Source of the DNA: a virus
DNA: 64,000 bases
Virus record (IMG/VR): IMGVR_UViG_3300027741_002766
Span: 44,738-108,737 of that record
Strand: one strand, 5' to 3'
In this document: piece by piece, positions 1 to 64,000 of the stretch
Position numbering within the stretch: the first letter of the stretch is position 1
How the letters are laid out: every line of letters starts with the position of its first letter
The notes under the pieces: generated by a model
Told to the model about the DNA's origin: nothing
Seen by the model: only the letters and a program-made list of their open reading frames with translations
Database searches by the model: none
Translations under genes and position numbers: made by a program

Positions 1-375
1 ACCTACCACAATCCAGGCCGAGCCTGTCCACACATTCAACTGTTGATTTGTTGTGTCATACCATAAATCTCCGATGGTATTATTACTTGGTGCAGAAGCG
101 GCAGAGGTTGCGCCTCCAAGAGTTTTGAATCCAGTACCATTGTACACTTGCATGGTGCCGGCAGTCTTGTTCCACCAAAGTTGACCAGTTAACGGTGCGC
201 CAGGAGCAGTGGTATTGGCACCATTTTCTAATAGGCGAATAAAGTTATCGCCTAAGAATTGTCCATAACCTGCCCAGTTTTTTCCCACCAGGGTCATGCT
301 GGAACTAGTATTAACGGTACCATCTGCTACTACAGCATAGATTGCGCCATCAGTTAGTGTGATTGTATATGACAT
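1..375 (-). CDS. Virion structural protein (fibre/baseplate-associated), runs off the window start
   Basis: Hand translation from ATG 375: MSYTITLTDGAIYAVVADGTVNTSSSMTLVGKNWAGYGQFLGDNFIRLLENGANTTAPGAPLTGQLWWNKT...GDLWYDTTNQQLNVWTGSAW. GGAG SD and TAAATA upstream; P-x-x-G-x-L-W motifs typical of fibre proteins. Not in the ORF track. Confidence 0.8.
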   Translation of the reverse strand, partial: MSYTITLTDGAIYAVVADGTVNTSSSMTLVGKNWAGYGQFLGDNFIRLLENGANTTAPGAPLTGQLWWNKTAGTMQVYNGTGFKTLGGATSAASAPSNNTIGDLWYDTTNQQLNVWTGSAWIVVG

Positions 376-399
376 GTGTTACTCCGAATGTTCTATTTG

Positions 400-405
400 T
401 ATTTA
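400..405 (-). promoter_or_regulatory. Late promoter TAAATA
   Basis: CATAAATA overlapping the stop of 403..1020; resembles the T4 late -10 box TATAAATA. Confidence 0.55.
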
Positions 406-1020
406 TGCTGTAGTCAGGTTGGTAAGGGTCTGTATACGCACAGTATAGTCAATTTGTATTTGACGGTTCAAACTCTTCTGTACCGGGTGAAAAATCACGT
501 GGGTCAGCAGTCGTAGATTACTTGCGCTGGTAGTAAAGGCTTTTAGGCCCAGTTCGTCAAACACATATTCGCCATTAAAATTGGTCGAATTGTCAAAGGC
601 TTGTTGTCCTGGCGGTTCGCCGTAGTCCAGCAAGCAACTGACCAAGATATCAGTATAGGGCTTGCCCGATGTGTGTAGCACTTCCATGTAGTTGTTGGCA
701 GGATCTGAGTCGGCTACTGAGTTATCATCAACTACTTTGGCGTAGGTTTCGTTGTAGAGATCTGCGTTTTGTCCGGTTGTGTTTGGGGGTAAGTAGGTGA
801 TAATCCCAGTGGGATCCACACTAGATCCGCCGTTGCCAAATGCCATTTCGTATATCCAGCCGCCGCCCTGGGCACTGGTTCTGTTGCTGAGTGTTTCAGC
901 CAGGCTGATACTCATGTTTTCATAATGGATAGCATTCTTTTTGTCCACAAAGACTTCGCCCGAATTGGGATCAAATATTTTGACAAATCCTTCAATTTTT
1001 ACCAATCCAGAAGAAATCAT
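403..1020 (-). CDS. Conserved virion structural protein (baseplate/tail region)
   Basis: 205-aa ORF in a structural operon; ATGA overlap with the upstream small ORF. Confidence 0.75.
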   Translation of the reverse strand: MISSGLVKIEGFVKIFDPNSGEVFVDKKNAIHYENMSISLAETLSNRTSAQGGGWIYEMAFGNGGSSVDPTGIITYLPPNTTGQNADLYNETYAKVVDDNSVADSDPANNYMEVLHTSGKPYTDILVSCLLDYGEPPGQQAFDNSTNFNGEYVFDELGLKAFTTSASNLRLLTHVIFHPVQKSLNRQIQIDYTVRIQTLTNLTTA

Positions 1021-1163
1021 GCTCGTGTCTCCACAAAAGTTTCCTGGGTTTTTGGATCAAAAATCTTTACAAAACCCACAACCGAAACTGATCCAGTTTC
1101 ATTGGGTCGTTTGGGCTGTGCCGCGGAATTGGTTTGTTGTGTAACAGGTTGACTATTTTGCAT
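1017..1163 (-). CDS. 48-aa small protein resembling the N-terminus of the downstream gene
   Basis: MQNSQPVTQQTNSAAQPKRPNETGSVSVVGFVKIFDPKTQETFVETRA. TAAATA lies 6 nt before the ATG and its TGA overlaps the ATG of 403..1020. Below the ORF-track cutoff. Confidence 0.75.
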   Translation of the reverse strand: MQNSQPVTQQTNSAAQPKRPNETGSVSVVGFVKIFDPKTQETFVETRA

Positions 1164-1169
1164 ATGACT

Positions 1170-1175
1170 TATTTA
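1170..1175 (-). promoter_or_regulatory. Late promoter TAAATA (leaderless type)
   Basis: GGTAAATA-AGTCAT-ATG. Confidence 0.6.
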
Positions 1176-1184
1176 CCTTGTGAT

Positions 1185-4100
1185 TTAGCCTCTAAAAAAC
1201 TCGGCCGCTGGTGTGGTAGAGTCTTGCAAAGGTGTGCCAGTTGTGGGATAGACTCCAGCACCGTACCAGCCCAGTCCTTGACGAACTTGTATCGACACTT
1301 GATAGCCCTGAGCAGGTGCTGTGTCAAATTCCACAGTTACCGGATTGTCAACGGTCACAGTGTAACCACTGGTTTGTAACAGTCCGCCCACATATACCAA
1401 CACACATTTCTGGGCAAAACTCAGTCCTGGTGAACTAAGATCAACATCTGCTGTGAACACTGTGGTTGCACCATCTGCCAAGGTGTTAGATCCCACGTAG
1501 TGATCTTGGTACAACACCGGTGCTAGATTGTCGCGATTTAGATTGTAAACCACAGCATCAGTTACGTGTGCGGCTGCGGCCGTTCCGGCAGTACCTCTCA
1601 GGAGACTGCTCACAGTATTGGCGATCAAATCTCGTTCACGATACATGATGCGCTCACCGTTTACAGTCAACACACCCCATATATTGTTGGCCAAGTCTGG
1701 TTCAGCAAGAGCACCAGCATTGTCCACATACGCTACGTCATCATCAATTGCAAGATCTTGAGTTAGTATGGTAGTAGTGGCTGTGGTCATTCTGTAAGAG
1801 GCCTGTACTCCACGCATGTCTTGGAAGATACGTAATTCAATACCAGGATTGGGCTCGTTCTCAAGGATAACAATCACAGCACCGTTGGCAGGCGCAGTAT
1901 TAAAAGTGACTGATGATCCAGCAAAAGTATAAGTGCTTGCGGCAACCACAATATTATTAATCGCCACCTCTACATCAGTAGCACCTGCAGGAACAGCATA
2001 TGGTCCAGTGGTAGCGCCATTACCGGTATAATAAGTTATTTCACGTGAGTATACCCGCAAGTCCAAGGTGTCAAATATTGCACCCGGTACTAGTTCTTCT
2101 GGTGCATGACTTTCATAAGGGCCCACAAACTCTCCGCCCACAACATTGATGTCGGTGGCTCGGGTTCCTAGGTAAGGATCCAAGAAAGAACTTTCATATG
2201 TGGCATCCAGGATGCCTAGATCGTATGTGGGCTGGCCATCAGGACCATAAGAAATATTATCAAACGGGCTGACATCAAAGTTACCTACGTCAAATCCAGT
2301 GTTTTGTGCAAAAGAGGGAGCAGCCACTTGTACTCCAGGATAGTCAACTCCGTCAATCAATAGTGGCAGGTCCAACCCTGGTTCGTTAGGACCTGGTACA
2401 TAGAAGCCCATGGTGCGATCAACGCCACTCAATGAACTGGCTGCCACTGTGGTCCAGTTGGCAGGATCAAATGTGGATGACGTCACAGTTGTGTTGGCTG
2501 ACCAGACACGATTTACGTAACGTACCTGTTTACCAGTTGTGTAAGTAACATTAGGCTCCCAAGGCACAATAGTAGTTGCGTATTGATAGCGATCATACTT
2601 GATGGTGGTGTTGATACTACGCACCAATTTGTTGCCCATCACAGCCACAATCTGCCCACCTGTGCCATTGCCACCTGTGATTGTGACTGTGGCAGTGGTA
2701 GTATATCCCGATCCTGGATCGGTAATGATCACTTGATTGATATGTCCTGCACTATTCACTGTGGCCGTCATCTGGGCCGGAGTGGTACAAACACCCGAGA
2801 CTGTGAGTTGTGGTGCCACAGTATATCCTGAGCCACCGTCCACAATGATCACATCTTGTATGCTGAGAGCATAGTTTTCGAACCAAAAACTATAAGGTTG
2901 TGTTTGCCACAGTGTGCTTGAAGGTGCAACATCACTATAGATACTGGCGTGTCCGGTACCTTGTGCAGTGCTTAGATCGTAGGGAGTCAAAATAGGACTC
3001 ATGTACTGATTGGGCACTTGTGAGTTGTTGTAGAACGCTGGCAAATCAAAGTCGGCCATACTACCTTGATACGCATCAAAACCATTGTAGATCAAATTAA
3101 AAGCCCGGATACTCACATGATAAGGTTTGACTTCTTTGATATAATTCAACACAAAGTCTTGATTGTCCTGTTGATAGGTTTGATATGGCAGCAGTTGTCT
3201 AACCTTGTGATCAACATCAATCAAACTGGTCATGTTCAACCATCCGGGTGCTTCAAATTCGCTGAGTACAAAATTAAACATCAAGATCAAGGCACGATTG
3301 CGTTCAATCAATAGTTCATCAATCAACAGTTGTTCATTGATGGCCTGTATGATTTTGCGTGTTTCGGTCACAGGTTCCTGGTCAAAGTGCTGTGCATCAA
3401 AAACTTCAACATCAAATCCAAAACGTCCCAGTGCGTAATCCCACAGTTCAGTCCGGAACTGTATGGTACCATCTTGTAGACCCACGCGATCCCATCCAAC
3501 ATCTGTTCTTAGATAGATTTCAAATTTACCCTGGCTGTTGGCAGTGACCTTGACACTACTGCCCACAGGCGCCTGAGCCACACTCAGCGTGGCAAGATCA
3601 GCATAGTTGGCCACCTGGGCAATGATCTTGGTACTGGAATTGTATCCTGGGCGATACCAGGTCACATATTGCCAGTAATTTCTAGTGTCATAGTTTTGCA
3701 CACGAGTCAAGAACAAGGTATCAAAAGTTTTGGCGGCTGTCACAGCATAAATGGTCCACAAACCATTTTGAGTACTGTCGCTGGCCACTAGGTATAGATA
3801 GCCCACTGGCACCTGGGCTAGGTCTTGATAACTCAATTGTTCAATATTGGCCACACGTTTGTTCCAGGCACCCAACCCGGCTGCTGGCTCAGGATCACTG
3901 CTGTTCAACAGTGCAAAGTTGCGAATTTCCGATATGGGATACTGCAACAACACAGCATTCACATACTCTAGATAGTTTTGTAAAGCCAAGAATCTATCAG
4001 CAAACATGCTCTGGCGCGGACGGAATTGCACACCGTAGCGCAGGGCTGGACTCAGTGTAGGGTCAGGCACTAGATTGCCCTGTGGATCTGCGCCGCAAAA

Positions 4101-7100
4101 ACTGTCTTGAAATTTCTGATAGAGATTGGCGGGCAGGAAGGCTTCGGCACGGTCTTGTGGTAGAAGATCATACTGCACATGCACATTGTCGTCTGTGAGT
4201 TGTCTATCAAATTCAATACTGAGCACTGTGTCTTGGGCACTGATCAAGTCAGTGGCATTGTAGATGGCAGTGGCACTGGCGCTGACAAAGGCCACATAAG
4301 GAATACCGCTGGCACGGGGGTCAGCGATATATCTGGCTATGCCAGTGGGACTAAGAGTTTTTCCTGCTGTGCTATTGATTGTGGTAATATTTTTTACCCA
4401 GAAATAATATGTAGTTCCAAAAACTCCTGTTGTGGTGAGACCAGTGGTCACGCTGTAATTGGTAGTGGTTCTAGGTGTGCCAGGACCTGTGTAGTTGCCT
4501 GGTGGCACAGAACTTGCAGTCCACTGATAAACATCCACACTACTACCTGGGAATATTTGACCCCATCTGCGAGCCGCGTATACAATGTCATCTTGATTGG
4601 GATCAATGAATCTCACGGAATTGGTATCCCACCAGATTTGTCCTACCTGTCCGACAGCCCAGATTCGTCCATTGTTGTTTTTGGCACCCACGTTGTAGGC
4701 TGCAGGATCCACAGCACCAGTGTAGTCAATATTTTGTTGCGCGGCACCTAGAATTTTGCCTTGTAATGGGTCAAAGAAATCAAAGAATGCAGTCTTGGCT
4801 CCAGTGATGCGATCATATGAGAACACTCCGTTGATCAAGGCCACATCTACCACTGGTTGTTGAACATGTGTGACTCGCCAGGCAGGAGAAAGATCTGGAT
4901 TGTTGAAAATGGACACTTGACCTGCATTTGAGTTGCCAGTAGGACTGCCTGCCAACAGTATACCATTGGTATAGTCAACTGATGCGCCATATTGATACAA
5001 CTGCTGAATAGATTGATCGTATACCTGTTGACCAAATGCAAATTTGCCAGGATTGCTGACTGAACTGTTGGTGCTGGCAAAATAATCATATGTGTATACA
5101 GCGCCACTTTGTACCAATGGCCCACTGAACGTTGTGGTTTTGCTGTCAAAGTATGTGTTGCCACCGTCAAACGTGTTGGGGCGATACAGGTTGCCACGTG
5201 GGGCACCCACAGTAAGAGTCAACGCACTGGTATCTATTTTCACAGCACTGCCAAAGGCAGCATAGGCCGCTGGATAGGGACTCTCAATGGTTTGAGTGTA
5301 AACAAAAGTTTCAAATCCCATGCTGGAGAAAATGTTTCCAACTAGGCCAGGTAGCACAGTCAATTTATTACCTGCTACCGCGGCATCCAAGTTCTTGACA
5401 CTTATTGTAAGCAGACCAAATGTCTGTGTTCCTGCGACCCCAGCATAGGCCATCACATTGGGCACTGTGCTAGAATTGATATTGTAGGCCAACTGTGCGG
5501 CCCAACTACTGGGTTGCCAATATGTGGTATCGCCCAGCGATGTGCCTGTTGGTACTGCTCTGACGGCCACATATAGACTTGAACTGTTGATAACTATGGT
5601 TCCGACTGTGTAGGCCGAACCAACTAACCAGGCAGCAGGTGCGGTCAAAGCCACTTCCTGGTTGTTGATTCTGATAGTATCGCCTGGAGTCAATGTGGCA
5701 TTGATAGTTGATGTTGTGATACCATACACACGACTTTGATTTACTTGACGTTCTACCAAGCCTGCGCCCGGTAACACGCTGCCATCCTGAGGTGCTCCCA
5801 CATACAGGCTACAGTTGTAACGACAGAGGTCCACTGCCTGTCCGTAGTTGGCGCTGGAAGTAGGAGCATCGGATCCAATCTGTTGAATCTGATTGAATGT
5901 GTTGACTTCGACTACCAGGATGTCTCCTACCGCAGCCGGAGTGGTCAAGGTGATCTGATTGCTTCCAGTCACTGTGTATTGGCCATCAGGGTTTCCCGCA
6001 GTGTTGATCAGGAATTGATTGTTCAATGAAACTGATGTAGGAGCAACCAATGAAGCATCCGTTTGATATACAGTTTGTGTGGCACTGGTCACAATAAATT
6101 GTTGCACTGATCTATCATAGACGTAAACCGATCCTGCATAAGTTACACCATTGTAAGTGTTGTTGGAGCAACCAATCATGACTTGTCTGCCGTCGGTGCC
6201 GCAACTGACTGACTGACCAAATCTTGCATCGGCTGCAAGTCCGCCTGGTGCAAGTGATGTGACATAGTTATAATAACTTTGAGTTGTTACACCGATTGTG
6301 CCAGTTGGAGCCGCTGTGAATGTTATATCTCTAGTGGAATTGCTGAATGTATAATCAATTGTGGGTCTTTGAACAATTCCGTTTACTGTTACATTGAAAC
6401 TGTAAATGTTTAGAGCAGAGTACAAATATTCATTCAACGAAAACACCTGAGTGATGCCATTGCCTGTGAATGTTTGAGCCACACGACGACCAATCTTCAG
6501 TTGAAGATCTTTGACCGGAGTTGAATTCAAAACCACACTGTCTGCAGTCACAGTGTAGTCAGTTGAATAAGTCAACAGTTGATTGTTTAGCACCACAAAT
6601 AGTTGTTGATATGCTCCAGAATCAATCACTATGTTGTCGCTGTAGTTGTAGGAATAGGAAACTCCGTCAGTGATATAAGTTTCCAGTTGAGTTTCAACTG
6701 GCACCAATCCGTAAGCAAACACTTGATTGATTCCTGGTGCACCAATGTACATCCAGTTTTCATCTGCGCTGATAGCAATGCTGGTACCAAATTCACTGGC
6801 TGAATTTATATAACTGGCATTGGGCACTGTCAACAGATTTGAAATAGCAAAACTTGGGCTGTTAGGGAATCTGTAGATCACAGCCACATAGCCAGAGTTA
6901 GCACTTGAGTCGGCACCAAGGCTGGCTGGGGCACCCACTGCGCCCCAGGTTTGATTGCCCACACTGACTGCGGTGCCAAGGCCATACACTCCTACTGCAT
7001 TGGATTGTAACAAACTGTTTTGTGTGAACGGATTGGTTGATGTTCTCACATAGGTATAAAGTGCACCAGCACCAGAATTGTAGCCTGGGCTACCTACAAA

Positions 7101-10100
7101 TGCAAACACATTGTCTCGGGCCTGTGCGACACCAGCGCCAAATTTATTGCTGGCCACTGACGGAACCACGGTGAGTTGTCCACTGGTATGGAATACCTCT
7201 TGTTTTTGCACAACCTCCCACAAACCTGCACCGTTGTTGTCGATCCAGGCACGATCTCCTGGTATCAAGTCATTGGCATACGGCAAGGTAATAATGTCAC
7301 TGCCCTGAGCCACTCGCTGACTTTGTAGAGTAAATGCTGTTCCTGTTCCTGTAGCAACGATTTGATCTTGTTGCAAGAATGAGAATGACACAGTGACTTG
7401 ATTGATACCAGGCACATTCAGCACAGTGTATACACCATCTGCACCTGATCCAAAGTACTTGAGCAACAGTATGTTGTCTGCAACCAAGCCGTGTGCTCGA
7501 TTAAATCGGATTACCGACGTACCATTCAAGTTGCTGTTGATTTGCGTGACTTGCGCAGGTATCTGGGCAGTTCTGTAAATTCCCCAATCATAGTCATTGA
7601 TCTTGGCCACCCATATTATGGTACCCACATTCACGTTGTTGAGTTCGGCAGCCAAACTAGCAGTGTTGTTAATGTTGAACACAGTGATGTCAACATCGTC
7701 TACATTGACATATCCTGCTGACGGCAATGCTGTGTCAGTTTTCTTGACCAAGGTTGTGGTCAAAATATCGGGTGTGGTTATTCGATAACTTTCAGCCCAG
7801 AGATTATCAACATAAACGGTTTGTTGTGCAAGACTTGGTTCGTCAGGTATGGTCACTTGAATCAAACTGGGATTTGAAGTTAGCAATGCTTCGTTCAATC
7901 TCAATTCATAAAAACTCTTGTTGGCATTGGCCCCGTACGTGCCGCGTTGTATGGCCCAGTTTTCGTAGATATTGTATTCAGATACTCCGCGACCAAGATC
8001 AGCAAAAGTAAAAATTTCTGCGGCACGAACAGTGCCCTTGGTGCCAAGAAATTGCCTATAGAGATTTACTTGACTGGTGCTGTCAAGATTCAGTGCCACC
8101 ATGTACTCTCTGGGCTTGAACCCAATCAAGTTGTAGGCAAACAGATCTTGGTTGATTTCAAGATTGGCCTGATACACATCATAACTGTTGGCCAACTGAT
8201 CACTCTTGTTGGACAAATTGGGCAATAGGCCTTGTTGTATCTTGGTATAGTCACTGCGTGTCCAGTAGTTGAAGTTGAATTCTGGGCTGGGTTGCACAAT
8301 ATCAACTGCACTGTAGTAGAAGTTTTTGTACAACACAATCTCGCCGCGAGCATACTTGCGCAAGGGATCCCACTCTTTCACATTGTTTTGATTGAGTATA
8401 AATCCAGGAGCGTTCAATTGACCGTTCCAATTTTGTGAGGTTGAACCTATCAGTCGCACTCGATTTTGTCTAGCACCTGTAGCAGGATAATAGATCAAAT
8501 CCGCAAAGATACTTTGATTGTCCAACACTACCATGTTTTCGTATGACGTAAACTTGATGTGAAAATAGTTTATAGTATCGGCTGTTAAACTTTTCAATGT
8601 AAATGTATTGTCCAGTCTTTCCACCACAAGATCTCTTGTGGCAAAAGGAGTACGTTCTGCATTGAGTACCATGTTTTCTGTGGTCTGTAGTGCAATACTG
8701 TCCACAATGGCTCCTGGGCGCTCTACTATGACCTGTGTGGCTCCAGGATTCAAATTGATAATACTGCCTTCGGCCCAGCCTTGACCGCTCCAGTACAAGA
8801 ATTCGCTGACCATCTGATTCCAGTCCAGCATGTAACCGTTTTCCAGTTGGGTAAACAACATGCCTTGCTGTTGCAATAATGCACCATAACTCAACAAGAA
8901 ATCGGCTACCAAGGTTCTGTTGGTAAACACATAGCCATAAGGAACTTGTACCACCCGGTTGGTGTAGGTCACAGGCACACGCACTTCATATCCACCGGCA
9001 TTAATAGTGCTTAACACTCCATTGACACGACTGACCAAGATATTAAAGTAAGGTTGTGTGGTGCTGTACCCATACACTGCCCAGCCATTGGCAGTTGATT
9101 GTACAATTATACTGCTGTAGGTCAACTGATCAAATGGCACATTCTTGTAGAACAACAAGTTGTAACTTTCGTCGGGCAACAACAAACTCGAATTTAGACT
9201 GTTGGGACTGGATTTTTCAGTGTAGATCTGCAGGAGATTTTTGCCCGAAAATGCTGCCATTCGGTAGCACAGTCGCACATCAAGATTTTTAAGATCTGCT
9301 GTGAGAGTGTCAGTTGAGTTGATTCCGCTGATTCGATTGTAGTCCACAATCCAGTCAATGTAACTGGCCTTGCTGACTCCATTGCCATACACTTCAATGC
9401 CATTGGCATCCAGTCTATAACGACCATTATAAAGATATTGTCCCAGTTCTGGATCATAGCGATACAAATCACGATCAGCAAACAAACTAAAGAATTCAGC
9501 AGGACGTGTGAGTGCCAACAAGCGCATGATAGCAAAGGGGTATGCACTACTGGTTCGCCAGGCATTTTCGACAGGAGCATCATCGCCTACTGCCCAATTT
9601 CTTTGGAAATTGTTGCTGTTGAAATTGCCCACCATGACTTCAATTGGAGCCAGTAACAGGCCTTCACTTGAGGAAGGAATCACTTGTGTCAGTTGAGGTC
9701 TAGCATACTGAGGCAACACATAAGGTGCAATCGGATCTCGAACTAGACCAGCAGCCAAGTCGTCCCACAGCACCAAGTTGCCTGAGGTGTAGGGAGCAGG
9801 ACCATACTCGGCTTCCCACCATGAGGGCATTACTGTAAATCCCAACATCTCCCAAGGTCTTGTGTTGGGACTTGTGGTATCATAAAAGTAGTTGTAGATA
9901 CCGCGCCAGGCGCCCACAGCCAATGGTTCATTGTTGTTGAGTTTGTTACCGGCTGTGCTGTAGTTCCAGGTAAATGCATTGGCAGCCCGGTAATCTTGAG
10001 ATTTGTAATCCAATTTGTTCCAGCCCACCCAGGTCAAGAAGTCTTGACTTTCTATTTGGGTGATTTCTCCCAGTGTATAATCTGTTGTACGGAACTGTCC

Positions 10101-13100
10101 TGGCACAACTTCTGTTGCTGTGAGCGGCACAGGGTTGCCATCCAGTTTCAAGTTGTTGTAGATTCTGGTTTCAAATTCCAACAACAACTGATCTCGATAG
10201 TCATCAAACGCCACAGTGATAGAACCATCGTGTCCTCGAATCACTCGTCTAGGCTCAATGTAGGTTGTGTCCAAATATATCTCTGGAACAAATGCTGGAT
10301 ACAGTCCCAATTTGGTGGGTGTGTTGGGTATGAATGTACCGTAGGTTTCGGAGTATTCTTGTATGACCACTTGATCGCCCACTACCAGTGGTAGCAACAC
10401 AGTGAGTGTGGGTGCATCTGTTGAAACTACATATTCAATACCTCTTGTGAGCAAACGCCCATTCAAGTATACCAGCAGTCCAAGATAGTTGGCTGAGGTG
10501 TAGTTGTAGACCTGCGTGGTGTCAAATCTCTGCGTGGTAATTGCAGTGACCACTGTGGTTGATTCAGTGTAGGTATTACTGGCCGGTATCATGTCCGACC
10601 AATAGAAAGGATTGGAACTGGTACGACCCGCAATGAGATCAGTAATGATTGTGGTCAATATTTCAGACACCGTCATGTTCATATAGTCGCCAGTGACAGC
10701 GGCATTCAGCAACTGTGCTTTGTATTTTTCGTATTCTCTTGAATTGTATTCCAGACTGGCAAATATATTATAATCCGCGCTACGCAGAAAGTAACCAGCC
10801 ATGGTCATTGGTGCGCTTTGTTGTAAAATGTTCAAGCCAAATGGCACAATATTGCCAAGGTCACGCGAGTTGTTGGCACCATTGATTTTTCCCGTTAGAC
10901 CCACAAGATTTTGTCCTATCGAATCATAATGACTTCTAATAGTGCCCAAGGTAAGATTGTTGGCATTTTGATTCAACGGATTATTTTCAAGATTCACAGG
11001 CACTTGATAAAACGCCACTGCACTCACTTGGTTGCTCAAGACCAAGACCTCAATCACTTGCCCTGGTACAATCACTGTGTTGGCAGGAAATGTGATGGTT
11101 GTGGTATTATCGCTGGTTACATAGGTATATGAGCCCGGGTCTTGGAACGTGCTGTCGACATAGACTTTGACTGTTGGAATGGTAGTCACCGGCAAGGCAG
11201 CCACATCCAACAACAATGGTGTGTTGGCCGCATAAGTGAAACTAAACTGTTGATAGATTTTGCTCTTGACTGCGGCAGTTTGCCAACCAATTTCTCGTTG
11301 GTAAACTGTACGGTCAGCATATTGTCTTACAAAACCTGTACTGACATTTTTTGTATAACTTACATTGTCCTTGACATAAAGAAATGTATCTGCATAAAGA
11401 TTGTTGTCAAACACAATATCGCCAATGTTATTGATACTTAGGTATTGCAGAGGAAAGCCCAATACTGTGTCATTTGCGCCCGGACCAACTGCATAACTAA
11501 ACAATTTGGATCCTGCAAATGTACTACTAGGGTATGCCACAGGGTTGCTTAGACTATAACCATTGCTGTCATAGACGTCAAATAAAGGTGCTTGATTCAC
11601 TCCTGTTTTTTGTTGTGCTTGAACCCACTGTGATCCATCGTAATAAAAACTTATGCCTTGCAATGTGTTGCCGCTGAGACTGACCACTGTTTGATCAACC
11701 AAGACATCAGCATCGCTTGCTGGTACTAGATCAATAACTGGAGTATCACCTTCCACCAAGGTAACAAAATTGACCACATAGATTTTATCTCTTACATTGG
11801 GATCTGTGTCTTTGGCAAAAATAACTCGGGTGCCATTTATGAAATTGTAACCATCCACCCCATATCCCACAGTTCCATTGACAGTGCTAAAGGCATCGGT
11901 TGTGACAAAATCAAGTATGTCCACAGGTTGTTTGCCCTGTGTACCCATTTGATACAGTCGTGTGCCACCGCGGAATTCCAAGATAGGACGCCGTGCTCTG
12001 AAAGCATTGTCCAGTACAGGGGTGGTATTGTTGTATGTGGCCGAGGCTGTGATCACATCCACATGGAACCAACGGTTACTGCGTGTCCAGGCATTGAGGT
12101 CTGGACTATCTAATGCTATGGTTAGATAATCTGGCACCAGGGGTTGATTTAGTTCAGCATCAAAGTTGGTTGAATCAAAGGATGTTGAATCAAACGGTAT
12201 TGTTGCGCTTTTGGTATATGTCTCCGGAGTGACATAATTGGTCACTGGCAGCAGTTGAATAGCAGTACCAACTCCAGCCACGTAGTAGTCACCATTGGCA
12301 TAACTGGCCGGCACCACAGGTGCAAGAAACTGCACCTTGAGATTGTTGGTAAACACCACGCCATTGGGACTGGTATAATTTTTCTTGCCCAGGATATCAG
12401 TTGCCACATTAATCACCGTGCTACTGACCTGATCAATCAGTCGGATTTGACCAAAAATATCTGGATTTGTTCCATCCTGATACCACAGTACATCTTTGGC
12501 TGCTGTGAGTAATGGAATCTCTGCAAAATAGCCGTCAGCATCACGATACCACGATGTGCTGGCCCATTGTGTACCAAACAGCACAGTGAATTTGTTTAGG
12601 TTAGGACAAGGTCTTTGAACACTAAGTTGTAGAATTGGCTGGCCATTGTTGTCATATTGATAAGTGATCAGCCACACGCTGTAACGTGTGTCAGGATCTG
12701 TGATTGGCACAGTCTGATCAAACACTAAACTATCAAAACTGCCTGGAAGACCATTGTTGGCAGATGCCTGCTCTAAAGGATCAAATTGCGAAGTTATCAA
12801 CCAACCACCATCCTGTGCATCGGCGATTTGATTGGTGAATACCACTGTGCGATTGTTGAGACTTGTGATGCCATCAATGCCACCGTACTCGGCCAAGAAG
12901 TCCGACAGATACACATTGTTGATTTGGTCAAATTGTAGATTGGTCAACAAATCTACTGTGCCGATGCTGTTGAGATCGTAATAGAACTGCTGAGCATTTT
13001 TAAATGGCACATCAAAAGAAACAGTACCAAGGTCTTCACCATTGTTGGTCACTCCCAGCACATCTCTACTGGAGATGTTGGGAGCATAAGGAAGTCGACC

Positions 13101-13712
13101 ATTCACGCCCGGATCTGACTGTATCCAGAAATTATTGCCTGTTTGACTCACGTCGAATGTGTAATTGCCGCCACGCACCAGAGTGATCACAGGATTGTCA
13201 CCGGGTATGGTACTGAATTTATAGGCTGTGCTGGTTCGAGTGACTGTGAAGTTCTCGGTCAAGGGAATGGCCGTGGCATAAACATTCACAGCATTTGGTC
13301 CGCCAGGCAACCAGTAGTATTGACTGTAGTTTACAAATTTGTCAAAATTAACAAACGGATCCCAGGTATAGTATTCACTGGTATAAAGCCTATCACTGTT
13401 GTTGACAACCGCGCCTTGCACTGCCAAGGCATCTGTGATACCAGGATAGGTAATGGCATCTTTTATTTCGTTGGTATCTGGCTTGAGACTGATGACACCT
13501 GGCTCCAACTGATAGTTGGCTCGAGTGGCTGTGGGCTCCAGCACATAGTAGTCATTGGGATTGACGCCGGGTCCGACTCTGCGACCCACATAGCCCTGTG
13601 TTTTCTTGAATGCAGGTTCCTGAACCAATTGATCCAGTGTGGCATTCAAAAATTGCTTGTTGGGAGTGGTCTGAAATATATCAGGTAAAAAATCAACAGT
13701 GCGGATGGCCAT
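1185..13712 (-). CDS. Giant baseplate wedge / adhesin-like structural protein (4175 aa)
   Basis: Follows the gp6-like gene with a TAATG overlap. FG-GAP-like repeats (FGTSIAISADENWMYIGAPG, FGSAVKIDTSALTLTVGAP), W-x4-Y-x2-G-x2-V carbohydrate-binding-like repeats and a late 'YIKEVKPYH' wedge-like motif. Confidence 0.8.
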   Translation of the reverse strand: MAIRTVDFLPDIFQTTPNKQFLNATLDQLVQEPAFKKTQGYVGRRVGPGVNPNDYYVLEPTATRANYQLEPGVISLKPDTNEIKDAITYPGITDALAVQGAVVNNSDRLYTSEYYTWDPFVNFDKFVNYSQYYWLPGGPNAVNVYATAIPLTENFTVTRTSTAYKFSTIPGDNPVITLVRGGNYTFDVSQTGNNFWIQSDPGVNGRLPYAPNISSRDVLGVTNNGEDLGTVSFDVPFKNAQQFYYDLNSIGTVDLLTNLQFDQINNVYLSDFLAEYGGIDGITSLNNRTVVFTNQIADAQDGGWLITSQFDPLEQASANNGLPGSFDSLVFDQTVPITDPDTRYSVWLITYQYDNNGQPILQLSVQRPCPNLNKFTVLFGTQWASTSWYRDADGYFAEIPLLTAAKDVLWYQDGTNPDIFGQIRLIDQVSSTVINVATDILGKKNYTSPNGVVFTNNLKVQFLAPVVPASYANGDYYVAGVGTAIQLLPVTNYVTPETYTKSATIPFDSTSFDSTNFDAELNQPLVPDYLTIALDSPDLNAWTRSNRWFHVDVITASATYNNTTPVLDNAFRARRPILEFRGGTRLYQMGTQGKQPVDILDFVTTDAFSTVNGTVGYGVDGYNFINGTRVIFAKDTDPNVRDKIYVVNFVTLVEGDTPVIDLVPASDADVLVDQTVVSLSGNTLQGISFYYDGSQWVQAQQKTGVNQAPLFDVYDSNGYSLSNPVAYPSSTFAGSKLFSYAVGPGANDTVLGFPLQYLSINNIGDIVFDNNLYADTFLYVKDNVSYTKNVSTGFVRQYADRTVYQREIGWQTAAVKSKIYQQFSFTYAANTPLLLDVAALPVTTIPTVKVYVDSTFQDPGSYTYVTSDNTTTITFPANTVIVPGQVIEVLVLSNQVSAVAFYQVPVNLENNPLNQNANNLTLGTIRSHYDSIGQNLVGLTGKINGANNSRDLGNIVPFGLNILQQSAPMTMAGYFLRSADYNIFASLEYNSREYEKYKAQLLNAAVTGDYMNMTVSEILTTIITDLIAGRTSSNPFYWSDMIPASNTYTESTTVVTAITTQRFDTTQVYNYTSANYLGLLVYLNGRLLTRGIEYVVSTDAPTLTVLLPLVVGDQVVIQEYSETYGTFIPNTPTKLGLYPAFVPEIYLDTTYIEPRRVIRGHDGSITVAFDDYRDQLLLEFETRIYNNLKLDGNPVPLTATEVVPGQFRTTDYTLGEITQIESQDFLTWVGWNKLDYKSQDYRAANAFTWNYSTAGNKLNNNEPLAVGAWRGIYNYFYDTTSPNTRPWEMLGFTVMPSWWEAEYGPAPYTSGNLVLWDDLAAGLVRDPIAPYVLPQYARPQLTQVIPSSSEGLLLAPIEVMVGNFNSNNFQRNWAVGDDAPVENAWRTSSAYPFAIMRLLALTRPAEFFSLFADRDLYRYDPELGQYLYNGRYRLDANGIEVYGNGVSKASYIDWIVDYNRISGINSTDTLTADLKNLDVRLCYRMAAFSGKNLLQIYTEKSSPNSLNSSLLLPDESYNLLFYKNVPFDQLTYSSIIVQSTANGWAVYGYSTTQPYFNILVSRVNGVLSTINAGGYEVRVPVTYTNRVVQVPYGYVFTNRTLVADFLLSYGALLQQQGMLFTQLENGYMLDWNQMVSEFLYWSGQGWAEGSIINLNPGATQVIVERPGAIVDSIALQTTENMVLNAERTPFATRDLVVERLDNTFTLKSLTADTINYFHIKFTSYENMVVLDNQSIFADLIYYPATGARQNRVRLIGSTSQNWNGQLNAPGFILNQNNVKEWDPLRKYARGEIVLYKNFYYSAVDIVQPSPEFNFNYWTRSDYTKIQQGLLPNLSNKSDQLANSYDVYQANLEINQDLFAYNLIGFKPREYMVALNLDSTSQVNLYRQFLGTKGTVRAAEIFTFADLGRGVSEYNIYENWAIQRGTYGANANKSFYELRLNEALLTSNPSLIQVTIPDEPSLAQQTVYVDNLWAESYRITTPDILTTTLVKKTDTALPSAGYVNVDDVDITVFNINNTASLAAELNNVNVGTIIWVAKINDYDWGIYRTAQIPAQVTQINSNLNGTSVIRFNRAHGLVADNILLLKYFGSGADGVYTVLNVPGINQVTVSFSFLQQDQIVATGTGTAFTLQSQRVAQGSDIITLPYANDLIPGDRAWIDNNGAGLWEVVQKQEVFHTSGQLTVVPSVASNKFGAGVAQARDNVFAFVGSPGYNSGAGALYTYVRTSTNPFTQNSLLQSNAVGVYGLGTAVSVGNQTWGAVGAPASLGADSSANSGYVAVIYRFPNSPSFAISNLLTVPNASYINSASEFGTSIAISADENWMYIGAPGINQVFAYGLVPVETQLETYITDGVSYSYNYSDNIVIDSGAYQQLFVVLNNQLLTYSTDYTVTADSVVLNSTPVKDLQLKIGRRVAQTFTGNGITQVFSLNEYLYSALNIYSFNVTVNGIVQRPTIDYTFSNSTRDITFTAAPTGTIGVTTQSYYNYVTSLAPGGLAADARFGQSVSCGTDGRQVMIGCSNNTYNGVTYAGSVYVYDRSVQQFIVTSATQTVYQTDASLVAPTSVSLNNQFLINTAGNPDGQYTVTGSNQITLTTPAAVGDILVVEVNTFNQIQQIGSDAPTSSANYGQAVDLCRYNCSLYVGAPQDGSVLPGAGLVERQVNQSRVYGITTSTINATLTPGDTIRINNQEVALTAPAAWLVGSAYTVGTIVINSSSLYVAVRAVPTGTSLGDTTYWQPSSWAAQLAYNINSSTVPNVMAYAGVAGTQTFGLLTISVKNLDAAVAGNKLTVLPGLVGNIFSSMGFETFVYTQTIESPYPAAYAAFGSAVKIDTSALTLTVGAPRGNLYRPNTFDGGNTYFDSKTTTFSGPLVQSGAVYTYDYFASTNSSVSNPGKFAFGQQVYDQSIQQLYQYGASVDYTNGILLAGSPTGNSNAGQVSIFNNPDLSPAWRVTHVQQPVVDVALINGVFSYDRITGAKTAFFDFFDPLQGKILGAAQQNIDYTGAVDPAAYNVGAKNNNGRIWAVGQVGQIWWDTNSVRFIDPNQDDIVYAARRWGQIFPGSSVDVYQWTASSVPPGNYTGPGTPRTTTNYSVTTGLTTTGVFGTTYYFWVKNITTINSTAGKTLSPTGIARYIADPRASGIPYVAFVSASATAIYNATDLISAQDTVLSIEFDRQLTDDNVHVQYDLLPQDRAEAFLPANLYQKFQDSFCGADPQGNLVPDPTLSPALRYGVQFRPRQSMFADRFLALQNYLEYVNAVLLQYPISEIRNFALLNSSDPEPAAGLGAWNKRVANIEQLSYQDLAQVPVGYLYLVASDSTQNGLWTIYAVTAAKTFDTLFLTRVQNYDTRNYWQYVTWYRPGYNSSTKIIAQVANYADLATLSVAQAPVGSSVKVTANSQGKFEIYLRTDVGWDRVGLQDGTIQFRTELWDYALGRFGFDVEVFDAQHFDQEPVTETRKIIQAINEQLLIDELLIERNRALILMFNFVLSEFEAPGWLNMTSLIDVDHKVRQLLPYQTYQQDNQDFVLNYIKEVKPYHVSIRAFNLIYNGFDAYQGSMADFDLPAFYNNSQVPNQYMSPILTPYDLSTAQGTGHASIYSDVAPSSTLWQTQPYSFWFENYALSIQDVIIVDGGSGYTVAPQLTVSGVCTTPAQMTATVNSAGHINQVIITDPGSGYTTTATVTITGGNGTGGQIVAVMGNKLVRSINTTIKYDRYQYATTIVPWEPNVTYTTGKQVRYVNRVWSANTTVTSSTFDPANWTTVAASSLSGVDRTMGFYVPGPNEPGLDLPLLIDGVDYPGVQVAAPSFAQNTGFDVGNFDVSPFDNISYGPDGQPTYDLGILDATYESSFLDPYLGTRATDINVVGGEFVGPYESHAPEELVPGAIFDTLDLRVYSREITYYTGNGATTGPYAVPAGATDVEVAINNIVVAASTYTFAGSSVTFNTAPANGAVIVILENEPNPGIELRIFQDMRGVQASYRMTTATTTILTQDLAIDDDVAYVDNAGALAEPDLANNIWGVLTVNGERIMYRERDLIANTVSSLLRGTAGTAAAAHVTDAVVYNLNRDNLAPVLYQDHYVGSNTLADGATTVFTADVDLSSPGLSFAQKCVLVYVGGLLQTSGYTVTVDNPVTVEFDTAPAQGYQVSIQVRQGLGWYGAGVYPTTGTPLQDSTTPAAEFFRG

Positions 13713-16700
13713 TAAATTACTCCACTGCCGGGTGCAGTTCTAATATTGGTACTGGTCAGGGCAGTGATTACTTCAATGTTGCTGACCAAGGCGCCGTTGA
13801 CAAATATTTCACTGGGGCCACTACGTATTTCGTACAAGTCACCAAAACTCTTCAGCGGGTCCAATGGCACTAGTACCACTGAACTGACCACGCCACCCAT
13901 GTTGGCATGAATGTAGGCAGCCAGTTCTGAAAAATAGAATGTCTGTCCAAAATCCCATTTGTCAATGCTGAAATAACTGTTGAGGTTGGCCAGCACAAGA
14001 TTCTTGATTTCACTTTCACTGGCAGTGCTGTCAGCGGCACGGATAACTTTGATGGTGGCCTGCAACTCTTTGGCTGCTTTGGGTCCAAACAATGGCTTGA
14101 ATACCACGCTGTTCACAATCACATTGTCGCTGATCATTTTGTAATCATTGAGTCCTTGATAGGCTGTACTCAGTTGATCTATTGTGGGCACAGCAGGTTT
14201 GGGCACTGTGCCGGTGGTATCTCGCAGCCAATTCTGATAGGCAGTATAGTAGGCCTGATTGACCACATACAAGTCGATGATGTTGGTGGTGCCTGGATCA
14301 ATTCTGCTGGTCAGCGAGGCATTGTGTCTGTATTGATAGTAAAGACTTTGTCGACCAACACGAGCCTGCCATTGATCTGACACTTCTACAAGACTGCGCA
14401 CACCAGTTACACTGATGGCCAACAGGTAGAAGGCTCCCAGTTGACCGGCCAAGGGTCCAATGGCAATGGTCTGATTGTAAGCGTAGAATACCTGTCCCGG
14501 AACGTACTGTGTCAAGACCACTTCAATGGCATCTTTGGTAGCATAGTCTGAATTAACGCGACCTGGTTCTACCAAGAGATAACGCTGGAGGTTGTCAAAG
14601 TCCACTGTCTTTTCAAAGAATACCAATTTGGTAGTGGGGTTCACAGCAGGCGCTACTATTTCATTAAAGAAGTCTGGATCAATTGGGGCACCATTACCGG
14701 GGGAATATTCATAACTGACAAATACTTCAAAGTCATCCACAAAACCATCACTGGCCACTGGTTGTCCAACAATGCTCATGCGGATGTCGCCAGGCAGTGG
14801 AATATGTGTGTCAGGTCTTGAATTGGTCTTTAATACATTCACAAAATCACTGATCACTGAGCCTGTGCGACTATCGTAGATGCGTTGTCCTGTTTCAAAG
14901 AAAAATCTTGTTTGCAGTACTGAGCCAAACAGGTAAAACAGCGCACGGCTGGTCACTGTGTAACTGCTGCCGTTGGTCACAAATTGAATCAGCCATGAAG
15001 CATCTTGATTGGTGCCTGTGGTACTGCCTGCGTACTGTTGACTCCAGGCAGCATTGGTGGCCAAGTTAGTGCTGGTGATCACATACCACGTGTAAGGTGT
15101 GCCTGTGATTGTGCCTGTGCTGTCATAGCCAAGACCAAAGTTTCGATACAATAAAATTTGATCAGTTATACTGGTCACCGTGGTGCTGGGCAAGTCTGTC
15201 ACAAACAGGGGAATAACCGACACAGGAATAGCACCAGTAGGAACAAAATTGTTCAGTATGACAGGACCAGCGCCTGTGGTAAAATTGCCTTGGCCTTGGT
15301 TGGTGCCATCCAACACAATGGCTGTGGGGCTGGCCCAGATAATCAATCGGTCGTTGTCCTGAGTGGGCGATCCCAACTTCAATTCATTGTTGCTGTTAAA
15401 ATAGTAGCCCTGTGGTGGCACAAATTGTACCAGTGAACCCACCTGTATGAACTTGCTCACAGTACTGCTGTAGGTTCCAATGGCAGCAGGGTAACCCAAC
15501 GAATTTACAAAGTAACCAGTGGTCTCGTTGGACAATGTTGTGCTTTGATGCCAGGTAAAACCCAGTGGCACAAGATCAGGTCTTGGAAAGTTGTCATAGT
15601 AAAATTGATCTAGACCTGTGGAAATCAACAGAGGTTGAATTTGATTGGTGATCACGGTGGCCACATCATTGCGTGTGAGCCAGGTGAAGTTGAATGTGGG
15701 CAGTTGATTTTCTTCCCACAAGGCACCATCACTGCCAAAGGTGTTGGTTGAAGAGTATTTGCCGGTATTGTCAACTAGATCAAGATATCTTGACGTGCCA
15801 ATGGATGCACGATTCAAGGCCTTGCTCTTGATAATCGAATTGTACAGTGTGAATGGGAAGTTGTTGTAGTCTTCGCCATTGACCATGCGGTTCTGTGTGT
15901 AGTACCTAGCAGGCGCACGTTGCTTGATTTCGTCCAAGGTCTCACGAGGTTGTGCGTTGCTCACCGGCTGTGTAATACCGCAGGTGAATGTGATTGTTTC
16001 TATGTTTCCAGTGCGGCTCACATAACTGATAGGTATGATCACACTCTGCATTTCTTCTGGATTGATAATGTAGGCCAGTCCGTTTGAAGCGCGAACATAA
16101 CAACGGAAGGTGCCCACCGGAATAGTGCTGAACACACCGTCGCCAAATGTCAGTGTGATTTGATCATTGGTTCTACTGACCACTGAAAACAATTTGCGTT
16201 GATCTGGAGCCAGTTGCTCGGTGGCAGCCGCGTACACACTCTGCACGTACTGCCATTCATATTGTACATTGCCCACTGTGTCTAGTTGAAACAGCCAACG
16301 GTCTTCGTTGTTGACACCTTCAATGTTGATGGGCACTGTCTGGTTGGCCACACGCTCACCAAGATTGAAATCTTGATTTTGTAGTACACCTTGCTTGAAA
16401 TAAAAGAAATAGCCGGTGTTGGCGCTGGCAAATCCCAATTGATCGTTGCGGAACAACACATTGAATATACCGTTGGGCAAGGGACTGGGTTCGTACACAT
16501 AGTCTCGTCCCACCGATGTTGAATTTACTGCTTCAAATGGCATGTTGACGCCGTCTACTGTGGCAGTGTAAGGAATCACTGGCAGGTATCCTGGCACCAA
16601 GTTGATGCTGTATTCGCTTGTGTCAACTCCCACTATGGTCTGTTTGGCCCCTGGACGACCAACTCGTTGTGTATTGACCAATGCCGCATTGATAATAGCA

Positions 16701-17170
16701 GTGAATTGTTCTACCCAGTTGAAATTGGTAGGATCATTCCAGTTGATTGTGACATTGGCCAAATTGACGCCATTGAAATCTGTGACATTTTCGGTGGTTT
16801 GTACGCTGAATACTTTGAGATAACCTTGTGAGGCCTGATTGCGTTTGGGAGTGTAACTGACCAGTTCAGCCAGTTTGACCACGCTGTCTCTGCGCTCGGC
16901 TGTGCCTAGATAATTTTCTCTAGTGTTTAGATCATTGCGGAAACTCATGGCCTGACCCATGAACGCAATCACATCCAGCATGGCAATAAATTCTGAACTT
17001 TCAATGTAGTCATTGAAACTTTCAGGATAGTATTGGCGTATGTAGTCTACAAAACTCTTGCGCAAGGCTTCAAAGTTGTAACTTTGAAAGTCTGCCTCTC
17101 TATAGGTTTCGTAGATGCGTTTCCAATCCTCAACGCCAAATACAACTGTTTGTCTAGTGGTTCTTGCCAT
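13712..17170 (-). CDS. Baseplate wedge subunit, T4 gp6-like
   Basis: N-terminal 'DFQSYNFEALRKSFVDYIRQYYPESFNDY...ENYLGTAERRDSVVKLAELVSYTP' and 'ETLDEIKQRAPARYYTQNRMVNGEDY', characteristic of gp6/baseplate J proteins. Confidence 0.85.
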   Translation of the reverse strand: MARTTRQTVVFGVEDWKRIYETYREADFQSYNFEALRKSFVDYIRQYYPESFNDYIESSEFIAMLDVIAFMGQAMSFRNDLNTRENYLGTAERRDSVVKLAELVSYTPKRNQASQGYLKVFSVQTTENVTDFNGVNLANVTINWNDPTNFNWVEQFTAIINAALVNTQRVGRPGAKQTIVGVDTSEYSINLVPGYLPVIPYTATVDGVNMPFEAVNSTSVGRDYVYEPSPLPNGIFNVLFRNDQLGFASANTGYFFYFKQGVLQNQDFNLGERVANQTVPINIEGVNNEDRWLFQLDTVGNVQYEWQYVQSVYAAATEQLAPDQRKLFSVVSRTNDQITLTFGDGVFSTIPVGTFRCYVRASNGLAYIINPEEMQSVIIPISYVSRTGNIETITFTCGITQPVSNAQPRETLDEIKQRAPARYYTQNRMVNGEDYNNFPFTLYNSIIKSKALNRASIGTSRYLDLVDNTGKYSSTNTFGSDGALWEENQLPTFNFTWLTRNDVATVITNQIQPLLISTGLDQFYYDNFPRPDLVPLGFTWHQSTTLSNETTGYFVNSLGYPAAIGTYSSTVSKFIQVGSLVQFVPPQGYYFNSNNELKLGSPTQDNDRLIIWASPTAIVLDGTNQGQGNFTTGAGPVILNNFVPTGAIPVSVIPLFVTDLPSTTVTSITDQILLYRNFGLGYDSTGTITGTPYTWYVITSTNLATNAAWSQQYAGSTTGTNQDASWLIQFVTNGSSYTVTSRALFYLFGSVLQTRFFFETGQRIYDSRTGSVISDFVNVLKTNSRPDTHIPLPGDIRMSIVGQPVASDGFVDDFEVFVSYEYSPGNGAPIDPDFFNEIVAPAVNPTTKLVFFEKTVDFDNLQRYLLVEPGRVNSDYATKDAIEVVLTQYVPGQVFYAYNQTIAIGPLAGQLGAFYLLAISVTGVRSLVEVSDQWQARVGRQSLYYQYRHNASLTSRIDPGTTNIIDLYVVNQAYYTAYQNWLRDTTGTVPKPAVPTIDQLSTAYQGLNDYKMISDNVIVNSVVFKPLFGPKAAKELQATIKVIRAADSTASESEIKNLVLANLNSYFSIDKWDFGQTFYFSELAAYIHANMGGVVSSVVLVPLDPLKSFGDLYEIRSGPSEIFVNGALVSNIEVITALTSTNIRTAPGSGVI

Positions 17171-17186
17171 AATAGTCCGTTTCTTT

Positions 17187-17192
17187 TATTTA
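17187..17192 (-). promoter_or_regulatory. Late promoter TAAATA
   Basis: AATAAATA 16 nt upstream of the gp6-like ATG, with a GGA SD between. Confidence 0.6.
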
Positions 17193-17213
17193 TTGCAAAA
17201 ATAAACGGCGTAG

Positions 17214-17588
17214 TTATACGTAACTGGCACGTCGGGTTTCTTGATTTAAAAATATACTCAGCAATTCTGTAGTCTGGCTTGGTACCAACTGTACCTGCAA
17301 TTCTATCAACACACCGTTTTGTTGTGGATAGTAGTTGACATCACTGAGATATACTCTTGGATCGCCACCAGCAATTCTTTGTATTTCGGCCAGAATAGCA
17401 GTTTCTGTGGTGTTGTCTTGATTTTCAAAGATTGCATCTGCCAAGGTAGATCCATACGCAGGACGGCCGGGCAAGGTTCCTTGACGAATGTTGAAAGCAT
17501 TCAAGAGGTCACGCTTGATCAACTCACCGTCAGTGAGTGTGAATTTTTTGTATTGATTAATTGTGCTATAGCCTACAAATGTGGTCAT
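17214..17588 (-). CDS. Baseplate wedge / sheath initiator, T4 gp25-like
   Basis: 'LIKRDLLNAFNIRQGTLPGRPAYGSTL...EIQRIAGGDPRV', the GPW/gp25 pattern; adjacent to gp6-like gene. Confidence 0.85.
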   Translation of the reverse strand: MTTFVGYSTINQYKKFTLTDGELIKRDLLNAFNIRQGTLPGRPAYGSTLADAIFENQDNTTETAILAEIQRIAGGDPRVYLSDVNYYPQQNGVLIELQVQLVPSQTTELLSIFLNQETRRASYV

Positions 17589-17593
17589 AAAGG

Positions 17594-17599
17594 TATTTA
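17594..17599 (-). promoter_or_regulatory. Late promoter TAAATA (leaderless type)
   Basis: CATAAATA-CCTTT-ATG. Confidence 0.6.
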
Positions 17600-17608
17600 T
17601 GTGTGCAG

Positions 17609-19165
17609 TTACCAGAAACTAGCAATGTACTCAATTGCTTCTGCGGCATACTCTTGTGCGCCAGCAATAATTTCCTCTGCACCAGTTGTCAAAGCGGATA
17701 CATCAAAATTGGACAGTGCTGATGAGTCCAGTCCCAAGGCGTCAAGTCCTGTTTCCAGTAATTCTTTTCCATAGGTCTGCAGTTCTGCCAATACTTCTTT
17801 TGATCCGGGTATGTCTTTCAACAACTCTCCAACTCCTGGCAGACTTTTTGCTTGATCCAGCAATTGTGCGGCTCCTTTTACTTCTGTCAAAAGGCCCTGC
17901 CCTGATTGTAACAAACTGATTATGGGATTGGCTCCGGGCACTTGACTCAGTGCCGCCACACCGGCTGCGGTCGAAGCCAATCTAGTGAGCAGGATTGATG
18001 CCGACTGATTTACTGTGCTCAGTTGCGTGGCCTGTGCTCGTATGTCAATACCCAGTACAGGGTTGGCAAATATATTGCGAGGTATCTTATCAGTACCTAT
18101 GATGCTGTTGAAAGCAGTGTCTACCACTGAGCGATTGACTGTGTGAGAATAGCCCTTGGGGGATTGAACTCCTGTCTGTAAAGGATTTCCGCCTCCACTG
18201 ACTGATTGGTTTACTGAGCCAAAATTTTGACCAAATATTGAATTAATAGTCGATGTGGTCAATTGACCAATATCGCTGCCGCCTAGTGTGTTGTTCAACC
18301 AACCCAGGGTAGGTCCTAGACCAAAGTTGGCAGCATTGTTCACAAGAGGCCCAACAGTTGATGCAGTGTCGGCCAATGCTGGCAGTCCCAATCTGTAACG
18401 AATAATAGGGTCAGTGGGATCGGCGTTGCCCAACGATTGCAGTTGTTCTGCTGTGAGTCCGGCATATGGATCTGCCAAACTGCTTGTGGTATCATTAACC
18501 ACTCCCAACTCTGACAAGTTGCTGTAACTGCTGGCCAAACAACTTTGTTGGGCCACGCTCTGTAATGTGGGGTTGGTCAGCACAGCGTCCAAACTGTCAG
18601 CACCACCTAGACCAGTCCACACTGTGGGACTGCTGAGAGTACTGACCAGGTTGGCAGGATCTTGGTTGACCAACTCTGCTGTGCCAGGTTTGATTAAACC
18701 AGCCTGTTGCAGTTGATCGGCTGAAAGCCCAAATGTACCAAGACCTTTTTCGTTAGTGACTTCAGCGGCTGTTTGATTTGTGGCCGCAGCCGTGGAAGAC
18801 ATAAGCCCTTGAACCTGTGTGGTTGTGAGTGGGCCCACAGGGCTGCCAGCCAACACTGTGGTATTGACAAATGTAGATATCGAGGTTGGGTTAGGTGCTG
18901 GGAGATTGGGTATCTTGGTCAAGATTCCAGCAATAGTTGCTAGGTTGCCAGTGCTCACAGCCGATGTGACCTGACTCAAGGCCGTCACAAGGCCTCCTTT
19001 GGCCTGTACTAGGCTGTTCAATACATCACCGGCTCGCAGTCCTGATAGGCTGCCGGTAGCATACTGTTGATTGAATATGGCCTGTGCTTGGTCGTAGGTA
19101 GATCCTGCTGGTCCAGTCATTTCTACTGTTTGACCTGTAGGGGTGACAAATTTAAATACGTTCAT
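17609..19165 (-). CDS. Baseplate/tail-associated protein
   Basis: Start placed at ATG 19165 (ATGA overlap with the upstream stop). Ala/Thr/Gly-rich; contains one copy of the DPYAGLT-EQ...DPTDP module. Confidence 0.7.
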   Translation of the reverse strand: MNVFKFVTPTGQTVEMTGPAGSTYDQAQAIFNQQYATGSLSGLRAGDVLNSLVQAKGGLVTALSQVTSAVSTGNLATIAGILTKIPNLPAPNPTSISTFVNTTVLAGSPVGPLTTTQVQGLMSSTAAATNQTAAEVTNEKGLGTFGLSADQLQQAGLIKPGTAELVNQDPANLVSTLSSPTVWTGLGGADSLDAVLTNPTLQSVAQQSCLASSYSNLSELGVVNDTTSSLADPYAGLTAEQLQSLGNADPTDPIIRYRLGLPALADTASTVGPLVNNAANFGLGPTLGWLNNTLGGSDIGQLTTSTINSIFGQNFGSVNQSVSGGGNPLQTGVQSPKGYSHTVNRSVVDTAFNSIIGTDKIPRNIFANPVLGIDIRAQATQLSTVNQSASILLTRLASTAAGVAALSQVPGANPIISLLQSGQGLLTEVKGAAQLLDQAKSLPGVGELLKDIPGSKEVLAELQTYGKELLETGLDALGLDSSALSNFDVSALTTGAEEIIAGAQEYAAEAIEYIASFW

Positions 19166-20667
19166 TTGACTTGTAGATTCCATCCTGCTGGCACAGGTAC
19201 AGCCGTGGGCGGTGGTGTGGGTTGGCCATTCACAAAATCCACCACCACACTCACACCTTGGTTGTGATATTTATAGGGTTCATGTGTGGGTGCTCGTGTG
19301 ACAATACTTTCTAGTGCACCGGCCTTGACCTGCCAACCCTTGCTGTTGTTGAACACAGTGTCGTCCAAGGTGCGTTTGGGATACAGTTTGGGTGGTGTCA
19401 CTGTCTTGGCTGATCCGCCATTGAGATCAATTCTGCCTGCTTTGAGACTCAGTTTTGTTCCACCTTTCCACGAACTTGTTTCGCCCTGTAGGCTCAAACT
19501 TCCGTCACTGCGAATACCAATCTTGGCTGTGCTGTACAAGGTCATGCCTGTTTCGGCTGCTAGATTCATGGTAGTCACTGCACCAATGTTGGTGGCTGCA
19601 CCACTCTTCATGCTGATGTTGCCACCAGCATACATGTTGATGTCTTTGTCAGCATGCAGATTGATAGTGCCTTCTGTACGCACGTTCACACTGTTGGTAC
19701 TATACACATCCACTGTGCCTTCCACTCCCAGTTCAATCCAGGTTTGCCCATTGGCATGTGCTATATAGATAAAATCGCCCGAATCGTTCATCATAACCTG
19801 ATGGCCCTTGGCCGATCTCATGCGGAACAAGGCATTGTTGCCGTCAAGGTCTCCATCATCCATCACAAGAGTGTGCCCGCCATAGCGACCAATTATCTTG
19901 ACATCTTGTGGATTTACTGTGGTAGTGCTCAATTGCTTTCTTATGGCAGCAGGATCCTGCCCGCCAGCATACACAGGCTTGCCTGGTGTTGATATACCAT
20001 ACACTGTGCTGGGGCTTTCTCTTTGTGCAGTGGAACCAATGGGTCCGCGTTCGGTGTCGTTGCTGAGCCCTTGTTGAAAGTATATGGCCGCCTGTACCGA
20101 GTGTACTGGCTTGGGTTGATCAAAGAATCTAGGATTCTGTTCAGTTTGCTTATTTTCTGTGTTGATCTCAGTGACTGGCAGTTGCGCCGAATTGGCAAAG
20201 TACGCGGCCTGTGCCTTGTTGTCTGTTACGTATTGACCTTTGACGGATGCTCCTATGGCTGGCAACATGTGATTGAGACCTGGTTCAGGTATACAACCCA
20301 CATAGTATCCCAAGTTAGGGTCGCCATTCACAAAGAAACACAGTACTCGAGTACCAATATCCGGAGGCGTAAACCACATGCCATAACTTTGCTGATTTCC
20401 AGGATAGGTGCCTGCACCTGTGCTGGTACTGTCCTTGGGTGTGAGTCCATAGAATGGCGGCAGGTAGTTGACTGTTCGCCAGGTGCTGGGATTGTCTTCG
20501 CCGCCTTGGTTGAACTGTTCAATAAAAACTTTGAGTTGGCCGCCACGAGCATCGTCCACATTGTTCTTGACCGTGCCCACAAATGGGCCTACGTCAGCAA
20601 TTTGTCCCCCGCGGTCAAATTTGAAATTTTCTGATCTGCCTGAACTTCGTTCTAGATTTTCTGCCAT
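19162..20667 (-). CDS. Baseplate hub / central spike, gp5/VgrG-like
   Basis: OB-fold-like N-terminus (GTVKNNVDDARGGQLKVFI...YGMWFTPPDIGTRVLCFF), then 'GGHTLVMDDG' and beta-helix repeats (INLHADKDINMYAGGNISMKSG). Confidence 0.8.
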   Translation of the reverse strand: MAENLERSSGRSENFKFDRGGQIADVGPFVGTVKNNVDDARGGQLKVFIEQFNQGGEDNPSTWRTVNYLPPFYGLTPKDSTSTGAGTYPGNQQSYGMWFTPPDIGTRVLCFFVNGDPNLGYYVGCIPEPGLNHMLPAIGASVKGQYVTDNKAQAAYFANSAQLPVTEINTENKQTEQNPRFFDQPKPVHSVQAAIYFQQGLSNDTERGPIGSTAQRESPSTVYGISTPGKPVYAGGQDPAAIRKQLSTTTVNPQDVKIIGRYGGHTLVMDDGDLDGNNALFRMRSAKGHQVMMNDSGDFIYIAHANGQTWIELGVEGTVDVYSTNSVNVRTEGTINLHADKDINMYAGGNISMKSGAATNIGAVTTMNLAAETGMTLYSTAKIGIRSDGSLSLQGETSSWKGGTKLSLKAGRIDLNGGSAKTVTPPKLYPKRTLDDTVFNNSKGWQVKAGALESIVTRAPTHEPYKYHNQGVSVVVDFVNGQPTPPPTAVPVPAGWNLQVK

Positions 20668-20676
20668 TGCTGTTCC

Positions 20677-22305
20677 TTATCCTGGTCCGCCATCTTTGGC
20701 TATGGTTTGTGGTGCTGTGGGTGTACCCGATTTTGAGGTGCTGTTTGCAATATTTGTCAGGTATGCACGACCTCCTAGGGCCTGTATGTCTCGTTCACTA
20801 CCATTGGCCAATACGGCCTGTGCTTCAGCCACGCCTATTCTACCTGACGCCACTTCGTTGTTGGCTGGGCCAACAGTTTGTGTGGTGAGTGCAGTAATGC
20901 CATCTCGACGGGTGTTTTCCCATGCATTCTTACCTGTATTAGAACCACTGCCAGGATCAAATGGCGGAAGTCTTGATTGATTGTCTGTTGGTGTTTTTAC
21001 AGGACGACCAGCATCTATGGCCGCAGTATCGCTATTGTATTGTGCCCACTGGCCTTCAATTTCCTGGGTAAATTTTCCACCCCGGAACATGTGTGTGATC
21101 TTGGTGGCCACATAGGTGGTGGCTTCTCTTGATAGACCGGCGATGCCTTTGGATCTGTCGGCAAAATAATTTTGGGTGCCTGGATCTAGTAGTCCTGTTT
21201 GCAAGTCATAGTCTGTGGGTCGATTCCAGGCCACGCTGAAATATGCACCGCTGGCTTGAGTGTTTATGGTACCATCTGGAAAAAAGGCCGAAGTTGTAAA
21301 CGACTGCTCCACAGTGTCCATAAGTGGACTGGGCATCCAGGCAGGATCACCTACCACGGTGAGTTTGACTGATGCAAGATCTGAACTGTAGAGAAAATCT
21401 GCGGCATTGGCTCCTGACTCGTACACTCGCTGTTCTGCGCCTTGACTGCTTTGCCCACTCACTGCAAAGGTTTGAATTTTCCATTGCTCTCTGGTGTTTA
21501 CTTTTCTTGCGTTATCTTGTTGTGTAGGAACATCTGCGGTTTTGGCCTGTGTCCATTGATGATTAAAACTTTGTTCAAATTGTAAAACCTGAGTATTCTG
21601 CCCTGTAAACCAATAGTTGTAATTTTTATGTACTCCTCTGAATTTTCCTGCCGGAAAAAACACACTCAGCATGGGAGTTTCATAAGGTACAACAACAAAA
21701 GTCATGCGATAGGCATGATCCTGGCGTTTGCGATCGTATCCCAAGGCCTGAACTTGTACAACAATATTGTACCAGGCAAATTGTTGTGCAGGTTTTCCGT
21801 TTGATTCCCACTGTTGCGTTTGAGTATTCCAGACCACATTGGCCTGACCAATGATATAGTTACTGCTACGGATCACTTGATCAATAAACTGCACAATTTG
21901 TTGTCCGGCTCTGGCTGCACGAGTTCTAACTGTGGGATCAATGCTTTGTTTGTTTGGTAACAACTGTTGCGCGGCTGTGAGGTTGCTGGAGCCTCCGGCC
22001 AGGGTTTTGTCAAAGTCTCCTGCGGGTACCATGCCGGCAGTGGCAATGATGTCATCCACAAATTTTATTTCATAAATGTCGGCAATTTCTATTAGAGGAT
22101 TGGGTTTGCCGTTGGCATCTCTGTTGTTGAGCAATCTCAACTGTTCAGCATTCAATGCTGTTATCAGGCCTGTGCCTATTGTGTTGACTGATGGCTTGGG
22201 AGCATTGTTGGCCTTGGTAGGCGCTTTTGTAGTAGTAGGCGGCCCTTGGGGCTTCATGCCTTCTCTGTACTGGGCTATCAATCGCGCTCTGTTGTCGTCG
22301 GCCAT
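20677..22305 (-). CDS. Baseplate hub-like protein (C-terminal part)
   Basis: 'VKLTVVGDPAW' and 'YVATKITHMFRGGKFTQEIEG' resemble the C-terminal half of gp27/gpD-type hubs; strong GGAGGAGG SD. Confidence 0.65.
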   Translation of the reverse strand: MADDNRARLIAQYREGMKPQGPPTTTKAPTKANNAPKPSVNTIGTGLITALNAEQLRLLNNRDANGKPNPLIEIADIYEIKFVDDIIATAGMVPAGDFDKTLAGGSSNLTAAQQLLPNKQSIDPTVRTRAARAGQQIVQFIDQVIRSSNYIIGQANVVWNTQTQQWESNGKPAQQFAWYNIVVQVQALGYDRKRQDHAYRMTFVVVPYETPMLSVFFPAGKFRGVHKNYNYWFTGQNTQVLQFEQSFNHQWTQAKTADVPTQQDNARKVNTREQWKIQTFAVSGQSSQGAEQRVYESGANAADFLYSSDLASVKLTVVGDPAWMPSPLMDTVEQSFTTSAFFPDGTINTQASGAYFSVAWNRPTDYDLQTGLLDPGTQNYFADRSKGIAGLSREATTYVATKITHMFRGGKFTQEIEGQWAQYNSDTAAIDAGRPVKTPTDNQSRLPPFDPGSGSNTGKNAWENTRRDGITALTTQTVGPANNEVASGRIGVAEAQAVLANGSERDIQALGGRAYLTNIANSTSKSGTPTAPQTIAKDGGPG

Positions 22306-23798
22306 TATAGTCCTCCTCCGCCAAAGGCCATGCCACTATCATTTACTGTGTTGGGGTCTGTTCCGGCGGCAATAGCAGCCTGCTCGCGCATGGACAAATC
22401 GCCCACCTTGACCGGAGGAGCCGATTTGATTGGCGTGTCATTTCTAGTTTTGTCACCTGCTGCCTGTGATGCGGTTTGTTGTTGTATTTGTCCTACTAGG
22501 ATATCACGCACAGTGGCTCCTGAAAACTGATAGTCAGCAGGTATACTGCCGCGATTGGTTGATTGTCCTGTGTTAGTACTAGGATGCGAACCTGTGATTC
22601 TGTACTCAACCAGTTTGGATCCCACTGAGTATTTCAAATCAGTCATGGCAAAAAATATGTATTTTTCCACAGCGGCTCTGCTGTCTGTAGCACCAATGTT
22701 TCTAGCAATGGGTTGAATCAATTGACCTTTTTCATCGTATCCGTAAAAACGCACAATCATACAGAACAAGCCTGATGCGTAGTTGGCTTGATCAGCAGGA
22801 GGTATAAATCCTTTGCTTTTGTAAAGATCATTCATGGCTGCATACAAATTCGAAGGTAGACTGATGCCATTGGGTTCGCTGATGGTAAATTCCAAAGTTG
22901 TGTATTCTGCTGGGCCGCCAGAATCAAGTTTTGCACTATAGGCTGTGTTGACAGAAAAATTGTCAATATAGTAATCCAAATTGAAATACGGACTGCGGCC
23001 AGCAGTTCCTGCTAGTGGTCCCGACTCGCCTGGGTTGTACACACCAGTTGTCAAGGGTGCGCCTCCTGATTGCGCCAGTAGATAATAGCCGTTGAGATCT
23101 TTTTTGATACTGGTTTGAATTTGATTGTAGGCTTCAGGATCCATGAGATACCAACTGAGTGAGTAGGTATAACTAGGGTACTGGTCTAGAATGTTATCTT
23201 GTGACAGAATTGCATTGGTTGGTCCTGCGTATAGTTGATCTAGTCTGTTTCTCAATGCATTTGTGCCCATGGGACCGCCACCTGATCCGCGTTGATCATC
23301 TCCGGGCGCCGCGCCGCCAGGACCGCCAGCAGGTGCTGTTATACCAATCACATTGGTTGTAAAAGGATTGGTCTGAGGCACTGCCTGCGTCTGTGAAATC
23401 GTTCTAACAGCGGCATCGGTGCCTACAGTAGGTGTATTTTCTGTGGTGGGTGTTGGATTGGCATTGGTACCTGAGCCCGAGCCTTCGGGCACAATTCTGC
23501 CAGCAGGGGTGAGTACTTCAACAGCCGCAGGTGGTCGCGTGGAGTTGGCGTTGTTGTCTCTGGCCTGGTTGGCATTGCCTACTACTGCGCCAGCACTGGC
23601 CGGGGCAAGCACAGATTTTAATTCTGCTTCCAGTGCCAGGATCTGTCCCGGAATGTTTGCAACCTCGTCTCTGTATCTGGCCAAGATGGCCTGGTTACTT
23701 TGTAAATTTGGATTGAGATCTTTTAGGCCATTGCGAGCAATTCGCAATCTATCTCTTAACCGAGCAATTTCGTCGGTGATTTCTTGTGCTGTGGCCAT
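22305..23798 (-). CDS. Baseplate hub-like protein (N-terminal part)
   Basis: 497-aa ORF between the gp53-like and hub genes; 'NILDQYPSYTYSLSWYL', 'LEFTISEPNGISL'. Confidence 0.6.
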   Translation of the reverse strand: MATAQEITDEIARLRDRLRIARNGLKDLNPNLQSNQAILARYRDEVANIPGQILALEAELKSVLAPASAGAVVGNANQARDNNANSTRPPAAVEVLTPAGRIVPEGSGSGTNANPTPTTENTPTVGTDAAVRTISQTQAVPQTNPFTTNVIGITAPAGGPGGAAPGDDQRGSGGGPMGTNALRNRLDQLYAGPTNAILSQDNILDQYPSYTYSLSWYLMDPEAYNQIQTSIKKDLNGYYLLAQSGGAPLTTGVYNPGESGPLAGTAGRSPYFNLDYYIDNFSVNTAYSAKLDSGGPAEYTTLEFTISEPNGISLPSNLYAAMNDLYKSKGFIPPADQANYASGLFCMIVRFYGYDEKGQLIQPIARNIGATDSRAAVEKYIFFAMTDLKYSVGSKLVEYRITGSHPSTNTGQSTNRGSIPADYQFSGATVRDILVGQIQQQTASQAAGDKTRNDTPIKSAPPVKVGDLSMREQAAIAAGTDPNTVNDSGMAFGGGGL

Positions 23799-23800
23799 AT

Positions 23801-24100
23801 TTAAAATCCTAGTACATTACGTAGCGTAGAGATCTTGGGCAAGTAAATTTGTACGCCTGCACGGAAATCCAAAGGCGGTTTGGTCAAGGTATTGGGATTG
23901 CGTTGGTAAAACACCCACCACAATGTGGGTGTGTCATAGAGATCATAGGCCAGGAGATCAGGTCTGTACTGATAGGTTTGATTTATTATCAAAATTCTAT
24001 CGTCACCTTGCTTGGGTATGCTACGGTTCTGCCAAGTATCCAAAAAGAACTGGCTGTAGCCTGTGTTGTAGTAGGCAGTGGTTGAATCGTAATCGGCCAT
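23801..24100 (-). CDS. Baseplate wedge protein, T4 gp53/LysM-like
   Basis: 'YQYRPDLLAYDLYDTPTLWWVF...N...DFRAGVQIYLP' motif. Confidence 0.85.
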   Translation of the reverse strand: MADYDSTTAYYNTGYSQFFLDTWQNRSIPKQGDDRILIINQTYQYRPDLLAYDLYDTPTLWWVFYQRNPNTLTKPPLDFRAGVQIYLPKISTLRNVLGF

Positions 24101-26364
24101 TACCAGAATCCTCCTTTGAGTAGATCGCCACGAGCATACTGCTGTAGGCTGAATACCCGGCTGACCTGCTGACGACTTTGCACAGGCAGTAGTGAAATGA
24201 CCATTTGCATGCGAGTGGGCACGTAAGTAGGTTGATTTTGTCCCAGAGTAGGCGGTGGTGGTCTGCAGGTCTCGGCGCCCTTGCTGATGCCTTGACTGTT
24301 GAACAGATTCTGCAGTCGACCCACAGCGCCCGATATGGGATCAGTGGCAGTGGTCTGTCGGTCTCTACGTGTGAGCATGTTGGATCCATTGATGTTGGTT
24401 GATCTGGTGCGAATATAGTCCACGTCGGCTGGCAAACTGTAATTGAAACTGGAGACCAAACATGGGTGTGCCGCAAATTGGTACTCGCCTAGTCCGGTAA
24501 GGTATACCAAAGGAGGTGGTGCTCCACGTTGAGCATCTTGACCGTAGAACATCTTGGTAACCGAACGGAAAAAATGTATCACTGCCAGCAGGTAGTTGGC
24601 CTCTGCGGTGTCTTGCGCAGTAAACACCGCAGTCATATTTACTGCATCTGTATAACTGCTCTTGTAAAAGTATCCCTTGTAGTTGCTGTGTGTGAGTGCA
24701 TATGAATCATAGTCAGCCTTGTAACTGGTTTCAATTTGCGGCATGTAAGGAAATATCACTCCACTGGTCAAGGCCAAAGGATTCAAAATTCCATTGCCTG
24801 GATCGTTGTAAAGATAGTTGGCTCCTGGGGCCAGGCTCAGGCGCACACGCCAGTCGCCGTTGTTGACTGCTCGCTTTTGTGCGGCATACACTGCCTGTTG
24901 TTGTGCCAGTGCGCGGCCCACTTGAGTTTGAATTGCTGATGCTTCTGCGGCTGTGACATTGGCAGTGGTTGCGCCAACCACAGTTGTTACCACATTGGCC
25001 AGGCTGGCTGTGTTAGCATCAACTGCTGTGGCCGATTTGGTTAAAAAATTCCCAAGATCGGCCTGCTGGGTTGTCAATGGCGAATCCGGCAGTTGTGGGA
25101 TACCCAGTCTTGCACGAATATAAGGGTCTGTGGGATCTGCATTGCCCAATGCTTGTCTCTGCTCAGGTGTTAGTCCTGCATAAGGATCAGATACTGGAGC
25201 CGGAGAATTTGATTCCCCAGTAGAGGCTCTATAACCGGCTGAGTTGGTGTCAATGGTAGCCTCGTTAAACTTGATTGTTTCTTGTGTGGTAGCAATATAG
25301 GCTTGATTTTCAGTGATGCTTTGATTCTGATCAAAAATGTTCTGTGCCTGTGCGGCATTTGCGGCTTCAAGTTCTGCACGTCTGGCAGCAGTTAAAGATT
25401 CAGAATTGGCCAATTCGGCATTGTTCTGTGCGATAATGCTTTCGCTGTCTGAAATTTTTTGTTGTGCTGACTGAATGGTCTGCGTGGCAGTGGCTATTCC
25501 TTCCTGACCTTTTGCAATTTCTGTACCAGCCTGATCGATGTTTGTTAGATAAGGATTTGGATTTTCTGAGTATGCGTTGAGTCTTGCCGCATCAATCACT
25601 GCCTGCTGATTGGCTGCGGCGATTGCGGCGCCAGCACCTGTATCAACCGCGGTTGCAGATTTGTTCACAGCATTGGTTTCTGTCAGTGCCTGCGGCGAGT
25701 TGGGATCCACAAGGCTGTTGATAAATCCTGGTGTGATATTTCTTGTGAGTTGCGCGGTTTGTGCGGCATCAAGAATAGTTAAACCAAATTCATCTTTGGT
25801 AGAGGCTGGATTAGATGTCAATGCCGATAAAGATTTTTGAACAGTGGCTGATTGAGCATAAGGACTAGCCGCTGGTGTTCGAGAGGTCAATGCTGACAAG
25901 GATCTTTGTACAGTGCCGACCGCTGATGTTGCTACATCCTTGACAGAATTGAAAAAGTTGCTGGCACTGGGCAGGCTGTTGAGTTCTGAACCTGGCAACT
26001 GGGGAATACCCAGTCTGGCACGGATATAGGGATCAGTGGGATCTGCCGTTCCTAAGGCTTTTAATTGCTCAGGAGTCAGTCCGTTATACGGGTCTAATGA
26101 TACTGTGGTCGACGTTCCTGCCGCGCCTTCACCTGTTGGTGCACCGTAGTCACCGTAGTCTGTGGTGTTTGACACTGTGTTAGGATCGTTGGTAGTTTGA
26201 TTAGGCCTAGTAGCATCGTTAAAGGCGGCATCACCTGCTAGACTTTGATTTTGTTCCCCAGTGTTGTCCAAGATTTCTTGGCCATACTCGTCACCATACT
26301 TGGTCACAGATGCGGGTACGTCACTGGGAAAATCTAGCGGTATTCCTTCAAAGTCATCAGACAT
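24100..26364 (-). CDS. Tail tube initiator-like protein (gp48/gp54-type C-terminal domain) with long low-complexity N-terminus
   Basis: C-terminal 'GVIFPYMPQI...GAPPPLVYLTGLGEYQFAAHPCLVSSFNYSLPADVDYI'; upstream of the gp53-like gene; AAGGA SD. Confidence 0.65.
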   Translation of the reverse strand: MSDDFEGIPLDFPSDVPASVTKYGDEYGQEILDNTGEQNQSLAGDAAFNDATRPNQTTNDPNTVSNTTDYGDYGAPTGEGAAGTSTTVSLDPYNGLTPEQLKALGTADPTDPYIRARLGIPQLPGSELNSLPSASNFFNSVKDVATSAVGTVQRSLSALTSRTPAASPYAQSATVQKSLSALTSNPASTKDEFGLTILDAAQTAQLTRNITPGFINSLVDPNSPQALTETNAVNKSATAVDTGAGAAIAAANQQAVIDAARLNAYSENPNPYLTNIDQAGTEIAKGQEGIATATQTIQSAQQKISDSESIIAQNNAELANSESLTAARRAELEAANAAQAQNIFDQNQSITENQAYIATTQETIKFNEATIDTNSAGYRASTGESNSPAPVSDPYAGLTPEQRQALGNADPTDPYIRARLGIPQLPDSPLTTQQADLGNFLTKSATAVDANTASLANVVTTVVGATTANVTAAEASAIQTQVGRALAQQQAVYAAQKRAVNNGDWRVRLSLAPGANYLYNDPGNGILNPLALTSGVIFPYMPQIETSYKADYDSYALTHSNYKGYFYKSSYTDAVNMTAVFTAQDTAEANYLLAVIHFFRSVTKMFYGQDAQRGAPPPLVYLTGLGEYQFAAHPCLVSSFNYSLPADVDYIRTRSTNINGSNMLTRRDRQTTATDPISGAVGRLQNLFNSQGISKGAETCRPPPPTLGQNQPTYVPTRMQMVISLLPVQSRQQVSRVFSLQQYARGDLLKGGFW

Positions 26365-26383
26365 GTTTTATTCCTTGAACATG

Positions 26384-26389
26384 TATTTA
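26384..26389 (-). promoter_or_regulatory. Late promoter TAAATA for the baseplate operon
   Basis: TTAAATA followed by AAGGA SD and ATG 26364. Confidence 0.65.
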
Positions 26390-26421
26390 ACCAAAAAATT
26401 AACTGGTCCGTTTATAAAAGG

Positions 26422-26449
26422 TTGACAACTAGTACAAATGTGTTACACT
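26422..26449 (+). promoter_or_regulatory. Sigma70-type promoter for the late sigma gene
   Basis: TTGACA (26422-26427), 16-nt spacer, extended -10 TG-T-TACACT. Confidence 0.6.
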
Positions 26450-26479
26450 AAGTACATATCTGAAAGGAATCCCCAGTCA

Positions 26480-27373
26480 ATGACTGCAACTATCCGTGCC
26501 ACACCCAAAACCAACTATCTCAACAATAGAGATATCCTCAAAGAAATACATCTCAGCAAAAATTCTTATTGTGCCTTCCGAGATCCTGTGATCGATCATC
26601 AGTTTGACATAATCTTGCCCTCCGTCAGCAAGATCAATCAAAAGACCATAGCAGAAGCACGCCGCAATCGTGCTGACCGTCTCAAACGTGAAGGCACTAT
26701 AGTAGATCCTAAAAAAATCCCCAACACAGACGTTGTGTTCCGTATCACCTGCTGGGAACATATACCAATGGCGCCCAAAAAGATCACCAAGGCCGAAGCC
26801 AAAAAGCGCAAGTTAGAAGACATCCTGGAACTGGATGATGTCGCAGAAGATCCTCTAGCAGACCTTGTAGAGGAGCCAATCTTGGATCCTACCCACATGC
26901 GAGTGAACTTTCCTCCGTTCTGGCACTATCGAATTGACGAAAATAAAGTGCCTTTTGTGGTGGGTAAAAGCCATTGGCGGGGTACACTAGATGCGGGCGA
27001 GTTCTGTAAAGATCATGGCAAAATGACCCGAACTTTGGCCAACATGTTTATGAAGTTGTGCGAAAGATATGCTACAAGGAGTAACTGGCGTGGATACACA
27101 TACAACGAAGAAATGCGGGGACAAGCCCTGCTACAACTGTCTCAAATCGGACTCCAGTTCGATGAATCAAAATCGCAGAACCCTTTTGCGTATTATACTG
27201 CCGCTATCACTAATAGTTTCACTCGTATCCTAAACATTGAGAAAAAGAATCAAAACATACGTGATGACATCCTGGAAATGAACGGACTCAATCCGTCATG
27301 GACACGCCAGAACTCGGGCAAACACAGCATGGCTGCCATGTCCGGACCGGTTGTTTCTAGTCTTGATGAGTAG
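26480..27373 (+). CDS. gp55: Late transcription sigma factor, T4 gp55-like
   Basis: 'NYLNNRDILKEI', 'RSNWRGYTYNEEM', 'FDESKSQNPFAYYT...NSFTRILNIEKK' match gp55 motifs; gene order 55-47-46 as in T4. Start placed at ATG 26480 after an AAGGA SD. Confidence 0.85.
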   Translation: MTATIRATPKTNYLNNRDILKEIHLSKNSYCAFRDPVIDHQFDIILPSVSKINQKTIAEARRNRADRLKREGTIVDPKKIPNTDVVFRITCWEHIPMAPKKITKAEAKKRKLEDILELDDVAEDPLADLVEEPILDPTHMRVNFPPFWHYRIDENKVPFVVGKSHWRGTLDAGEFCKDHGKMTRTLANMFMKLCERYATRSNWRGYTYNEEMRGQALLQLSQIGLQFDESKSQNPFAYYTAAITNSFTRILNIEKKNQNIRDDILEMNGLNPSWTRQNSGKHSMAAMSGPVVSSLDE

Positions 27374-27379
27374 TATAAT
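27351..27379 (+). promoter_or_regulatory. Sigma70-type promoter for gp47 (likely leaderless)
   Basis: TTGTTT, 17 nt, TATAAT, then 6 nt to ATG 27386. Confidence 0.5.
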
Positions 27380-27385
27380 AGGTTG

Positions 27386-28402
27386 ATGACTAACCTATTT
27401 CGCAAAGCCGCGGTCTTTACAGACATTCACTTTGGCCTAAAAAGCAACAGTGTTCAACACAACGAGGATTGCCTAAACTTTGTCAAGTGGGCCGTTGCTA
27501 AAGCCAAATCAGAAGGTTGTGAGACCTGTTTGTTTCTCGGCGACTGGCACAACAACCGTGCCAGCCTGAACATTGTTACCCTAAACTACAGCCTGCGGGC
27601 ACTGGAGCATATGAATGACAACTTCGAGCATGTTTTTTTCATTCCTGGTAATCATGACTTGTATTATCGCGACAAACGTGATATACAAAGCGTGGAATGG
27701 GCCCGTCATCTTCCGAATGTTACTATATGTAACGATTGGTTTAGTAGCGGCGATGTCGTTATTGCACCTTGGCTTTGCGGAGATGATCACAAACGCATTC
27801 CTAAACTAAAAGGTCGGTACATGTTTGGGCACTTTGAATTGCCTGGTTACTTGATGAACGCCATGGTAGAGATGCCGGATCACGGCGAAGTACGCAGAGA
27901 AGACTTTGGAAACTTTGAACATGTGTTCACTGGACACTTTCACAAACGACAGACCAAAAAGAACATTACCTATATTGGCAATTGTTTCCCGCACAACTAC
28001 GCCGATGCCGGAGACGATGAACGTGGCCTGACCATTATTGAGTGGGGGCAGGAGCCAGTGTATCATGCCTGGCCCGATCAACCCAGATATCGTGTGTTAG
28101 GCTTGGCCAATATCATCGACAACGCACCCAACTTACTTGCTCGAGACATGCATGTGCGTGTGCAGTTGGACATTGAGATATCATATGAAGAGGCCAACTT
28201 CATCAAAGAAACTTACATCCGGGATTATGGCTTGCGAGAGATGGCCTTGATACCCAACAAAAATAGTTCGGTGGACACTGACATGGCGCCCGGCGAAGTC
28301 AAATTTGAATCGGTGGATCAAATTGTTACTGATCAGATTACCAACATTGAATCAGAATTTTACGACAATAAATTGTTGTTAAAGATATACCAGACTCTAT
28401 GA
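27386..28402 (+). CDS. gp47: Recombination nuclease, Mre11/SbcD-like (T4 gp47)
   Basis: Metallophosphoesterase motifs DIHFG, GDWH, GNHD, GHFE, GHFH. Confidence 0.92.
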   Translation: MTNLFRKAAVFTDIHFGLKSNSVQHNEDCLNFVKWAVAKAKSEGCETCLFLGDWHNNRASLNIVTLNYSLRALEHMNDNFEHVFFIPGNHDLYYRDKRDIQSVEWARHLPNVTICNDWFSSGDVVIAPWLCGDDHKRIPKLKGRYMFGHFELPGYLMNAMVEMPDHGEVRREDFGNFEHVFTGHFHKRQTKKNITYIGNCFPHNYADAGDDERGLTIIEWGQEPVYHAWPDQPRYRVLGLANIIDNAPNLLARDMHVRVQLDIEISYEEANFIKETYIRDYGLREMALIPNKNSSVDTDMAPGEVKFESVDQIVTDQITNIESEFYDNKLLLKIYQTL

Positions 28403-28863
28403 CATGGAGACACACACAATTAGGTCAGTCATTGTGTGATCAAGACCAACTGATTTTACAACTGTTTGAACATCACACGGTAAAGTATGTGGGTCAAGAC
28501 TGGGAATTTGCCAAGTGCTTGAATCAAGACATTCAGTCTGATAATTTGATTCTAATACTAAATCAACCAATCTGGTGTTCGGAATTGATCTCCTTATGCA
28601 AAACTCACTTGTCTGAGTCTATCAAAACTTTCTACATCGGGATCAATAGATACTGTATCAAAGGAAACGACACTACCAAAGATTTCGAAATATCTCAACA
28701 CCAAGGCCAAGACATAGTTGACTTTGTTGGCGATCAACTTCATGAGCATGGATATTCTGTCACAAAGTCAGGCTCATTTGATCAAGACCTTGGCAGATAT
28801 TTCAACTTTGTGCAACCATTGACATGGCTATATGGATACAAAACAAAAAACACAGATAACTGA
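28399..28863 (+). CDS. Hypothetical protein
   Basis: 154-aa ORF, ATGA-coupled to gp47. Confidence 0.7.
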   Translation: MTWRHTQLGQSLCDQDQLILQLFEHHTVKYVGQDWEFAKCLNQDIQSDNLILILNQPIWCSELISLCKTHLSESIKTFYIGINRYCIKGNDTTKDFEISQHQGQDIVDFVGDQLHEHGYSVTKSGSFDQDLGRYFNFVQPLTWLYGYKTKNTDN

Positions 28864-29407
28864 TCAAAATCGAGATAGTTTTTTCCGTCATGTGTACCAT
28901 CATCAGACTGACGCCAAAGATCAGTTGGTAGACCTTGATGGTTTAGAAGAATCCACAGTTATTTGCGTTGACTGCTGTGGATGGTATTATAAAACTTTGT
29001 TCCCACATAAATCCATCCAGAGTCTGGAAACAATAAAAACCGTAAAAAATTTCAATCTAGATCGTGCCTATTTTGATCGACTGATCGACAACCAGTCTGA
29101 TGATCGACTTGGCTGGCCATCTATATCTGCCGAGCAGTGTGCTGTGATATTTGACAGATCTCCTTTGCTCAAATATCAAACATTAGATCAGATATCTAGT
29201 GTGTTGAACACAGTGGCACACAAGTATACTCCTGCTACGATATTGTTAGAACAAGCATTGAAATTTATTGACGACACAAGATTGGTTGACCGATTTTACC
29301 ATGTATCGGCCCTCAAGATCAACGGATATGTTGTAACCAAGTTCGTGTATGATCTTGATGCAGATCGTCTCGGTATTTCTTTCCGCAAAAAAGTTCAACT
29401 GCCATGA
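28832..29407 (+). CDS. Hypothetical protein
   Basis: 191-aa ORF overlapping both neighbours. Confidence 0.7.
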   Translation: MDTKQKTQITDQNRDSFFRHVYHHQTDAKDQLVDLDGLEESTVICVDCCGWYYKTLFPHKSIQSLETIKTVKNFNLDRAYFDRLIDNQSDDRLGWPSISAEQCAVIFDRSPLLKYQTLDQISSVLNTVAHKYTPATILLEQALKFIDDTRLVDRFYHVSALKINGYVVTKFVYDLDADRLGISFRKKVQLP

Positions 29408-30285
29408 CAGATACAATTGCCATTGATTTTGTAGCAGGGACTCATGGTCATTTTCTTGAGACCACCCTGAATCGATTTTTTCGCATCACCCCTGACATGA
29501 CTGAATCTTTTACTGCAACAGGAACCAGTCATCTCAAAACCAATGAGTACCAACAAAACAAATTGTTTTGGGCCAGGCATTGGTTTGAACTTGAGCCTGT
29601 GCATCTAGCAAATTTACAAAAGATCATATCTATTAGATTCACGCAGGACGACTTGCTACTGGTATCTACAGCAAGTTTGTTACGGACTGCGGACTTCAAT
29701 ATCAACAATGATGATCTCGAAATTGACACAGTCAACAAGTTGAGCAACAATTTTTATCAGACAACTTTGGAACAGATTTATGCGGCATATCCGTTTTTGG
29801 ATCGAGCACAAGTATCCATACCCAGACATGTGCTGAGAGAATTTTATAAATTTGGTTTTAGAAATCCCCACATCAACGGCTATTGGTTGAAACAACAAGC
29901 CATGACATATCCCACACACTGCGACATTTGTTTTTTTGATTTTTCTGCTTTTTACGACCTAGACCAGTTGGTTCAAAATATCAAGAAAGTGGAAAAATTT
30001 ATAGACAAAAAATTTGATTTTTCCCAAGAGTTCTATCAACAGCATGAAAAATTTTTGAGTTTCATAACCTACCACCAGCACAAACAACAGTGCGACCATG
30101 TGATAGAATGTGTCAAACACGGCATGGATATCTCTATTCCAAGGCTCACATTGTTTCAAGAGAGTTACATCAATGGCTGTTTGGAAAATATCTACCACAA
30201 AGAAATGCCGTTTGATCAGGATAGGTACTTTACTTCTACTAAAGATATGCTATACTATATTACTAACCTTGCTCCAAATTTATGA
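29404..30285 (+). CDS. Hypothetical protein, possible sulfotransferase-like P-loop fold
   Basis: N-terminal 'IAIDFVAGTHGHFLE' (strand, Gly loop, helix); ATGA-coupled at both ends. Fold guess is weak. Confidence 0.6.
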   Translation: MTDTIAIDFVAGTHGHFLETTLNRFFRITPDMTESFTATGTSHLKTNEYQQNKLFWARHWFELEPVHLANLQKIISIRFTQDDLLLVSTASLLRTADFNINNDDLEIDTVNKLSNNFYQTTLEQIYAAYPFLDRAQVSIPRHVLREFYKFGFRNPHINGYWLKQQAMTYPTHCDICFFDFSAFYDLDQLVQNIKKVEKFIDKKFDFSQEFYQQHEKFLSFITYHQHKQQCDHVIECVKHGMDISIPRLTLFQESYINGCLENIYHKEMPFDQDRYFTSTKDMLYYITNLAPNL

Positions 30286-32045
30286 TCCAAATTAAAAATT
30301 TAACTGTTCGAAACTTCATGAGTGTGGGTGCGGCCACGCAAGGCATTGACTTTGACCGTAGTGACCTTACACTTGTGCTGGGCGAGAACTTGGACCTGGG
30401 CGGTGATGGCTCACGCAACGGCACAGGCAAGACCACAATCATCAATGCACTAAGTTATGCCTTGTATGGTCAAGCACTTTCAAACATTCGCAAGGACAAT
30501 CTAGTAAACAAGACCAATGGCAAGAACATGTTGGTCAGTTTGGACTTTAGTGTCAACAGCCAAGAGTACAGAATTGAGCGTGGACGAAAGCCAAATGTAT
30601 TGCGTTTCTACGTCAACAACGAACACAAGGCAGCCGAAGACGAAGCACAAGGTGACTCAAGAGAAACACAGGATGCCATAGAACGTGTGATGAACATGAG
30701 TCATGACATGTTCAAACATGTGCTGGCGCTGAACACTTATACTGAACCGTTTCTAAGTTTAAAAGCCAATGATCAAAGAACTATCATTGAACAGTTGTTG
30801 GGTATTACACTATTGAGTGAACGTGCTGATGCAATCAAAGAACTTAACAGACAGACCAAAGATGCTATACAGGTAGAAGAGTTTCGCATTCGTGCTGTGC
30901 AAGAGGCCAACAAGCGCATCGAAGAACAGATTGAAAGTCTGCGTAAGCGTCAACGTCTTTGGATTACCAAACGTGATGAAGATGTGGGCAAACTAGGACA
31001 GGCTATTCAAGATCTCGAACATATAGACATTGATGCCGAAGTACAGGCACATAGAGATCTAGAAGCATTCCATGTCAAGAAGAAAGCCATAGACGATGCC
31101 ACGCGATACATTCGTCAGATTGATGCAGATGATGCCAAACTTACCAAACTGTTAGACAAACTCAAACGAGAAATTGAAGCACTGGATGCTCACAAGTGTC
31201 ACAGTTGCGGGCAAGACCTACATGATGACAAACAAGATGAGTTGAAGCAGGCCAAACAAGCCTTGGTACAAGAAACTGCATTACAACTCCTGGCCAACGA
31301 TACTCAACGAATTGAGCATACTGATACCTTGGAAAAACTAGGTGAACTAGGCTCTGCTCCTACTGTGTTTTATGATACATTAGAACAGGCGTTGAATCAT
31401 CGCAATACTGTAGAAACCTTACGCAAGGATTTGACCACAAGGCAAGCAGATGTGGATCCCTACGAAGAACAAATCACAGACATGCAAGGACAAGCATTAC
31501 AAACAGTATCATATGATACCTTGAACGAACTCACTAGAGTGCAGGATCATCAAGACTTCCTACTCAAACTGCTGACGTCAAAAGATTCGTTCGTACGCAA
31601 AAAGATTATTGATCAGAATTTGAGTTATTTGAACGCAAGACTCACACACTATCTGGATCGTATTGGATTGCCACACACAGTGAAGTTCCAGAACGATCTC
31701 ACAGTGAGCATCGAAGAACTGGGCCGTGAACTGGACTTTGACAACCTGAGCCGTGGCGAACGCAATCGATTGATACTATCAATGTCATGGGCGTTCCGAG
31801 ATGTTTGGGAAAGTTTATACTCACCAATCAACTTGTTGTTTATTGATGAACTGATCGACAACGGTCTAGACACACAAGGTGTAGAGAATGCTTTGGCTCT
31901 GCTGAAGAAAATGAGTAGAGAGCGTCACAAATCAATTTGGTTAGTATCACATCGTGATGAACTGGCTGGGCGTGTGGAGAACATACTCAAAGTCATAAAA
32001 GAAAACGGATTTACCAGTTACAACACTGACGTAGATCTTGCATAA
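30282..32045 (+). CDS. gp46: Recombination ATPase, Rad50/SbcC-like (T4 gp46)
   Basis: Walker A 'RNGTGKTT', coiled coil with CHSC hook, signature 'LSRGE', Walker B 'LLFIDE', H-loop 'VSH'. Confidence 0.95.
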   Translation: MIQIKNLTVRNFMSVGAATQGIDFDRSDLTLVLGENLDLGGDGSRNGTGKTTIINALSYALYGQALSNIRKDNLVNKTNGKNMLVSLDFSVNSQEYRIERGRKPNVLRFYVNNEHKAAEDEAQGDSRETQDAIERVMNMSHDMFKHVLALNTYTEPFLSLKANDQRTIIEQLLGITLLSERADAIKELNRQTKDAIQVEEFRIRAVQEANKRIEEQIESLRKRQRLWITKRDEDVGKLGQAIQDLEHIDIDAEVQAHRDLEAFHVKKKAIDDATRYIRQIDADDAKLTKLLDKLKREIEALDAHKCHSCGQDLHDDKQDELKQAKQALVQETALQLLANDTQRIEHTDTLEKLGELGSAPTVFYDTLEQALNHRNTVETLRKDLTTRQADVDPYEEQITDMQGQALQTVSYDTLNELTRVQDHQDFLLKLLTSKDSFVRKKIIDQNLSYLNARLTHYLDRIGLPHTVKFQNDLTVSIEELGRELDFDNLSRGERNRLILSMSWAFRDVWESLYSPINLLFIDELIDNGLDTQGVENALALLKKMSRERHKSIWLVSHRDELAGRVENILKVIKENGFTSYNTDVDLA

Positions 32046-32122
32046 TTTCATATTGTAGGCATATTTTTAGATCAATCAATCAAGAGGCATAACTATATCG
32101 CAAGGACAAATCTTACACTTTT

Positions 32123-32551
32123 ATGACATGGCAATATCAAAACACTCCTGTAGAGACGTTGCCCGAAGACTGTGTAGGGTTTGTTTACTTGATCACAAAT
32201 AATCTTTCTGGACGCAAGTACATAGGCAAAAAATTAGCAAAATTCGCAAAAACCACATACAAAACTGTAAAACAAAAAAACGGCACAAAAAAGCGGAAGA
32301 AGATACGCTCTAAAATCGATTCAGATTGGAGAGAGTACTATGGGTCAAGCCCAGAATTGACCGCAGACGTAATCACACTAGGCACCGAAAACTTTACCAG
32401 AGAAATACTTTACTATTGCAAAAGCAAGTCTGAATGCTCGTACATTGAGGCCCGTGAACAATTTGCAAGGCGAGTATTGGAATCACAAGATTATTACAAT
32501 GGCCACATCCAGGTGCGGGTGCATGGCTCACACATAATAAACAAAATTTAA
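32123..32551 (+). CDS. Compact GIY-YIG endonuclease
   Basis: 'GFVYLITNNLSGRKYIGKK', 'YYGSS', conserved Glu (YIEAREQ) and Asn (YYNG); Lys/Arg-rich insert; no NUMOD domains. TAACTA box upstream at 32090-32095. Confidence 0.88.
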   Translation: MTWQYQNTPVETLPEDCVGFVYLITNNLSGRKYIGKKLAKFAKTTYKTVKQKNGTKKRKKIRSKIDSDWREYYGSSPELTADVITLGTENFTREILYYCKSKSECSYIEAREQFARRVLESQDYYNGHIQVRVHGSHIINKI

Positions 32552-32553
32552 CA

Positions 32554-32895
32554 GGCAGCGATCACGACTCTGTGCTGAGTGTTTGGGCTCAGCCCCATTG
32601 AAGAACGGTGAGATACCCGGTCTGGACTTGGGCGTCAAAGGCAAATTGCTAACTTAAGGCAACAAATGGTTTGGGCTCCGTTGAAAAAGATACGACCCAT
32701 GCTTATAGGACTTGGATCTATATCGGGTTACTAGGGTTCCGTTGATATGTGAAGCGTGAGTAGGGGGTACCGGTCAACCGCCTCCGTGTGTGCAAACACA
32801 ATCTCATTAGTATAGATGACTGCTGTCACTCGGATGATGCGCTCTCATTTTCACCGTGCATACGGTGAATTATGACCACGTAATCTGGATGATAC
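32554..32895 (+). ncRNA. Candidate large structured non-coding RNA
   Basis: ORF-free interval with nested stems: GGCAGCG/TGCTGTC long-range, GCTGAG/CTCAGC, ATCTATA/TATAGAT, GGGGG/CCTCC around CGG-TCAA-CCG, TGTGT-GCAA-ACACA, TTCACCGT-GCAT-ACGGTGAA. Family not recognised. Confidence 0.6.
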
Positions 32896-32926
32896 TTAAT
32901 CAGTAACAGTGTTTATGAAACAATCC

Positions 32927-32968
32927 ATTGATGAACGAAGTGAATCAATAGACTTGCGTAGCAAGTCT
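32927..32968 (+). repeat. Two adjacent inverted repeats with C(GNA)G triloops
   Basis: ATTGAT-GA-AC-GAA-GT-GA-ATCAAT and AGACTTGC-GTA-GCAAGTCT. Confidence 0.8.
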
Positions 32969-33508
32969 CTAAAGTAACTGTAACTGTTTCAACTTTGAGA
33001 TATAGTATGGTTGTCCTTGAGCAACTGATTGACGCCAATCATCATGTGCATCTTGATTGGCTTGATCGCTGATGTATTTCCAACACTCAAATTCAACTCC
33101 ATACTTTGCACAGGCTTTGGCAATGGCATAGGCTTCCATATCTACTATGTCTGCTGGTATTTCTAGTTGGGGATTCATCACAAAGTTATCACCGGTACTG
33201 CAAGTCAGTCCAATTGTGTTGCCAATATGTACGTTGGTTTCAAAAGGCGTTTGTCCAGGCACACATCCCAAGGCTTCGCAGATCATGTCACGTTGTACAA
33301 ACTGGGTACACTGATAGAATCCTGGTGCAACAGTGATGCCTCCGGCTGTGCCAAAGTTGATGATGCGTCGGGGACGATACTTGGCTATGACTTCGGCGGT
33401 GACCATGGCAGCATTGACCTTGCCCACACCTGTGTAAAACAAGTTCATCATGTGGCCAAGATCCGGTGCCTCTTCAGGCAAGGCTATTAGAATAACAGTG
33501 TCATACAT
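32969..33508 (-). CDS. mtnN: MTA/SAH nucleosidase (PNP_UDP family)
   Basis: 'ALPEE', 'GVGKVNAA', 'INFGTAGG', 'TGDNFV', 'VDMEAYAIA', 'KYISDQA'. Confidence 0.9.
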   Translation of the reverse strand: MYDTVILIALPEEAPDLGHMMNLFYTGVGKVNAAMVTAEVIAKYRPRRIINFGTAGGITVAPGFYQCTQFVQRDMICEALGCVPGQTPFETNVHIGNTIGLTCSTGDNFVMNPQLEIPADIVDMEAYAIAKACAKYGVEFECWKYISDQANQDAHDDWRQSVAQGQPYYISKLKQLQLL

Positions 33509-34022
33509 AATCTTCTAGTGAGAACAATTGAATCGAGTTTTGCTTTAGCACAGACTCACCTGGCAAGAACTTAAGATTTACAATCACTGCGGCTGACACT
33601 TGTTCAATGCCAAAATCACAGGTTAGCAGTTCGCTCACAGCCTGTATGGTACCGCCAGTGGCCAGGAGATCATCCACCACAAGAGGTTGAGTACCCACAG
33701 GCGCTGATATTTTGATTTCCACTGTGTCTGTACTGTACTCTGTAGCATAGTTTTTTGCATATACTGGTCTTGGCAGTTTGTTGGGTTTACGTGCTAGGAT
33801 CAAGGGCAGATTGGTTTGATATGCCACAGCAGCCGCAAAAGGGAATCCTCTGCTTTCCATGGCCACTAGACTGGTTGCTTTGGTTGTTTGCGCACACTGG
33901 GCTAACCATTCAACACAATGCGCAAAGGCTGCAGGAGTTTCCAGTACAGGAGTTATGTCAAGAAAATCGACTCCTGTTCTGGGCCAGTCAGGAATGGTTG
34001 GAATAATTAGTTTGAGATTCAT
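33501..34022 (-). CDS. apt: Adenine phosphoribosyltransferase
   Basis: 'PDWPRTGVDFLDITP', 'ESRGF', 'ARKPNKLP', 'YATEYS', PRPP loop 'VVDDLLATGGT'. Confidence 0.92.
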   Translation of the reverse strand: MNLKLIIPTIPDWPRTGVDFLDITPVLETPAAFAHCVEWLAQCAQTTKATSLVAMESRGFPFAAAVAYQTNLPLILARKPNKLPRPVYAKNYATEYSTDTVEIKISAPVGTQPLVVDDLLATGGTIQAVSELLTCDFGIEQVSAAVIVNLKFLPGESVLKQNSIQLFSLEDYV

Positions 34023-34028
34023 AATGGT

Positions 34029-34265
34029 TTAAAAGAATGGTAATCCAGATTTCTTGGTTGTCTCTAGATTCTCTTTGATTAGATCGCCCACTATTGTGCG
34101 ATCACTGTGACTCATGGCCATGGCCTGATCAAAAGTTAATCCGCCTCTCATGTACCAACTGAGTTTGACTGCCTCGTTTCTGATCTGATGACATTCTTTG
34201 TCCATGGTCTCGATCAGTTGGTTGATCTGCTCAGGGCTAGAGATCAGGAGGCGTTCTCGAAAAAA
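34029..34265 (-). CDS. gp51-like hub/tail assembly chaperone segment, probably reached by -1 frameshift (alternative start ATG 34205)
   Basis: 'LSWYMRGGLTFDQAMAMSHSDRTIVGDLIKENLE' chaperone-like motif; frame is open from the T TTT TTC heptamer in the upstream gene. Confidence 0.7.
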   Translation of the reverse strand, partial: FFRERLLISSPEQINQLIETMDKECHQIRNEAVKLSWYMRGGLTFDQAMAMSHSDRTIVGDLIKENLETTKKSGLPFF

Positions 34266-35083
34266 CTTGCAAGATCCAGAGTAAACTGTTGCAGGTATTG
34301 GTGGTGGCATTCGGGGCATGCAAGATCCAATGGTTTTACTTCACTTGATTGTTTGAGGGCAATCACATGATCTCGCAACTGATTGAATATTTGACTAGGG
34401 CAGTTGTTGAGGTATTCCATGATAAAATTCTGTTCCGTGACCATGGCATCGGTGCTCTTGATGGCACTGATACTTTGTGCGATAGTGCTCACAGTGAGGT
34501 CGTTGACAATCTTCATGCTCTTTTTCAACTGTTCCATTTTGACAGATTCTTCCACTGAATCGTCATCGAGCAATCGCAATGCCTGTTGTTGCTCAAATTG
34601 AATTTGATTGTTTTGGTTGATTTCGTGATAACTCATAGGACGGAAGTAAAAGTCCAAATTGCCAATGGTCAAACTTTGATCATAGTTGCCGGGCTTGATT
34701 CGATCATTGATCATGCGAAGATCTACCTTGATTTCTTCTTTATGATTGCAACTGGGACAAGTGCTGTCCATGTCCATGCCATGACCAAAACTAGCAATTC
34801 TAATGGCTACAAGAACAGCATCAATGTCTGTACTGGGCATGGCCCAGGCATTACGAATGCCTGGGATACAACTCTGTATCACTGACACAATGGCGGTTCC
34901 GTTAAACAAAGCGTCGGGTGTTCGATAGGTTATTTCGTCTACCGCTGTCATGGGCAACACAGCCAGTTCCTGGTTGGGAGGCATGTTCAAAGCACCTGTA
35001 GGGTAGAATTTGCCGCCTGATGGCAAACGTATATAGATTGCAGGCTGTCTAAAAAATTGGCTGAGTGGGTTTGATTGTTGCAT
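34244..35083 (-). CDS. Baseplate hub assembly protein, T4 gp26-like
   Basis: 'PAIYIRLPSGG', 'PMTAVDE', 'DIDAVLVAIRIASFG', two CxxC motifs (CPSC, CPEC), ends ...ASFFENAS. Confidence 0.85.
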   Translation of the reverse strand: MQQSNPLSQFFRQPAIYIRLPSGGKFYPTGALNMPPNQELAVLPMTAVDEITYRTPDALFNGTAIVSVIQSCIPGIRNAWAMPSTDIDAVLVAIRIASFGHGMDMDSTCPSCNHKEEIKVDLRMINDRIKPGNYDQSLTIGNLDFYFRPMSYHEINQNNQIQFEQQQALRLLDDDSVEESVKMEQLKKSMKIVNDLTVSTIAQSISAIKSTDAMVTEQNFIMEYLNNCPSQIFNQLRDHVIALKQSSEVKPLDLACPECHHQYLQQFTLDLASFFENAS

Positions 35084-35095
35084 ATTTTGCTCCGG

Positions 35096-35101
35096 TAAAT
35101 A
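35096..35101 (+). promoter_or_regulatory. Late promoter TAAATA (leaderless type)
   Basis: GGTAAATA-TAATT-ATG 35107. Confidence 0.6.
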
Positions 35102-35106
35102 TAATT

Positions 35107-37344
35107 ATGGCTACATCACTAACCCCTGAAGAAATCCAAGCCGCATTTGATGCGTACAATGACGAACTGCTGAGAACTGGCAAAGTCACTGCTGAAACAG
35201 CCGAGGCATTTGCGGATGCCAAAGCAGGAGTCAAAAACTACACCTATCAACTGAATCTCAGTCTCAAGCAACTGGGCAATTCCATGCTGGACCTGGGGGA
35301 AGCATTCAAAGATGGTAAACAAGGCGCTTCAGTCTACAACAACAGCATCAAGGCTGGTGCTGATGCAATAGATTCATTTGCTAGTAAATTTGGTATACTG
35401 GGTCGAATCATTGGTGGCCTGATCACAGCCGGTGCCAAGTATGCTGTAGCGGTCAACGAGCAGAGCGACAAACTGTTTGAGAGTTATCAACAACTCAGCA
35501 GAACAGGTGCCGCTGGTGCTTCGGGCATGAAGGGTGTGTTCCAAAGCATGCAGGACTTTGGCTACAACATTGAACAACTGGGTGACTTTGGCAATCTAAT
35601 CAAACAAAATGCAGAGTCCTTGGCTCAGTTTGGTGGCACTGTGGCACAAGGTACTCAGACGTTTGGAGCCGTGGCCAAAGGAATTCAACGTAGCGGATTG
35701 CAAACAGAATTCATGCGCATGGGCATGAAAGTGGATGATATCAATCAAGGCATGGCCGGCTATCTACGTATTACAACTCTTACCGGAACAGCACAACGTA
35801 AATCCAACTCCGAATTAACACAAGGTGCGGCCGAATACATTAGAAACTTAGACACACTGACCAAACTCACAGGCGAAAACGCTGCCACTATTCAGCAAGA
35901 GCGTGAGGCCAGAATGAACGAACAGCGATTTATTGCTGTTCAAACTGAACTAGAAGACAAGGCCATGCAGGCTAGAATGCACGGTGATGAAGCACAGGCC
36001 AAGGCATTTGAAAAACAAATGGACAACAATCAAAGATTGTTGGATATGGCTCCTAAAGAATTGAGATCAGGCTTGATTGGCGCCATGACAGGATTTGTGG
36101 GCTCTAGCAAAGAAGCCGAAGCCTTGTATAGAACCATGCCCCAACTGTTTCAAAAGGTAGCCAGTCAGAGTTTTGAAGCAGGAAAAACGCTAGACATTGG
36201 AGCAAAAGAAGCCTCAGGAGCAATCAGAGGATTTAGAGTACTGGGTAAAGTAGGTGGATTTGACGATACTTTTTCTAGTATGGCTGGATTGAATAAACTC
36301 AAAGTAAAATCACTCAAAGAATCCTATGCTGATCAAGAAAGAATAGCCAACGAACAACAACGAGATCAAGTGGAAAACTTAGACGAGGCTACAGAAGCAC
36401 AAGTGGGCATGCGTCAGGAACAGATGGAAGTTACTCGTGCCATGCAGACCATGATCAACAAGGGCATTGTGCCTGTGACCAAGAGCATGGAAAAACTCAG
36501 TGGTGCTGTGGAAAGTGTGGCCAGCAATACTCCAGGTTCAGGAGCAGAAACAGGCACAGCAGGCAAAGGCCGCGGCGCCGAAGCATCAGGCAGTTGGTGG
36601 TCTAGCATATTTGGTGGTAGCAAAGCAGCCGGAGCACCTGCAGGCAAAACAGCCAATGCTCAAAAGGCCATGGCCTATTTTATTTCGCAAGGCTACACTC
36701 CTGAACAGGCAGCCGGTCTAGTTGGTAATTTGCAGGTAGAGTCAGGTGCTAATCTCAACACCATGGCTGTGGGCGACTCAGGCAAGGCCAAGGGTATTGC
36801 GCAATGGCATCCAGATCGTCAGGCCAACTTTGCCAGATTCTCTGGAAAATCTCTAGAAAAAAGCACACTAGAAGAACAACTAGCATTTATTGCTCACGAA
36901 CTAAAAACCTCCGAGGGTGCGGCTGGTAGCAAACTCAAGGGAGCCAAATCGGCCAGAGAAGCCGCAGCCATCGTTGACAAAATGTATGAACGTAGTTCAG
37001 GAGAGGCAAGAAATCAACGCATGGCCAATGCTGATGCATTACTGGGTGGTATGGGTGCTGTGTCAGGAACTACGGCCACTGGTGCAACTGCACCCAGTGG
37101 ATCATTTGGATCTTTGTATGGTGTACCGCTTGGTGGGCCTAATGATCGATACAAGGCCACAGTAACAGGAGTTGGACCCGATGGCACCAAAACAGGATCA
37201 GCGTCTGCTCAATCTGCGGCAGCGGCGCCTCAAAATGCAAATGATCTGTTGGCTACGCTCATAACCAAAACAGATGAAACGAATGCGCTGATGAAAACCA
37301 ACAACGCCCAAAATCAAAAGTTACTGCAAGTAGCACGTAACTAA
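35107..37344 (+). CDS. Tape-measure-like protein with C-terminal phage tail lysozyme domain
   Basis: Ala/Gln-rich helical body; 'GYTPEQAAGLVGNLQVES...GIAQW...LEEQLAFIAHEL' fits the Phage_lysozyme2-type domain. Start moved from 35065 to ATG 35107. Confidence 0.8.
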   Translation: MATSLTPEEIQAAFDAYNDELLRTGKVTAETAEAFADAKAGVKNYTYQLNLSLKQLGNSMLDLGEAFKDGKQGASVYNNSIKAGADAIDSFASKFGILGRIIGGLITAGAKYAVAVNEQSDKLFESYQQLSRTGAAGASGMKGVFQSMQDFGYNIEQLGDFGNLIKQNAESLAQFGGTVAQGTQTFGAVAKGIQRSGLQTEFMRMGMKVDDINQGMAGYLRITTLTGTAQRKSNSELTQGAAEYIRNLDTLTKLTGENAATIQQEREARMNEQRFIAVQTELEDKAMQARMHGDEAQAKAFEKQMDNNQRLLDMAPKELRSGLIGAMTGFVGSSKEAEALYRTMPQLFQKVASQSFEAGKTLDIGAKEASGAIRGFRVLGKVGGFDDTFSSMAGLNKLKVKSLKESYADQERIANEQQRDQVENLDEATEAQVGMRQEQMEVTRAMQTMINKGIVPVTKSMEKLSGAVESVASNTPGSGAETGTAGKGRGAEASGSWWSSIFGGSKAAGAPAGKTANAQKAMAYFISQGYTPEQAAGLVGNLQVESGANLNTMAVGDSGKAKGIAQWHPDRQANFARFSGKSLEKSTLEEQLAFIAHELKTSEGAAGSKLKGAKSAREAAAIVDKMYERSSGEARNQRMANADALLGGMGAVSGTTATGATAPSGSFGSLYGVPLGGPNDRYKATVTGVGPDGTKTGSASAQSAAAAPQNANDLLATLITKTDETNALMKTNNAQNQKLLQVARN

Positions 37345-37347
37345 CGA

Positions 37348-37353
37348 TAAATA
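37348..37353 (+). promoter_or_regulatory. Late promoter TAAATA (leaderless type)
   Basis: GATAAATA, 7 nt, portal ATG. Confidence 0.6.
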
Positions 37354-37360
37354 ATACACT

Positions 37361-39139
37361 ATGGCTGGATGGCGAAAATATTTTAAAGTGGCTGACCTCT
37401 CAGGTCAGATGAGCCCTATTTCGGGTGGTAGAGATGCGGGCTTGCCCGGATATCCACGAAACGATGGTCGTGGATCAAATCTAGCACAGACTGATTTTGC
37501 ATTCCGTAACTATGCCAGCCGACTGCCAGAAGTGTATTCTGGGCACCCTAATCGAATTGAACGCTACAATCAATATGAAAACATGGACGCTGACTCAGAA
37601 GTCAATGCATGTTTAGATATTATCGCCGAGTTCTCCACACAACTCAATGACGACAACAACACTCCATTTGAGATACAGTATTCAGATGAACCCACTGACC
37701 ACGAAATTGAGATCATCCGCAAGCAGATGCAACAGTGGACCAAACTCAACAAACTAGATCAGCGCATCTTCAAACTGTTCCGTAACACCATCAAGTACGG
37801 TGATCAAATCTTTGTGCGTGATCCAGAAACATTTGAAATGTACTGGGTAGACATGTCAAAAGTCAGCCGAGTAATTGTAAACGAATCGGAAGGCAAGCGT
37901 CCTGAGCAGTACATCATTAGAGATATCAATCCCAACTTTCAAAACTTGACAGTGGCAGCCAAGACCACCACAGATTTCATGGTTAATCCGCCCACAGGTG
38001 GTGGTTATCAGCAGGGTTCGGGCTATACCATGCCCAACACTGCCATGACAGGAACCAGTAGATTTAGCCGTGCTGTGAACGAGACCTGTATTGATGCCAA
38101 ACACGTGGTGCATCTTTCCATGAATGAAGGCTTAGACACGTTTTGGCCCTTTGGCAAGTCAATCCTGGAAAACATTTTCAAAGTATTCAAGCAGAAAGAA
38201 CTGCTGGAAGATGCGTTACTAATCTATCGTGTGCAACGTGCTCCTGAGCGCAGAGTGTTCAAGATTGACGTGGGCAACATGCCATCACACCTGGCCATGC
38301 AATTTGTGGAACGTGTGAAAAATGAAATGCACCAACGCAGAATACCCACATACGGTGGCGGTGGTGGCAACATCATGGATTCAAGTTACAATCCATTGAG
38401 TATCAACGAAGACTTCTTTTTCCCCACAGGTGCTGATGGACGTGGCTCTAGTGTAGATGTATTACCGGGCGGTCAAAATCTAGGCGAAATCGACGATTTA
38501 AAGTACTTCAACAACAAAATGGCTCGTGGTTTACGTGTGCCGTCAAGTTACTTGCCCACTGCGCCTGACGACTCCGAGCGCACCATGCAGGACGGCAAAG
38601 TGGGTACGGCCTTGATTCAAGAGTATAGATTCAACCAGTATTGCGAGCGACTGCAAGCACTTATCATGCAGAAACTTGATGATGAATTTAAGATGTTCCT
38701 GCGCTGGAGAGGCTTCAACATTGATGCTGGCCTGTTCCAACTCAAGTTCAACCCACCACAAAACTTTGCCAGTTATCGTCAGGCTGAGATGGACACAGCA
38801 CGTATCAGCAGTTTTACCAGTCTGGAGCAGTTGCCTTACATGAGCAAACGTTTTATGCTAGAGCGTTTCTTGGGTCTCAGCAAGGACGAAATTGAAAGAA
38901 ACGAAACAATGTGGCGTGAAGAACGTGACCGACCTGAACTGCAAACCACACAAGGGCAGGACCTACGCTCAATTGGTATTACTCCAGCAGGTATGGAAAC
39001 TGATATTGCCACAGGTGAAGAAATGGCCAATCTACAGGCACCTGCCGCAGAAGGTGGCTTGCCAGCCGCACCTGCAGGCGGTGTAGGTGGTACTATACCG
39101 GGCGTTCAAGCACCGGCGGCCGCACCGGCGGGATTATAA
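37361..39139 (+). CDS. gp20: Portal protein, T4 gp20-like
   Basis: 'LLEDALLIYRVQRAPERRVFKIDVGNMP', 'EDFFFP', 'LPGGQNLGEIDDLKYF...LRVPSS'. Confidence 0.95.
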   Translation: MAGWRKYFKVADLSGQMSPISGGRDAGLPGYPRNDGRGSNLAQTDFAFRNYASRLPEVYSGHPNRIERYNQYENMDADSEVNACLDIIAEFSTQLNDDNNTPFEIQYSDEPTDHEIEIIRKQMQQWTKLNKLDQRIFKLFRNTIKYGDQIFVRDPETFEMYWVDMSKVSRVIVNESEGKRPEQYIIRDINPNFQNLTVAAKTTTDFMVNPPTGGGYQQGSGYTMPNTAMTGTSRFSRAVNETCIDAKHVVHLSMNEGLDTFWPFGKSILENIFKVFKQKELLEDALLIYRVQRAPERRVFKIDVGNMPSHLAMQFVERVKNEMHQRRIPTYGGGGGNIMDSSYNPLSINEDFFFPTGADGRGSSVDVLPGGQNLGEIDDLKYFNNKMARGLRVPSSYLPTAPDDSERTMQDGKVGTALIQEYRFNQYCERLQALIMQKLDDEFKMFLRWRGFNIDAGLFQLKFNPPQNFASYRQAEMDTARISSFTSLEQLPYMSKRFMLERFLGLSKDEIERNETMWREERDRPELQTTQGQDLRSIGITPAGMETDIATGEEMANLQAPAAEGGLPAAPAGGVGGTIPGVQAPAAAPAGL

Positions 39140-39146
39140 ATACAGC

Positions 39147-39806
39147 ATGAACAATTATCGTAAGATATACAAAAATCATTATGGTAAAATTCCAACTGAT
39201 GAAACCGGAAGATCTTACGAAATTCATCACATTGACGGTAATCATACCAACAACAATATTAGTAATCTTAAATTAGTTACAATTCAAGAACATTACAATA
39301 TTCATTATTCTCAGCAAGATTGGGGAGCCTGTCAAGCAATAGCAATTCGCATGGAAATTGATCATGCTACTATTTCTGACATGGCAAGAAAATCCAGTTT
39401 GGCTAGAGTTGCTAAAGGGACTCATCCATTTTCTGGACCAGCACAGAATCTTAAAAAAGTAGCGAATGGAACGCACCCATCAAAAATTAGGATGGAAAAC
39501 AGAACACATAATTTTTTGGGTGAGAATCACCCAATGAAAGTGGCTTCGGCAAACGGAACCCATCATTTTAGTAGTAAAAAACTTGAAGAGTTAAAACAAA
39601 CCAATCCTGACAAATTTGCAAAAATTTGTAAACAACGATCAGATACTGCGTTTCAACGAATAGCAAATGGAACCCATGCTGGTGTTAAAATATTTTCTAC
39701 CTACCACACTTGTCCACATTGTGGCAAACAGGGAAAAGGTGCTATTATGTATAGATTTCATTATGATAATTGTAAAACAATAAAGAAACTAAATATTGAA
39801 TTATGA
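39147..39806 (+). CDS. Free-standing HNH homing endonuclease
   Basis: 'YEIHHIDGNHTNNNISNL...EHYNIH', five (N/K)GTH-like repeats, C-terminal CPHC; AT-rich. Start at ATG 39147, 4 nt after TATAAATA (39135-39142). Confidence 0.9.
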   Translation: MNNYRKIYKNHYGKIPTDETGRSYEIHHIDGNHTNNNISNLKLVTIQEHYNIHYSQQDWGACQAIAIRMEIDHATISDMARKSSLARVAKGTHPFSGPAQNLKKVANGTHPSKIRMENRTHNFLGENHPMKVASANGTHHFSSKKLEELKQTNPDKFAKICKQRSDTAFQRIANGTHAGVKIFSTYHTCPHCGKQGKGAIMYRFHYDNCKTIKKLNIEL

Positions 39807-40021
39807 TCCTGAATGAAATTTACGACCGAGCGCCAGCAGGCTATCAAGATGTTGCAGCCGACAACACACAGCCCCACCTGGGTCAATTGCGTAAAACCAA
39901 ACTCACTCTCAAGCAGTTGAACAAACTGCGCAGAATGCAGGATACTCGTACCTATGAGTATGCGGAAAAACTCAAACTAATCCGCAAACAGTATGCACCG
40001 CCAGCACAGCCTGCCCTGTAA
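39803..40021 (+). CDS. Small basic head-module protein
   Basis: 72 aa, 'RKTKLTLKQLNKLRRM'; TAAATA at 39790-39795 lies 7 nt before its ATG. Confidence 0.75.
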   Translation: MILNEIYDRAPAGYQDVAADNTQPHLGQLRKTKLTLKQLNKLRRMQDTRTYEYAEKLKLIRKQYAPPAQPAL

Positions 40022-40080
40022 AAAAACTGTCATTTCTGACAAAAAACCCACCATAAACCGCTAAGTTTTTGCCTTCTAAG

Positions 40081-40086
40081 TAAATA
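40081..40086 (+). promoter_or_regulatory. Late promoter TAAATA for the head operon
   Basis: GTAAATA, leader with TCTGCC-ATGAG-GGCAGA hairpin, AGGAG SD. Confidence 0.65.
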
Positions 40087-40142
40087 TAGGTATAGATCTG
40101 CCATGAGGGCAGAACTACCCAACATACCCTTTAGGAGCCATA

Positions 40143-40967
40143 ATGAGCAAAAACCGTTTTGAACAATTGATCGAATACGTGATCAATGATGAAGAAGCCA
40201 AAGCAAAAGAACTTTTCCACCAAATCGTTGTGGAAAAGAGCCGCGCTATCTATGAAGACCTCATGGATGAAGACGAGTCCAAAGACGATCTCGAAGAAGA
40301 CAATGCCATGGGCGAAGAGCCCACTGAAGTTGACACAGACATGAGCGAAAGCCTTGGTGGCAGCCAAGCCCAAGACATGATCGACGATGTGGAAATGGAA
40401 GAGCAAGGCATGAGCGAAGGCGAAGACGACGTTGAGTTTGACGACAAGGCTGAAAAAGCCGGCCATGAAATGACTCACGACATTGAAGATATGCATGATG
40501 ACGGCGAACTTGAAAATCGCGTGGTTGACCTGGAAGACAAATTAGACGAACTCATGGCCGAATTTGAAGCCATGATGGACGGTGGTGATGCTAAAGACAT
40601 GGGCGACACACCCGACATGACTGACATCGAAGTCCAAAACGACGAGTTTGAAACTGAAGGCATGATGCCAATGGAAGAAGCCATTAACCTCAAGCAAGTA
40701 CACCCCAAAGTTACCACACAGGAAGCACCTGGTACCAACTCTAAGTCTACTATCGCTGCCAATTCAGGCGCACGTGGCGCAATGGCACAACCAGTCAAAA
40801 TGACTGGTGATACAGCACAAGGTCGTCCTGCTCCAACTGCCAAGGACTTGATTGGCAAAGTAGGTAACTCACCTGCTCAAGGCACACAAAGTCCCAAGGC
40901 AGCACCCAAGGCAGTGACCACACAAGCCGCAGGTGTAAACACACGCACACCGTTTCCCAAGGGCTAA
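40143..40967 (+). CDS. Acidic prohead core / scaffold-like protein
   Basis: Very Asp/Glu-rich, short coiled coil, basic tail; between portal and protease. Confidence 0.7.
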   Translation: MSKNRFEQLIEYVINDEEAKAKELFHQIVVEKSRAIYEDLMDEDESKDDLEEDNAMGEEPTEVDTDMSESLGGSQAQDMIDDVEMEEQGMSEGEDDVEFDDKAEKAGHEMTHDIEDMHDDGELENRVVDLEDKLDELMAEFEAMMDGGDAKDMGDTPDMTDIEVQNDEFETEGMMPMEEAINLKQVHPKVTTQEAPGTNSKSTIAANSGARGAMAQPVKMTGDTAQGRPAPTAKDLIGKVGNSPAQGTQSPKAAPKAVTTQAAGVNTRTPFPKG

Positions 40968-40973
40968 TCTGTC

Positions 40974-41621
40974 ATGAGATACCTACAAGAGCATTTGAAC
41001 TTTAATCAGGCCAAGATTCGCGTCTTGGTCGAAGATGCTCCTGACGGCAAAGGCCCTTTCAATGGCAAGAACTTGTACATGGAAGGCATCTGTATCGAAG
41101 GCGGAGTAAAAAACGCCAACGAACGGGTGTATCCTGTGCATGAAATTGCCAAGGCCGTGGACACTATCAACAAACAAGTGGTAGAAGGCTACAGCGTGAT
41201 GGGCGAAGTAGATCACCCAGAAGATCTCAAAATCAACTTGGATCGCGTGAGTCATACCATTGACAAAATGTGGATGGATGGCCCTTGCGGTTATGGCAAG
41301 TTGAGAATTATTCCAACGCCAATGGGACAACTGGTCAAGACCATGTTGGACTCAGGTGTCAAACTAGGAGTTTCGAGCCGTGGTTCCGGTAACGTGAACG
41401 ACGGCAACGGACATGTCAGTGACTTTGAAATTGTCACTGTCGATGTTGTTGCTCAACCCAGCGCCCCACATGCTTATCCCAAGGCCATCTATGAAGGACT
41501 TCTCAACATGAAGTACGGACATAGAGTCATGGAAGTGGCGAGAGATGCCGGCAAGGACAGCAAGGTACAGAGATATTTGCAGAACGAGGTAACTCGTTTG
41601 ATCAAAGATCTCAAAATATAA
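40974..41621 (+). CDS. gp21: Prohead protease, T4 gp21-like
   Basis: 'KNANERVYP', 'GEVDHP', 'RVSH', 'GVSSRGSG', 'VDVVAQPSAPHAY'. Confidence 0.95.
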   Translation: MRYLQEHLNFNQAKIRVLVEDAPDGKGPFNGKNLYMEGICIEGGVKNANERVYPVHEIAKAVDTINKQVVEGYSVMGEVDHPEDLKINLDRVSHTIDKMWMDGPCGYGKLRIIPTPMGQLVKTMLDSGVKLGVSSRGSGNVNDGNGHVSDFEIVTVDVVAQPSAPHAYPKAIYEGLLNMKYGHRVMEVARDAGKDSKVQRYLQNEVTRLIKDLKI

Positions 41622-41632
41622 GGAGTAAAAGC

Positions 41633-42733
41633 ATGCTAGATGCTATTAAACCATTGCTTGATAGTGAACTGATCAACGAGGAAACTCGCAGTGCTATTAG
41701 TGAGGCTTGGGAAGCCAAGTTAACTGAAGCACGTGAACAAGTTCGCGCAGAACTCCGCGAGGAATTTGCGCAACGCTATGAGCATGACAAATCAGTAATG
41801 GTGGAAGCCTTAGACAAAATGGTAACAGAAGGTCTTGCCGCAGAAGTTCAAGCCGTGGCTGCTGAAAAGCAGGCGCTGGCCGAAGACCGCGTTAAGTTCC
41901 AAGTCAAGATCAAAGAAGATGCAACTAAATTCAACAGTTTCATGGTCACAAAATTGGCAGAAGAAATTAGCGAACTGCGCAGAGATCGCAAGATGCACAC
42001 AGAAGGACTGGGTAAACTGGAAAACTTTGTGGTACATGCATTGGCCCGTGAAATTCAAGAATTTGCAACAGACAAACGTGACGTGGTGGAAACCAAGGTT
42101 CGTTTGGTGCGTGAAGCACGTGGTCAACTGGAAGGTCTCAAAGCACGTTTCGTCAAGGAAAGTGCCGAGAAGATGAGCCAGGCTGTTAGCCGTCACCTCA
42201 AGGCAGAACTCACACAATTACATGAAGACATCCAAATTGCTCGCGAGAACAATTTTGGTCGTCGTATCTTTGAAGCATACGCAGCCGAATTTGGTGCTAC
42301 TCATCTCAATGAGAAAGCCGAAGTTCGTAAACTGCACGATATGATTGCCAACAAAGATCATCAATTGAGTGAAGCCATCCGACTCACACAGAGAGCAAAA
42401 ACTCTGGTTGAGTCCAAAGAACGTGAAATACGTATTATCAAGGAATCCAATGTGCGTCAAAACACTCTGGACGATTTGCTTGCACCTCTCAACGAAGAGA
42501 AGCGTGAGACAATGCGTAATTTACTCGAAAGCGTACAAACAGCCCGTCTGAATGCCGCATTTGAAAAGTATCTACCAGCCGTACTGGCCGAAGGCCGTTC
42601 AACAAGTAGCCGCAAAGTGATTGTTGAAAATGTGTCGGAAGTAACTGGTGATAAAACTGCCCGAAGCCACGTAGAAGATAATGTTGAAGACAACAGCAAC
42701 GTTATTGCTATCAAGCGCCTGGCAGGCCTCTAA
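41633..42733 (+). CDS. gp22: Prohead scaffold protein, T4 gp22-like
   Basis: Long coiled coil between protease and capsid; 'FGRRIFEAY'. Confidence 0.85.
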   Translation: MLDAIKPLLDSELINEETRSAISEAWEAKLTEAREQVRAELREEFAQRYEHDKSVMVEALDKMVTEGLAAEVQAVAAEKQALAEDRVKFQVKIKEDATKFNSFMVTKLAEEISELRRDRKMHTEGLGKLENFVVHALAREIQEFATDKRDVVETKVRLVREARGQLEGLKARFVKESAEKMSQAVSRHLKAELTQLHEDIQIARENNFGRRIFEAYAAEFGATHLNEKAEVRKLHDMIANKDHQLSEAIRLTQRAKTLVESKEREIRIIKESNVRQNTLDDLLAPLNEEKRETMRNLLESVQTARLNAAFEKYLPAVLAEGRSTSSRKVIVENVSEVTGDKTARSHVEDNVEDNSNVIAIKRLAGL

Positions 42734-42754
42734 ACAAAGAAAAAGGAGACAGAA

Positions 42755-43966
42755 ATGTCAGAACAATTATTAGAAAGCCGCTGGGGCGAAACCAAAGAAG
42801 CATTGCTTGAAGGTTTGAACGGTTCCAAGCGCAACAGCATGAGTGTTATCCTCGAAAACACTCGCAAGTACTTGAAGGAAAACGCAAGTGGTGGTTCAAC
42901 AGGCTCTGGTAACATTGCCACATTGAACCGCGTGATTTTGCCAGTGATCCGTCGTGTGATGCCAACAGTTATTGCTAACGAGTTGGTGGGCGTTCAGCCA
43001 ATGACAGGCCCAGTTGGTCAAATCCACACATTACGTGTGCGTTATGCCAACTCAATGACTGACAACAGTCCAGCGCAGACCAGCACTGCGGCCGGTCAAG
43101 AAGCATTGAGCCCATTCTTGATTGCTCAAGCATATTCTTCAGCATCTAGCGTTACTGCTGGTGTTGTTGACCCAACACAGAACATCTACTCTGGTGCTAA
43201 CACATCAGTTCTAGAAGGTTCTGGTGGTCGTCAAATTTCCGTGCAAATCTTGAAGCAGGCTGTTGAAGCCAAGACTCGCAAGTTGCAAGCACGTTGGACT
43301 TTTGAAGCCGCTCAAGACGCACAAGCAATGCATGGTATCGACGTAGAAGCCGAAATCATGGCCGCTTTGGCTCAAGAGATCACTGCTGAAATCGACCAAG
43401 AGATTCTTTTGAGTCTCCGTAGTTTGGCTTCAACTGAGTACACATACAACCAAGCAACTGTTTCAGGTACTGCTACATTCGTTGGTGACGAGCATGCCGC
43501 ATTGGCAGTTTTGATCAACCGTGTTGCTAACTTGATCGCCCAACGCACACGTCGTGGCGCAGGTAACTACGCTGTTGTGTCTTCAGCAAGTTTGACAGTG
43601 TTGCAATCTGCAACTACTTCTGCTTTTGCACGTACTACAGAAGGTACATTCGAAGCACCTACAAACACCAAGTTTGTTGGTACATTGAACGGCGCAATGC
43701 GTGTGTTCGTTGACTCTTATGCAAGTGACACAACTCCTGTGTTGGTTGGTTACAAGGGTTCTTCAGAAGCAGACGCTCCAGCATTCTACTGCCCATACAT
43801 TCCTTTGATGTCAAGTGGTGTTGTGTTGGATCCCACAACCTTTGAACCAGTTGTGTCATTCATGACACGCTACGGGTTTATCGAACTCACTAACACCGCA
43901 TCGTCTTTTGGCAATGCTGGCGATTATGTGGGAGAGATAGCCGTTTCGAATCTGAGTTTCTCCTAA
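42755..43966 (+). CDS. gp23: Major capsid protein, T4 gp23-like
   Basis: 'VGVQPMTGPVGQIHTLR', 'VEAKTRKLQARWT', 'FYCPYIPL', 'FMTRYG'; AAGGAG SD; strong codon bias. Confidence 0.97.
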   Translation: MSEQLLESRWGETKEALLEGLNGSKRNSMSVILENTRKYLKENASGGSTGSGNIATLNRVILPVIRRVMPTVIANELVGVQPMTGPVGQIHTLRVRYANSMTDNSPAQTSTAAGQEALSPFLIAQAYSSASSVTAGVVDPTQNIYSGANTSVLEGSGGRQISVQILKQAVEAKTRKLQARWTFEAAQDAQAMHGIDVEAEIMAALAQEITAEIDQEILLSLRSLASTEYTYNQATVSGTATFVGDEHAALAVLINRVANLIAQRTRRGAGNYAVVSSASLTVLQSATTSAFARTTEGTFEAPTNTKFVGTLNGAMRVFVDSYASDTTPVLVGYKGSSEADAPAFYCPYIPLMSSGVVLDPTTFEPVVSFMTRYGFIELTNTASSFGNAGDYVGEIAVSNLSFS

Positions 43967-43993
43967 GATTTACTCAGTTCGCAAATGCAACTC

Positions 43994-44020
43994 AAAAAAA
44001 GCACCTTCGGGTGCTTTTTT
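43994..44020 (+). terminator. Intrinsic terminator after the capsid gene (bidirectional form)
   Basis: AAAAAAAGCACC-TTCG-GGTGCTTTTTT. Confidence 0.9.
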
Positions 44021-44021
44021 G

Positions 44022-44082
44022 TTGACTTTTCTTTCTAAAAATGTTATTGTTACAAGGCGAAATTGCGGTGAGAAACTAAATA
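44022..44082 (+). promoter_or_regulatory. Sigma70-like promoter plus late TAAATA for the homing endonuclease
   Basis: TTGACT, 17 nt, TG-T-TATTGT (44022-44050); TAAATA at 44077-44082, 5 nt before ATG 44088. Confidence 0.5.
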
Positions 44083-44087
44083 ACAAT

Positions 44088-44843
44088 ATGAAACCATACA
44101 CCTATCTAATAAAACATCGTCCTACAAGCAAAGTCTATTATGGATATCGTTCTGCTAACCAAGTAAATCCGTGTGATGATCTTTGGAAACATTATTTTAC
44201 CAGTAGTCATGGTGTACAACAGTTGATTGATGAAACCGGCGCAGATAGTTTTGATGTGGAAATACGCAGAATATTTGAAACCAAAGAACAGGCAAGCAAC
44301 TGGGAAACCCGAGTATTACGTCGCTGCCGAGTATTAGAAGACGAGCGTTGGCTTAATCAAAACATTGCCGGTTATATTGTGCCCACCAAAGAAAGCCGAA
44401 AAAAGATCAGTGACTACCACAAAGGAAAACCTAAGAGTGATCAACACAAACAAAATCTAAGTAAATCACAAAAAGGTAAATCAAAAAATTATGTACAAAC
44501 AGAAGAACACAAAAGAAAAAATTCTTTAGCAAACAGTGGGAAAAATAATCCGATGTACGGTACTTGTACACCTGAACGTGCGGCAAATATAAGTGCCGCT
44601 AAAAAAGGTAAACCTGCCGCAAACAAAGGTGTTCCGATGAGTGAAGAGCAAAAAGCAAAGATTCGTGCTACTAAAGCCATTAGTCCAACTAAGATGAGTG
44701 CGGAGTCAATCGCTCGCCGGATAGCCAAACAAACTGGCCAAAAACGACAAAAACTACACTGCCCACATTGTGAACGAGACATAGCAGTCGGGTGGTATAA
44801 TCGGCACGGTGATCAATGCCGCGCCCGACTAAATACCTTGTGA
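44088..44843 (+). CDS. Free-standing GIY-YIG (Seg-like) homing endonuclease with NUMOD3-like repeats
   Basis: 'PYTYLIKHRPTSKVYYGYR', 'YFTSS', 'WE..VL', 'WLNQN'; repeats 'KSDQHKQNLSKSQKGK', 'SGKNNPMYG', 'MSEEQKAKI'; CPHC tail. Confidence 0.88.
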   Translation: MKPYTYLIKHRPTSKVYYGYRSANQVNPCDDLWKHYFTSSHGVQQLIDETGADSFDVEIRRIFETKEQASNWETRVLRRCRVLEDERWLNQNIAGYIVPTKESRKKISDYHKGKPKSDQHKQNLSKSQKGKSKNYVQTEEHKRKNSLANSGKNNPMYGTCTPERAANISAAKKGKPAANKGVPMSEEQKAKIRATKAISPTKMSAESIARRIAKQTGQKRQKLHCPHCERDIAVGWYNRHGDQCRARLNTL

Positions 44844-44875
44844 CAAAAATTCTCAATGAGATGGGAAGGAAAAAC

Positions 44876-44900
44876 AAAAAGGCTCTTCGGAGCCTTTTTT
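44876..44900 (+). terminator. Intrinsic terminator
   Basis: AAAAAGGCTC-TTCG-GAGCCTTTTTT. Confidence 0.9.
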
Positions 44901-44916
44901 CATGGCTAAATAGACC

Positions 44917-45936
44917 ATGCTAGAAAATTACTGGAGTACCAATTTTGTTTACGATCACAGCCATAGAAATCATTTTGATTATGTAGATCAAAGCACATTG
45001 TCCAAACATTTGTGCTTTGTGTCCGACACCATGTTAAAAATCCATCAAATGGATGTGGCACATGATGCTGAACTTATTCATCTGTGTCAGACAGAAACCA
45101 ATCGCATGCCGGTGTTGTGTTTGGACAGCAACCCCTACGATGTTGAATCCTATCTCAGTGAATTAGAGAAGCACGTAGACCCTCAAACTTTCTTTGTGTT
45201 TAATCCAGATATTAGACAGGAGCAAAGCACACGCTCAAATCTTGCACCCTGGCCGTCTTGGTTGATCAATCAACATTTACAAAAAAATATGCAAGTAGGA
45301 CAAGTAAAAACTCATAGAATAAGTTTTTTGTCTGGCATACCTAGGTACCATAGAATATATTTGTTTAGACAAATCCGACCCTGGATACAGCACAATGATG
45401 TTGTGGTTGTTAACTGTTTCAGTCGGGAACAATTTTTAAACACAGTGCCTAGAGGAATAAGAGTTGATGCTGATAGTTGGCTGAATGATTTGCCCTGGAG
45501 CAACAAGTTGGAATATATTGACACTGATCAGACATGTACCAATGCCAATCTACCCTCATTGAATCAGCATCCTGCTTACACAGCATGTGTTAATATCACG
45601 GGTGAAACCTTGGGCTACGGAACACAAGTTTTGCCTAGTGAAAAAACTTGGAAAGCCTATAGATCAGGTTGTTTGGTCGTGAACTATGGAATACAAGATA
45701 TGCCACTGGCACTGAAAAATCTTGGCATCGAAATTTGGAAAGAATATGATACCTCTCAACCAGCCGAAGTCAAATGTGATAAAATTGTAGAATTATTCCA
45801 GCGTGATGATATTGAACAGTTATACGCAAAACATCGCACTATGATTGAACACAATCAAAATTTAATTAACAGCAAGAGTTTTGTAAAAAAATTAGCACAA
45901 CCTGCTATAAACAAACTACAAAAACATTTACGTTAG
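44917..45936 (+). CDS. Putative glycosyltransferase-like protein (GT10-like C-terminal motif)
   Basis: 'VNITGET...SEKTWKAYRSGCLVVNYG' resembles the E-N/T...(T/S)EK...A...G motif of alpha-1,3-fucosyltransferases; TAAATA (44907-44912) 4 nt before ATG. Confidence 0.55.
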   Translation: MLENYWSTNFVYDHSHRNHFDYVDQSTLSKHLCFVSDTMLKIHQMDVAHDAELIHLCQTETNRMPVLCLDSNPYDVESYLSELEKHVDPQTFFVFNPDIRQEQSTRSNLAPWPSWLINQHLQKNMQVGQVKTHRISFLSGIPRYHRIYLFRQIRPWIQHNDVVVVNCFSREQFLNTVPRGIRVDADSWLNDLPWSNKLEYIDTDQTCTNANLPSLNQHPAYTACVNITGETLGYGTQVLPSEKTWKAYRSGCLVVNYGIQDMPLALKNLGIEIWKEYDTSQPAEVKCDKIVELFQRDDIEQLYAKHRTMIEHNQNLINSKSFVKKLAQPAINKLQKHLR

Positions 45937-47090
45937 ATCTTGAACCAGCCCAAGAACTTTTCCATCCGGGCCAGGGGGGCTGACCAATCACCGTAGGTTT
46001 CTTGACGGAACAATCGGGCAGTGGTATACCAAGGAGAATCATCACGATTCTGCATCCAGCGCCAGCAAGCACCATACGCATTGAGTGGAATCCATAGAGG
46101 CCGACCTATAGCACCTGCTAGGTGTGCGGCTGCGGTGTCTACCGATATTACCAGATCCATGTGATGCATCAGGGCGGCTGTGTCAGCAAAATCATTAATG
46201 GTACCTGGATAGCATTCGGCACCTGCGGCCCGGATAACAGCAGTATCTTCGTCACTGGCATCCACCTGTAGGCTTACCCATTGATGTTCGGGAAATTTAC
46301 GAACCAACTCAGCCATGGTCTCTACCGGCATGCTTTTGTGTTGATTGATCCAGGAGTCTCTGCGCCCAGACCAGGTAATACCAATTCTCATGCGATTCTT
46401 GGGAATACCCAGGCGTTGAGCCCAGGCCCGCGCACGTTCCGCATCTACCTGTACATACTGCAGATAGTGCTGAACATTTTCCAGTCGCATGTTTAGGATT
46501 CGAGGCAGACTCATCATGGCCACCCAGTAGTCAAAAGGACCAATTTGATCTTCTGTGTTGCAGGTAATGCCCACAATGGCGTCGGGGGTATTGATCAACA
46601 AAGGCTTGATACCTGGACTCACATGCAGGCGAATCTTGGCACCCATATCTTGCAAGTTACCACAAAATCGCAAAAACTGAATTTGATCACCAAGACCTTG
46701 TTCGCCAATGACCAGAATAGTTTTGCCACGCAGGTCCTCGCCAGACCATTCGGGAGCAGGCAGGTTGGGTTTGGTACCCGACAAGTGCTCATAGCGCCAG
46801 CGACTTTCGTACTGCCGCCAGCCCTGTTCATAATTGCCCAGCATCAAATTGGCCACGGCCAGATTGAACTCAGCAGTGACACTGGCAGGATCCAGTGCTC
46901 GTGCAGCCTCCAGGAAAGGCACAGCACGACGGGTGTGTCCCATCTCTCTCAATACATTGCCATAGTTGTTGAAGGCAGCGGAACTTTCAGGGTCCTGCAC
47001 AAATGCCTGTGCATAAAATGCAATGGCCTGATCGGGTTGGTGTTTTTCTCTGGCCAGGTTACCGCTGGCAATCAAGTCGTTTGTGTTCAT
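45933..47090 (-). CDS. TPR-repeat glycosyltransferase (GT9-like)
   Basis: N-terminal TPRs, 'EQGLGDQIQFLRF', 'DFADTAALMHHMDLVISVDTAAAHLAGAIG', 'SPWY..ARLFRQ'. Start ATG 47090, 5 nt after TAAATA (47096-47101). Confidence 0.88.
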   Translation of the reverse strand: MNTNDLIASGNLAREKHQPDQAIAFYAQAFVQDPESSAAFNNYGNVLREMGHTRRAVPFLEAARALDPASVTAEFNLAVANLMLGNYEQGWRQYESRWRYEHLSGTKPNLPAPEWSGEDLRGKTILVIGEQGLGDQIQFLRFCGNLQDMGAKIRLHVSPGIKPLLINTPDAIVGITCNTEDQIGPFDYWVAMMSLPRILNMRLENVQHYLQYVQVDAERARAWAQRLGIPKNRMRIGITWSGRRDSWINQHKSMPVETMAELVRKFPEHQWVSLQVDASDEDTAVIRAAGAECYPGTINDFADTAALMHHMDLVISVDTAAAHLAGAIGRPLWIPLNAYGACWRWMQNRDDSPWYTTARLFRQETYGDWSAPLARMEKFLGWFKI

Positions 47091-47140
47091 GAAGATATTT
47101 ACTAACACCGGCACACTGGGCAAAATAAACTAGATTTACA

Positions 47141-47236
47141 TAAATACTTGTCAACGCAATTCTGCGTTTTATGCGGCGATTAACCCCACCGCGTAGCGGC
47201 TAGAACCCGCATTGGGCTTCTACTAGGAGAAATCAA
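47141..47236 (+). promoter_or_regulatory. Late promoter with structured ~90-nt 5' leader
   Basis: TAAATA, three tandem hairpins, loop-to-downstream complementarity (TAGAA/TTCTA), AGGAG SD. Confidence 0.65.
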
Positions 47237-48061
47237 ATGGGAAGATCACTTAAAATACAAAAAACAAACATTGGATCTGGATCCACTGTAACAGGCAATC
47301 CACCTGTAACCGCCTACAATCAAAACGTGCTTACAGATGCAGGCTTCACATCCTTTGGCAACTTGATTGATCCTGATGCTGGCAGCGGTACAGGACTCAC
47401 TAACAGTCAGTTCCTGGGTGTGGTAGGCGGTGTACCTGCCACCAGTAATCCCAGTGCTACTTTTCCAGAAGTGTTGACTCAAGCCAATATCTTGCTGGCT
47501 GATGGCACAAATACTGCTTACGGTAACAGTCAAATTCTACGACAAAAAGGCGCACACAAGTTTATGGTTGCTAACTTAGATAGCATAACCAGTGATGGTA
47601 GTTTTATTGTAGGTCAAGCATACCAAATTGCCTCATTGGGTAATACTGCCTGGACCAGTTATGGTGCTCCTACTACCGTGGCAGTGGGTGACGTTTTCAC
47701 CGCAACTTCGGTAGGCGGCGCAGGCACAGGAACTGCTTATCCAGTGGGCACTTGTGTGTTGCAAAACTCAGCCACACCAACTGCTGGTTTTATGAGTGTG
47801 GGCTACACGTTCAATGGTGGTAGCACTACCTATGCTAGTTATATCACTAACAAGTGGGTGCGTGACTGGAACGGCATGACATATGGCAACTATAACAATG
47901 GCAATGATGGTGAAAATATCTATTCCAACGAAAACTACTATGTGACCAACTTCTTTAGCAATGTGGGCACAGTGACATTGAGTGGTGCAGACGTGATCAA
48001 CAGCGCACCAGGCAACAACGGTTCTGTGTATATTGCACAGATCGACAACGTTACAAGTTAA
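47237..48061 (+). CDS. Virion structural protein (possible head decoration)
   Basis: 274 aa, Gly/Thr/Asn-rich; own late promoter, strong SD and terminator. Confidence 0.7.
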   Translation: MGRSLKIQKTNIGSGSTVTGNPPVTAYNQNVLTDAGFTSFGNLIDPDAGSGTGLTNSQFLGVVGGVPATSNPSATFPEVLTQANILLADGTNTAYGNSQILRQKGAHKFMVANLDSITSDGSFIVGQAYQIASLGNTAWTSYGAPTTVAVGDVFTATSVGGAGTGTAYPVGTCVLQNSATPTAGFMSVGYTFNGGSTTYASYITNKWVRDWNGMTYGNYNNGNDGENIYSNENYYVTNFFSNVGTVTLSGADVINSAPGNNGSVYIAQIDNVTS

Positions 48062-48076
48062 TTTGTAGATTAATTC

Positions 48077-48115
48077 AATCCTCCAGGTGGCCCTGCGCCA
48101 CGGGAGGATTTTTTT
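48077..48115 (+). terminator. Intrinsic terminator
   Basis: AATCCTCC..GTGG-loop-CCAC.GGAGGATT followed by a T-tract. Confidence 0.8.
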
Positions 48116-48171
48116 ATGGTCAGTTTGAGGTTTGCTAAGTTTCGGTAAATACACCCAGAGACTCTATTTTT

Positions 48172-51165
48172 ATGACACAGTATATCATTGACACCGGCAC
48201 TGTACCCAATGATGGGCAAGGTGATCCGTTACGAACTGCGTTTACCTATACCAACGACAACTTTACTCAGATTTTTCTAGCCGGGCCTGTAGGTAGCAAT
48301 GTTCGAATTGGTAATAATACCATTACTACCACAGTTCTCAACAGTAACTTAGTGTTGAGCCCATCGGGCATTGGACGCATACAACTCAACAACACGCTGT
48401 TTCCCAGGGTAAACAATGTTTATGATATTGGAACTCCCAGTTTGCGTTTTAACAGCATTTACCTGGGCGATGGCGGAATTGACGTCACAGGTGGTATCAC
48501 AACTGCTGGCAACATCACTGCCGACTATTTCATTGGCAATGGCAGTCAACTGACTGGTATTGTGGCCAGTACTGGCAGTGAAGTTGTCAATGGCAACAGC
48601 ACAATCAGCATACCCTCATCAGGCTCCAATATCTATGTCACAGTGAATGGTACTGGTAATGTGACAACATTTGCCAACTCTGGCGTGTATGTGGCAGGCG
48701 AAGTCAGTGCCACAGGTAACATCTCAGGCAACTATATTTTAGGTAACGGTGCATTACTAACCGGTATCAATATTGGCTACAGCAACGCCAACGTGGCAGC
48801 CTTCTTGCCCACATACACCGGCAATTTGGTCAGTTTAACTGGTCCTGTGGTGACCACAGCCAATGTTGTGGCAGGAAACTTACTGACCAGCGGCGCTATT
48901 TCTGCCACTGGCAACATCACTGGTGGCAACATCAACACCGGTAGACTCAACGCAGGCTATATCACCACAGGCACAACCATAAGTGCATTAGGAAATATCA
49001 CTACCAATTCCTACTTTATCGGTGATGGTAGCCTGCTGACAGGACTCAATCTCAATTACAGCAATGCCAATGTGGCTGCCTTTTTGCCCACATACACCGG
49101 CAACTTGGTTAGCCTAACCGGTCCTGTAATAACCACTGCCAACATCACGGGTGGCAATCTATTGACTTCGGGCTTGATTTCGGCCGCTGGATTGATCACT
49201 GGTGGCAATGTACGCACAGGAAATATCACTGCTGGTAATGTAGTAACTCCAGGATCTGTCAGCGCCACAGGCAATGTGATCACCACTGGATATTTTGTCG
49301 GTGACGGTAGTCAACTGACAAACTTGCCAGTTGGAAATTATAGCAATGCCAATGTGGCTGCCTTTTTGCCCACATACACAGGTAACTTGTCAAGTTTAAC
49401 AGGCCCAGTCACAACCACTGCCAACATCACAGGTGGCAACATACTCACTGGTGGCCTGATATCCGCCGCTGGATTTATCACAGGCGGCAACGTCAACACT
49501 AACAGACTCAATGCTGCCAACATCACTTCCAGTGGTTCAATATCGGCTGTGGGCAATGTCACCGGCAACAACTTGATTGGTGCAACAGTCACAGTCACAA
49601 CTGTTTCGGCTCTGGGCAACATCACAGGCAGTAACATTCAGATCAGTGGTCAGATATCTGCGGCAGGTAATATTCGTGGTGGCAATCTTTCTGCGCCTGG
49701 CGGCACAGTTGATGCTTACATTGTTAGTGCCACTGGTCAAATACAAGGCAACAGTTTTGTAACCACAGGCATTATAACTGCCACAGGCAATATCACAGGC
49801 GGCAATGTTACCACTGGCAACCTACAAGCAGCCAATGTCAACGCTGATGCCAACATATCAGCCGCTGGCAATGTAACGGCCAAGAATTTCCTGGGCAATG
49901 TAATTTCAGTTGGCCTGATCAGTACCACCGGCAATGTTGCAGGCAATTATTTTATTGGTAATGGCGCATTACTGACGGGCATCACAGTCAATGCAGGCAC
50001 AAGTATCACCAACGGCAACAGCAATGTTGTGGTCAGTGCCAATGCCAATGTTGACATTGGTGTGAGAGGTGTAGGCAATGTTGCAACATTTGCCAACACA
50101 GGTGCATACATCACTGGTGAAGCCAGTGTAACTGGCAATGTTACCGGCAACTATTTCATTGGTAATGGCAGTCAGTTGACAGGCGTGGTGGCCACTGCAA
50201 TTGGCACTCTGGGCAATCTCAGTGTGACTGGCAATATTGCCACTGGTGGCATACTTTCAGACAACTATTACTATGCCAATGGTCAGCCAGTGCCTGCTGG
50301 CATAACCTACACTGCCAACACAGCCCCGCCACCATTCCCTAACATAGCAGATCAATGGTGGGACACAGACAATGATGTGCTGTATGAATTTATTTCGGAT
50401 GGTGTCAGTACCTACTGGGTAGACACTACCAGTCCAGCCTTTGCCAGTGGTATCATTGCTAACGTGGCCATTACAGGCAGTTTGTTGCCCATAGCCAATG
50501 TGACCTATGACGTAGGCAGTCCGGGCAGTTACTTCAACAGAGGCTTTTTCCAAACAGTCACAGTGGGCGGCAACACCAGTGTTGCTGGCAATGTCATAGC
50601 CGGAAAAGTGGTCAGTGATCTAGTGGTAGCCAGTGTGCTGGCCAATGCGTCAGCCATCAACCTACAGACCAATGGCACCAATGCACTTAGTATTGACAGC
50701 AGTCAAAACATCACCACTGCTCGTAGATTGCCTGCTGCCAGCATGCCTGCAGGTGCTGTGGTACAAACGGTGATGAGTTCCGCCGTGGGTGGTAGCATAA
50801 CCAACAGTACCAGTTACGTGGATATCTCATCAGCCTCGGTCACTATCACTCCCAGCAACAGCACCAGCAAGATTGTGGTCATAGCCACAGGCACCAGTGC
50901 ATTCAGTGCTGTGTCTGGTACCAATATCAATGCTGACACTCAGTTGATTCGTAGTCCCACTACCAGTCTACAGACTCAAAACATTGGCGGCTTGTTTGGA
51001 GCCTTTGGCGGAGTCGGGCTGTCAGGCACAGTGGCCTACAGTTACACAGACAGTCCAGCCACTACCAGTCCAATAACTTACAAACTGCAACAGCGAGTAT
51101 CTAATTCGGCCAGTACCTTGACCAGTTCAAACATCTGGTTGATAGCCATGGAGATCACAGCATGA
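48172..51165 (+). CDS. Tail fibre with T4 gp9/gp10-like N-terminal anchor
   Basis: 'IDTGTVPNDGQGDPLRTAFTYTNDNF'; G-N-I/V-T repeats; three copies of YSNANVAAFLPTYTGNL; C-terminal beta-sandwich tip; TAAATA at 48146-48151. Confidence 0.85.
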   Translation: MTQYIIDTGTVPNDGQGDPLRTAFTYTNDNFTQIFLAGPVGSNVRIGNNTITTTVLNSNLVLSPSGIGRIQLNNTLFPRVNNVYDIGTPSLRFNSIYLGDGGIDVTGGITTAGNITADYFIGNGSQLTGIVASTGSEVVNGNSTISIPSSGSNIYVTVNGTGNVTTFANSGVYVAGEVSATGNISGNYILGNGALLTGINIGYSNANVAAFLPTYTGNLVSLTGPVVTTANVVAGNLLTSGAISATGNITGGNINTGRLNAGYITTGTTISALGNITTNSYFIGDGSLLTGLNLNYSNANVAAFLPTYTGNLVSLTGPVITTANITGGNLLTSGLISAAGLITGGNVRTGNITAGNVVTPGSVSATGNVITTGYFVGDGSQLTNLPVGNYSNANVAAFLPTYTGNLSSLTGPVTTTANITGGNILTGGLISAAGFITGGNVNTNRLNAANITSSGSISAVGNVTGNNLIGATVTVTTVSALGNITGSNIQISGQISAAGNIRGGNLSAPGGTVDAYIVSATGQIQGNSFVTTGIITATGNITGGNVTTGNLQAANVNADANISAAGNVTAKNFLGNVISVGLISTTGNVAGNYFIGNGALLTGITVNAGTSITNGNSNVVVSANANVDIGVRGVGNVATFANTGAYITGEASVTGNVTGNYFIGNGSQLTGVVATAIGTLGNLSVTGNIATGGILSDNYYYANGQPVPAGITYTANTAPPPFPNIADQWWDTDNDVLYEFISDGVSTYWVDTTSPAFASGIIANVAITGSLLPIANVTYDVGSPGSYFNRGFFQTVTVGGNTSVAGNVIAGKVVSDLVVASVLANASAINLQTNGTNALSIDSSQNITTARRLPAASMPAGAVVQTVMSSAVGGSITNSTSYVDISSASVTITPSNSTSKIVVIATGTSAFSAVSGTNINADTQLIRSPTTSLQTQNIGGLFGAFGGVGLSGTVAYSYTDSPATTSPITYKLQQRVSNSASTLTSSNIWLIAMEITA

Positions 51166-51884
51166 TCACAATGATTCAAGCCATACAAAGCCTAGTACCC
51201 GGCGCAGAAGTCAGTGTGGGCATATACAATCAAGAAATAACCTGGGTCAACCCCACAGTGGCTCCGGTGACCTTTGATCAGATACAGGAAGAACAACGGC
51301 GTCTGCAGGCAGAACATGATCGTGCTGAATATCAAAGAAATCGTGCTAGAGAATATCCTAGCATTGAAGAACAACTGGACGCCTTGTATCATGCTGGTGT
51401 TTTTCCGACCTACATGGCTGATCAAATACGTGCAGTCAAAGAAAAATATCTACCGCCTACAATGACTCGAGAAGAATGGCTAAAACGCCAGGCTCGTATA
51501 GTTGTAAAACCAGTTGCGCCTCCCAAAACACCTGAACCAGTGGGCACAACCACTCCTAGCATGACAGCAGAACAGTGGTTGGCTGCACAATTACAAAATT
51601 CACCAGAACCAGAGCCACAGCCAGCAACACCTGCAGCCACTATGACAGCAGAACAGTGGTTGGCACAACAGACTTCAAACCGATCCATGACCAGAGAAGA
51701 ATGGCTGGCTGCACAGGTTCAAAATGCACCAGTACCACAGCCTGCACCACCTGCACCGGTGTTCGATCCAGTGGTGACCCCGTCTACAGCACCCGCTATG
51801 ACGGCAGAACAGTGGTTGGCACAGCAGGCAGCGGCCCGGCCCATGACCAGAGAAGAATGGCTGGCTACACAGCAGAATTTATAA
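51162..51884 (+). CDS. Tail fibre assembly protein (XkdW-like) with repeat extension
   Basis: 'AIQSLVPGAE...YQRNRAREYPSIEEQLDALYH...IRAVKEKY', ATGA-coupled to the fibre gene; six MT(R/A)E(E/Q)WL repeats. Confidence 0.75.
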   Translation: MITMIQAIQSLVPGAEVSVGIYNQEITWVNPTVAPVTFDQIQEEQRRLQAEHDRAEYQRNRAREYPSIEEQLDALYHAGVFPTYMADQIRAVKEKYLPPTMTREEWLKRQARIVVKPVAPPKTPEPVGTTTPSMTAEQWLAAQLQNSPEPEPQPATPAATMTAEQWLAQQTSNRSMTREEWLAAQVQNAPVPQPAPPAPVFDPVVTPSTAPAMTAEQWLAQQAAARPMTREEWLATQQNL

Positions 51885-51961
51885 AAAAAAATAAATACTT
51901 TTGACAAAGATTGGATGATCCAGTCTAGTATAAGTAGAAAAGACCAAACTTAGGAGTTCCA

Positions 51962-54900
51962 ATGTCATTTCCAGTATCACCAACCAATGGACAGATCACA
52001 GTAGTTAACCAGGTATCATACCAGTATTCTAGTGCAACCAATTCATGGACTAGAATTTTATCTACTGCCAACGTTATCACAGCCAACACAATTGCTGTAA
52101 ACGGAGCACTCACAGTAGGCACCACAATCTCGGCTACTGGCAACATTGTTACTCAAGCGTACTTTATTGGTGATGGTAGTAAAATTAGCAACATCAGCGC
52201 CAATGCTGTTTCAGTAAGCAACATTACTAACGGTACCAGTAACGTCAGTATCAACACTTCGGGTGGTAATGCTACAGTTGGTATTGGTGGCACATCAAAT
52301 GTGGCAGTGTTTGCCACAACTGGCACATACATTACAGGTCTGTTGAGTGTAAGTGGCAATATTACTGGTGGTAATATTCTAACAGGTGGTTTGATCAGCA
52401 CCACAGGAACAATTAATTCAGCAACCACAATCACTGGTGGCAACTTGGCCACTGCTGGCTATGCCAGTGCTACAGGTAACGTAACCGGTGGCAATATCGT
52501 AACAGGCGGTTTGATCACTGCCACTGCCAACATTTCTGGTGGTAACTTGCTCACAGTGGGCTTGATAAGTGCCACATCAACTATCACAAGCGCAGCCAAC
52601 ATCACAGGTGGCAACATCCTAACTGCTGGCCAAGTGTCAGCCACTGCCAACGTAACTGGTGGCAATTTGCTCACAGCAGGTCTTGCCAGTGTAACTGGTA
52701 ACGTAACTGGTGGCAACTTGACCACAGGCGGTCAGATCACAGCAACCGGTAACATCTCTAGTGCAGCCAATGTGGCTGGCGGCAATATTCTTACTGCTGG
52801 TTTGGTAAGTGCTGGTGCAAACATCACTGGTGCTAATGTCTTAACAGGCGGACAAGTATCAGCCACTGCCAATGTCACTGGCGGCAACATTTTGACAGGT
52901 GGATTGATAAGTGCCACATCAACAATTACATCAGCAGCCAACATCACTGGTCAAAACTTGATTACAGGTGGCTTGGTAACAGCAACCGGTAATGTCACAG
53001 GCGGTAACGTATTAACAGGTGGTTTGATTTCTGCAACTGCTACAATCACTGGTGGCAACTTGGCCACTGCAGGTTATGCTTCAGCAACTGGCAACGTCAC
53101 AGGCGGCAACGTCAACACAGGTGGTTTGATCACCGCAACTGGCAACATCGCTGGTGGCAACGTCAACACAAGTGGCATAGTATCAGCCTCGGGCAACATA
53201 TTTGGCAACAATATCTTTGCCACAACAACAGTCAGCACAGCCGGCAACGTGATTGCTGGCAACGTAAACACCAGTAACATTCGTCCCACAAGTGGCGCAC
53301 TAACAATCAGTACAGGCACAGGTAATTTAAACTTAAATCCTGCTGGTAACATTGTATTAAGTGCCAACACCTGGATCAACAACCTAGCAACTCCAGTTCA
53401 AGATGGTGATGCGGCTTCCAAGTACTATGTTGATACTATTGCTTCAACTGGCATTCAGTATCACCAGGCAGTTTATGCAGCCACCACAACAACCCTGGCC
53501 GCAACCACAGGTGGTACAATCACTTATGCTCAACCCAATGGCGTGGCCAATGGCGTTGGCGCAACACTGACAACTACCACATCGTTCAACTTGATCGACA
53601 CTGCCAACGTTCAAACAGTAGGTACACGCATCTTGGTCAAAGACCAAGCCAATGCGGTGCAGAACGGTGTTTATGTTTGGTCAAACGCCACTGCACTTAC
53701 TCGATCCGCAGACACTGACGAATACGGTGCCAACAGTACAGAACAGTTCAGTATCAACGACTACTTCTTTACCACAAACGGTAACGTCAACGCTGGCACT
53801 GCGTTCATTGTGAGCGCACCGCCCGGGGTGATCACATTTGGTACCTCAAACATTGCATTCAGTACCTTCAGTACAAGTCAAGTTTACTCGGCCAACACTG
53901 CGGCTGGTTTGAGCCTGACAGGCACGGTATTCTCGGCCAAGGTTGACAACAACACCACAGCCTTTGACGGCACTGGTAACATTATTGTCAAGGCTTCTGC
54001 TAATTTGACCACACCCAATATTGGTGCGGCAACTGGTACAAGTTTAAACACAACTGGCAACGTTGACGCAGGTAACTTGCGCACAGGCGGTTTGGTAAGT
54101 GCAACTGCCAACGTAACTGGTGGTAACTTGACCACAGGTGGTTTGATCACTGCAACTGGCAACTTAACTGCTGGCAACATTCAAACAGCCGGACAGATTT
54201 CTGCAACTGGCAACATTGTGGCAGCCGCAGGCTCGTTCTTTGTGGGTAATGGTTCAGCACTGACAGGTGTTACTGCTACTTCAGCAGGCTTCCCAATCAC
54301 AGCAGGTACTTCAAACATTGCGGCTGCTGTCAACGGCAACATTGGTATCACTGTAGCCGGTGCAAGTAATGTGGGATTGTTTACACTTTCGGGCTTGCTT
54401 GTAACTGGTTTGATCAGTGCCAACGGAAACGTTACTGGTGGAAACATTACTACAGGTGGATTAGTGTCAGCAACTGGCACAGTAACTGGTTCAACGCTAA
54501 TTGGCACTGTTGTAACAGCAACTGGCAACGTGTACGGTGGCAATGTATCAACAGGTGGTTTGGTCACAGCAACTGGTAACGTGACTGGTGGCAACTTGAC
54601 CACAGGTGGATTGATCACGGCAACTGCCAATATTTCTGGTGGTAACTTGTTGACAGGTGGATTGATAAGTGCCACTTCAACAATCACATCAGCAGCCAAC
54701 ATAACTGGTCAGAACTTGCTCACAGCAGGTTTAGTAAGTGCCGGTTCAAATATTCAAGGCGCCAACATCTTGACAGGTGGCCTAGTGTCAGCAACTGCCA
54801 ACGTCACAGGTGGCAATTTGATCACTGGCGGATTGGTGTCGGCAACAGGTAACATCACATCAGTTGCCAACGTTGCCGGTGGTAACTTGCTGACAGGTGG

Positions 54901-57631
54901 CTTGGTATCAGCCACTGCCAACGTCACAGGTGGCAATTTGACCACAGGTGGAGTGATCACAGCAACAGGCACAATCACAGGTGGCAACATTGTCACAGGT
55001 GGCATAGTATCAGCAACTGGCAATATTACCTCAGTTGCCAACGTTGCCGGTGGTAACTTGCTGACAGGTGGCTTGGTATCAGCCACTGCCAACGTCACAG
55101 GTGGCAATTTGATCACTGGCGGATTGATTTCAGCAACTGCCACAATCACAGGTGGCAACTTGGCCACAGGTGGCACAGCAAGTGCTGGTGGTAACATTAC
55201 AGGTGCCAACATCCTAACAGGTGGTTTGGTATCAGCGACCAGCACAGTACAAGGTTCAACATTGATTGGTTCAGTTGTTACAGCAACTGGTACCATCACT
55301 GGTGGCAATTTGGTCACTGGTGGTCAAGTGTCAGCAACAGGTAACATCACATCAGTGGCCAACATCGCAGGTGGCAACTTGCTTACAGGTGGATTGATAT
55401 CTGCAACTGCCAATATCACTGGTGGCAATGTCTTAACTGCTGGACTGGTAAGTGCAACTGGCAACGTAACTGGTAATTACATTTTGGGCAATGGTGCGTT
55501 CTTGAGTGGCGTGATCACAAGTGTGGCCAACATCAACAACGGCACATCAAACGTAAGTATCTACGCAGCCAATGCCAACGTGGCAGTCAGTGTAGGCGGT
55601 ACGTCAAACGTGGCAGTGTTTGCTACCACAGGTGAATACATCAACGGTTTGTTGAGTGTGAGTGGTAATGTAACAGGTGGTAACGTATTGACAGGTGGTT
55701 TAGTAAGTGCTACTGCCAACGTGACTGGTGGTAATTTGACCACAGGTGGTTTAGTAAGTGCTACAGGTACTGTACAAGGTTCGACCCTGATCGGCGCAGT
55801 GATCACAGCAACCGGTAACGTATATGGTGGCAACTTATCAACAGGCGGCCTGATCACAGCAACGGCCAATATCACTGGTGGTAACTTGCTGACAGGTGGC
55901 CTGATATCGGCCACATCGACAATCACTTCTGGTGCTAATATCACTGGTGCCAACATTTTGACAGGTGGTTTAGTATCAGCAACTGGTACTGTCCAAGGTT
56001 CAACATTAATTGGTTCAGTTGTGACAGCAACTGGTAATGTGTATGGTGGTAATGTATCAACTGCTGGTCTGGTAACAGCAACTGGCAACGTGACAGGTGG
56101 CAACATATTGACAGGTGGATTGATATCCGCAACGTCAACCATCACTAGTGCAGCCAATATCACTGGTGGCAACATCTTAACAGGTGGCCTAATATCAGCA
56201 ACTGCCACAATCACAGGTGGCAACTTGGCCACAGGTGGCACAGCAAGTGCAGGCGGCAACATTACAGGTGCCAACATCTTGACAGGTGGTTTGATGTCAA
56301 GTACGGGCAACGCTATCCATGGCAATATCTCAACTGCTGGATTGATTACTGCTACTGGCAATATCAACGGTGGAAATATTACCACAGTTGGTTTGATCAG
56401 TACCTCGGGCAATGTTGCTACTGGTAATTTGTTGACCAACAACTTCTACTATGCCAACGGTGCTCCAATCACACTAGGCGTGAACTACACAGCAAATACC
56501 ACACCTCCAAGTGGCCCAGCCAATGGATGGCAGTGGTACAATACTTCAACTGATGTGTTGTATGAATACCTCAGCGACGGTACAAGCCAATACTGGGTTG
56601 ACATAACAAGTCCTGCATTTGCCGGCGGCGTTGTGGCAAACGTGGCGATCTCGGGCAGTATGTTGCTCAATGCCAATGCCACATATGACCTGGGCAGTAG
56701 TTCACAACAAGTTCGCAACGTATACGCTGTAAATTACTATGGTAACGGTGCTACACTAAGCGGTATTATCACAAGTGTAAGCAACATCAACAACGGTACA
56801 TCAAACGTGACTGTTGTGAGTTCCGGTGGTAATATTGCAGCCTCAGTTGGTGGAACATCAAATGTGATGGTGATCAGTTCAGGTGCTGTGGCAATCACAG
56901 GTGACTTGAGTGTATCTGGCAACGCAAGTTTGACTGGTAACATTGTTGGCGATGCTATCTACAATGGTACAACTAGCCTACAAATTCAAACATCCGGTGG
57001 TAATGCCAACCTCACTATTGGTGGAACATCAAACGTAGTTGTTTGGGCCACAACAGGCGAATATGTAACTGGATTAATCAGTGCAAGCGGTAACATTACT
57101 GGTGGCAATTTGACCACAGCAGGCGTACTCACAGTCAATTCTGGAGCAGCCGCAACAGCCATTGTGAACGGTGCAGGTAATGCAGTTGGTAACATTGGTA
57201 GTTCTAGTAAGTATTTTAACCAATTGTTTGCTCAGGCAACCACAGCACTGTATGCTGACTTGGCAGAAAATTATGTGAGCGATGCTGACTATGCACCAGG
57301 CACAGTTTTGGATTTTGGTGGTACTCAAGAAGTCACCATAAGTACTGTAGATTCCAGCAAGCGGGTTGCTGGTGTGGTTTCAACTAATCCGGCTCATTTG
57401 ATGAACGCAGGAGTTGTTGGTGAACATGTGGTCACAGTTGCCCTGATTGGTCGTGTACCAGTCAAGGTAACAGGTACAGTACGCAAGGGTGATTTGATGG
57501 TCAGTGCTGGAGACGGCACAGCCAGAGCAGTTACAATTGCAAGTCCAAAAGTAGGTACTATAATTGGTAAATCACTAGAAGACTTCGACGGCGACAAAGG
57601 CACAATTGAAATCGTGATTGGCAAGCATTAA
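51962..57631 (+). CDS. Long repeat fibre protein (1889 aa) with C-terminal intramolecular chaperone / autocleavage domain
   Basis: Dozens of TGGN(L/I)xTGGL(I/V)SAT repeats; C-terminal 'YADLAENY...VAGVVSTNP...VALIGRVPVKV...GTIIGKSLE' (peptidase G2-type); AGGAG SD. Confidence 0.88.
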   Translation: MSFPVSPTNGQITVVNQVSYQYSSATNSWTRILSTANVITANTIAVNGALTVGTTISATGNIVTQAYFIGDGSKISNISANAVSVSNITNGTSNVSINTSGGNATVGIGGTSNVAVFATTGTYITGLLSVSGNITGGNILTGGLISTTGTINSATTITGGNLATAGYASATGNVTGGNIVTGGLITATANISGGNLLTVGLISATSTITSAANITGGNILTAGQVSATANVTGGNLLTAGLASVTGNVTGGNLTTGGQITATGNISSAANVAGGNILTAGLVSAGANITGANVLTGGQVSATANVTGGNILTGGLISATSTITSAANITGQNLITGGLVTATGNVTGGNVLTGGLISATATITGGNLATAGYASATGNVTGGNVNTGGLITATGNIAGGNVNTSGIVSASGNIFGNNIFATTTVSTAGNVIAGNVNTSNIRPTSGALTISTGTGNLNLNPAGNIVLSANTWINNLATPVQDGDAASKYYVDTIASTGIQYHQAVYAATTTTLAATTGGTITYAQPNGVANGVGATLTTTTSFNLIDTANVQTVGTRILVKDQANAVQNGVYVWSNATALTRSADTDEYGANSTEQFSINDYFFTTNGNVNAGTAFIVSAPPGVITFGTSNIAFSTFSTSQVYSANTAAGLSLTGTVFSAKVDNNTTAFDGTGNIIVKASANLTTPNIGAATGTSLNTTGNVDAGNLRTGGLVSATANVTGGNLTTGGLITATGNLTAGNIQTAGQISATGNIVAAAGSFFVGNGSALTGVTATSAGFPITAGTSNIAAAVNGNIGITVAGASNVGLFTLSGLLVTGLISANGNVTGGNITTGGLVSATGTVTGSTLIGTVVTATGNVYGGNVSTGGLVTATGNVTGGNLTTGGLITATANISGGNLLTGGLISATSTITSAANITGQNLLTAGLVSAGSNIQGANILTGGLVSATANVTGGNLITGGLVSATGNITSVANVAGGNLLTGGLVSATANVTGGNLTTGGVITATGTITGGNIVTGGIVSATGNITSVANVAGGNLLTGGLVSATANVTGGNLITGGLISATATITGGNLATGGTASAGGNITGANILTGGLVSATSTVQGSTLIGSVVTATGTITGGNLVTGGQVSATGNITSVANIAGGNLLTGGLISATANITGGNVLTAGLVSATGNVTGNYILGNGAFLSGVITSVANINNGTSNVSIYAANANVAVSVGGTSNVAVFATTGEYINGLLSVSGNVTGGNVLTGGLVSATANVTGGNLTTGGLVSATGTVQGSTLIGAVITATGNVYGGNLSTGGLITATANITGGNLLTGGLISATSTITSGANITGANILTGGLVSATGTVQGSTLIGSVVTATGNVYGGNVSTAGLVTATGNVTGGNILTGGLISATSTITSAANITGGNILTGGLISATATITGGNLATGGTASAGGNITGANILTGGLMSSTGNAIHGNISTAGLITATGNINGGNITTVGLISTSGNVATGNLLTNNFYYANGAPITLGVNYTANTTPPSGPANGWQWYNTSTDVLYEYLSDGTSQYWVDITSPAFAGGVVANVAISGSMLLNANATYDLGSSSQQVRNVYAVNYYGNGATLSGIITSVSNINNGTSNVTVVSSGGNIAASVGGTSNVMVISSGAVAITGDLSVSGNASLTGNIVGDAIYNGTTSLQIQTSGGNANLTIGGTSNVVVWATTGEYVTGLISASGNITGGNLTTAGVLTVNSGAAATAIVNGAGNAVGNIGSSSKYFNQLFAQATTALYADLAENYVSDADYAPGTVLDFGGTQEVTISTVDSSKRVAGVVSTNPAHLMNAGVVGEHVVTVALIGRVPVKVTGTVRKGDLMVSAGDGTARAVTIASPKVGTIIGKSLEDFDGDKGTIEIVIGKH
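54860..55112 (+). repeat. Exact 82-bp direct repeat inside the fibre gene
   Basis: 54860-54941 is identical to 55031-55112 (period 171 bp). Confidence 0.85.
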
Positions 57632-57642
57632 AAGGATAGCGA

Positions 57643-60600
57643 ATGGCCTTTCCAACGTCGCCGACGAACGGGCAAACGGTAGTTGTTAACAACGTTTCGT
57701 ATCAGTATTCGAACGTTAGCAACTCCTGGACCCGCATCCTCTCAACGGCCAACATCATCACGGCCAACACCATCGCAGTCAACGGCGCACTCAGCGCCGC
57801 TGGCAACATTTCAACAGGCAACTACTTTATTGGTAACGGTTCGTTACTGACAGGTATCGCCACTGGAACACCAACTTTAATCGCTAATGGTACATCCAAC
57901 GTCTCTGTTGCAAGTTCGGGTGGCAACATCAGAGTCAATGTAGGCGGCACATCTAACGTAATTGTTTATGCCACCACGGGCGAATATGTAACAGGTGTTA
58001 TAAGTGCCAGTGGTAATATTACTTCGGCAGGCAATGTCACTGGCGGTAACATTTTAACCGCCGGATTGGTCAGTGTCACTGGCACACTCAGTGTGAGTGG
58101 AGTAACCACGCTGGCCAATCTCAGCGCCGGCAACATTTCATCAGGTGGCATAAACTCTGGCGGAGCAATAAGTGCCACTGGCAACATCACCGGTGGCAAT
58201 TTATCAGGTACCAATATTGCAGGCACACTGACCACAGCCTCACAAACCAATATCACCAGCGTTGGAACACTGGGCTCATTGGCCGTTACCGCTAACGTAA
58301 CCGGTGGTAACTTACTAACAGGTGGACTTATTAGTGCTACATCAACTGTCACTGGATCAACTTTAATTGGTTCAGTTGTCACAGCAAGTGGTAACGTAAC
58401 CGGTGGCAACATATTAACAGGTGGATTAGTATCTGCCGCGGCCAATGTAACGGCCAATAACGGCATGTTTACCAATATTGTGAACGTGGCCAGTTTCACC
58501 GGAGGCCTTGTTTCTGTTACAGGCAATGTCACTGCCAACAATGGCATGTTCACCAACATTGTAAACGTGGCAAGCCATACAGGTGCTGTAGTATCAGTAA
58601 GTGGCAACGTAACTGGTGGTAACTTGTTGACTGCAGGCCTGATCAGTGCTACAAGTACAATCACCAGTGCGGCCAATATCACAGGTGGTAACATCTTAAC
58701 TGCTGGATTGATCAGTGCCGCAAGTACCATAACTGGTACAAGTCATCTGGGTTCAGTTGTTTCAGTCACAGCCAATATCACAGGTGGTAACATCCTAACA
58801 GGTGGGCAAGTTTCGGCAGTGGGTGCTGTCACAGGCGGATCCTTATCAATTGGTACCGGCAACACAGGCGATGCTATTATCTATGGTAACCTAACAGTTT
58901 ACGGCAATACCACAACCATCAATTCAAACACAATTACCACCAATGATCTCAACATCACTGTTGGTAACAATCAAAACACAGGTGCCGCACTGAACAATGC
59001 TGGTATAGACGTTGGTAACAACAACTTGGCCACCTGGAGATACAACAACGCTACCACAAGTTGGCAAAGTAATATTGCTGTCACACCCGCGGCCAATGCC
59101 ACATTGGCTCTTGGTGGCACCAGCAACTATTGGGGTACAGCCTATCTCAATGCCACACAGATTGCAACCACAGCCAGTGCTGTGGGCAACGTAACCGGTG
59201 GTAATTTACTAACTGGTGGATTGATATCAGCCACATCAACTATTACGTCAGCGGCAAATATCACAGGTGGTAATGTCTTAACTGGCGGTTTGATAAGTGC
59301 CGCAGGTAACATCAGTGGTAACAATATCTTTGGCGGATTTCTTTCGGCTGTGGCCAACGTGATTGGCGGTAACATAACAACAGGTGGCCTGATCACTGCA
59401 ACAGGCAACGTAACTGGCGGTAACATCCTGACAGGTGGATTGATTAGTGCTACTGCCAACGTGATCGCCAACAACGGAATATTCATCAACATAGTAAACA
59501 CTGCTAGTTTCACTGGTGGAATTGTATCGGTTACTGGCAACGTCACAGCCAATAACGGCATGTTCACCACGATTGTGAACGTGGCCAGTCATACAGGTGC
59601 TGTGGTAAGTGTTAGTGGCAACGTCACTGGTGGTAACATCTTAACTGGTGGCCTGATAAGTGCCGCTGGGAATATTGCTGGTAATGTGTTTATTGGTAAT
59701 GGTTCACAACTGACTGGTATTACTGGAACATATGGCAATGCCAATGTTGTGGCCAACTTGGCTGCTTTGGGATCAAATCCAGTATCAACCACAGGTAACA
59801 TAACTGGTGGTAACTTGTTGTTTGGATCTGGCGTTGCAAGTGGTACAGGCAACGTAACTGGTGGCAATATCTTGACAGGTGGATTAGTCAGTGCCGCTGG
59901 CACCATAACTGGCACAAGTTATTTGGGTTCAGTTGTGTCAGTCACTGCCAACATCACAGGCGGTAACATTTTAAATAATGGATTGATATCAGCCAGTGGT
60001 AACGTGACCAGCGGTAATATGCTGACAGCAGGGTTGATCTCTGCAACTGGTAATATTACTGGTGGTAACCTGTCAGGCACAAGTATTGCAGGTACATTGA
60101 CCACAGCCGCACAAACCAACATCACTTCAGTTGGTACTTTGAGCAGCCTGGCAGTGACAGCCAACGTAACGGGTGGTAACTTACTAACTGGTGGATTGAT
60201 CTCGGCAACTGGTAACATTACTGGTGGCAATATAACAATTCCAGGATCGGCTAACATATCTACTTTTATAGGTAATGTTTTCTTTGGCTCTATTCCAGCA
60301 CAGCCAACATGGTATACTGTTGCCCCATTAAATCTCAACAACAGTTTGGCAGCGGCCACAAAAGTTCAGTTAAATTTAATTAACACAGGTGGCGGCGCTG
60401 GTGCTGGATCAGCAATTGATTTCTACACTTATCAAATTTCAGTTGCCGCAGCCAACGCAGAAGCCAGAATAGCCGGAATTGATGATGGTAACTATTCGGC
60501 CTATCTCAGTCTTCAAACAAAAACTCCTGGTAGCATTGGCACTAATGGATTAGTTGAACGAGTAAAAATTGATTCAACTGGTGCATCGGTAGTTGCTAAT

Positions 60601-62583
60601 ATCACAGGTGGTAACATCCTGACAGGCGGATTAATATCTGCAACTGGTACAGTCACTGGCACAAGTCATTTGGGTGCTGTGGTATCAGTAACGGCCAACG
60701 TAACCGGTGGCAATATCTTAACTGGTGGATTAATTTCAGCCACTGCTAACATTACCGGCAACTTCTTTATTGGTAACGGATCACAGTTAACTGGTATTGC
60801 TACCGGAACACCTACACAGATTGTCAGTGGTACATCAAACGTGAATGTTGTGAGTTCTGGCGGTAACGTTAGTGTAGGTATAGGTGGTACATCAAACATA
60901 GCAGTGTTTGCTACTACAGGTGAATATGTTACAGGTTTAATAAGTGCTAGTGGTAATATTACTGGTGGTAATTTATTAACAGGCGGATTGATTTCTGCAA
61001 CTGGTAACATCACTGGTGGTAACCTGTCAGGTACAAGTATCGCAGGTACATTGACCACTGCCTCACAAACCAACATCACAAGTGTTGGTACACTGGGAAG
61101 TTTAGCAGTCACAGCCAACGTAACTGGTGGTAATATCTTAACAGGTGGATTGATTTCCAGTACAGGCAATAGTACAGCAGGAAATTATCTAACTGGTGGT
61201 GTTGTTAGTGCCACTGGTAATATCGCTGGCAACTATTTTATTGGTAATGGTTCACAACTAACTGGTATTGCCACAGGAACACCTACCAAAATTGTCAATG
61301 GCACAAGTGAAGCCAACATTGGTGCATCAGGCGGTAATGCCAACATCACAATTGGTGGCACATCAAACGTTGTGGTTGTGGCAACTACAGGTGTTTTAGT
61401 CACAGGTATTGTAAGTGCAACTGGTAATATCACAGGCGGCAACGTGATATCTGGCGGTGTAAGAGTATACAAATGGACCACGCAGGCCAACACAGCACCG
61501 TCAGGCGCAGTACCAGGCGATGCTTGGTACGATTCCTATGCCGCTAAACTGTATTTGTACATAAACGATGGAACTGGTAACCAGTGGGTTGATCAAAGTC
61601 CTCCCACATCATTTGCCAATCTAACAGTGAGTGGAACGGTCAGTGCTGTTGGTAACATTACCGGCAACTACTTTATTGGTAATGGTTCTCAATTGACTGG
61701 TATAGCAGGTGGCGGCGGCGGAACAAGTATTTCTAGTGGCACATCAAATGTCAACGTAGTAAGTTCAGGCGGCAACGTCACAGTTGGTATTGGTGGAACT
61801 GCAAACGTGGCAGTGTTTGCCACCACCGGCGAATATGTAACTGGTTTAATTTCAGCAAGTGGTAACATCACTGGTGGCAACTTGTTGACAGGTGGCCTGA
61901 TATCTGCTACATCAACTATTACCTCGGCTGCTAACATCACTGGTGGCAACTTGTTGACAGGTGGTTTAATATCAGCCGCAGGTACTGTGACTGGTACAAG
62001 TCATTTGGGGGCTGTGGTATCAGTGACTGGCAACGTAACAGCCGCTAACGTGGTTATCACTGGTACTGCTGCCGCAGGTAGTGGAGTATTAATTGTTTCG
62101 GGCAACATTCAAACCAGTACAGCCAATGCCACTGCCAATATTGGCAACGCCAGCAACTATTTCAACAGACTGTTTGCTCAAGCAACCACAGCACTGTATG
62201 CCGACTTGGCAGAAATGTATACAGCAGACCAGGAATATGTTCCAGGCACAGTATTGGTATTTGGTGGCTCCCAAGAAGTTACTATGAGTACAGTGAGTCA
62301 TGATGTTCGTATTGCAGGAGTAGTATCTACCAATCCAGCACACATAATGAACTCAGGATTAAATGCCGATTGTACTGTGGCTGTGGCTCTGGTGGGAAGA
62401 GTTCCTTGTCAAGTTATAGGACCTATTGTCGCAGGTGATCGTGTGGTCGCCAGCAACCGCGCAGGTGTTGCCGAACGCTTGGACATGTCACAATACCAAC
62501 CAGGTGTGATTATTGGCAAGGCATTAGAGAGTTACTCCAGTACCGAACCTGGTGTAATTGAAGTTGTGGTAGGGAGACTATAA
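57643..62583 (+). CDS. Long repeat fibre protein (1646 aa) with C-terminal chaperone domain
   Basis: Same N-terminal FPxSPxNGQ module, same repeats and YADLAE domain as 51962..57631. Confidence 0.88.
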   Translation: MAFPTSPTNGQTVVVNNVSYQYSNVSNSWTRILSTANIITANTIAVNGALSAAGNISTGNYFIGNGSLLTGIATGTPTLIANGTSNVSVASSGGNIRVNVGGTSNVIVYATTGEYVTGVISASGNITSAGNVTGGNILTAGLVSVTGTLSVSGVTTLANLSAGNISSGGINSGGAISATGNITGGNLSGTNIAGTLTTASQTNITSVGTLGSLAVTANVTGGNLLTGGLISATSTVTGSTLIGSVVTASGNVTGGNILTGGLVSAAANVTANNGMFTNIVNVASFTGGLVSVTGNVTANNGMFTNIVNVASHTGAVVSVSGNVTGGNLLTAGLISATSTITSAANITGGNILTAGLISAASTITGTSHLGSVVSVTANITGGNILTGGQVSAVGAVTGGSLSIGTGNTGDAIIYGNLTVYGNTTTINSNTITTNDLNITVGNNQNTGAALNNAGIDVGNNNLATWRYNNATTSWQSNIAVTPAANATLALGGTSNYWGTAYLNATQIATTASAVGNVTGGNLLTGGLISATSTITSAANITGGNVLTGGLISAAGNISGNNIFGGFLSAVANVIGGNITTGGLITATGNVTGGNILTGGLISATANVIANNGIFINIVNTASFTGGIVSVTGNVTANNGMFTTIVNVASHTGAVVSVSGNVTGGNILTGGLISAAGNIAGNVFIGNGSQLTGITGTYGNANVVANLAALGSNPVSTTGNITGGNLLFGSGVASGTGNVTGGNILTGGLVSAAGTITGTSYLGSVVSVTANITGGNILNNGLISASGNVTSGNMLTAGLISATGNITGGNLSGTSIAGTLTTAAQTNITSVGTLSSLAVTANVTGGNLLTGGLISATGNITGGNITIPGSANISTFIGNVFFGSIPAQPTWYTVAPLNLNNSLAAATKVQLNLINTGGGAGAGSAIDFYTYQISVAAANAEARIAGIDDGNYSAYLSLQTKTPGSIGTNGLVERVKIDSTGASVVANITGGNILTGGLISATGTVTGTSHLGAVVSVTANVTGGNILTGGLISATANITGNFFIGNGSQLTGIATGTPTQIVSGTSNVNVVSSGGNVSVGIGGTSNIAVFATTGEYVTGLISASGNITGGNLLTGGLISATGNITGGNLSGTSIAGTLTTASQTNITSVGTLGSLAVTANVTGGNILTGGLISSTGNSTAGNYLTGGVVSATGNIAGNYFIGNGSQLTGIATGTPTKIVNGTSEANIGASGGNANITIGGTSNVVVVATTGVLVTGIVSATGNITGGNVISGGVRVYKWTTQANTAPSGAVPGDAWYDSYAAKLYLYINDGTGNQWVDQSPPTSFANLTVSGTVSAVGNITGNYFIGNGSQLTGIAGGGGGTSISSGTSNVNVVSSGGNVTVGIGGTANVAVFATTGEYVTGLISASGNITGGNLLTGGLISATSTITSAANITGGNLLTGGLISAAGTVTGTSHLGAVVSVTGNVTAANVVITGTAAAGSGVLIVSGNIQTSTANATANIGNASNYFNRLFAQATTALYADLAEMYTADQEYVPGTVLVFGGSQEVTMSTVSHDVRIAGVVSTNPAHIMNSGLNADCTVAVALVGRVPCQVIGPIVAGDRVVASNRAGVAERLDMSQYQPGVIIGKALESYSSTEPGVIEVVVGRL

Positions 62584-63524
62584 TGGCATTTCCAACGTCA
62601 CCAATCAATGGGCAACAGGCTACCATAAATGGTATAGTCTATACTTACAGCACAGCGTTGACTGCTTGGACGGTGAGTACATCACTGGGCAACTCGTTTG
62701 TAAGTATCAGCGTCTCTGGTAATGTCAATAGTGGAAATTTGTTAGCCACCGGCTTGGCCAGCGTCACAGGTAATATCACTGGCAATTACTTTATTGGTAA
62801 CGGCAGTCAATTGTCAGGTCTCAGTGCCAGTAAGATATTTAATGGCACAAGTGAAGCCAACATTGGCGCATCAGGTGGTAATGCCAATATCTCAATTGGT
62901 GGTACATCAAACGTATTTGTTGTGTCATCGACTGGTATTTTTACAACTGGTTTATCCAGCGTCAGCGGAAACATCACCACTGGTGGTAATTTAACCATTA
63001 CTGGTACAGCAGCCGCGGGTAGTGGGGTGTTGATTGTGTCAGGCAATATTCAAACCAGTACCGCCAACGCCACAGCCAACATTGGCAATGCCAGCAACTA
63101 CTTCAACAGACTGTTTGCTCAAGCGACCACAGCACTCTACGCTGACTTGGCTGAAGTTTACCGATCTGATGCACAGTATCCCCCAGGTACTGTGCTGGTA
63201 TTTGGTGGCTCACAAGAAGTCACAACAAGCACAGTCAGCCACGATACCAAAATCGCCGGCATAGTATCTACCAATCCTGCTCACGTGATGAATTCAGGAC
63301 TGCAATCTGAATTTACTGTGGAAGTTGGTTTGATTGGGCGTGTGCCATGTCAAGTGATTGGACCAATTGCCGCAGGTGATCAAGTGGTGTCAAGTAATCG
63401 GGCAGGTGTTGCTGAACGATTAGATCAGACAAAATATCGATCTGGAATGATTATTGGCAAAGCACTAGAGAGTTACTTAGGGACAGATGTTGGCACAATT
63501 GAAGTTGTGGTTGGCAGACTATAA
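62583..63524 (+). CDS. Short paralogous fibre protein (313 aa) with C-terminal chaperone domain
   Basis: MAFPTSPINGQ N-terminus and YADLAE domain; TAATG overlap with the upstream gene. Confidence 0.85.
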   Translation: MAFPTSPINGQQATINGIVYTYSTALTAWTVSTSLGNSFVSISVSGNVNSGNLLATGLASVTGNITGNYFIGNGSQLSGLSASKIFNGTSEANIGASGGNANISIGGTSNVFVVSSTGIFTTGLSSVSGNITTGGNLTITGTAAAGSGVLIVSGNIQTSTANATANIGNASNYFNRLFAQATTALYADLAEVYRSDAQYPPGTVLVFGGSQEVTTSTVSHDTKIAGIVSTNPAHVMNSGLQSEFTVEVGLIGRVPCQVIGPIAAGDQVVSSNRAGVAERLDQTKYRSGMIIGKALESYLGTDVGTIEVVVGRL

Positions 63525-63947
63525 AGTCTGTTCCACCTGCTGAATCTTTTGCTGAACAGCATCCAGGTTTACAGTGTTCCAAAGTCCAGGATGCAAGGGT
63601 CTTGGCCAACGCCCTGATTCAATCCAGGCATAGCCTGTGTGTTCGTGATTTAGTTCTGGTACAAACTCATAGTCCACTCGGCACCAAAAAGTATGATATT
63701 CGAATGCACCATCGGGCGATGTGAATTTCTCTATGGGTATCAGCCGTTCGTAGTCGGGCACACTGCCCAGTTCTTCCGCACACTCGCGTTCCACCGCCAC
63801 TAGTAAGTTTTCTCCAGCCTCTACTTTGCCCCCGGCCAAACCCCAGGTGTCCGGATACTTGACATCGTTTCGCAAGAGATAGAGATAGCGTCGAGTACGG
63901 CCGCAGTAGAACCATACACCCACGGCTTTTACAATACCAGACTCCAC
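63519..63947 (-). CDS. NUDIX hydrolase
   Basis: Nudix box 'GGKVEAGENLLVAVERECAEELG'. Confidence 0.9.
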   Translation of the reverse strand: MESGIVKAVGVWFYCGRTRRYLYLLRNDVKYPDTWGLAGGKVEAGENLLVAVERECAEELGSVPDYERLIPIEKFTSPDGAFEYHTFWCRVDYEFVPELNHEHTGYAWIESGRWPRPLHPGLWNTVNLDAVQQKIQQVEQTL

Positions 63948-64000
63948 GAGCCTCCCGGATACAGGCCATCGATACTCTTGACCCAGGCAGTACCATTCCA
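63929..64000 (-). CDS. C-terminal end of a gene starting beyond the window (probable virion protein)
   Basis: Reads ...WNGTAWVKSIDGLYPGGSWSLVL-stop, overlapping the NUDIX start. Confidence 0.6.
   Translation of the reverse strand, partial: WNGTAWVKSIDGLYPGGSWSLVL

What the first reader, a model, noticed from the sequence alone, without database searches (positions are those of the whole stretch)
32123..32895. Minimal GIY-YIG nuclease followed directly by a ~340-nt structured non-coding RNA: candidate nuclease-RNA system
Seen: the largest ORF-free gap in a very dense window begins at the nuclease stop codon, with no terminator between. A long-range stem GGCAGCG-A-TCA (32554-32564) / TGA-C-TGCTGTC (32817-32827) closes a ~275-nt domain. 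Inside are GCTGAG/CTCAGC (32574-32593), TTGC/GCAA, TGGG/CCCA, ATCTATA/TATAGAT (32716/32811), TGAG/CTCA, GGGGG/CCTCC around CGG-TCAA-CCG, and a GNRA hairpin TGTGT-GCAA-ACACA (32787-32800). Several G-U pairs favour RNA on the + strand. GTTTGGGCTC occurs twice (32581, 32669) and GGGYTCCGTTGA twice (32673, 32734). The 142-aa nuclease lacks the NUMOD DNA-binding arms of the homing endonuclease at 44088 but has a very basic insert (KTVKQKNGTKKRKKIRSK). Known: compact nucleases paired with adjacent RNAs exist (IscB/omegaRNA, TnpB/reRNA), and T4 origins use RNA R-loops. Inference: an RNP in which the RNA scaffolds or targets the nuclease, or an RNA-primed origin processed by it. I could not match it to a known RNA family.
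Basis: partly seen in the sequence, partly recalled or inferred. Interest (0 to 1): 0.8.

Follow-up and report, generated by a model that had tools for sequence, protein, structure and literature searches.

The report
Twin-box structured RNA beside phage nuclease
The gene-free gap behind a small nuclease gene of this uncultured giant lake phage encodes a real, intricately folded RNA of about 410 bases that carries the same 7-letter word twice. Its job is unknown, and nothing shows that it guides the nuclease.

Summary
32552-32968 is the largest ORF-free stretch of the window, and it encodes a + strand structured RNA.

- **Structure.** On 77 homologues, 66 proposed pairs are 96.7% paired and 37 carry double changes. 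There are two pseudoknots and a GNRA hairpin.
- **Known families.** The window's RNA matches no Rfam family. It shares its 3' half with sister RNAs at the same locus whose 5' part is Rfam Polynucleobacter-1 (RF01718). A third, uncatalogued type and bacterial copies also exist.
- **Common element.** All share a "twin-box" module: CUC-[7-mer]...hairpin...UCU-[same 7-mer]. The word changes in evolution (GGAUGAU, AGAUAAU, ACAUGAA, AGCGAAA) but stays identical in both copies (141/142 and 142/142).
- **Neighbours.** The RNA nearly always lies next to a small nuclease gene: GIY-YIG, or an unrelated PD-(D/E)XK in five loci.
- **Against an obligate nuclease-RNA pair.**
  - The GIY-YIG family occurs without the RNA in cultured phages.
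  - Bacterial copies have no GIY-YIG neighbour.
  - Neither box column co-varies with any column of the GIY-YIG gene.
  - No variable guide or target was found.
- **Verdict.** A new variant of a poorly known RNA kind, function unknown. This scan found the same RNA on other DNA before.

The parts
32123..32551 (+). Gene for a 142-aa stand-alone GIY-YIG nuclease (family phrog_447, mislabelled 'NAD synthetase'). The basic insert folds as a long beta-hairpin arm.
   Evidence: Pfam PF19835 E 3e-33. PHROG 447 E 5e-37. AlphaFold2 pLDDT 92.7, strands 40-50 and 56-66. Best sensible fold match is the I-TevI catalytic domain 1ln0_B, prob 0.93. GIY, YIG, R93-E94 and N126 are invariant in 25 homologues.
32560..32738 (+). 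5' domain of the RNA, specific to the window type. Helices: H1 32566-68/32634-36; H2 32574-80/32587-93; H3 32594-97/32629-32; H4 32602-04/32621-23 and 32606-08/32617-19; H5 32646-50/32658-62; H6 32672-75/32696-99; H7 32706-15/32723-33.
   Evidence: Covariation counts on 77 sequences. No RF01718 match at E <= 10. A covariance model of 32560-32650 finds nothing in Polynucleobacter-1-type loci.
32739..32806 (+). Conserved pseudoknotted core. Pk1 32741-46 (GUUGAU) pairs with 32773-78 (GUCAAC) inside the loop of Pb 32763-68/32780-85. Pa is 32757-60/32803-06. GNRA hairpin Pc is 32788-91/32796-99. The nearly invariant GGUACCGGUCAACCGCCUC lies at 32766-84.
   Evidence: Pa has A-U 40 versus U-A 35; all 4 Pc pairs covary; Pk1 has 2 covarying pairs. 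Pk1 is also kept in divergent types as GUUGUG/CACAAC and GUUGU/ACAAC. The pattern retrieves 117 real loci in IMG/VR.
32716..32817 (+). Long-range pairing Pk2: the loop of H7 (32716-22, AUCUAUA) pairs with 32811-17 (UAUAGAU), tying the 5' domain to the twin-box module.
   Evidence: Mean longest helix is 7.8 bp with the sequence's own partner versus 5.98 +/- 0.13 (maximum 6.30) with partners from other sequences. Examples: AUCUAUU/AAUAGAU, AUUUAUUAU/AUAAUAAAU, CUUGUAU/AUACAAG.
32811..32896 (+). Twin-box module: AUGAC 32816-20, CUC + box 1 GGAUGAU 32832-38, hairpin 32850-56/32863-69, AUGAC 32872-76, UCU + box 2 GGAUGAU 32887-93.
   Evidence: Columns 32832/32887 are identical in 141 of 142 distinct sequences, and 32836/32891 in 142 of 142. 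All four A/G combinations occur, with about 28 and 17 parsimony changes. The module is kept in RNA types B and C and in bacterial copies with other words.
32927..32968 (+). Two terminal hairpins without a U tract: 32927-32/32944-49 (inner C-GAA-G loop) and 32950-57/32961-68 (GUA loop). Probable 3' end of the RNA, abutting the stop of the convergent gene 32969-33508.
   Evidence: Compensatory changes in both: pairs 431-456, AGACTTGC..GCAAGTCT versus AGATCTC..GAGATCT versus AGATGTAC..GTACATCT. GNRA-type loops read on the + strand. No terminator-like site by scan.

Best explanation
The gap encodes one stable, trans-acting structured RNA of about 410 nt (about 32560-32968, + strand). It belongs to an informal 'twin-box' family that includes the RNAs whose 5' part is Rfam Polynucleobacter-1.

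**Shown**
- A multi-helix fold with two pseudoknots.
- A conserved core.
- A 3' module in which two copies of one 7-nt word flank a hairpin.
- One copy in each of the four genomes searched.
- A fixed locus at the end of the gp47-gp46-nuclease gene row.

**Inferred**
- The RNA is transcribed as the 3' extension of the nuclease mRNA, since no promoter or terminator lies between them.
- Pk2 docks the 5' domain onto the twin-box module.
- The two boxes lie side by side in the same 5'-3' register and touch each other like-with-like (A.A changing to G.G, and so on), or touch one shared partner. This makes a pseudo-symmetric platform that is the working end of the RNA.

**Role of the nuclease**
- The nuclease is a co-expressed neighbour. 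It may be a client, for example held in check or recruited by the RNA.
- The RNA is not a guide that programmes the nuclease.
- The biological role is unknown.
For: **Structure**
- 96.7% of cells are paired versus 87.3% in shuffles and 35-49% when partners are slid. 37 of 66 pairs have double changes.
- Pk2 is supported against shuffled partners.
- Invariant G.U pairs fix the strand.

**Family**
- nhmmer links the window RNA to types B and C through the 3' part.
- RF01718 scores 71-120 bits on the 5' part of type B at the same locus.
- Bacterial RF01718 loci have the same CUC-box...hairpin...UCU-box layout with other words.

**Twin boxes**
- Identity is 141/142 and 142/142, with about 28 and 17 independent changes.
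- No third covarying column lies in the gene, the RNA or 400 nt beyond.
- No tracking site was found within 3-10 kb or at homologous places of whole genomes.
- A two-site change inside 55 nt is the cheapest way to explain so many switches.

**Other**
- One copy per genome in the four genomes searched.
- No promoter or terminator between gene and RNA.
Against: **Limits of the evidence**
- No transcription data exist, so the ends, processing and stability are inferred.
- Like-with-like contacts in a parallel register over 6-7 nt have no well-known natural RNA precedent. C.C pairs (boxes with C) would be weak.
- The search for a trans partner covered only DNA that aligns between genomes (39-137 kb per genome pair) and no host genome, so a shared nucleic-acid partner is not excluded.

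**Signs of a tighter link to the nuclease than 'neighbour'**
- Non-homologous nucleases recur next to the RNA.
- In L184 the gene order is reversed but adjacency is kept.

**Possible second conformation**
- 32749-53 can also pair with 32850-54.
Confidence: 0.55

Rival explanations
1. Nuclease-RNA system. The RNA works with the adjacent small nuclease: as scaffold, inhibitor ('antitoxin-like' control of a dangerous structure-specific nuclease) or specificity subunit. The two identical boxes would address two nuclease copies to two identical or inverted half-sites.
For: - About 9 in 10 RNA loci have the GIY-YIG gene directly upstream on the same strand.
- Of the eight loci without a close GIY-YIG homologue, four (L195, L239, L290, L228) have the unrelated PF24608 PD-(D/E)XK nuclease upstream on the same strand, directly adjacent in three. 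L184 has it directly downstream, and L284 has a long Seg-like GIY-YIG.
- The RNA starts within a few bases of the stop codon.
- The protein has a basic beta-hairpin arm fit for nucleic-acid binding.
- The box words differ between lineages like address elements.
- Strict identity without G.U tolerance would suit pairing to DNA.
Against: - The same GIY-YIG family (phrog_447) in ACP17, phiN3, P-HM1, S-SRM01 and Melnitz is followed by gaps of only 0-148 nt.
- Bacterial copies lie next to DUF6641 and DUF6876 genes, not GIY-YIG.
- L187 and L248 have no recognisable nuclease.
- 1-kb genes can be inserted between nuclease and RNA.
- Neither variable box column co-varies with any column of the GIY-YIG gene.
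- RNA types A, B and C all occur behind GIY-YIG proteins 92-93% identical to the window's.
- No target site tracks the box.
- The shared slot beside gp46 also explains the adjacency: PA5oct-like phages have the PD-(D/E)XK gene there too.
Confidence: 0.2
2. Trans-acting riboregulator or sponge. The two boxes are twin seeds that pair with, or mimic, one short sequence in another phage or host RNA or DNA, or bind two copies of one factor.
For: - The 7-nt length is typical of seeds.
- Both copies always carry the same word, and the word differs between lineages.
- The conserved single-stranded-looking flanks CUC and UCU would present the words.
Against: - Each of the roughly 45 switches would need a third change elsewhere, yet none was found in the locus or in alignable parts of four genomes.
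- A host target could not vary this fast.
- A-to-G changes opposite U would be neutral in RNA-RNA pairing and would not enforce identity.
- No Nop, L7Ae or reverse-transcriptase gene is present in complete genomes.
Confidence: 0.15
3. Cis element of DNA or of transcription: a replication origin, a bidirectional terminator zone between convergent operons, or protein-binding direct repeats, rather than a functional RNA.
For: - The region lies between convergent gene rows.
- The terminal hairpins have GNA-type loops that are also stable in DNA.
- The direct repeats resemble iterons.
Against: - Thirty-seven covarying pairs with many G.U pairs that would be A.C on the other strand.
- GNRA loops kept through stem changes.
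- Two pseudoknots.
- No GC-skew turn at the locus.
- Box spacing varies from 48 to 64 nt, with rare outliers.
- Bacterial copies lie upstream of a same-strand gene in another context.
Confidence: 0.05

Closest known systems
Polynucleobacter-1 RNA motif (Rfam RF01718; Weinberg et al. 2010, PMC2864571)
   Same: Sister RNAs at the very same locus (L081, L044, L082) match RF01718 over its full 141 positions at 71-120 bits. They share their 3' half with the window RNA: core pseudoknot, twin boxes and terminal hairpins (nhmmer E 1e-13 to 1e-19). Bacterial RF01718 loci have the same twin-box layout. The habitat is the same, fresh water.
   Different: The window RNA does not match RF01718 even at E <= 10, and its 5' domain model finds nothing in RF01718-type loci. 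Rfam covers only the first third or so of the full RNA. The paper lists the motif in a table only, as a possible cis-regulatory RNA with no function.
Large ornate RNAs of unknown function often carried by phages (GOLLD, ROOL; Nature 2025, PMC12286853)
   Same: Several hundred nucleotides, many helices and pseudoknots, phage-borne, no known function. Internal pseudo-symmetry would suit self-assembly.
   Different: No Rfam match to GOLLD, ROOL, OLE, raiA or HEARO. The RNA is smaller and not next to tRNA genes. Oligomerisation was not tested.
Guide RNAs of compact nucleases (IscB omegaRNA/HEARO, TnpB reRNA, TIGR-Tas tigRNA)
   Same: A structured RNA encoded next to a small nuclease gene, with short lineage-specific words presented twice (as in TIGR dual guides).
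   Different: The effector families are different: GIY-YIG or PD-(D/E)XK, with no RuvC/HNH effector and no Nop domain. There is no variable guide at an RNA end and no target was found. The two words are identical rather than two different spacers.
Free-standing Seg-type GIY-YIG homing endonucleases of T4-like phages
   Same: The protein is a PF19835 SegE-type GIY-YIG domain. One relative (L284) has the full form with NUMOD3 at this position.
   Different: At 142 aa it lacks any DNA-binding C-terminal domain. It is near-universal and well conserved in this phage group (84-95% identity; at least 8000 clusters) rather than sporadic. Its cyanophage relatives are listed as conserved gene cluster GC 213.

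Membership tests
Rfam RF01718 Polynucleobacter-1 | Covariance-model score at or above the gathering score (37 bits) | tested here: not met
   No match in window 31500-33500 at E <= 10 or in the whole 108.7-kb record at E <= 10. The positive control worked: L081 120 bits, L044 114 bits, L082 71 bits.
Rfam RF01718 Polynucleobacter-1 | Homology of the 5' domain detectable in the reverse direction (model of the window-type 5' domain against RF01718-type loci) | tested here: not met
   Model R1 (92 positions) found only chance-level matches elsewhere (E 1.3-4.1) in 20 type-B loci.
Informal 'twin-box' RNA family (full-length RNAs that include Polynucleobacter-1-type, window-type and type C) | 3' module: CUC-[7-mer]...hairpin...UCU-[same 7-mer], followed by terminal hairpins | tested here: met
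   Window: GGAUGAU at 32832-38 and 32887-93 around hairpin 32850-69. The same layout occurs in 176 loci, in type C and in bacterial RF01718 loci.
Informal 'twin-box' RNA family | Conserved pseudoknotted core (CCGUUG... paired with the loop of GGUACCG..CAACCGCCUC) | tested here: met
   Present at 32739-32785. Covariation. Shared with type B. Type C lacks the GGUACCG..CAACCGCCUC motif.
Group I intron with homing-endonuclease ORF | Rfam Intron_gpI match and an interrupted host gene | tested here: not met
   No match at E <= 10. gp46 upstream is complete (covers residues 1-580 of its PA5oct homologue), and the downstream gene is on the other strand.
IscB/TnpB-type guide RNA (HEARO/omegaRNA, reRNA) | Adjacent RuvC-type effector, and a variable guide segment at an RNA end that matches flanking or target DNA | tested here: not met
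   The neighbour is GIY-YIG or PD-(D/E)XK. No HEARO match. No variable terminal segment. No site tracks the boxes.
TIGR-Tas / box C/D-type dual-guide RNA | Nop-domain or L7Ae-type partner protein; C (RUGAUGA) and D (CUGA) boxes | tested here: not met
   PF01798 gives only 13-bit sub-threshold hits in 2 of 5 genomes, and PF01248 gives none. The boxes read RGAURAU and AUGAC, and their order is D-like then C-like.
Reverse-transcriptase template RNA with terminal homology (DRT2/DRT10-like, telomerase-like) | An associated reverse transcriptase; for DRT2, an open frame in the concatenated repeat unit | tested here: not met
   No PF00078 match in three 95-100% complete genomes. 88 of 119 distinct units give no stop-free frame when concatenated.
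SegE-type GIY-YIG nuclease (PF19835 / phrog_447) | Profile match over the cut-off, a GIY-YIG fold, and conserved catalytic residues | tested here: met
   115 bits against a cut-off of 25. phrog_447 E 5e-37. Model matches the I-TevI catalytic domain. Invariant Y22, Y33, R93, N126, with E94 in at least 90%. Enzyme activity cannot be tested here.

The most novel reading that the evidence does not exclude
The two identical 7-nt boxes are a new kind of RNA element. Either they form a short parallel-register like-with-like contact (A.A/G.G/U.U) that any sequence can satisfy as long as both copies match, or they are a duplicated programmable address. In the second case the RNA would direct the neighbouring small nuclease (GIY-YIG or PD-(D/E)XK) or another factor to a repeated or palindromic nucleic-acid site. 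That would be a nuclease-RNA system unrelated to CRISPR, IscB/TnpB and TIGR.
Probability: 0.2. Interest if true: 0.9.

Novelty: new variant of a known kind. Interest (0 to 1): 0.68.

Why it matters
This is a large, abundant, strongly conserved RNA of giant freshwater phages, with relatives in Polynucleobacter-like bacteria, and no known function. Only a third or so of a sister form is catalogued.

Its twin boxes show identity covariation, not complementarity, with dozens of independent switches. Standard RNA biology does not predict that signature, and covariation tools built for Watson-Crick pairs cannot see it.

Working out what enforces the identity could reveal one of two things:
- a new RNA structural principle;
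- a new way of addressing nucleic acids.

The recurrent neighbourhood with two unrelated small nucleases makes a nuclease-linked role directly testable.

Tried and rejected
**RNA identity**
- Rfam at E <= 10 on the window: nothing real. tRNA/tmRNA: none.
- Single-sequence folding: not special.
- Window-type 5' domain as a reduced Polynucleobacter-1: no model match in either direction.

**Similarity searches**
- DNA similarity to 50,697 deposited phage records: none.
- A strict core pattern in 596 Gb of prokaryote genomes: 95 hits. Only 3 are real, all on MAG contigs, and one MAG holds two of them plus a further RF01718-matching contig.

**Partner for the boxes**
- A cis partner: no third covarying column.
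- A nearby complement: only the constant TCATCT at the start of a 144-aa ORF.
- A genome-wide partner at homologous positions in four genomes: only the boxes themselves plus one chance synonymous site.
- No genome-wide enrichment of a phage's own box word.
- Pairing between the two spacers that follow the AUGAC words, and between boxes and AUGAC words: no consistent complementarity (by inspection).
- Box 1 pairing with the AUCU before box 2 (RNAalifold's suggestion): only one-sided changes. My re-count was mis-registered by an alignment gap, so it is inconclusive.

**Other models**
- Rolling-circle or 'never-ending ORF' template: no RT, no consistent open frame.
- TIGR/C-D-like: no Nop or L7Ae.
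- Translational bypass (GGA-UGA take-off and landing): no ORF enters box 1, because a stop lies at 32817-19 in that frame.
- Origin of replication: no skew turn.
- Defence-system libraries: only a generic homing-endonuclease hit.
Full report
**1. What is there**

The window is the right-hand 64 kb of a 108.7-kb IMG/VR virus record, estimated about 30% complete. Its relatives include complete genomes of 342-347 kb. The recombination gene gp46 is 51% identical to that of Pseudomonas jumbo phage PA5oct.

Local layout:
- gp46/SbcC, 30282-32045 (+)
- a 142-aa GIY-YIG gene, 32123-32551 (+)
- a 417-nt gap, 32552-32968
- on the other strand, a nucleoside phosphorylase-like gene (32969-33508), a phosphoribosyltransferase gene, and the baseplate-hub genes

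The gap is the largest ORF-free stretch of the window. No sigma-70-like promoter or intrinsic terminator separates gene and gap.

**2. Is it a structured RNA?**

The single sequence folds no better than shuffles (z = -0.49). Comparison with homologues is decisive.
- A protein-anchored scan of IMG/VR returned 80 loci with GIY-YIG proteins 84-95% identical. About 40 of them carry the gap sequence at 77-92% identity.
- An RNA-only pattern, GGTACCGNNCAACCGCCTC, returned 120 more loci, 117 of them real.
- On 77 distinct full-length sequences (alignment A2) I tested 66 pairs in 13 helices:
  - 96.7% of cells pair, against 87.3% in shuffles and 35-49% when partners are slid by 1-3 columns.
  - 37 pairs change on both sides.
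- The GNRA hairpin keeps GCAA, GAAA or GCGA loops over four covarying pairs.
- Two pseudoknots are supported:
  - 32741-46 with 32773-78, changing to GUUGUG/CACAAC and GUUGU/ACAAC in divergent forms;
  - the loop of H7 (32716-22) with 32811-17, where the sequence's own partner gives 7.8 bp against 5.98 +/- 0.13 with shuffled partners.
- Invariant G.U pairs place the RNA on the + strand.
- The terminal hairpins (32927-49, 32950-68) also covary. The RNA therefore spans about 32560-32968.
- Each of the four genomes searched holds one copy.

Its closing stem is not conserved, because the 5' half is a 10-nt indel missing from most homologues. Its inner CGG/CCG hairpin is replaced by the pseudoknot.

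**3. What family?**

The window RNA has no Rfam match, even at E <= 10. nhmmer shows that other RNAs at the same locus share only its 3' part.
- **Type B** (L081, L044, L082 and others). Its first 135 nt or so match Rfam Polynucleobacter-1 (RF01718) at 71-120 bits.
- **Type C** (L057, L029, L007 and others; about a quarter of the protein-anchored loci). It is about 480 nt long, has no Rfam match, and lacks the GGUACCG..CAACCGCCUC core motif, yet it keeps the 3' module.
- A covariance model of the window's 5' domain finds nothing in type B loci. The 5' domains are therefore alternative or diverged beyond detection.
- RF01718 also matches 3-4 of 151 sampled Burkholderiales genomes of 1.7-1.9 Mb. 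Those RNAs have the same 3' layout.
- The only paper in the library that names the motif lists it in a table without a function.

**4. The twin boxes**

All forms share one layout: CUC-[7-mer]...hairpin...UCU-[same 7-mer], with a spacing of 48-64 nt and rare outliers.

The word varies by lineage:

| Form | Box word |
|---|---|
| Window | GGAUGAU |
| Other phage types A and B | AGAUGAU, AGAUAAU, GGAUAAU, AGCUGA, AGACGA, AGAUCA, ACGAAA, UGGUAA |
| Type C | ACAUGAA |
| Bacterial copies and MAG contig L350 | AGCGAAA, GGCGAAA, AGCGAUG, AUCGAAA |

Sources.

Key numbers, from 142 distinct 3' domains:
- Position 1 is the same in both boxes in 141 cases, and position 5 in all 142.
- All four A/G combinations occur.
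- Parsimony counts about 28 and 17 changes on a tree built from the rest of the domain.
- These are the two strongest couplings of the domain. They are identity couplings, not complementary ones, and they sit in the same register (offset 55 for both).
- The one exception (L056, G/A) looks like a recombinant.
- A second pair of words (AUGAC at 32816-20 and 32872-76) also changes in step: ACGAC/ACGAC, AUGUCC/AUGUCC, GUGAC/GUGAC.

Searches for a partner all came back empty:
- No third column in the nuclease gene, the RNA or 400 nt beyond tracks the boxes.
- No complement within 3-10 kb tracks them.
- At homologous positions of four genomes with four different box variants, only the boxes themselves co-vary.

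A-to-G changes opposite a U would be neutral in RNA-RNA pairing. Ordinary pairing therefore does not explain the identity. What remains:
- a direct like-with-like contact of the two boxes, which needs only two linked changes per switch;
- a shared partner that does not tolerate wobble.

I favour the first on parsimony, but it is an inference.

**5. Relation to the nuclease**

*For a functional link*
- About nine in ten RNA loci found without using the protein have the GIY-YIG gene directly upstream on the same strand.
- Among the eight loci without a close GIY-YIG homologue:
  - L195, L239, L290 and L228 have the unrelated PF24608 PD-(D/E)XK nuclease upstream on the same strand, directly adjacent in three and separated by a reverse-strand ORF in L239;
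  - L184 has it directly downstream;
  - L284 has a long Seg-like GIY-YIG with NUMOD3;
  - L187 and L248 have no recognisable nuclease.

*Against an obligate pair*
- The GIY-YIG family (phrog_447, at least 8000 clusters) occurs in five cultured phages. There the downstream gaps are only 0-148 nt, too short for the RNA.
- Genes of 257-337 aa can sit between nuclease and RNA.
- RNA types A, B and C all occur behind GIY-YIG proteins that are 92-93% identical to the window's.
- Neither variable box column co-varies with any column of the GIY-YIG gene.
- Bacterial copies neighbour DUF6641 and DUF6876 genes instead.
- The locus is a fixed slot next to gp46, with variable islands on both sides. PA5oct-like phages carry the PF24608 gene in that slot. 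Shared ancestry of the slot therefore explains much of the adjacency.

*The protein*
- It is a confident GIY-YIG fold (pLDDT 92.7) with conserved catalytic residues.
- The 'basic insert' forms a beta-hairpin arm.

**6. Other readings tested**
- Group I intron: no model match and no interrupted gene.
- Guide RNA of the IscB/TnpB kind: no such effector, no guide, no target.
- TIGR or box C/D: no Nop or L7Ae gene.
- Reverse-transcription template with terminal homology: no RT gene, and no open frame in the concatenated unit.
- Translational bypass: no reading frame enters box 1.
- Replication origin: no GC-skew turn.
- A possible alternative pairing of 32749-53 with 32850-54 competes with the hairpin between the boxes. 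It is kept in three RNA forms and hints at two conformations.

**7. Verdict**

The RNA is a new variant of a poorly known kind. The whole twin-box RNA is undescribed in the literature I could search. Only the 5' third or so of a sister type is in Rfam.

Earlier reports of this scan reached the same family on other DNA. I re-derived their main claims here and added:
- the PD-(D/E)XK replacement;
- the second pseudoknot;
- type C;
- the bacterial box words;
- the switch counts;
- the whole-genome negative search.

Noticed in passing
L002:7018-8531 (Pseudomonas phage MIJ3, LR588166.1 about 270748-272261): At the equivalent locus of PA5oct-like phages, next to the PF24608 'D14' nuclease gene, lies a 1.5-kb stretch with no ORF over 52 aa. 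It holds a perfect TTGACA-17-TATAAT at about 7153-7181 (+) and a GAAA-loop hairpin terminator near 8122-8150. There is no Rfam or tRNA match. It is a candidate long non-coding transcript.
   Followed up: partly
L057:3690-4160, L029:3440-3915, L007, L016, L076 and others: A third RNA type ('type C', about 480 nt) starts CUAACACYUAAGGUUGGCGGGCC. It has no Rfam match and lacks the GGUACCG..CAACCGCCUC core motif of types A and B, but keeps the twin-box module with ACAUGAA twice.
   Followed up: partly
L351-L354 (Burkholderiales genomes G058, G011, G072, G100) and L350: Bacterial Polynucleobacter-1 RNAs are about 500 nt long, not 141, and end in the same twin-box module (AGCGAAA, GGCGAAA, AGCGAUG). 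In the two loci examined (L351, L354) the RNA is divergent from a DUF6641 gene; in L354 a DUF6876 gene follows.
   Followed up: partly
L124, L137, L350 (MAG 'Haliscomenobacter sp. EUL_031', contigs ctg3, ctg1, C184): One bacterial MAG holds three different contigs carrying this RNA, two of type A and one matching RF01718. This is either phage contigs binned by mistake or a hint to the host.
   Followed up: no
window 32046-32122, and relatives L019, L021, L025, L031 and others: Between gp46 and the GIY-YIG gene, relatives carry 0-4 extra genes, including a 336-aa radical-SAM protein. The minus-strand side of the RNA is equally variable: the phosphorylase and phosphoribosyltransferase pair of the window is replaced elsewhere by a 111/144/166-aa trio. 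The RNA sits between two variable islands.
   Followed up: partly
window 44079-44366 (G000:C1:88816-89103): A second, weaker PF19835 match (38 bits) lies inside a 295-aa ORF.
   Followed up: no
window 32749-32753 and 32850-32854: GUGAA upstream of the core repeats the 3' strand of the hairpin between the boxes and can pair with its 5' strand (UUCAC). The same relation holds in divergent forms (CAAG/CUUG, AAAG/CUUU), suggesting two alternative conformations.
   Followed up: partly

Follow-up and report, generated by a model that had tools for sequence, protein, structure and literature searches.

The leader of a predicted late gene in T4-like phage DNA matches the orphan RNA motif freshwater-2

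The locus described here lies in a window of 64,000 nucleotides (positions 44,738 to 108,737 of IMG/VR record IMGVR_UViG_3300027741_002766), the record itself being 108.7 kb long and an estimated 30% complete. The window carries a T4-type head module with portal, prohead protease and gp23-type capsid genes (Table 1), and the source is an uncultured T4-like phage. Two homing endonucleases are inserted among the head genes: an HNH enzyme (39087-39806, plus strand) directly follows the portal gene, the end of which its frame overlaps, and a GIY-YIG/NUMOD3 enzyme (44019-44843, plus strand) directly follows the capsid gene. Further downstream, inside the virion gene block, a glycosyltransferase gene and a gene for a 274-residue protein are transcribed away from each other. 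As the glycosyltransferase gene occupies the minus strand, the segment between the two (47091-47236) is a divergent intergenic region and not the space that follows a gene on the same strand. It is in this segment that a structured leader runs up to the ribosome-binding site of the 274-residue frame.

Table 1. Features of the window and of the leader, in window coordinates
Feature	Position	Strand	Remarks
Portal gene	37361-39139		Head module
Prohead protease gene	40974-41621		Head module
gp23-type major capsid protein gene	42755-43966		Head module
TPR + family-9 (heptosyltransferase-like) glycosyltransferase gene	45933-47090	-	Inside virion gene block
T4-type late promoter motif CATAAATA	47139-47146	+	Just upstream of the RNA
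P1, AACGCA-ATTC-TGCGTT	47153-47168	+	6/6 pairs change on both sides; 90.4% of cells paired (101 leaders)
P2, TATGCGG / CCGCGTA, 12-nt loop 47177-47188	47170-47195	+	1/7 pairs change on both sides; 99.9% of cells paired
P3, GCGG-CTAGAAC-CCGC	47196-47210	+	4/4 pairs change on both sides; 96.5% of cells paired
Putative pseudoknot, 5' strand CCCA (3' end of P2 loop)	47185-47188	+	Pairs with 47238-47241
Putative pseudoknot, 3' strand UGGG (UG of AUG and GG of codon 2)	47238-47241	+	Covariation
Predicted hairpin CUUCU-ACU-AGGAG, SD 47225-47229 with anti-SD-like CUUCU 47217-47221	47217-47229	+	Minimum-energy fold
Downstream gene, 274 aa, N-terminus MGRSLKIQK	47237-48061	+	Large hypothetical phage protein family

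In an Rfam scan of the whole window, only one family rose above threshold, namely freshwater-2 (RF02980, type Cis-reg). The match, at 47152-47239 on the plus strand, scores 66.7 bits where the gathering threshold is 49.9 (E = 5.7e-08 when the full window is searched), spans model positions 1-84 of 84 without truncation, and is the single copy in the 108.7 kb record. A permissive cmscan of 46900-47500 (E <= 1) returned no other Rfam family except a chance microRNA match. The family signature is present at 47153-47210, with a variable P1, a P2 of the form UAUGC.G/C.GCGUA and a 4-bp P3 closed by the 7-nt loop YUAGAAC. The model also takes in AAGGAG, an A-rich spacer and AUG, a 3' arrangement common to all parsed relatives, and in the window both AGGAG and the ATG at 47237 lie inside the match. 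The leader had been put forward in a first-pass annotation, made from the sequence, as a candidate new cis-regulatory RNA; the full-length match means that the element is real but not new. The leader at 47152-47239 is almost certainly a copy of freshwater-2, and by its sequence an ordinary member of the family, with no feature that sets it apart.

Freshwater-2 can be described as an orphan motif, catalogued without an assigned function or host, of which the window adds another well-placed copy. To our knowledge it has been found only in environmental (aquatic) sequence and in no cultured organism, as its Rfam description has it, and it reportedly stems from the 224-motif comparative screen by Weinberg et al. 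in 2017. The present copy comes from an IMG/VR record, and neither the leader nor the downstream protein has a GenBank phage match by DNA or by protein. The motif is not named in the main text of the 2017 screen paper (PMC5737381), and a literature search for 'freshwater-2' and RF02980 found nothing relevant.

To place the window copy among its relatives, IMG/VR was scanned with a pattern made up of the P2 stem and P3 loop only, which gave at least 119 loci, and with two additional patterns for variants, one for second codons other than GGN and one for altered P3 loops. After filtering, 249 loci remained, corresponding to 192 unique leaders and 66 clusters at 80% identity. The covariance-model alignment comprises 101 distinct leaders, while the clade to which the window belongs comprises 38. 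In the RF02980 alignment, the P1, P2 and P3 hairpins drawn in the first-pass annotation are exactly the three hairpins of the family, and they are borne out at every level, being exact in the sequence, paired above chance, and covarying both in the 101 relatives and in the window's own clade (Table 1). Because the helices covary, an artefactual Rfam match is excluded. For the structure as a whole, no shuffle or slid register approaches the observed values, which is equally true within the 38-leader clade; the folding energy of the window leader is unremarkable (z = -1.13).

The three hairpins differ in how they vary. In P2, the changes fall at the sixth pair, which is GC in 54, AU in 26, UA in 20 and CG in 1 of the 101 leaders, and the remaining pairs do not vary, in part an effect of the search pattern, which prescribed them. 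The 7-nt loop of P3 is near-invariant, the sole variant at the loop G being an A, in 56 unique leaders. Variation is greatest in P1: of 182 leaders, 170 have a hairpin of at least 4 bp, which in 163 cases stops 0-2 nt short of P2, and a few lineages have no P1. A mutual-information scan of the anchored columns for further tertiary pairs gave only those of P2 and P3 together with the Arg codon. A pairing of the P3 loop GAAC with GUUC near the 5' end, where GUUC follows TAAATA in many family loci, was considered and rejected, as leaders with the G-to-A loop keep GUUC and the window has no GUUC.

Beyond the hairpins, the first-pass annotation had proposed an H-type pseudoknot between the P3 loop UAGAA (47201-47205) and UUCUA (47218-47222), switching against a mutually exclusive helix ATGCGG/CCGCAT. 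Every string and coordinate it gave is present in the sequence, and both pairings are perfectly complementary in the window; however, neither shows a single compensatory change in the 38 clade leaders and both equal their shuffled controls. The closing U-A pair of the proposed pseudoknot occurs in just 7 of the 38; in 13 the central G-C pair is lost, the loop G having become A while CUUCU is unchanged, with an A.C mismatch as the result. Across the family, UUCU is found in only 39 of 107 tails, many of which, at 0-8 nt, are too short for pairing with the P3 loop at all. The same UUCU tract is used by a predicted hairpin over the Shine-Dalgarno (SD) sequence that characterizes the clade. As for the alternative helix, its pairs are broken in 14 and 20 of the 38 clade leaders, exactly where P3 and P2 covary, and all six hold in 4 of 107 family leaders. 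Neither pairing is conserved, and a model in which one switches against the other is extremely improbable.

A conserved pseudoknot does seem to exist, with the P2 loop joined to the start codon rather than the P3 loop to the tail. Almost without exception the P2 loop ends in (C/U)CC(A/G), which is complementary to the UGG(G) of AUGGG. In 87% of AUGGG representatives the loop and positions +1 to +7 share an uninterrupted complementary stretch of at least 4 bases, compared with 1% in equal-size neighbouring windows and 37% with shuffled loops. The scan for second codons other than GGN yielded about 50 true members, all of which carry AUGGC (Ala at position 2). Of 39 unique AUGGC leaders, 18 have a GC-holding loop (GCCA, GCCG, GCUA, AGC, UGC), as against none of 153 AUGGG leaders. 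Counted by cluster state, GC-type loops are found in 10 of 18 AUGGC versus 0 of 55 AUGGG states (Fisher p = 7e-8), and within one tight cluster each change of the loop is matched by one in codon 2 (UCC/GGA, AGC/GCU, UGC/GCA). When tested on the model-based alignment, the model itself having no pseudoknot, 82.6% of cells in the loop-start helix are paired versus 78.9 +/- 0.7 after shuffling and 8-54% in slid registers, with 10 double changes versus 2.8 +/- 1.3, and none of 500 shuffles reaches either value. The contact amounts to just 3-5 bp, and since the ancestral loop persists in about half of the AUGGC lineages, one pair can evidently be lost. Thus, with a short contact that about half of the AUGGC lineages leave uncompensated, support for the loop-start pairing is real but moderate.

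The comparison removes two tempting but unsupported pairings and independently confirms that the P2 loop covaries with the start region. On this sequence evidence, the first-pass observation is confirmed in part, its hairpins being accurate and its pseudoknot and switch not. Its interpretation is likewise partly supported: it was right to read the segment as a folded, probably cis-regulatory leader placed directly before the SD of a late virion-module gene, and right about the kind of element, a cis-acting leader tied to translation, and its idea of translational control stays plausible. The novelty and the specific pairings were wrong. One further resemblance was noted in the tail of the window copy, where AUUGGGC (47211-47217) is similar to the start AUGGGA and supplies, through its UGGG at 47213-47216, a second possible partner for CCCA. 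Across 71 leaders with a tail of the form AUYGGRC, complementarity to the P2 loop is mostly 2-3 nt, and a role of this tail as a P2-loop decoy is probably not general.

The SD hairpin of the window's clade, with its 3-nt loop, is 100% paired and shows zero variation in the 38 clade leaders. Since it never varies, covariation speaks neither for it nor against it. A 5-bp complement to the SD of the same CUUCU/AGGAG kind is present in 43 of 120 family representatives. Outside this clade hairpin, the family consensus leaves AAGGAG and the A-rich spacer single-stranded.

The position of the leader relative to its promoter is similarly consistent across the family. T4 late promoters carry TATAAATA centred near -10, and of 114 untruncated loci, 113 have TAAATA, usually as GATAAATA or CATAAATA, no more than 70 nt ahead of P2. 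With the T4 spacing, which we take to hold here, transcription probably starts at about 47152, just after CATAAATA and one base before P1, and in most family members P1 begins 0-6 nt from the 5' end predicted in this way. A short GT(T)C motif, present in the window as GTC at 47150-47152, follows TAAATA by 8-10 nt in many family leaders and could reflect a preference of the initiation region or be part of the RNA.

Only 23 copies of TAAATA occur on both strands of the window, 14 of which lie within 200 nt upstream of an open reading frame start on the same strand. The gap from TAAATA to the start is 4-20 nt at six other frames versus 90 nt at the freshwater-2 gene, which bears out the first-pass statement that leaders are nearly absent from most late genes here. 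At four places (17588-17599, minus; 37348-37361, plus; 44907-44917, plus; 47090-47101, minus) a late-type TAAATA ends 4-7 nt before an ATG, and with T4-like spacing such messages would be leaderless or nearly so. Among them is the divergent glycosyltransferase gene (ATG at 47090, minus strand), with TAAATA at 47101-47096 and 5 nt between. No intrinsic terminator was found after the gene downstream of the leader, and a single-gene message is accordingly not claimed.

A long leader among late genes that are otherwise almost leaderless suggests special handling of this message, and such handling need not involve a switch. The compact 5' fold might guard an abundant late message from 5'-end-dependent decay or nucleases while presenting an open, strong SD, in which case the loop-to-start contact would merely compact the RNA. 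The closeness of P1 to the predicted 5' end in most members and the unpaired SD and spacer of the family consensus both fit such a leader. However, a plain stabilizer needs neither invariant loops nor a covarying contact with the start codon, and P1, which would be the expected protective hairpin, is the least conserved part of the RNA and is missing in some lineages. We consider a non-switching leader rather unlikely.

The genomic setting of the motif is strongly constrained. In all 122 freshwater-2 loci with a hit, a gp23 capsid gene lies upstream on the same strand, and in about 40 of the 122 the motif is located 73-155 nt from it. The capsid gene and the freshwater-2 gene are adjacent in about 40 relatives, unlike in the window, where three genes intervene (the GIY-YIG endonuclease, 44917-45936 and the minus-strand glycosyltransferase). 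One freshwater-2 copy each is present in four near-complete genomes (318-372 kb) and in a partial record of 204 kb. A related locus (L010) holds two copies, at 1432-1524 and 3151-3241, about 1.7 kb apart.

More than 1500 homologues, all of them hypothetical proteins, were found for the 274-residue product of the downstream gene, which belongs to no Pfam or PHROG family. Its AlphaFold model has a mean pLDDT of 58, with a confident beta-rich core confined to residues 78-200. A Foldseek comparison with the PDB gave no significant fold match (E >= 0.38), a wide structural search reached no more than Z = 4.1 with small SH3-like barrels, below the meaningful level, and the protein atlas held no usable hit. 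Across the family, proteins downstream of freshwater-2 range from 116 to 512 residues with mostly unrelated bodies, and nearly all begin MGRP[LI][KN]K. This N-terminus is conserved at the protein level, as Arg3 is encoded by CGT in 64, AGA in 34, CGC in 6 and CGA in 3 cases and Pro4 by all four of its codons. Among ten diverse family members, one has a PA14/GLEYA (sugar-binding) C-terminus and two have weak PHROG matches. From its position and variability, a reasonable guess is that the product is a capsid surface or decoration protein.

The joint conservation of the leader and the first ten or so residues, in proteins that otherwise have little in common, raises the possibility of autogenous control, in which the conserved basic N-terminal arm of the free product (MGRP[LI][KN]K[KR][FY]FG) would bind the leader and stabilize the fold that hides the AUG, matching synthesis of the protein to capsid assembly. 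The P22 scaffolding protein, T4 gp32 and ribosomal protein S15 are parallels for such control, and the constraint on the N-terminus at the protein level and the location of the gene beside the capsid gene would both suit it. However, the structural searches of the downstream protein found no known RNA-binding fold, the conserved N-terminus could equally be a capsid anchor, and some leaders precede other N-termini, such as MAHTRK and MATKK. Autogenous control by the free product is, in our estimate, quite doubtful.

For the locus as a whole, we regard it as fairly probable that the best explanation is a freshwater-2 leader of a late message with translational control by occlusion of the start. 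A late transcript from about 47152 would place P1 at the mRNA 5' end of a leader of about 85 nt, the RNA of which would fold into P1, P2 and P3. The CCCA of the P2 loop may then pair with UGGG and close a pseudoknot around P3 and the ribosome-binding site, and in the window's clade the additional hairpin CUUCU/AGGAG could also cover the SD. A leader folded in this manner would mask the AUG, together with the SD in this clade, and would thereby control translation initiation of a capsid-associated late protein, with some factor tipping the balance, be it a small ligand or a protein, perhaps the one that the gene itself encodes. Control of initiation by hiding the AUG, and in the clade also the SD, is offered tentatively, with slightly less than an even chance of being correct, and both repression by occlusion and any effector are what we infer. 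Against occlusion, the SD and A-rich spacer left unpaired in the family consensus would also fit a message that is constitutively well translated.

Were the effector a metabolite or ion, the element would be a riboswitch in which a small ligand binds the P2/P3 core and stabilizes the loop-to-start pseudoknot. Its several stems, the invariant UAUGC/GCGUA and YUAGAAC, a pseudoknot reaching the initiation region and the Rfam type Cis-reg are all in keeping with this idea. However, the genes headed by the motif are all of one kind, late genes of the structural module with no metabolic link, the neighbouring genes suggest no ligand, and the cmscan of 46900-47500 found no match to a riboswitch family even at E <= 1, including the classes whose pseudoknots occlude the ribosome-binding site. 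A riboswitch is thus very unlikely. The preQ1-II and SAM-II riboswitches resemble freshwater-2 in that a loop pairs with the initiation region and core nucleotides are conserved, whereas freshwater-2 is without an Rfam match to them at E <= 1 and without an association with metabolic genes.

Two protein-controlled leaders offer further points of comparison. In the E. coli rpsO (S15) leader, a hairpin loop pairs with sequence of the initiation region, and translation of the following gene is controlled by the pseudoknot so formed; there is no sequence or family relation, however, and the S15 effector and ribosome trapping of rpsO were shown experimentally, whereas any effector of freshwater-2 is hypothetical. 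The T4 gene 32 leader is likewise a pseudoknotted leader of a T4-type phage tied to translational control. Its pseudoknot is located far upstream of the ribosome-binding site and serves as the starting point from which gp32 binds an unstructured AU-rich tract cooperatively, whereas the freshwater-2 pseudoknot reaches the start codon, and no gene 32-type RNA family was matched in the cmscan (E <= 1). Nor is the gene product of the gene 32 type, since it is not a single-stranded DNA-binding protein but a head-module protein with no Pfam or PHROG family.

To the Rfam entry, the comparison adds a late promoter, a gp23 neighbour, a downstream protein beginning MGRP and the pairing of the P2 loop with the start codon, the last of which provides a simple, testable handle on the control of one late protein in these phages. 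A bolder reading makes freshwater-2 a true sensor: a factor captured by its invariant P2/P3 core would hold the P2 loop against the start codon, and the most attractive candidate for that factor is the conserved basic N-terminus of the capsid-associated protein encoded downstream. This we think improbable, to the same degree as autogenous control. If true, a large group of uncultured T4-like phages, giant genomes among them, would couple production of a hypervariable protein of the capsid surface to the assembly of the capsid.

Outside viral records, a search of 185,579 species genomes returned 24 pattern matches, only three of which are full motifs with P3 pairing, an SD and an MGR start. Two of the three occur in the bin Haliscomenobacter sp. 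EUL_031, on contigs of 183 and 148 kb, and the third in the bin Rickettsiales MED657, on a contig of 54 kb. These binned contigs are most likely phage DNA, probably of giant phages, that was grouped with bacteria, and as a clue to the hosts of freshwater-2 phages the metagenome bins provide a weak hint at best.

The window additionally contains three very large open reading frames, at 1185-13712 (minus strand, 4175 residues), 51962-57631 (plus strand, 1889 residues) and 57643-62583 (plus strand, 1646 residues). A C-terminal domain of PHROG 22593 is common to the 1889- and 1646-residue frames and to the frame that follows them (62583-63524, plus strand, 313 residues), which points to a group of related proteins, fibre-like or of the surface, encoded downstream of the freshwater-2 gene.
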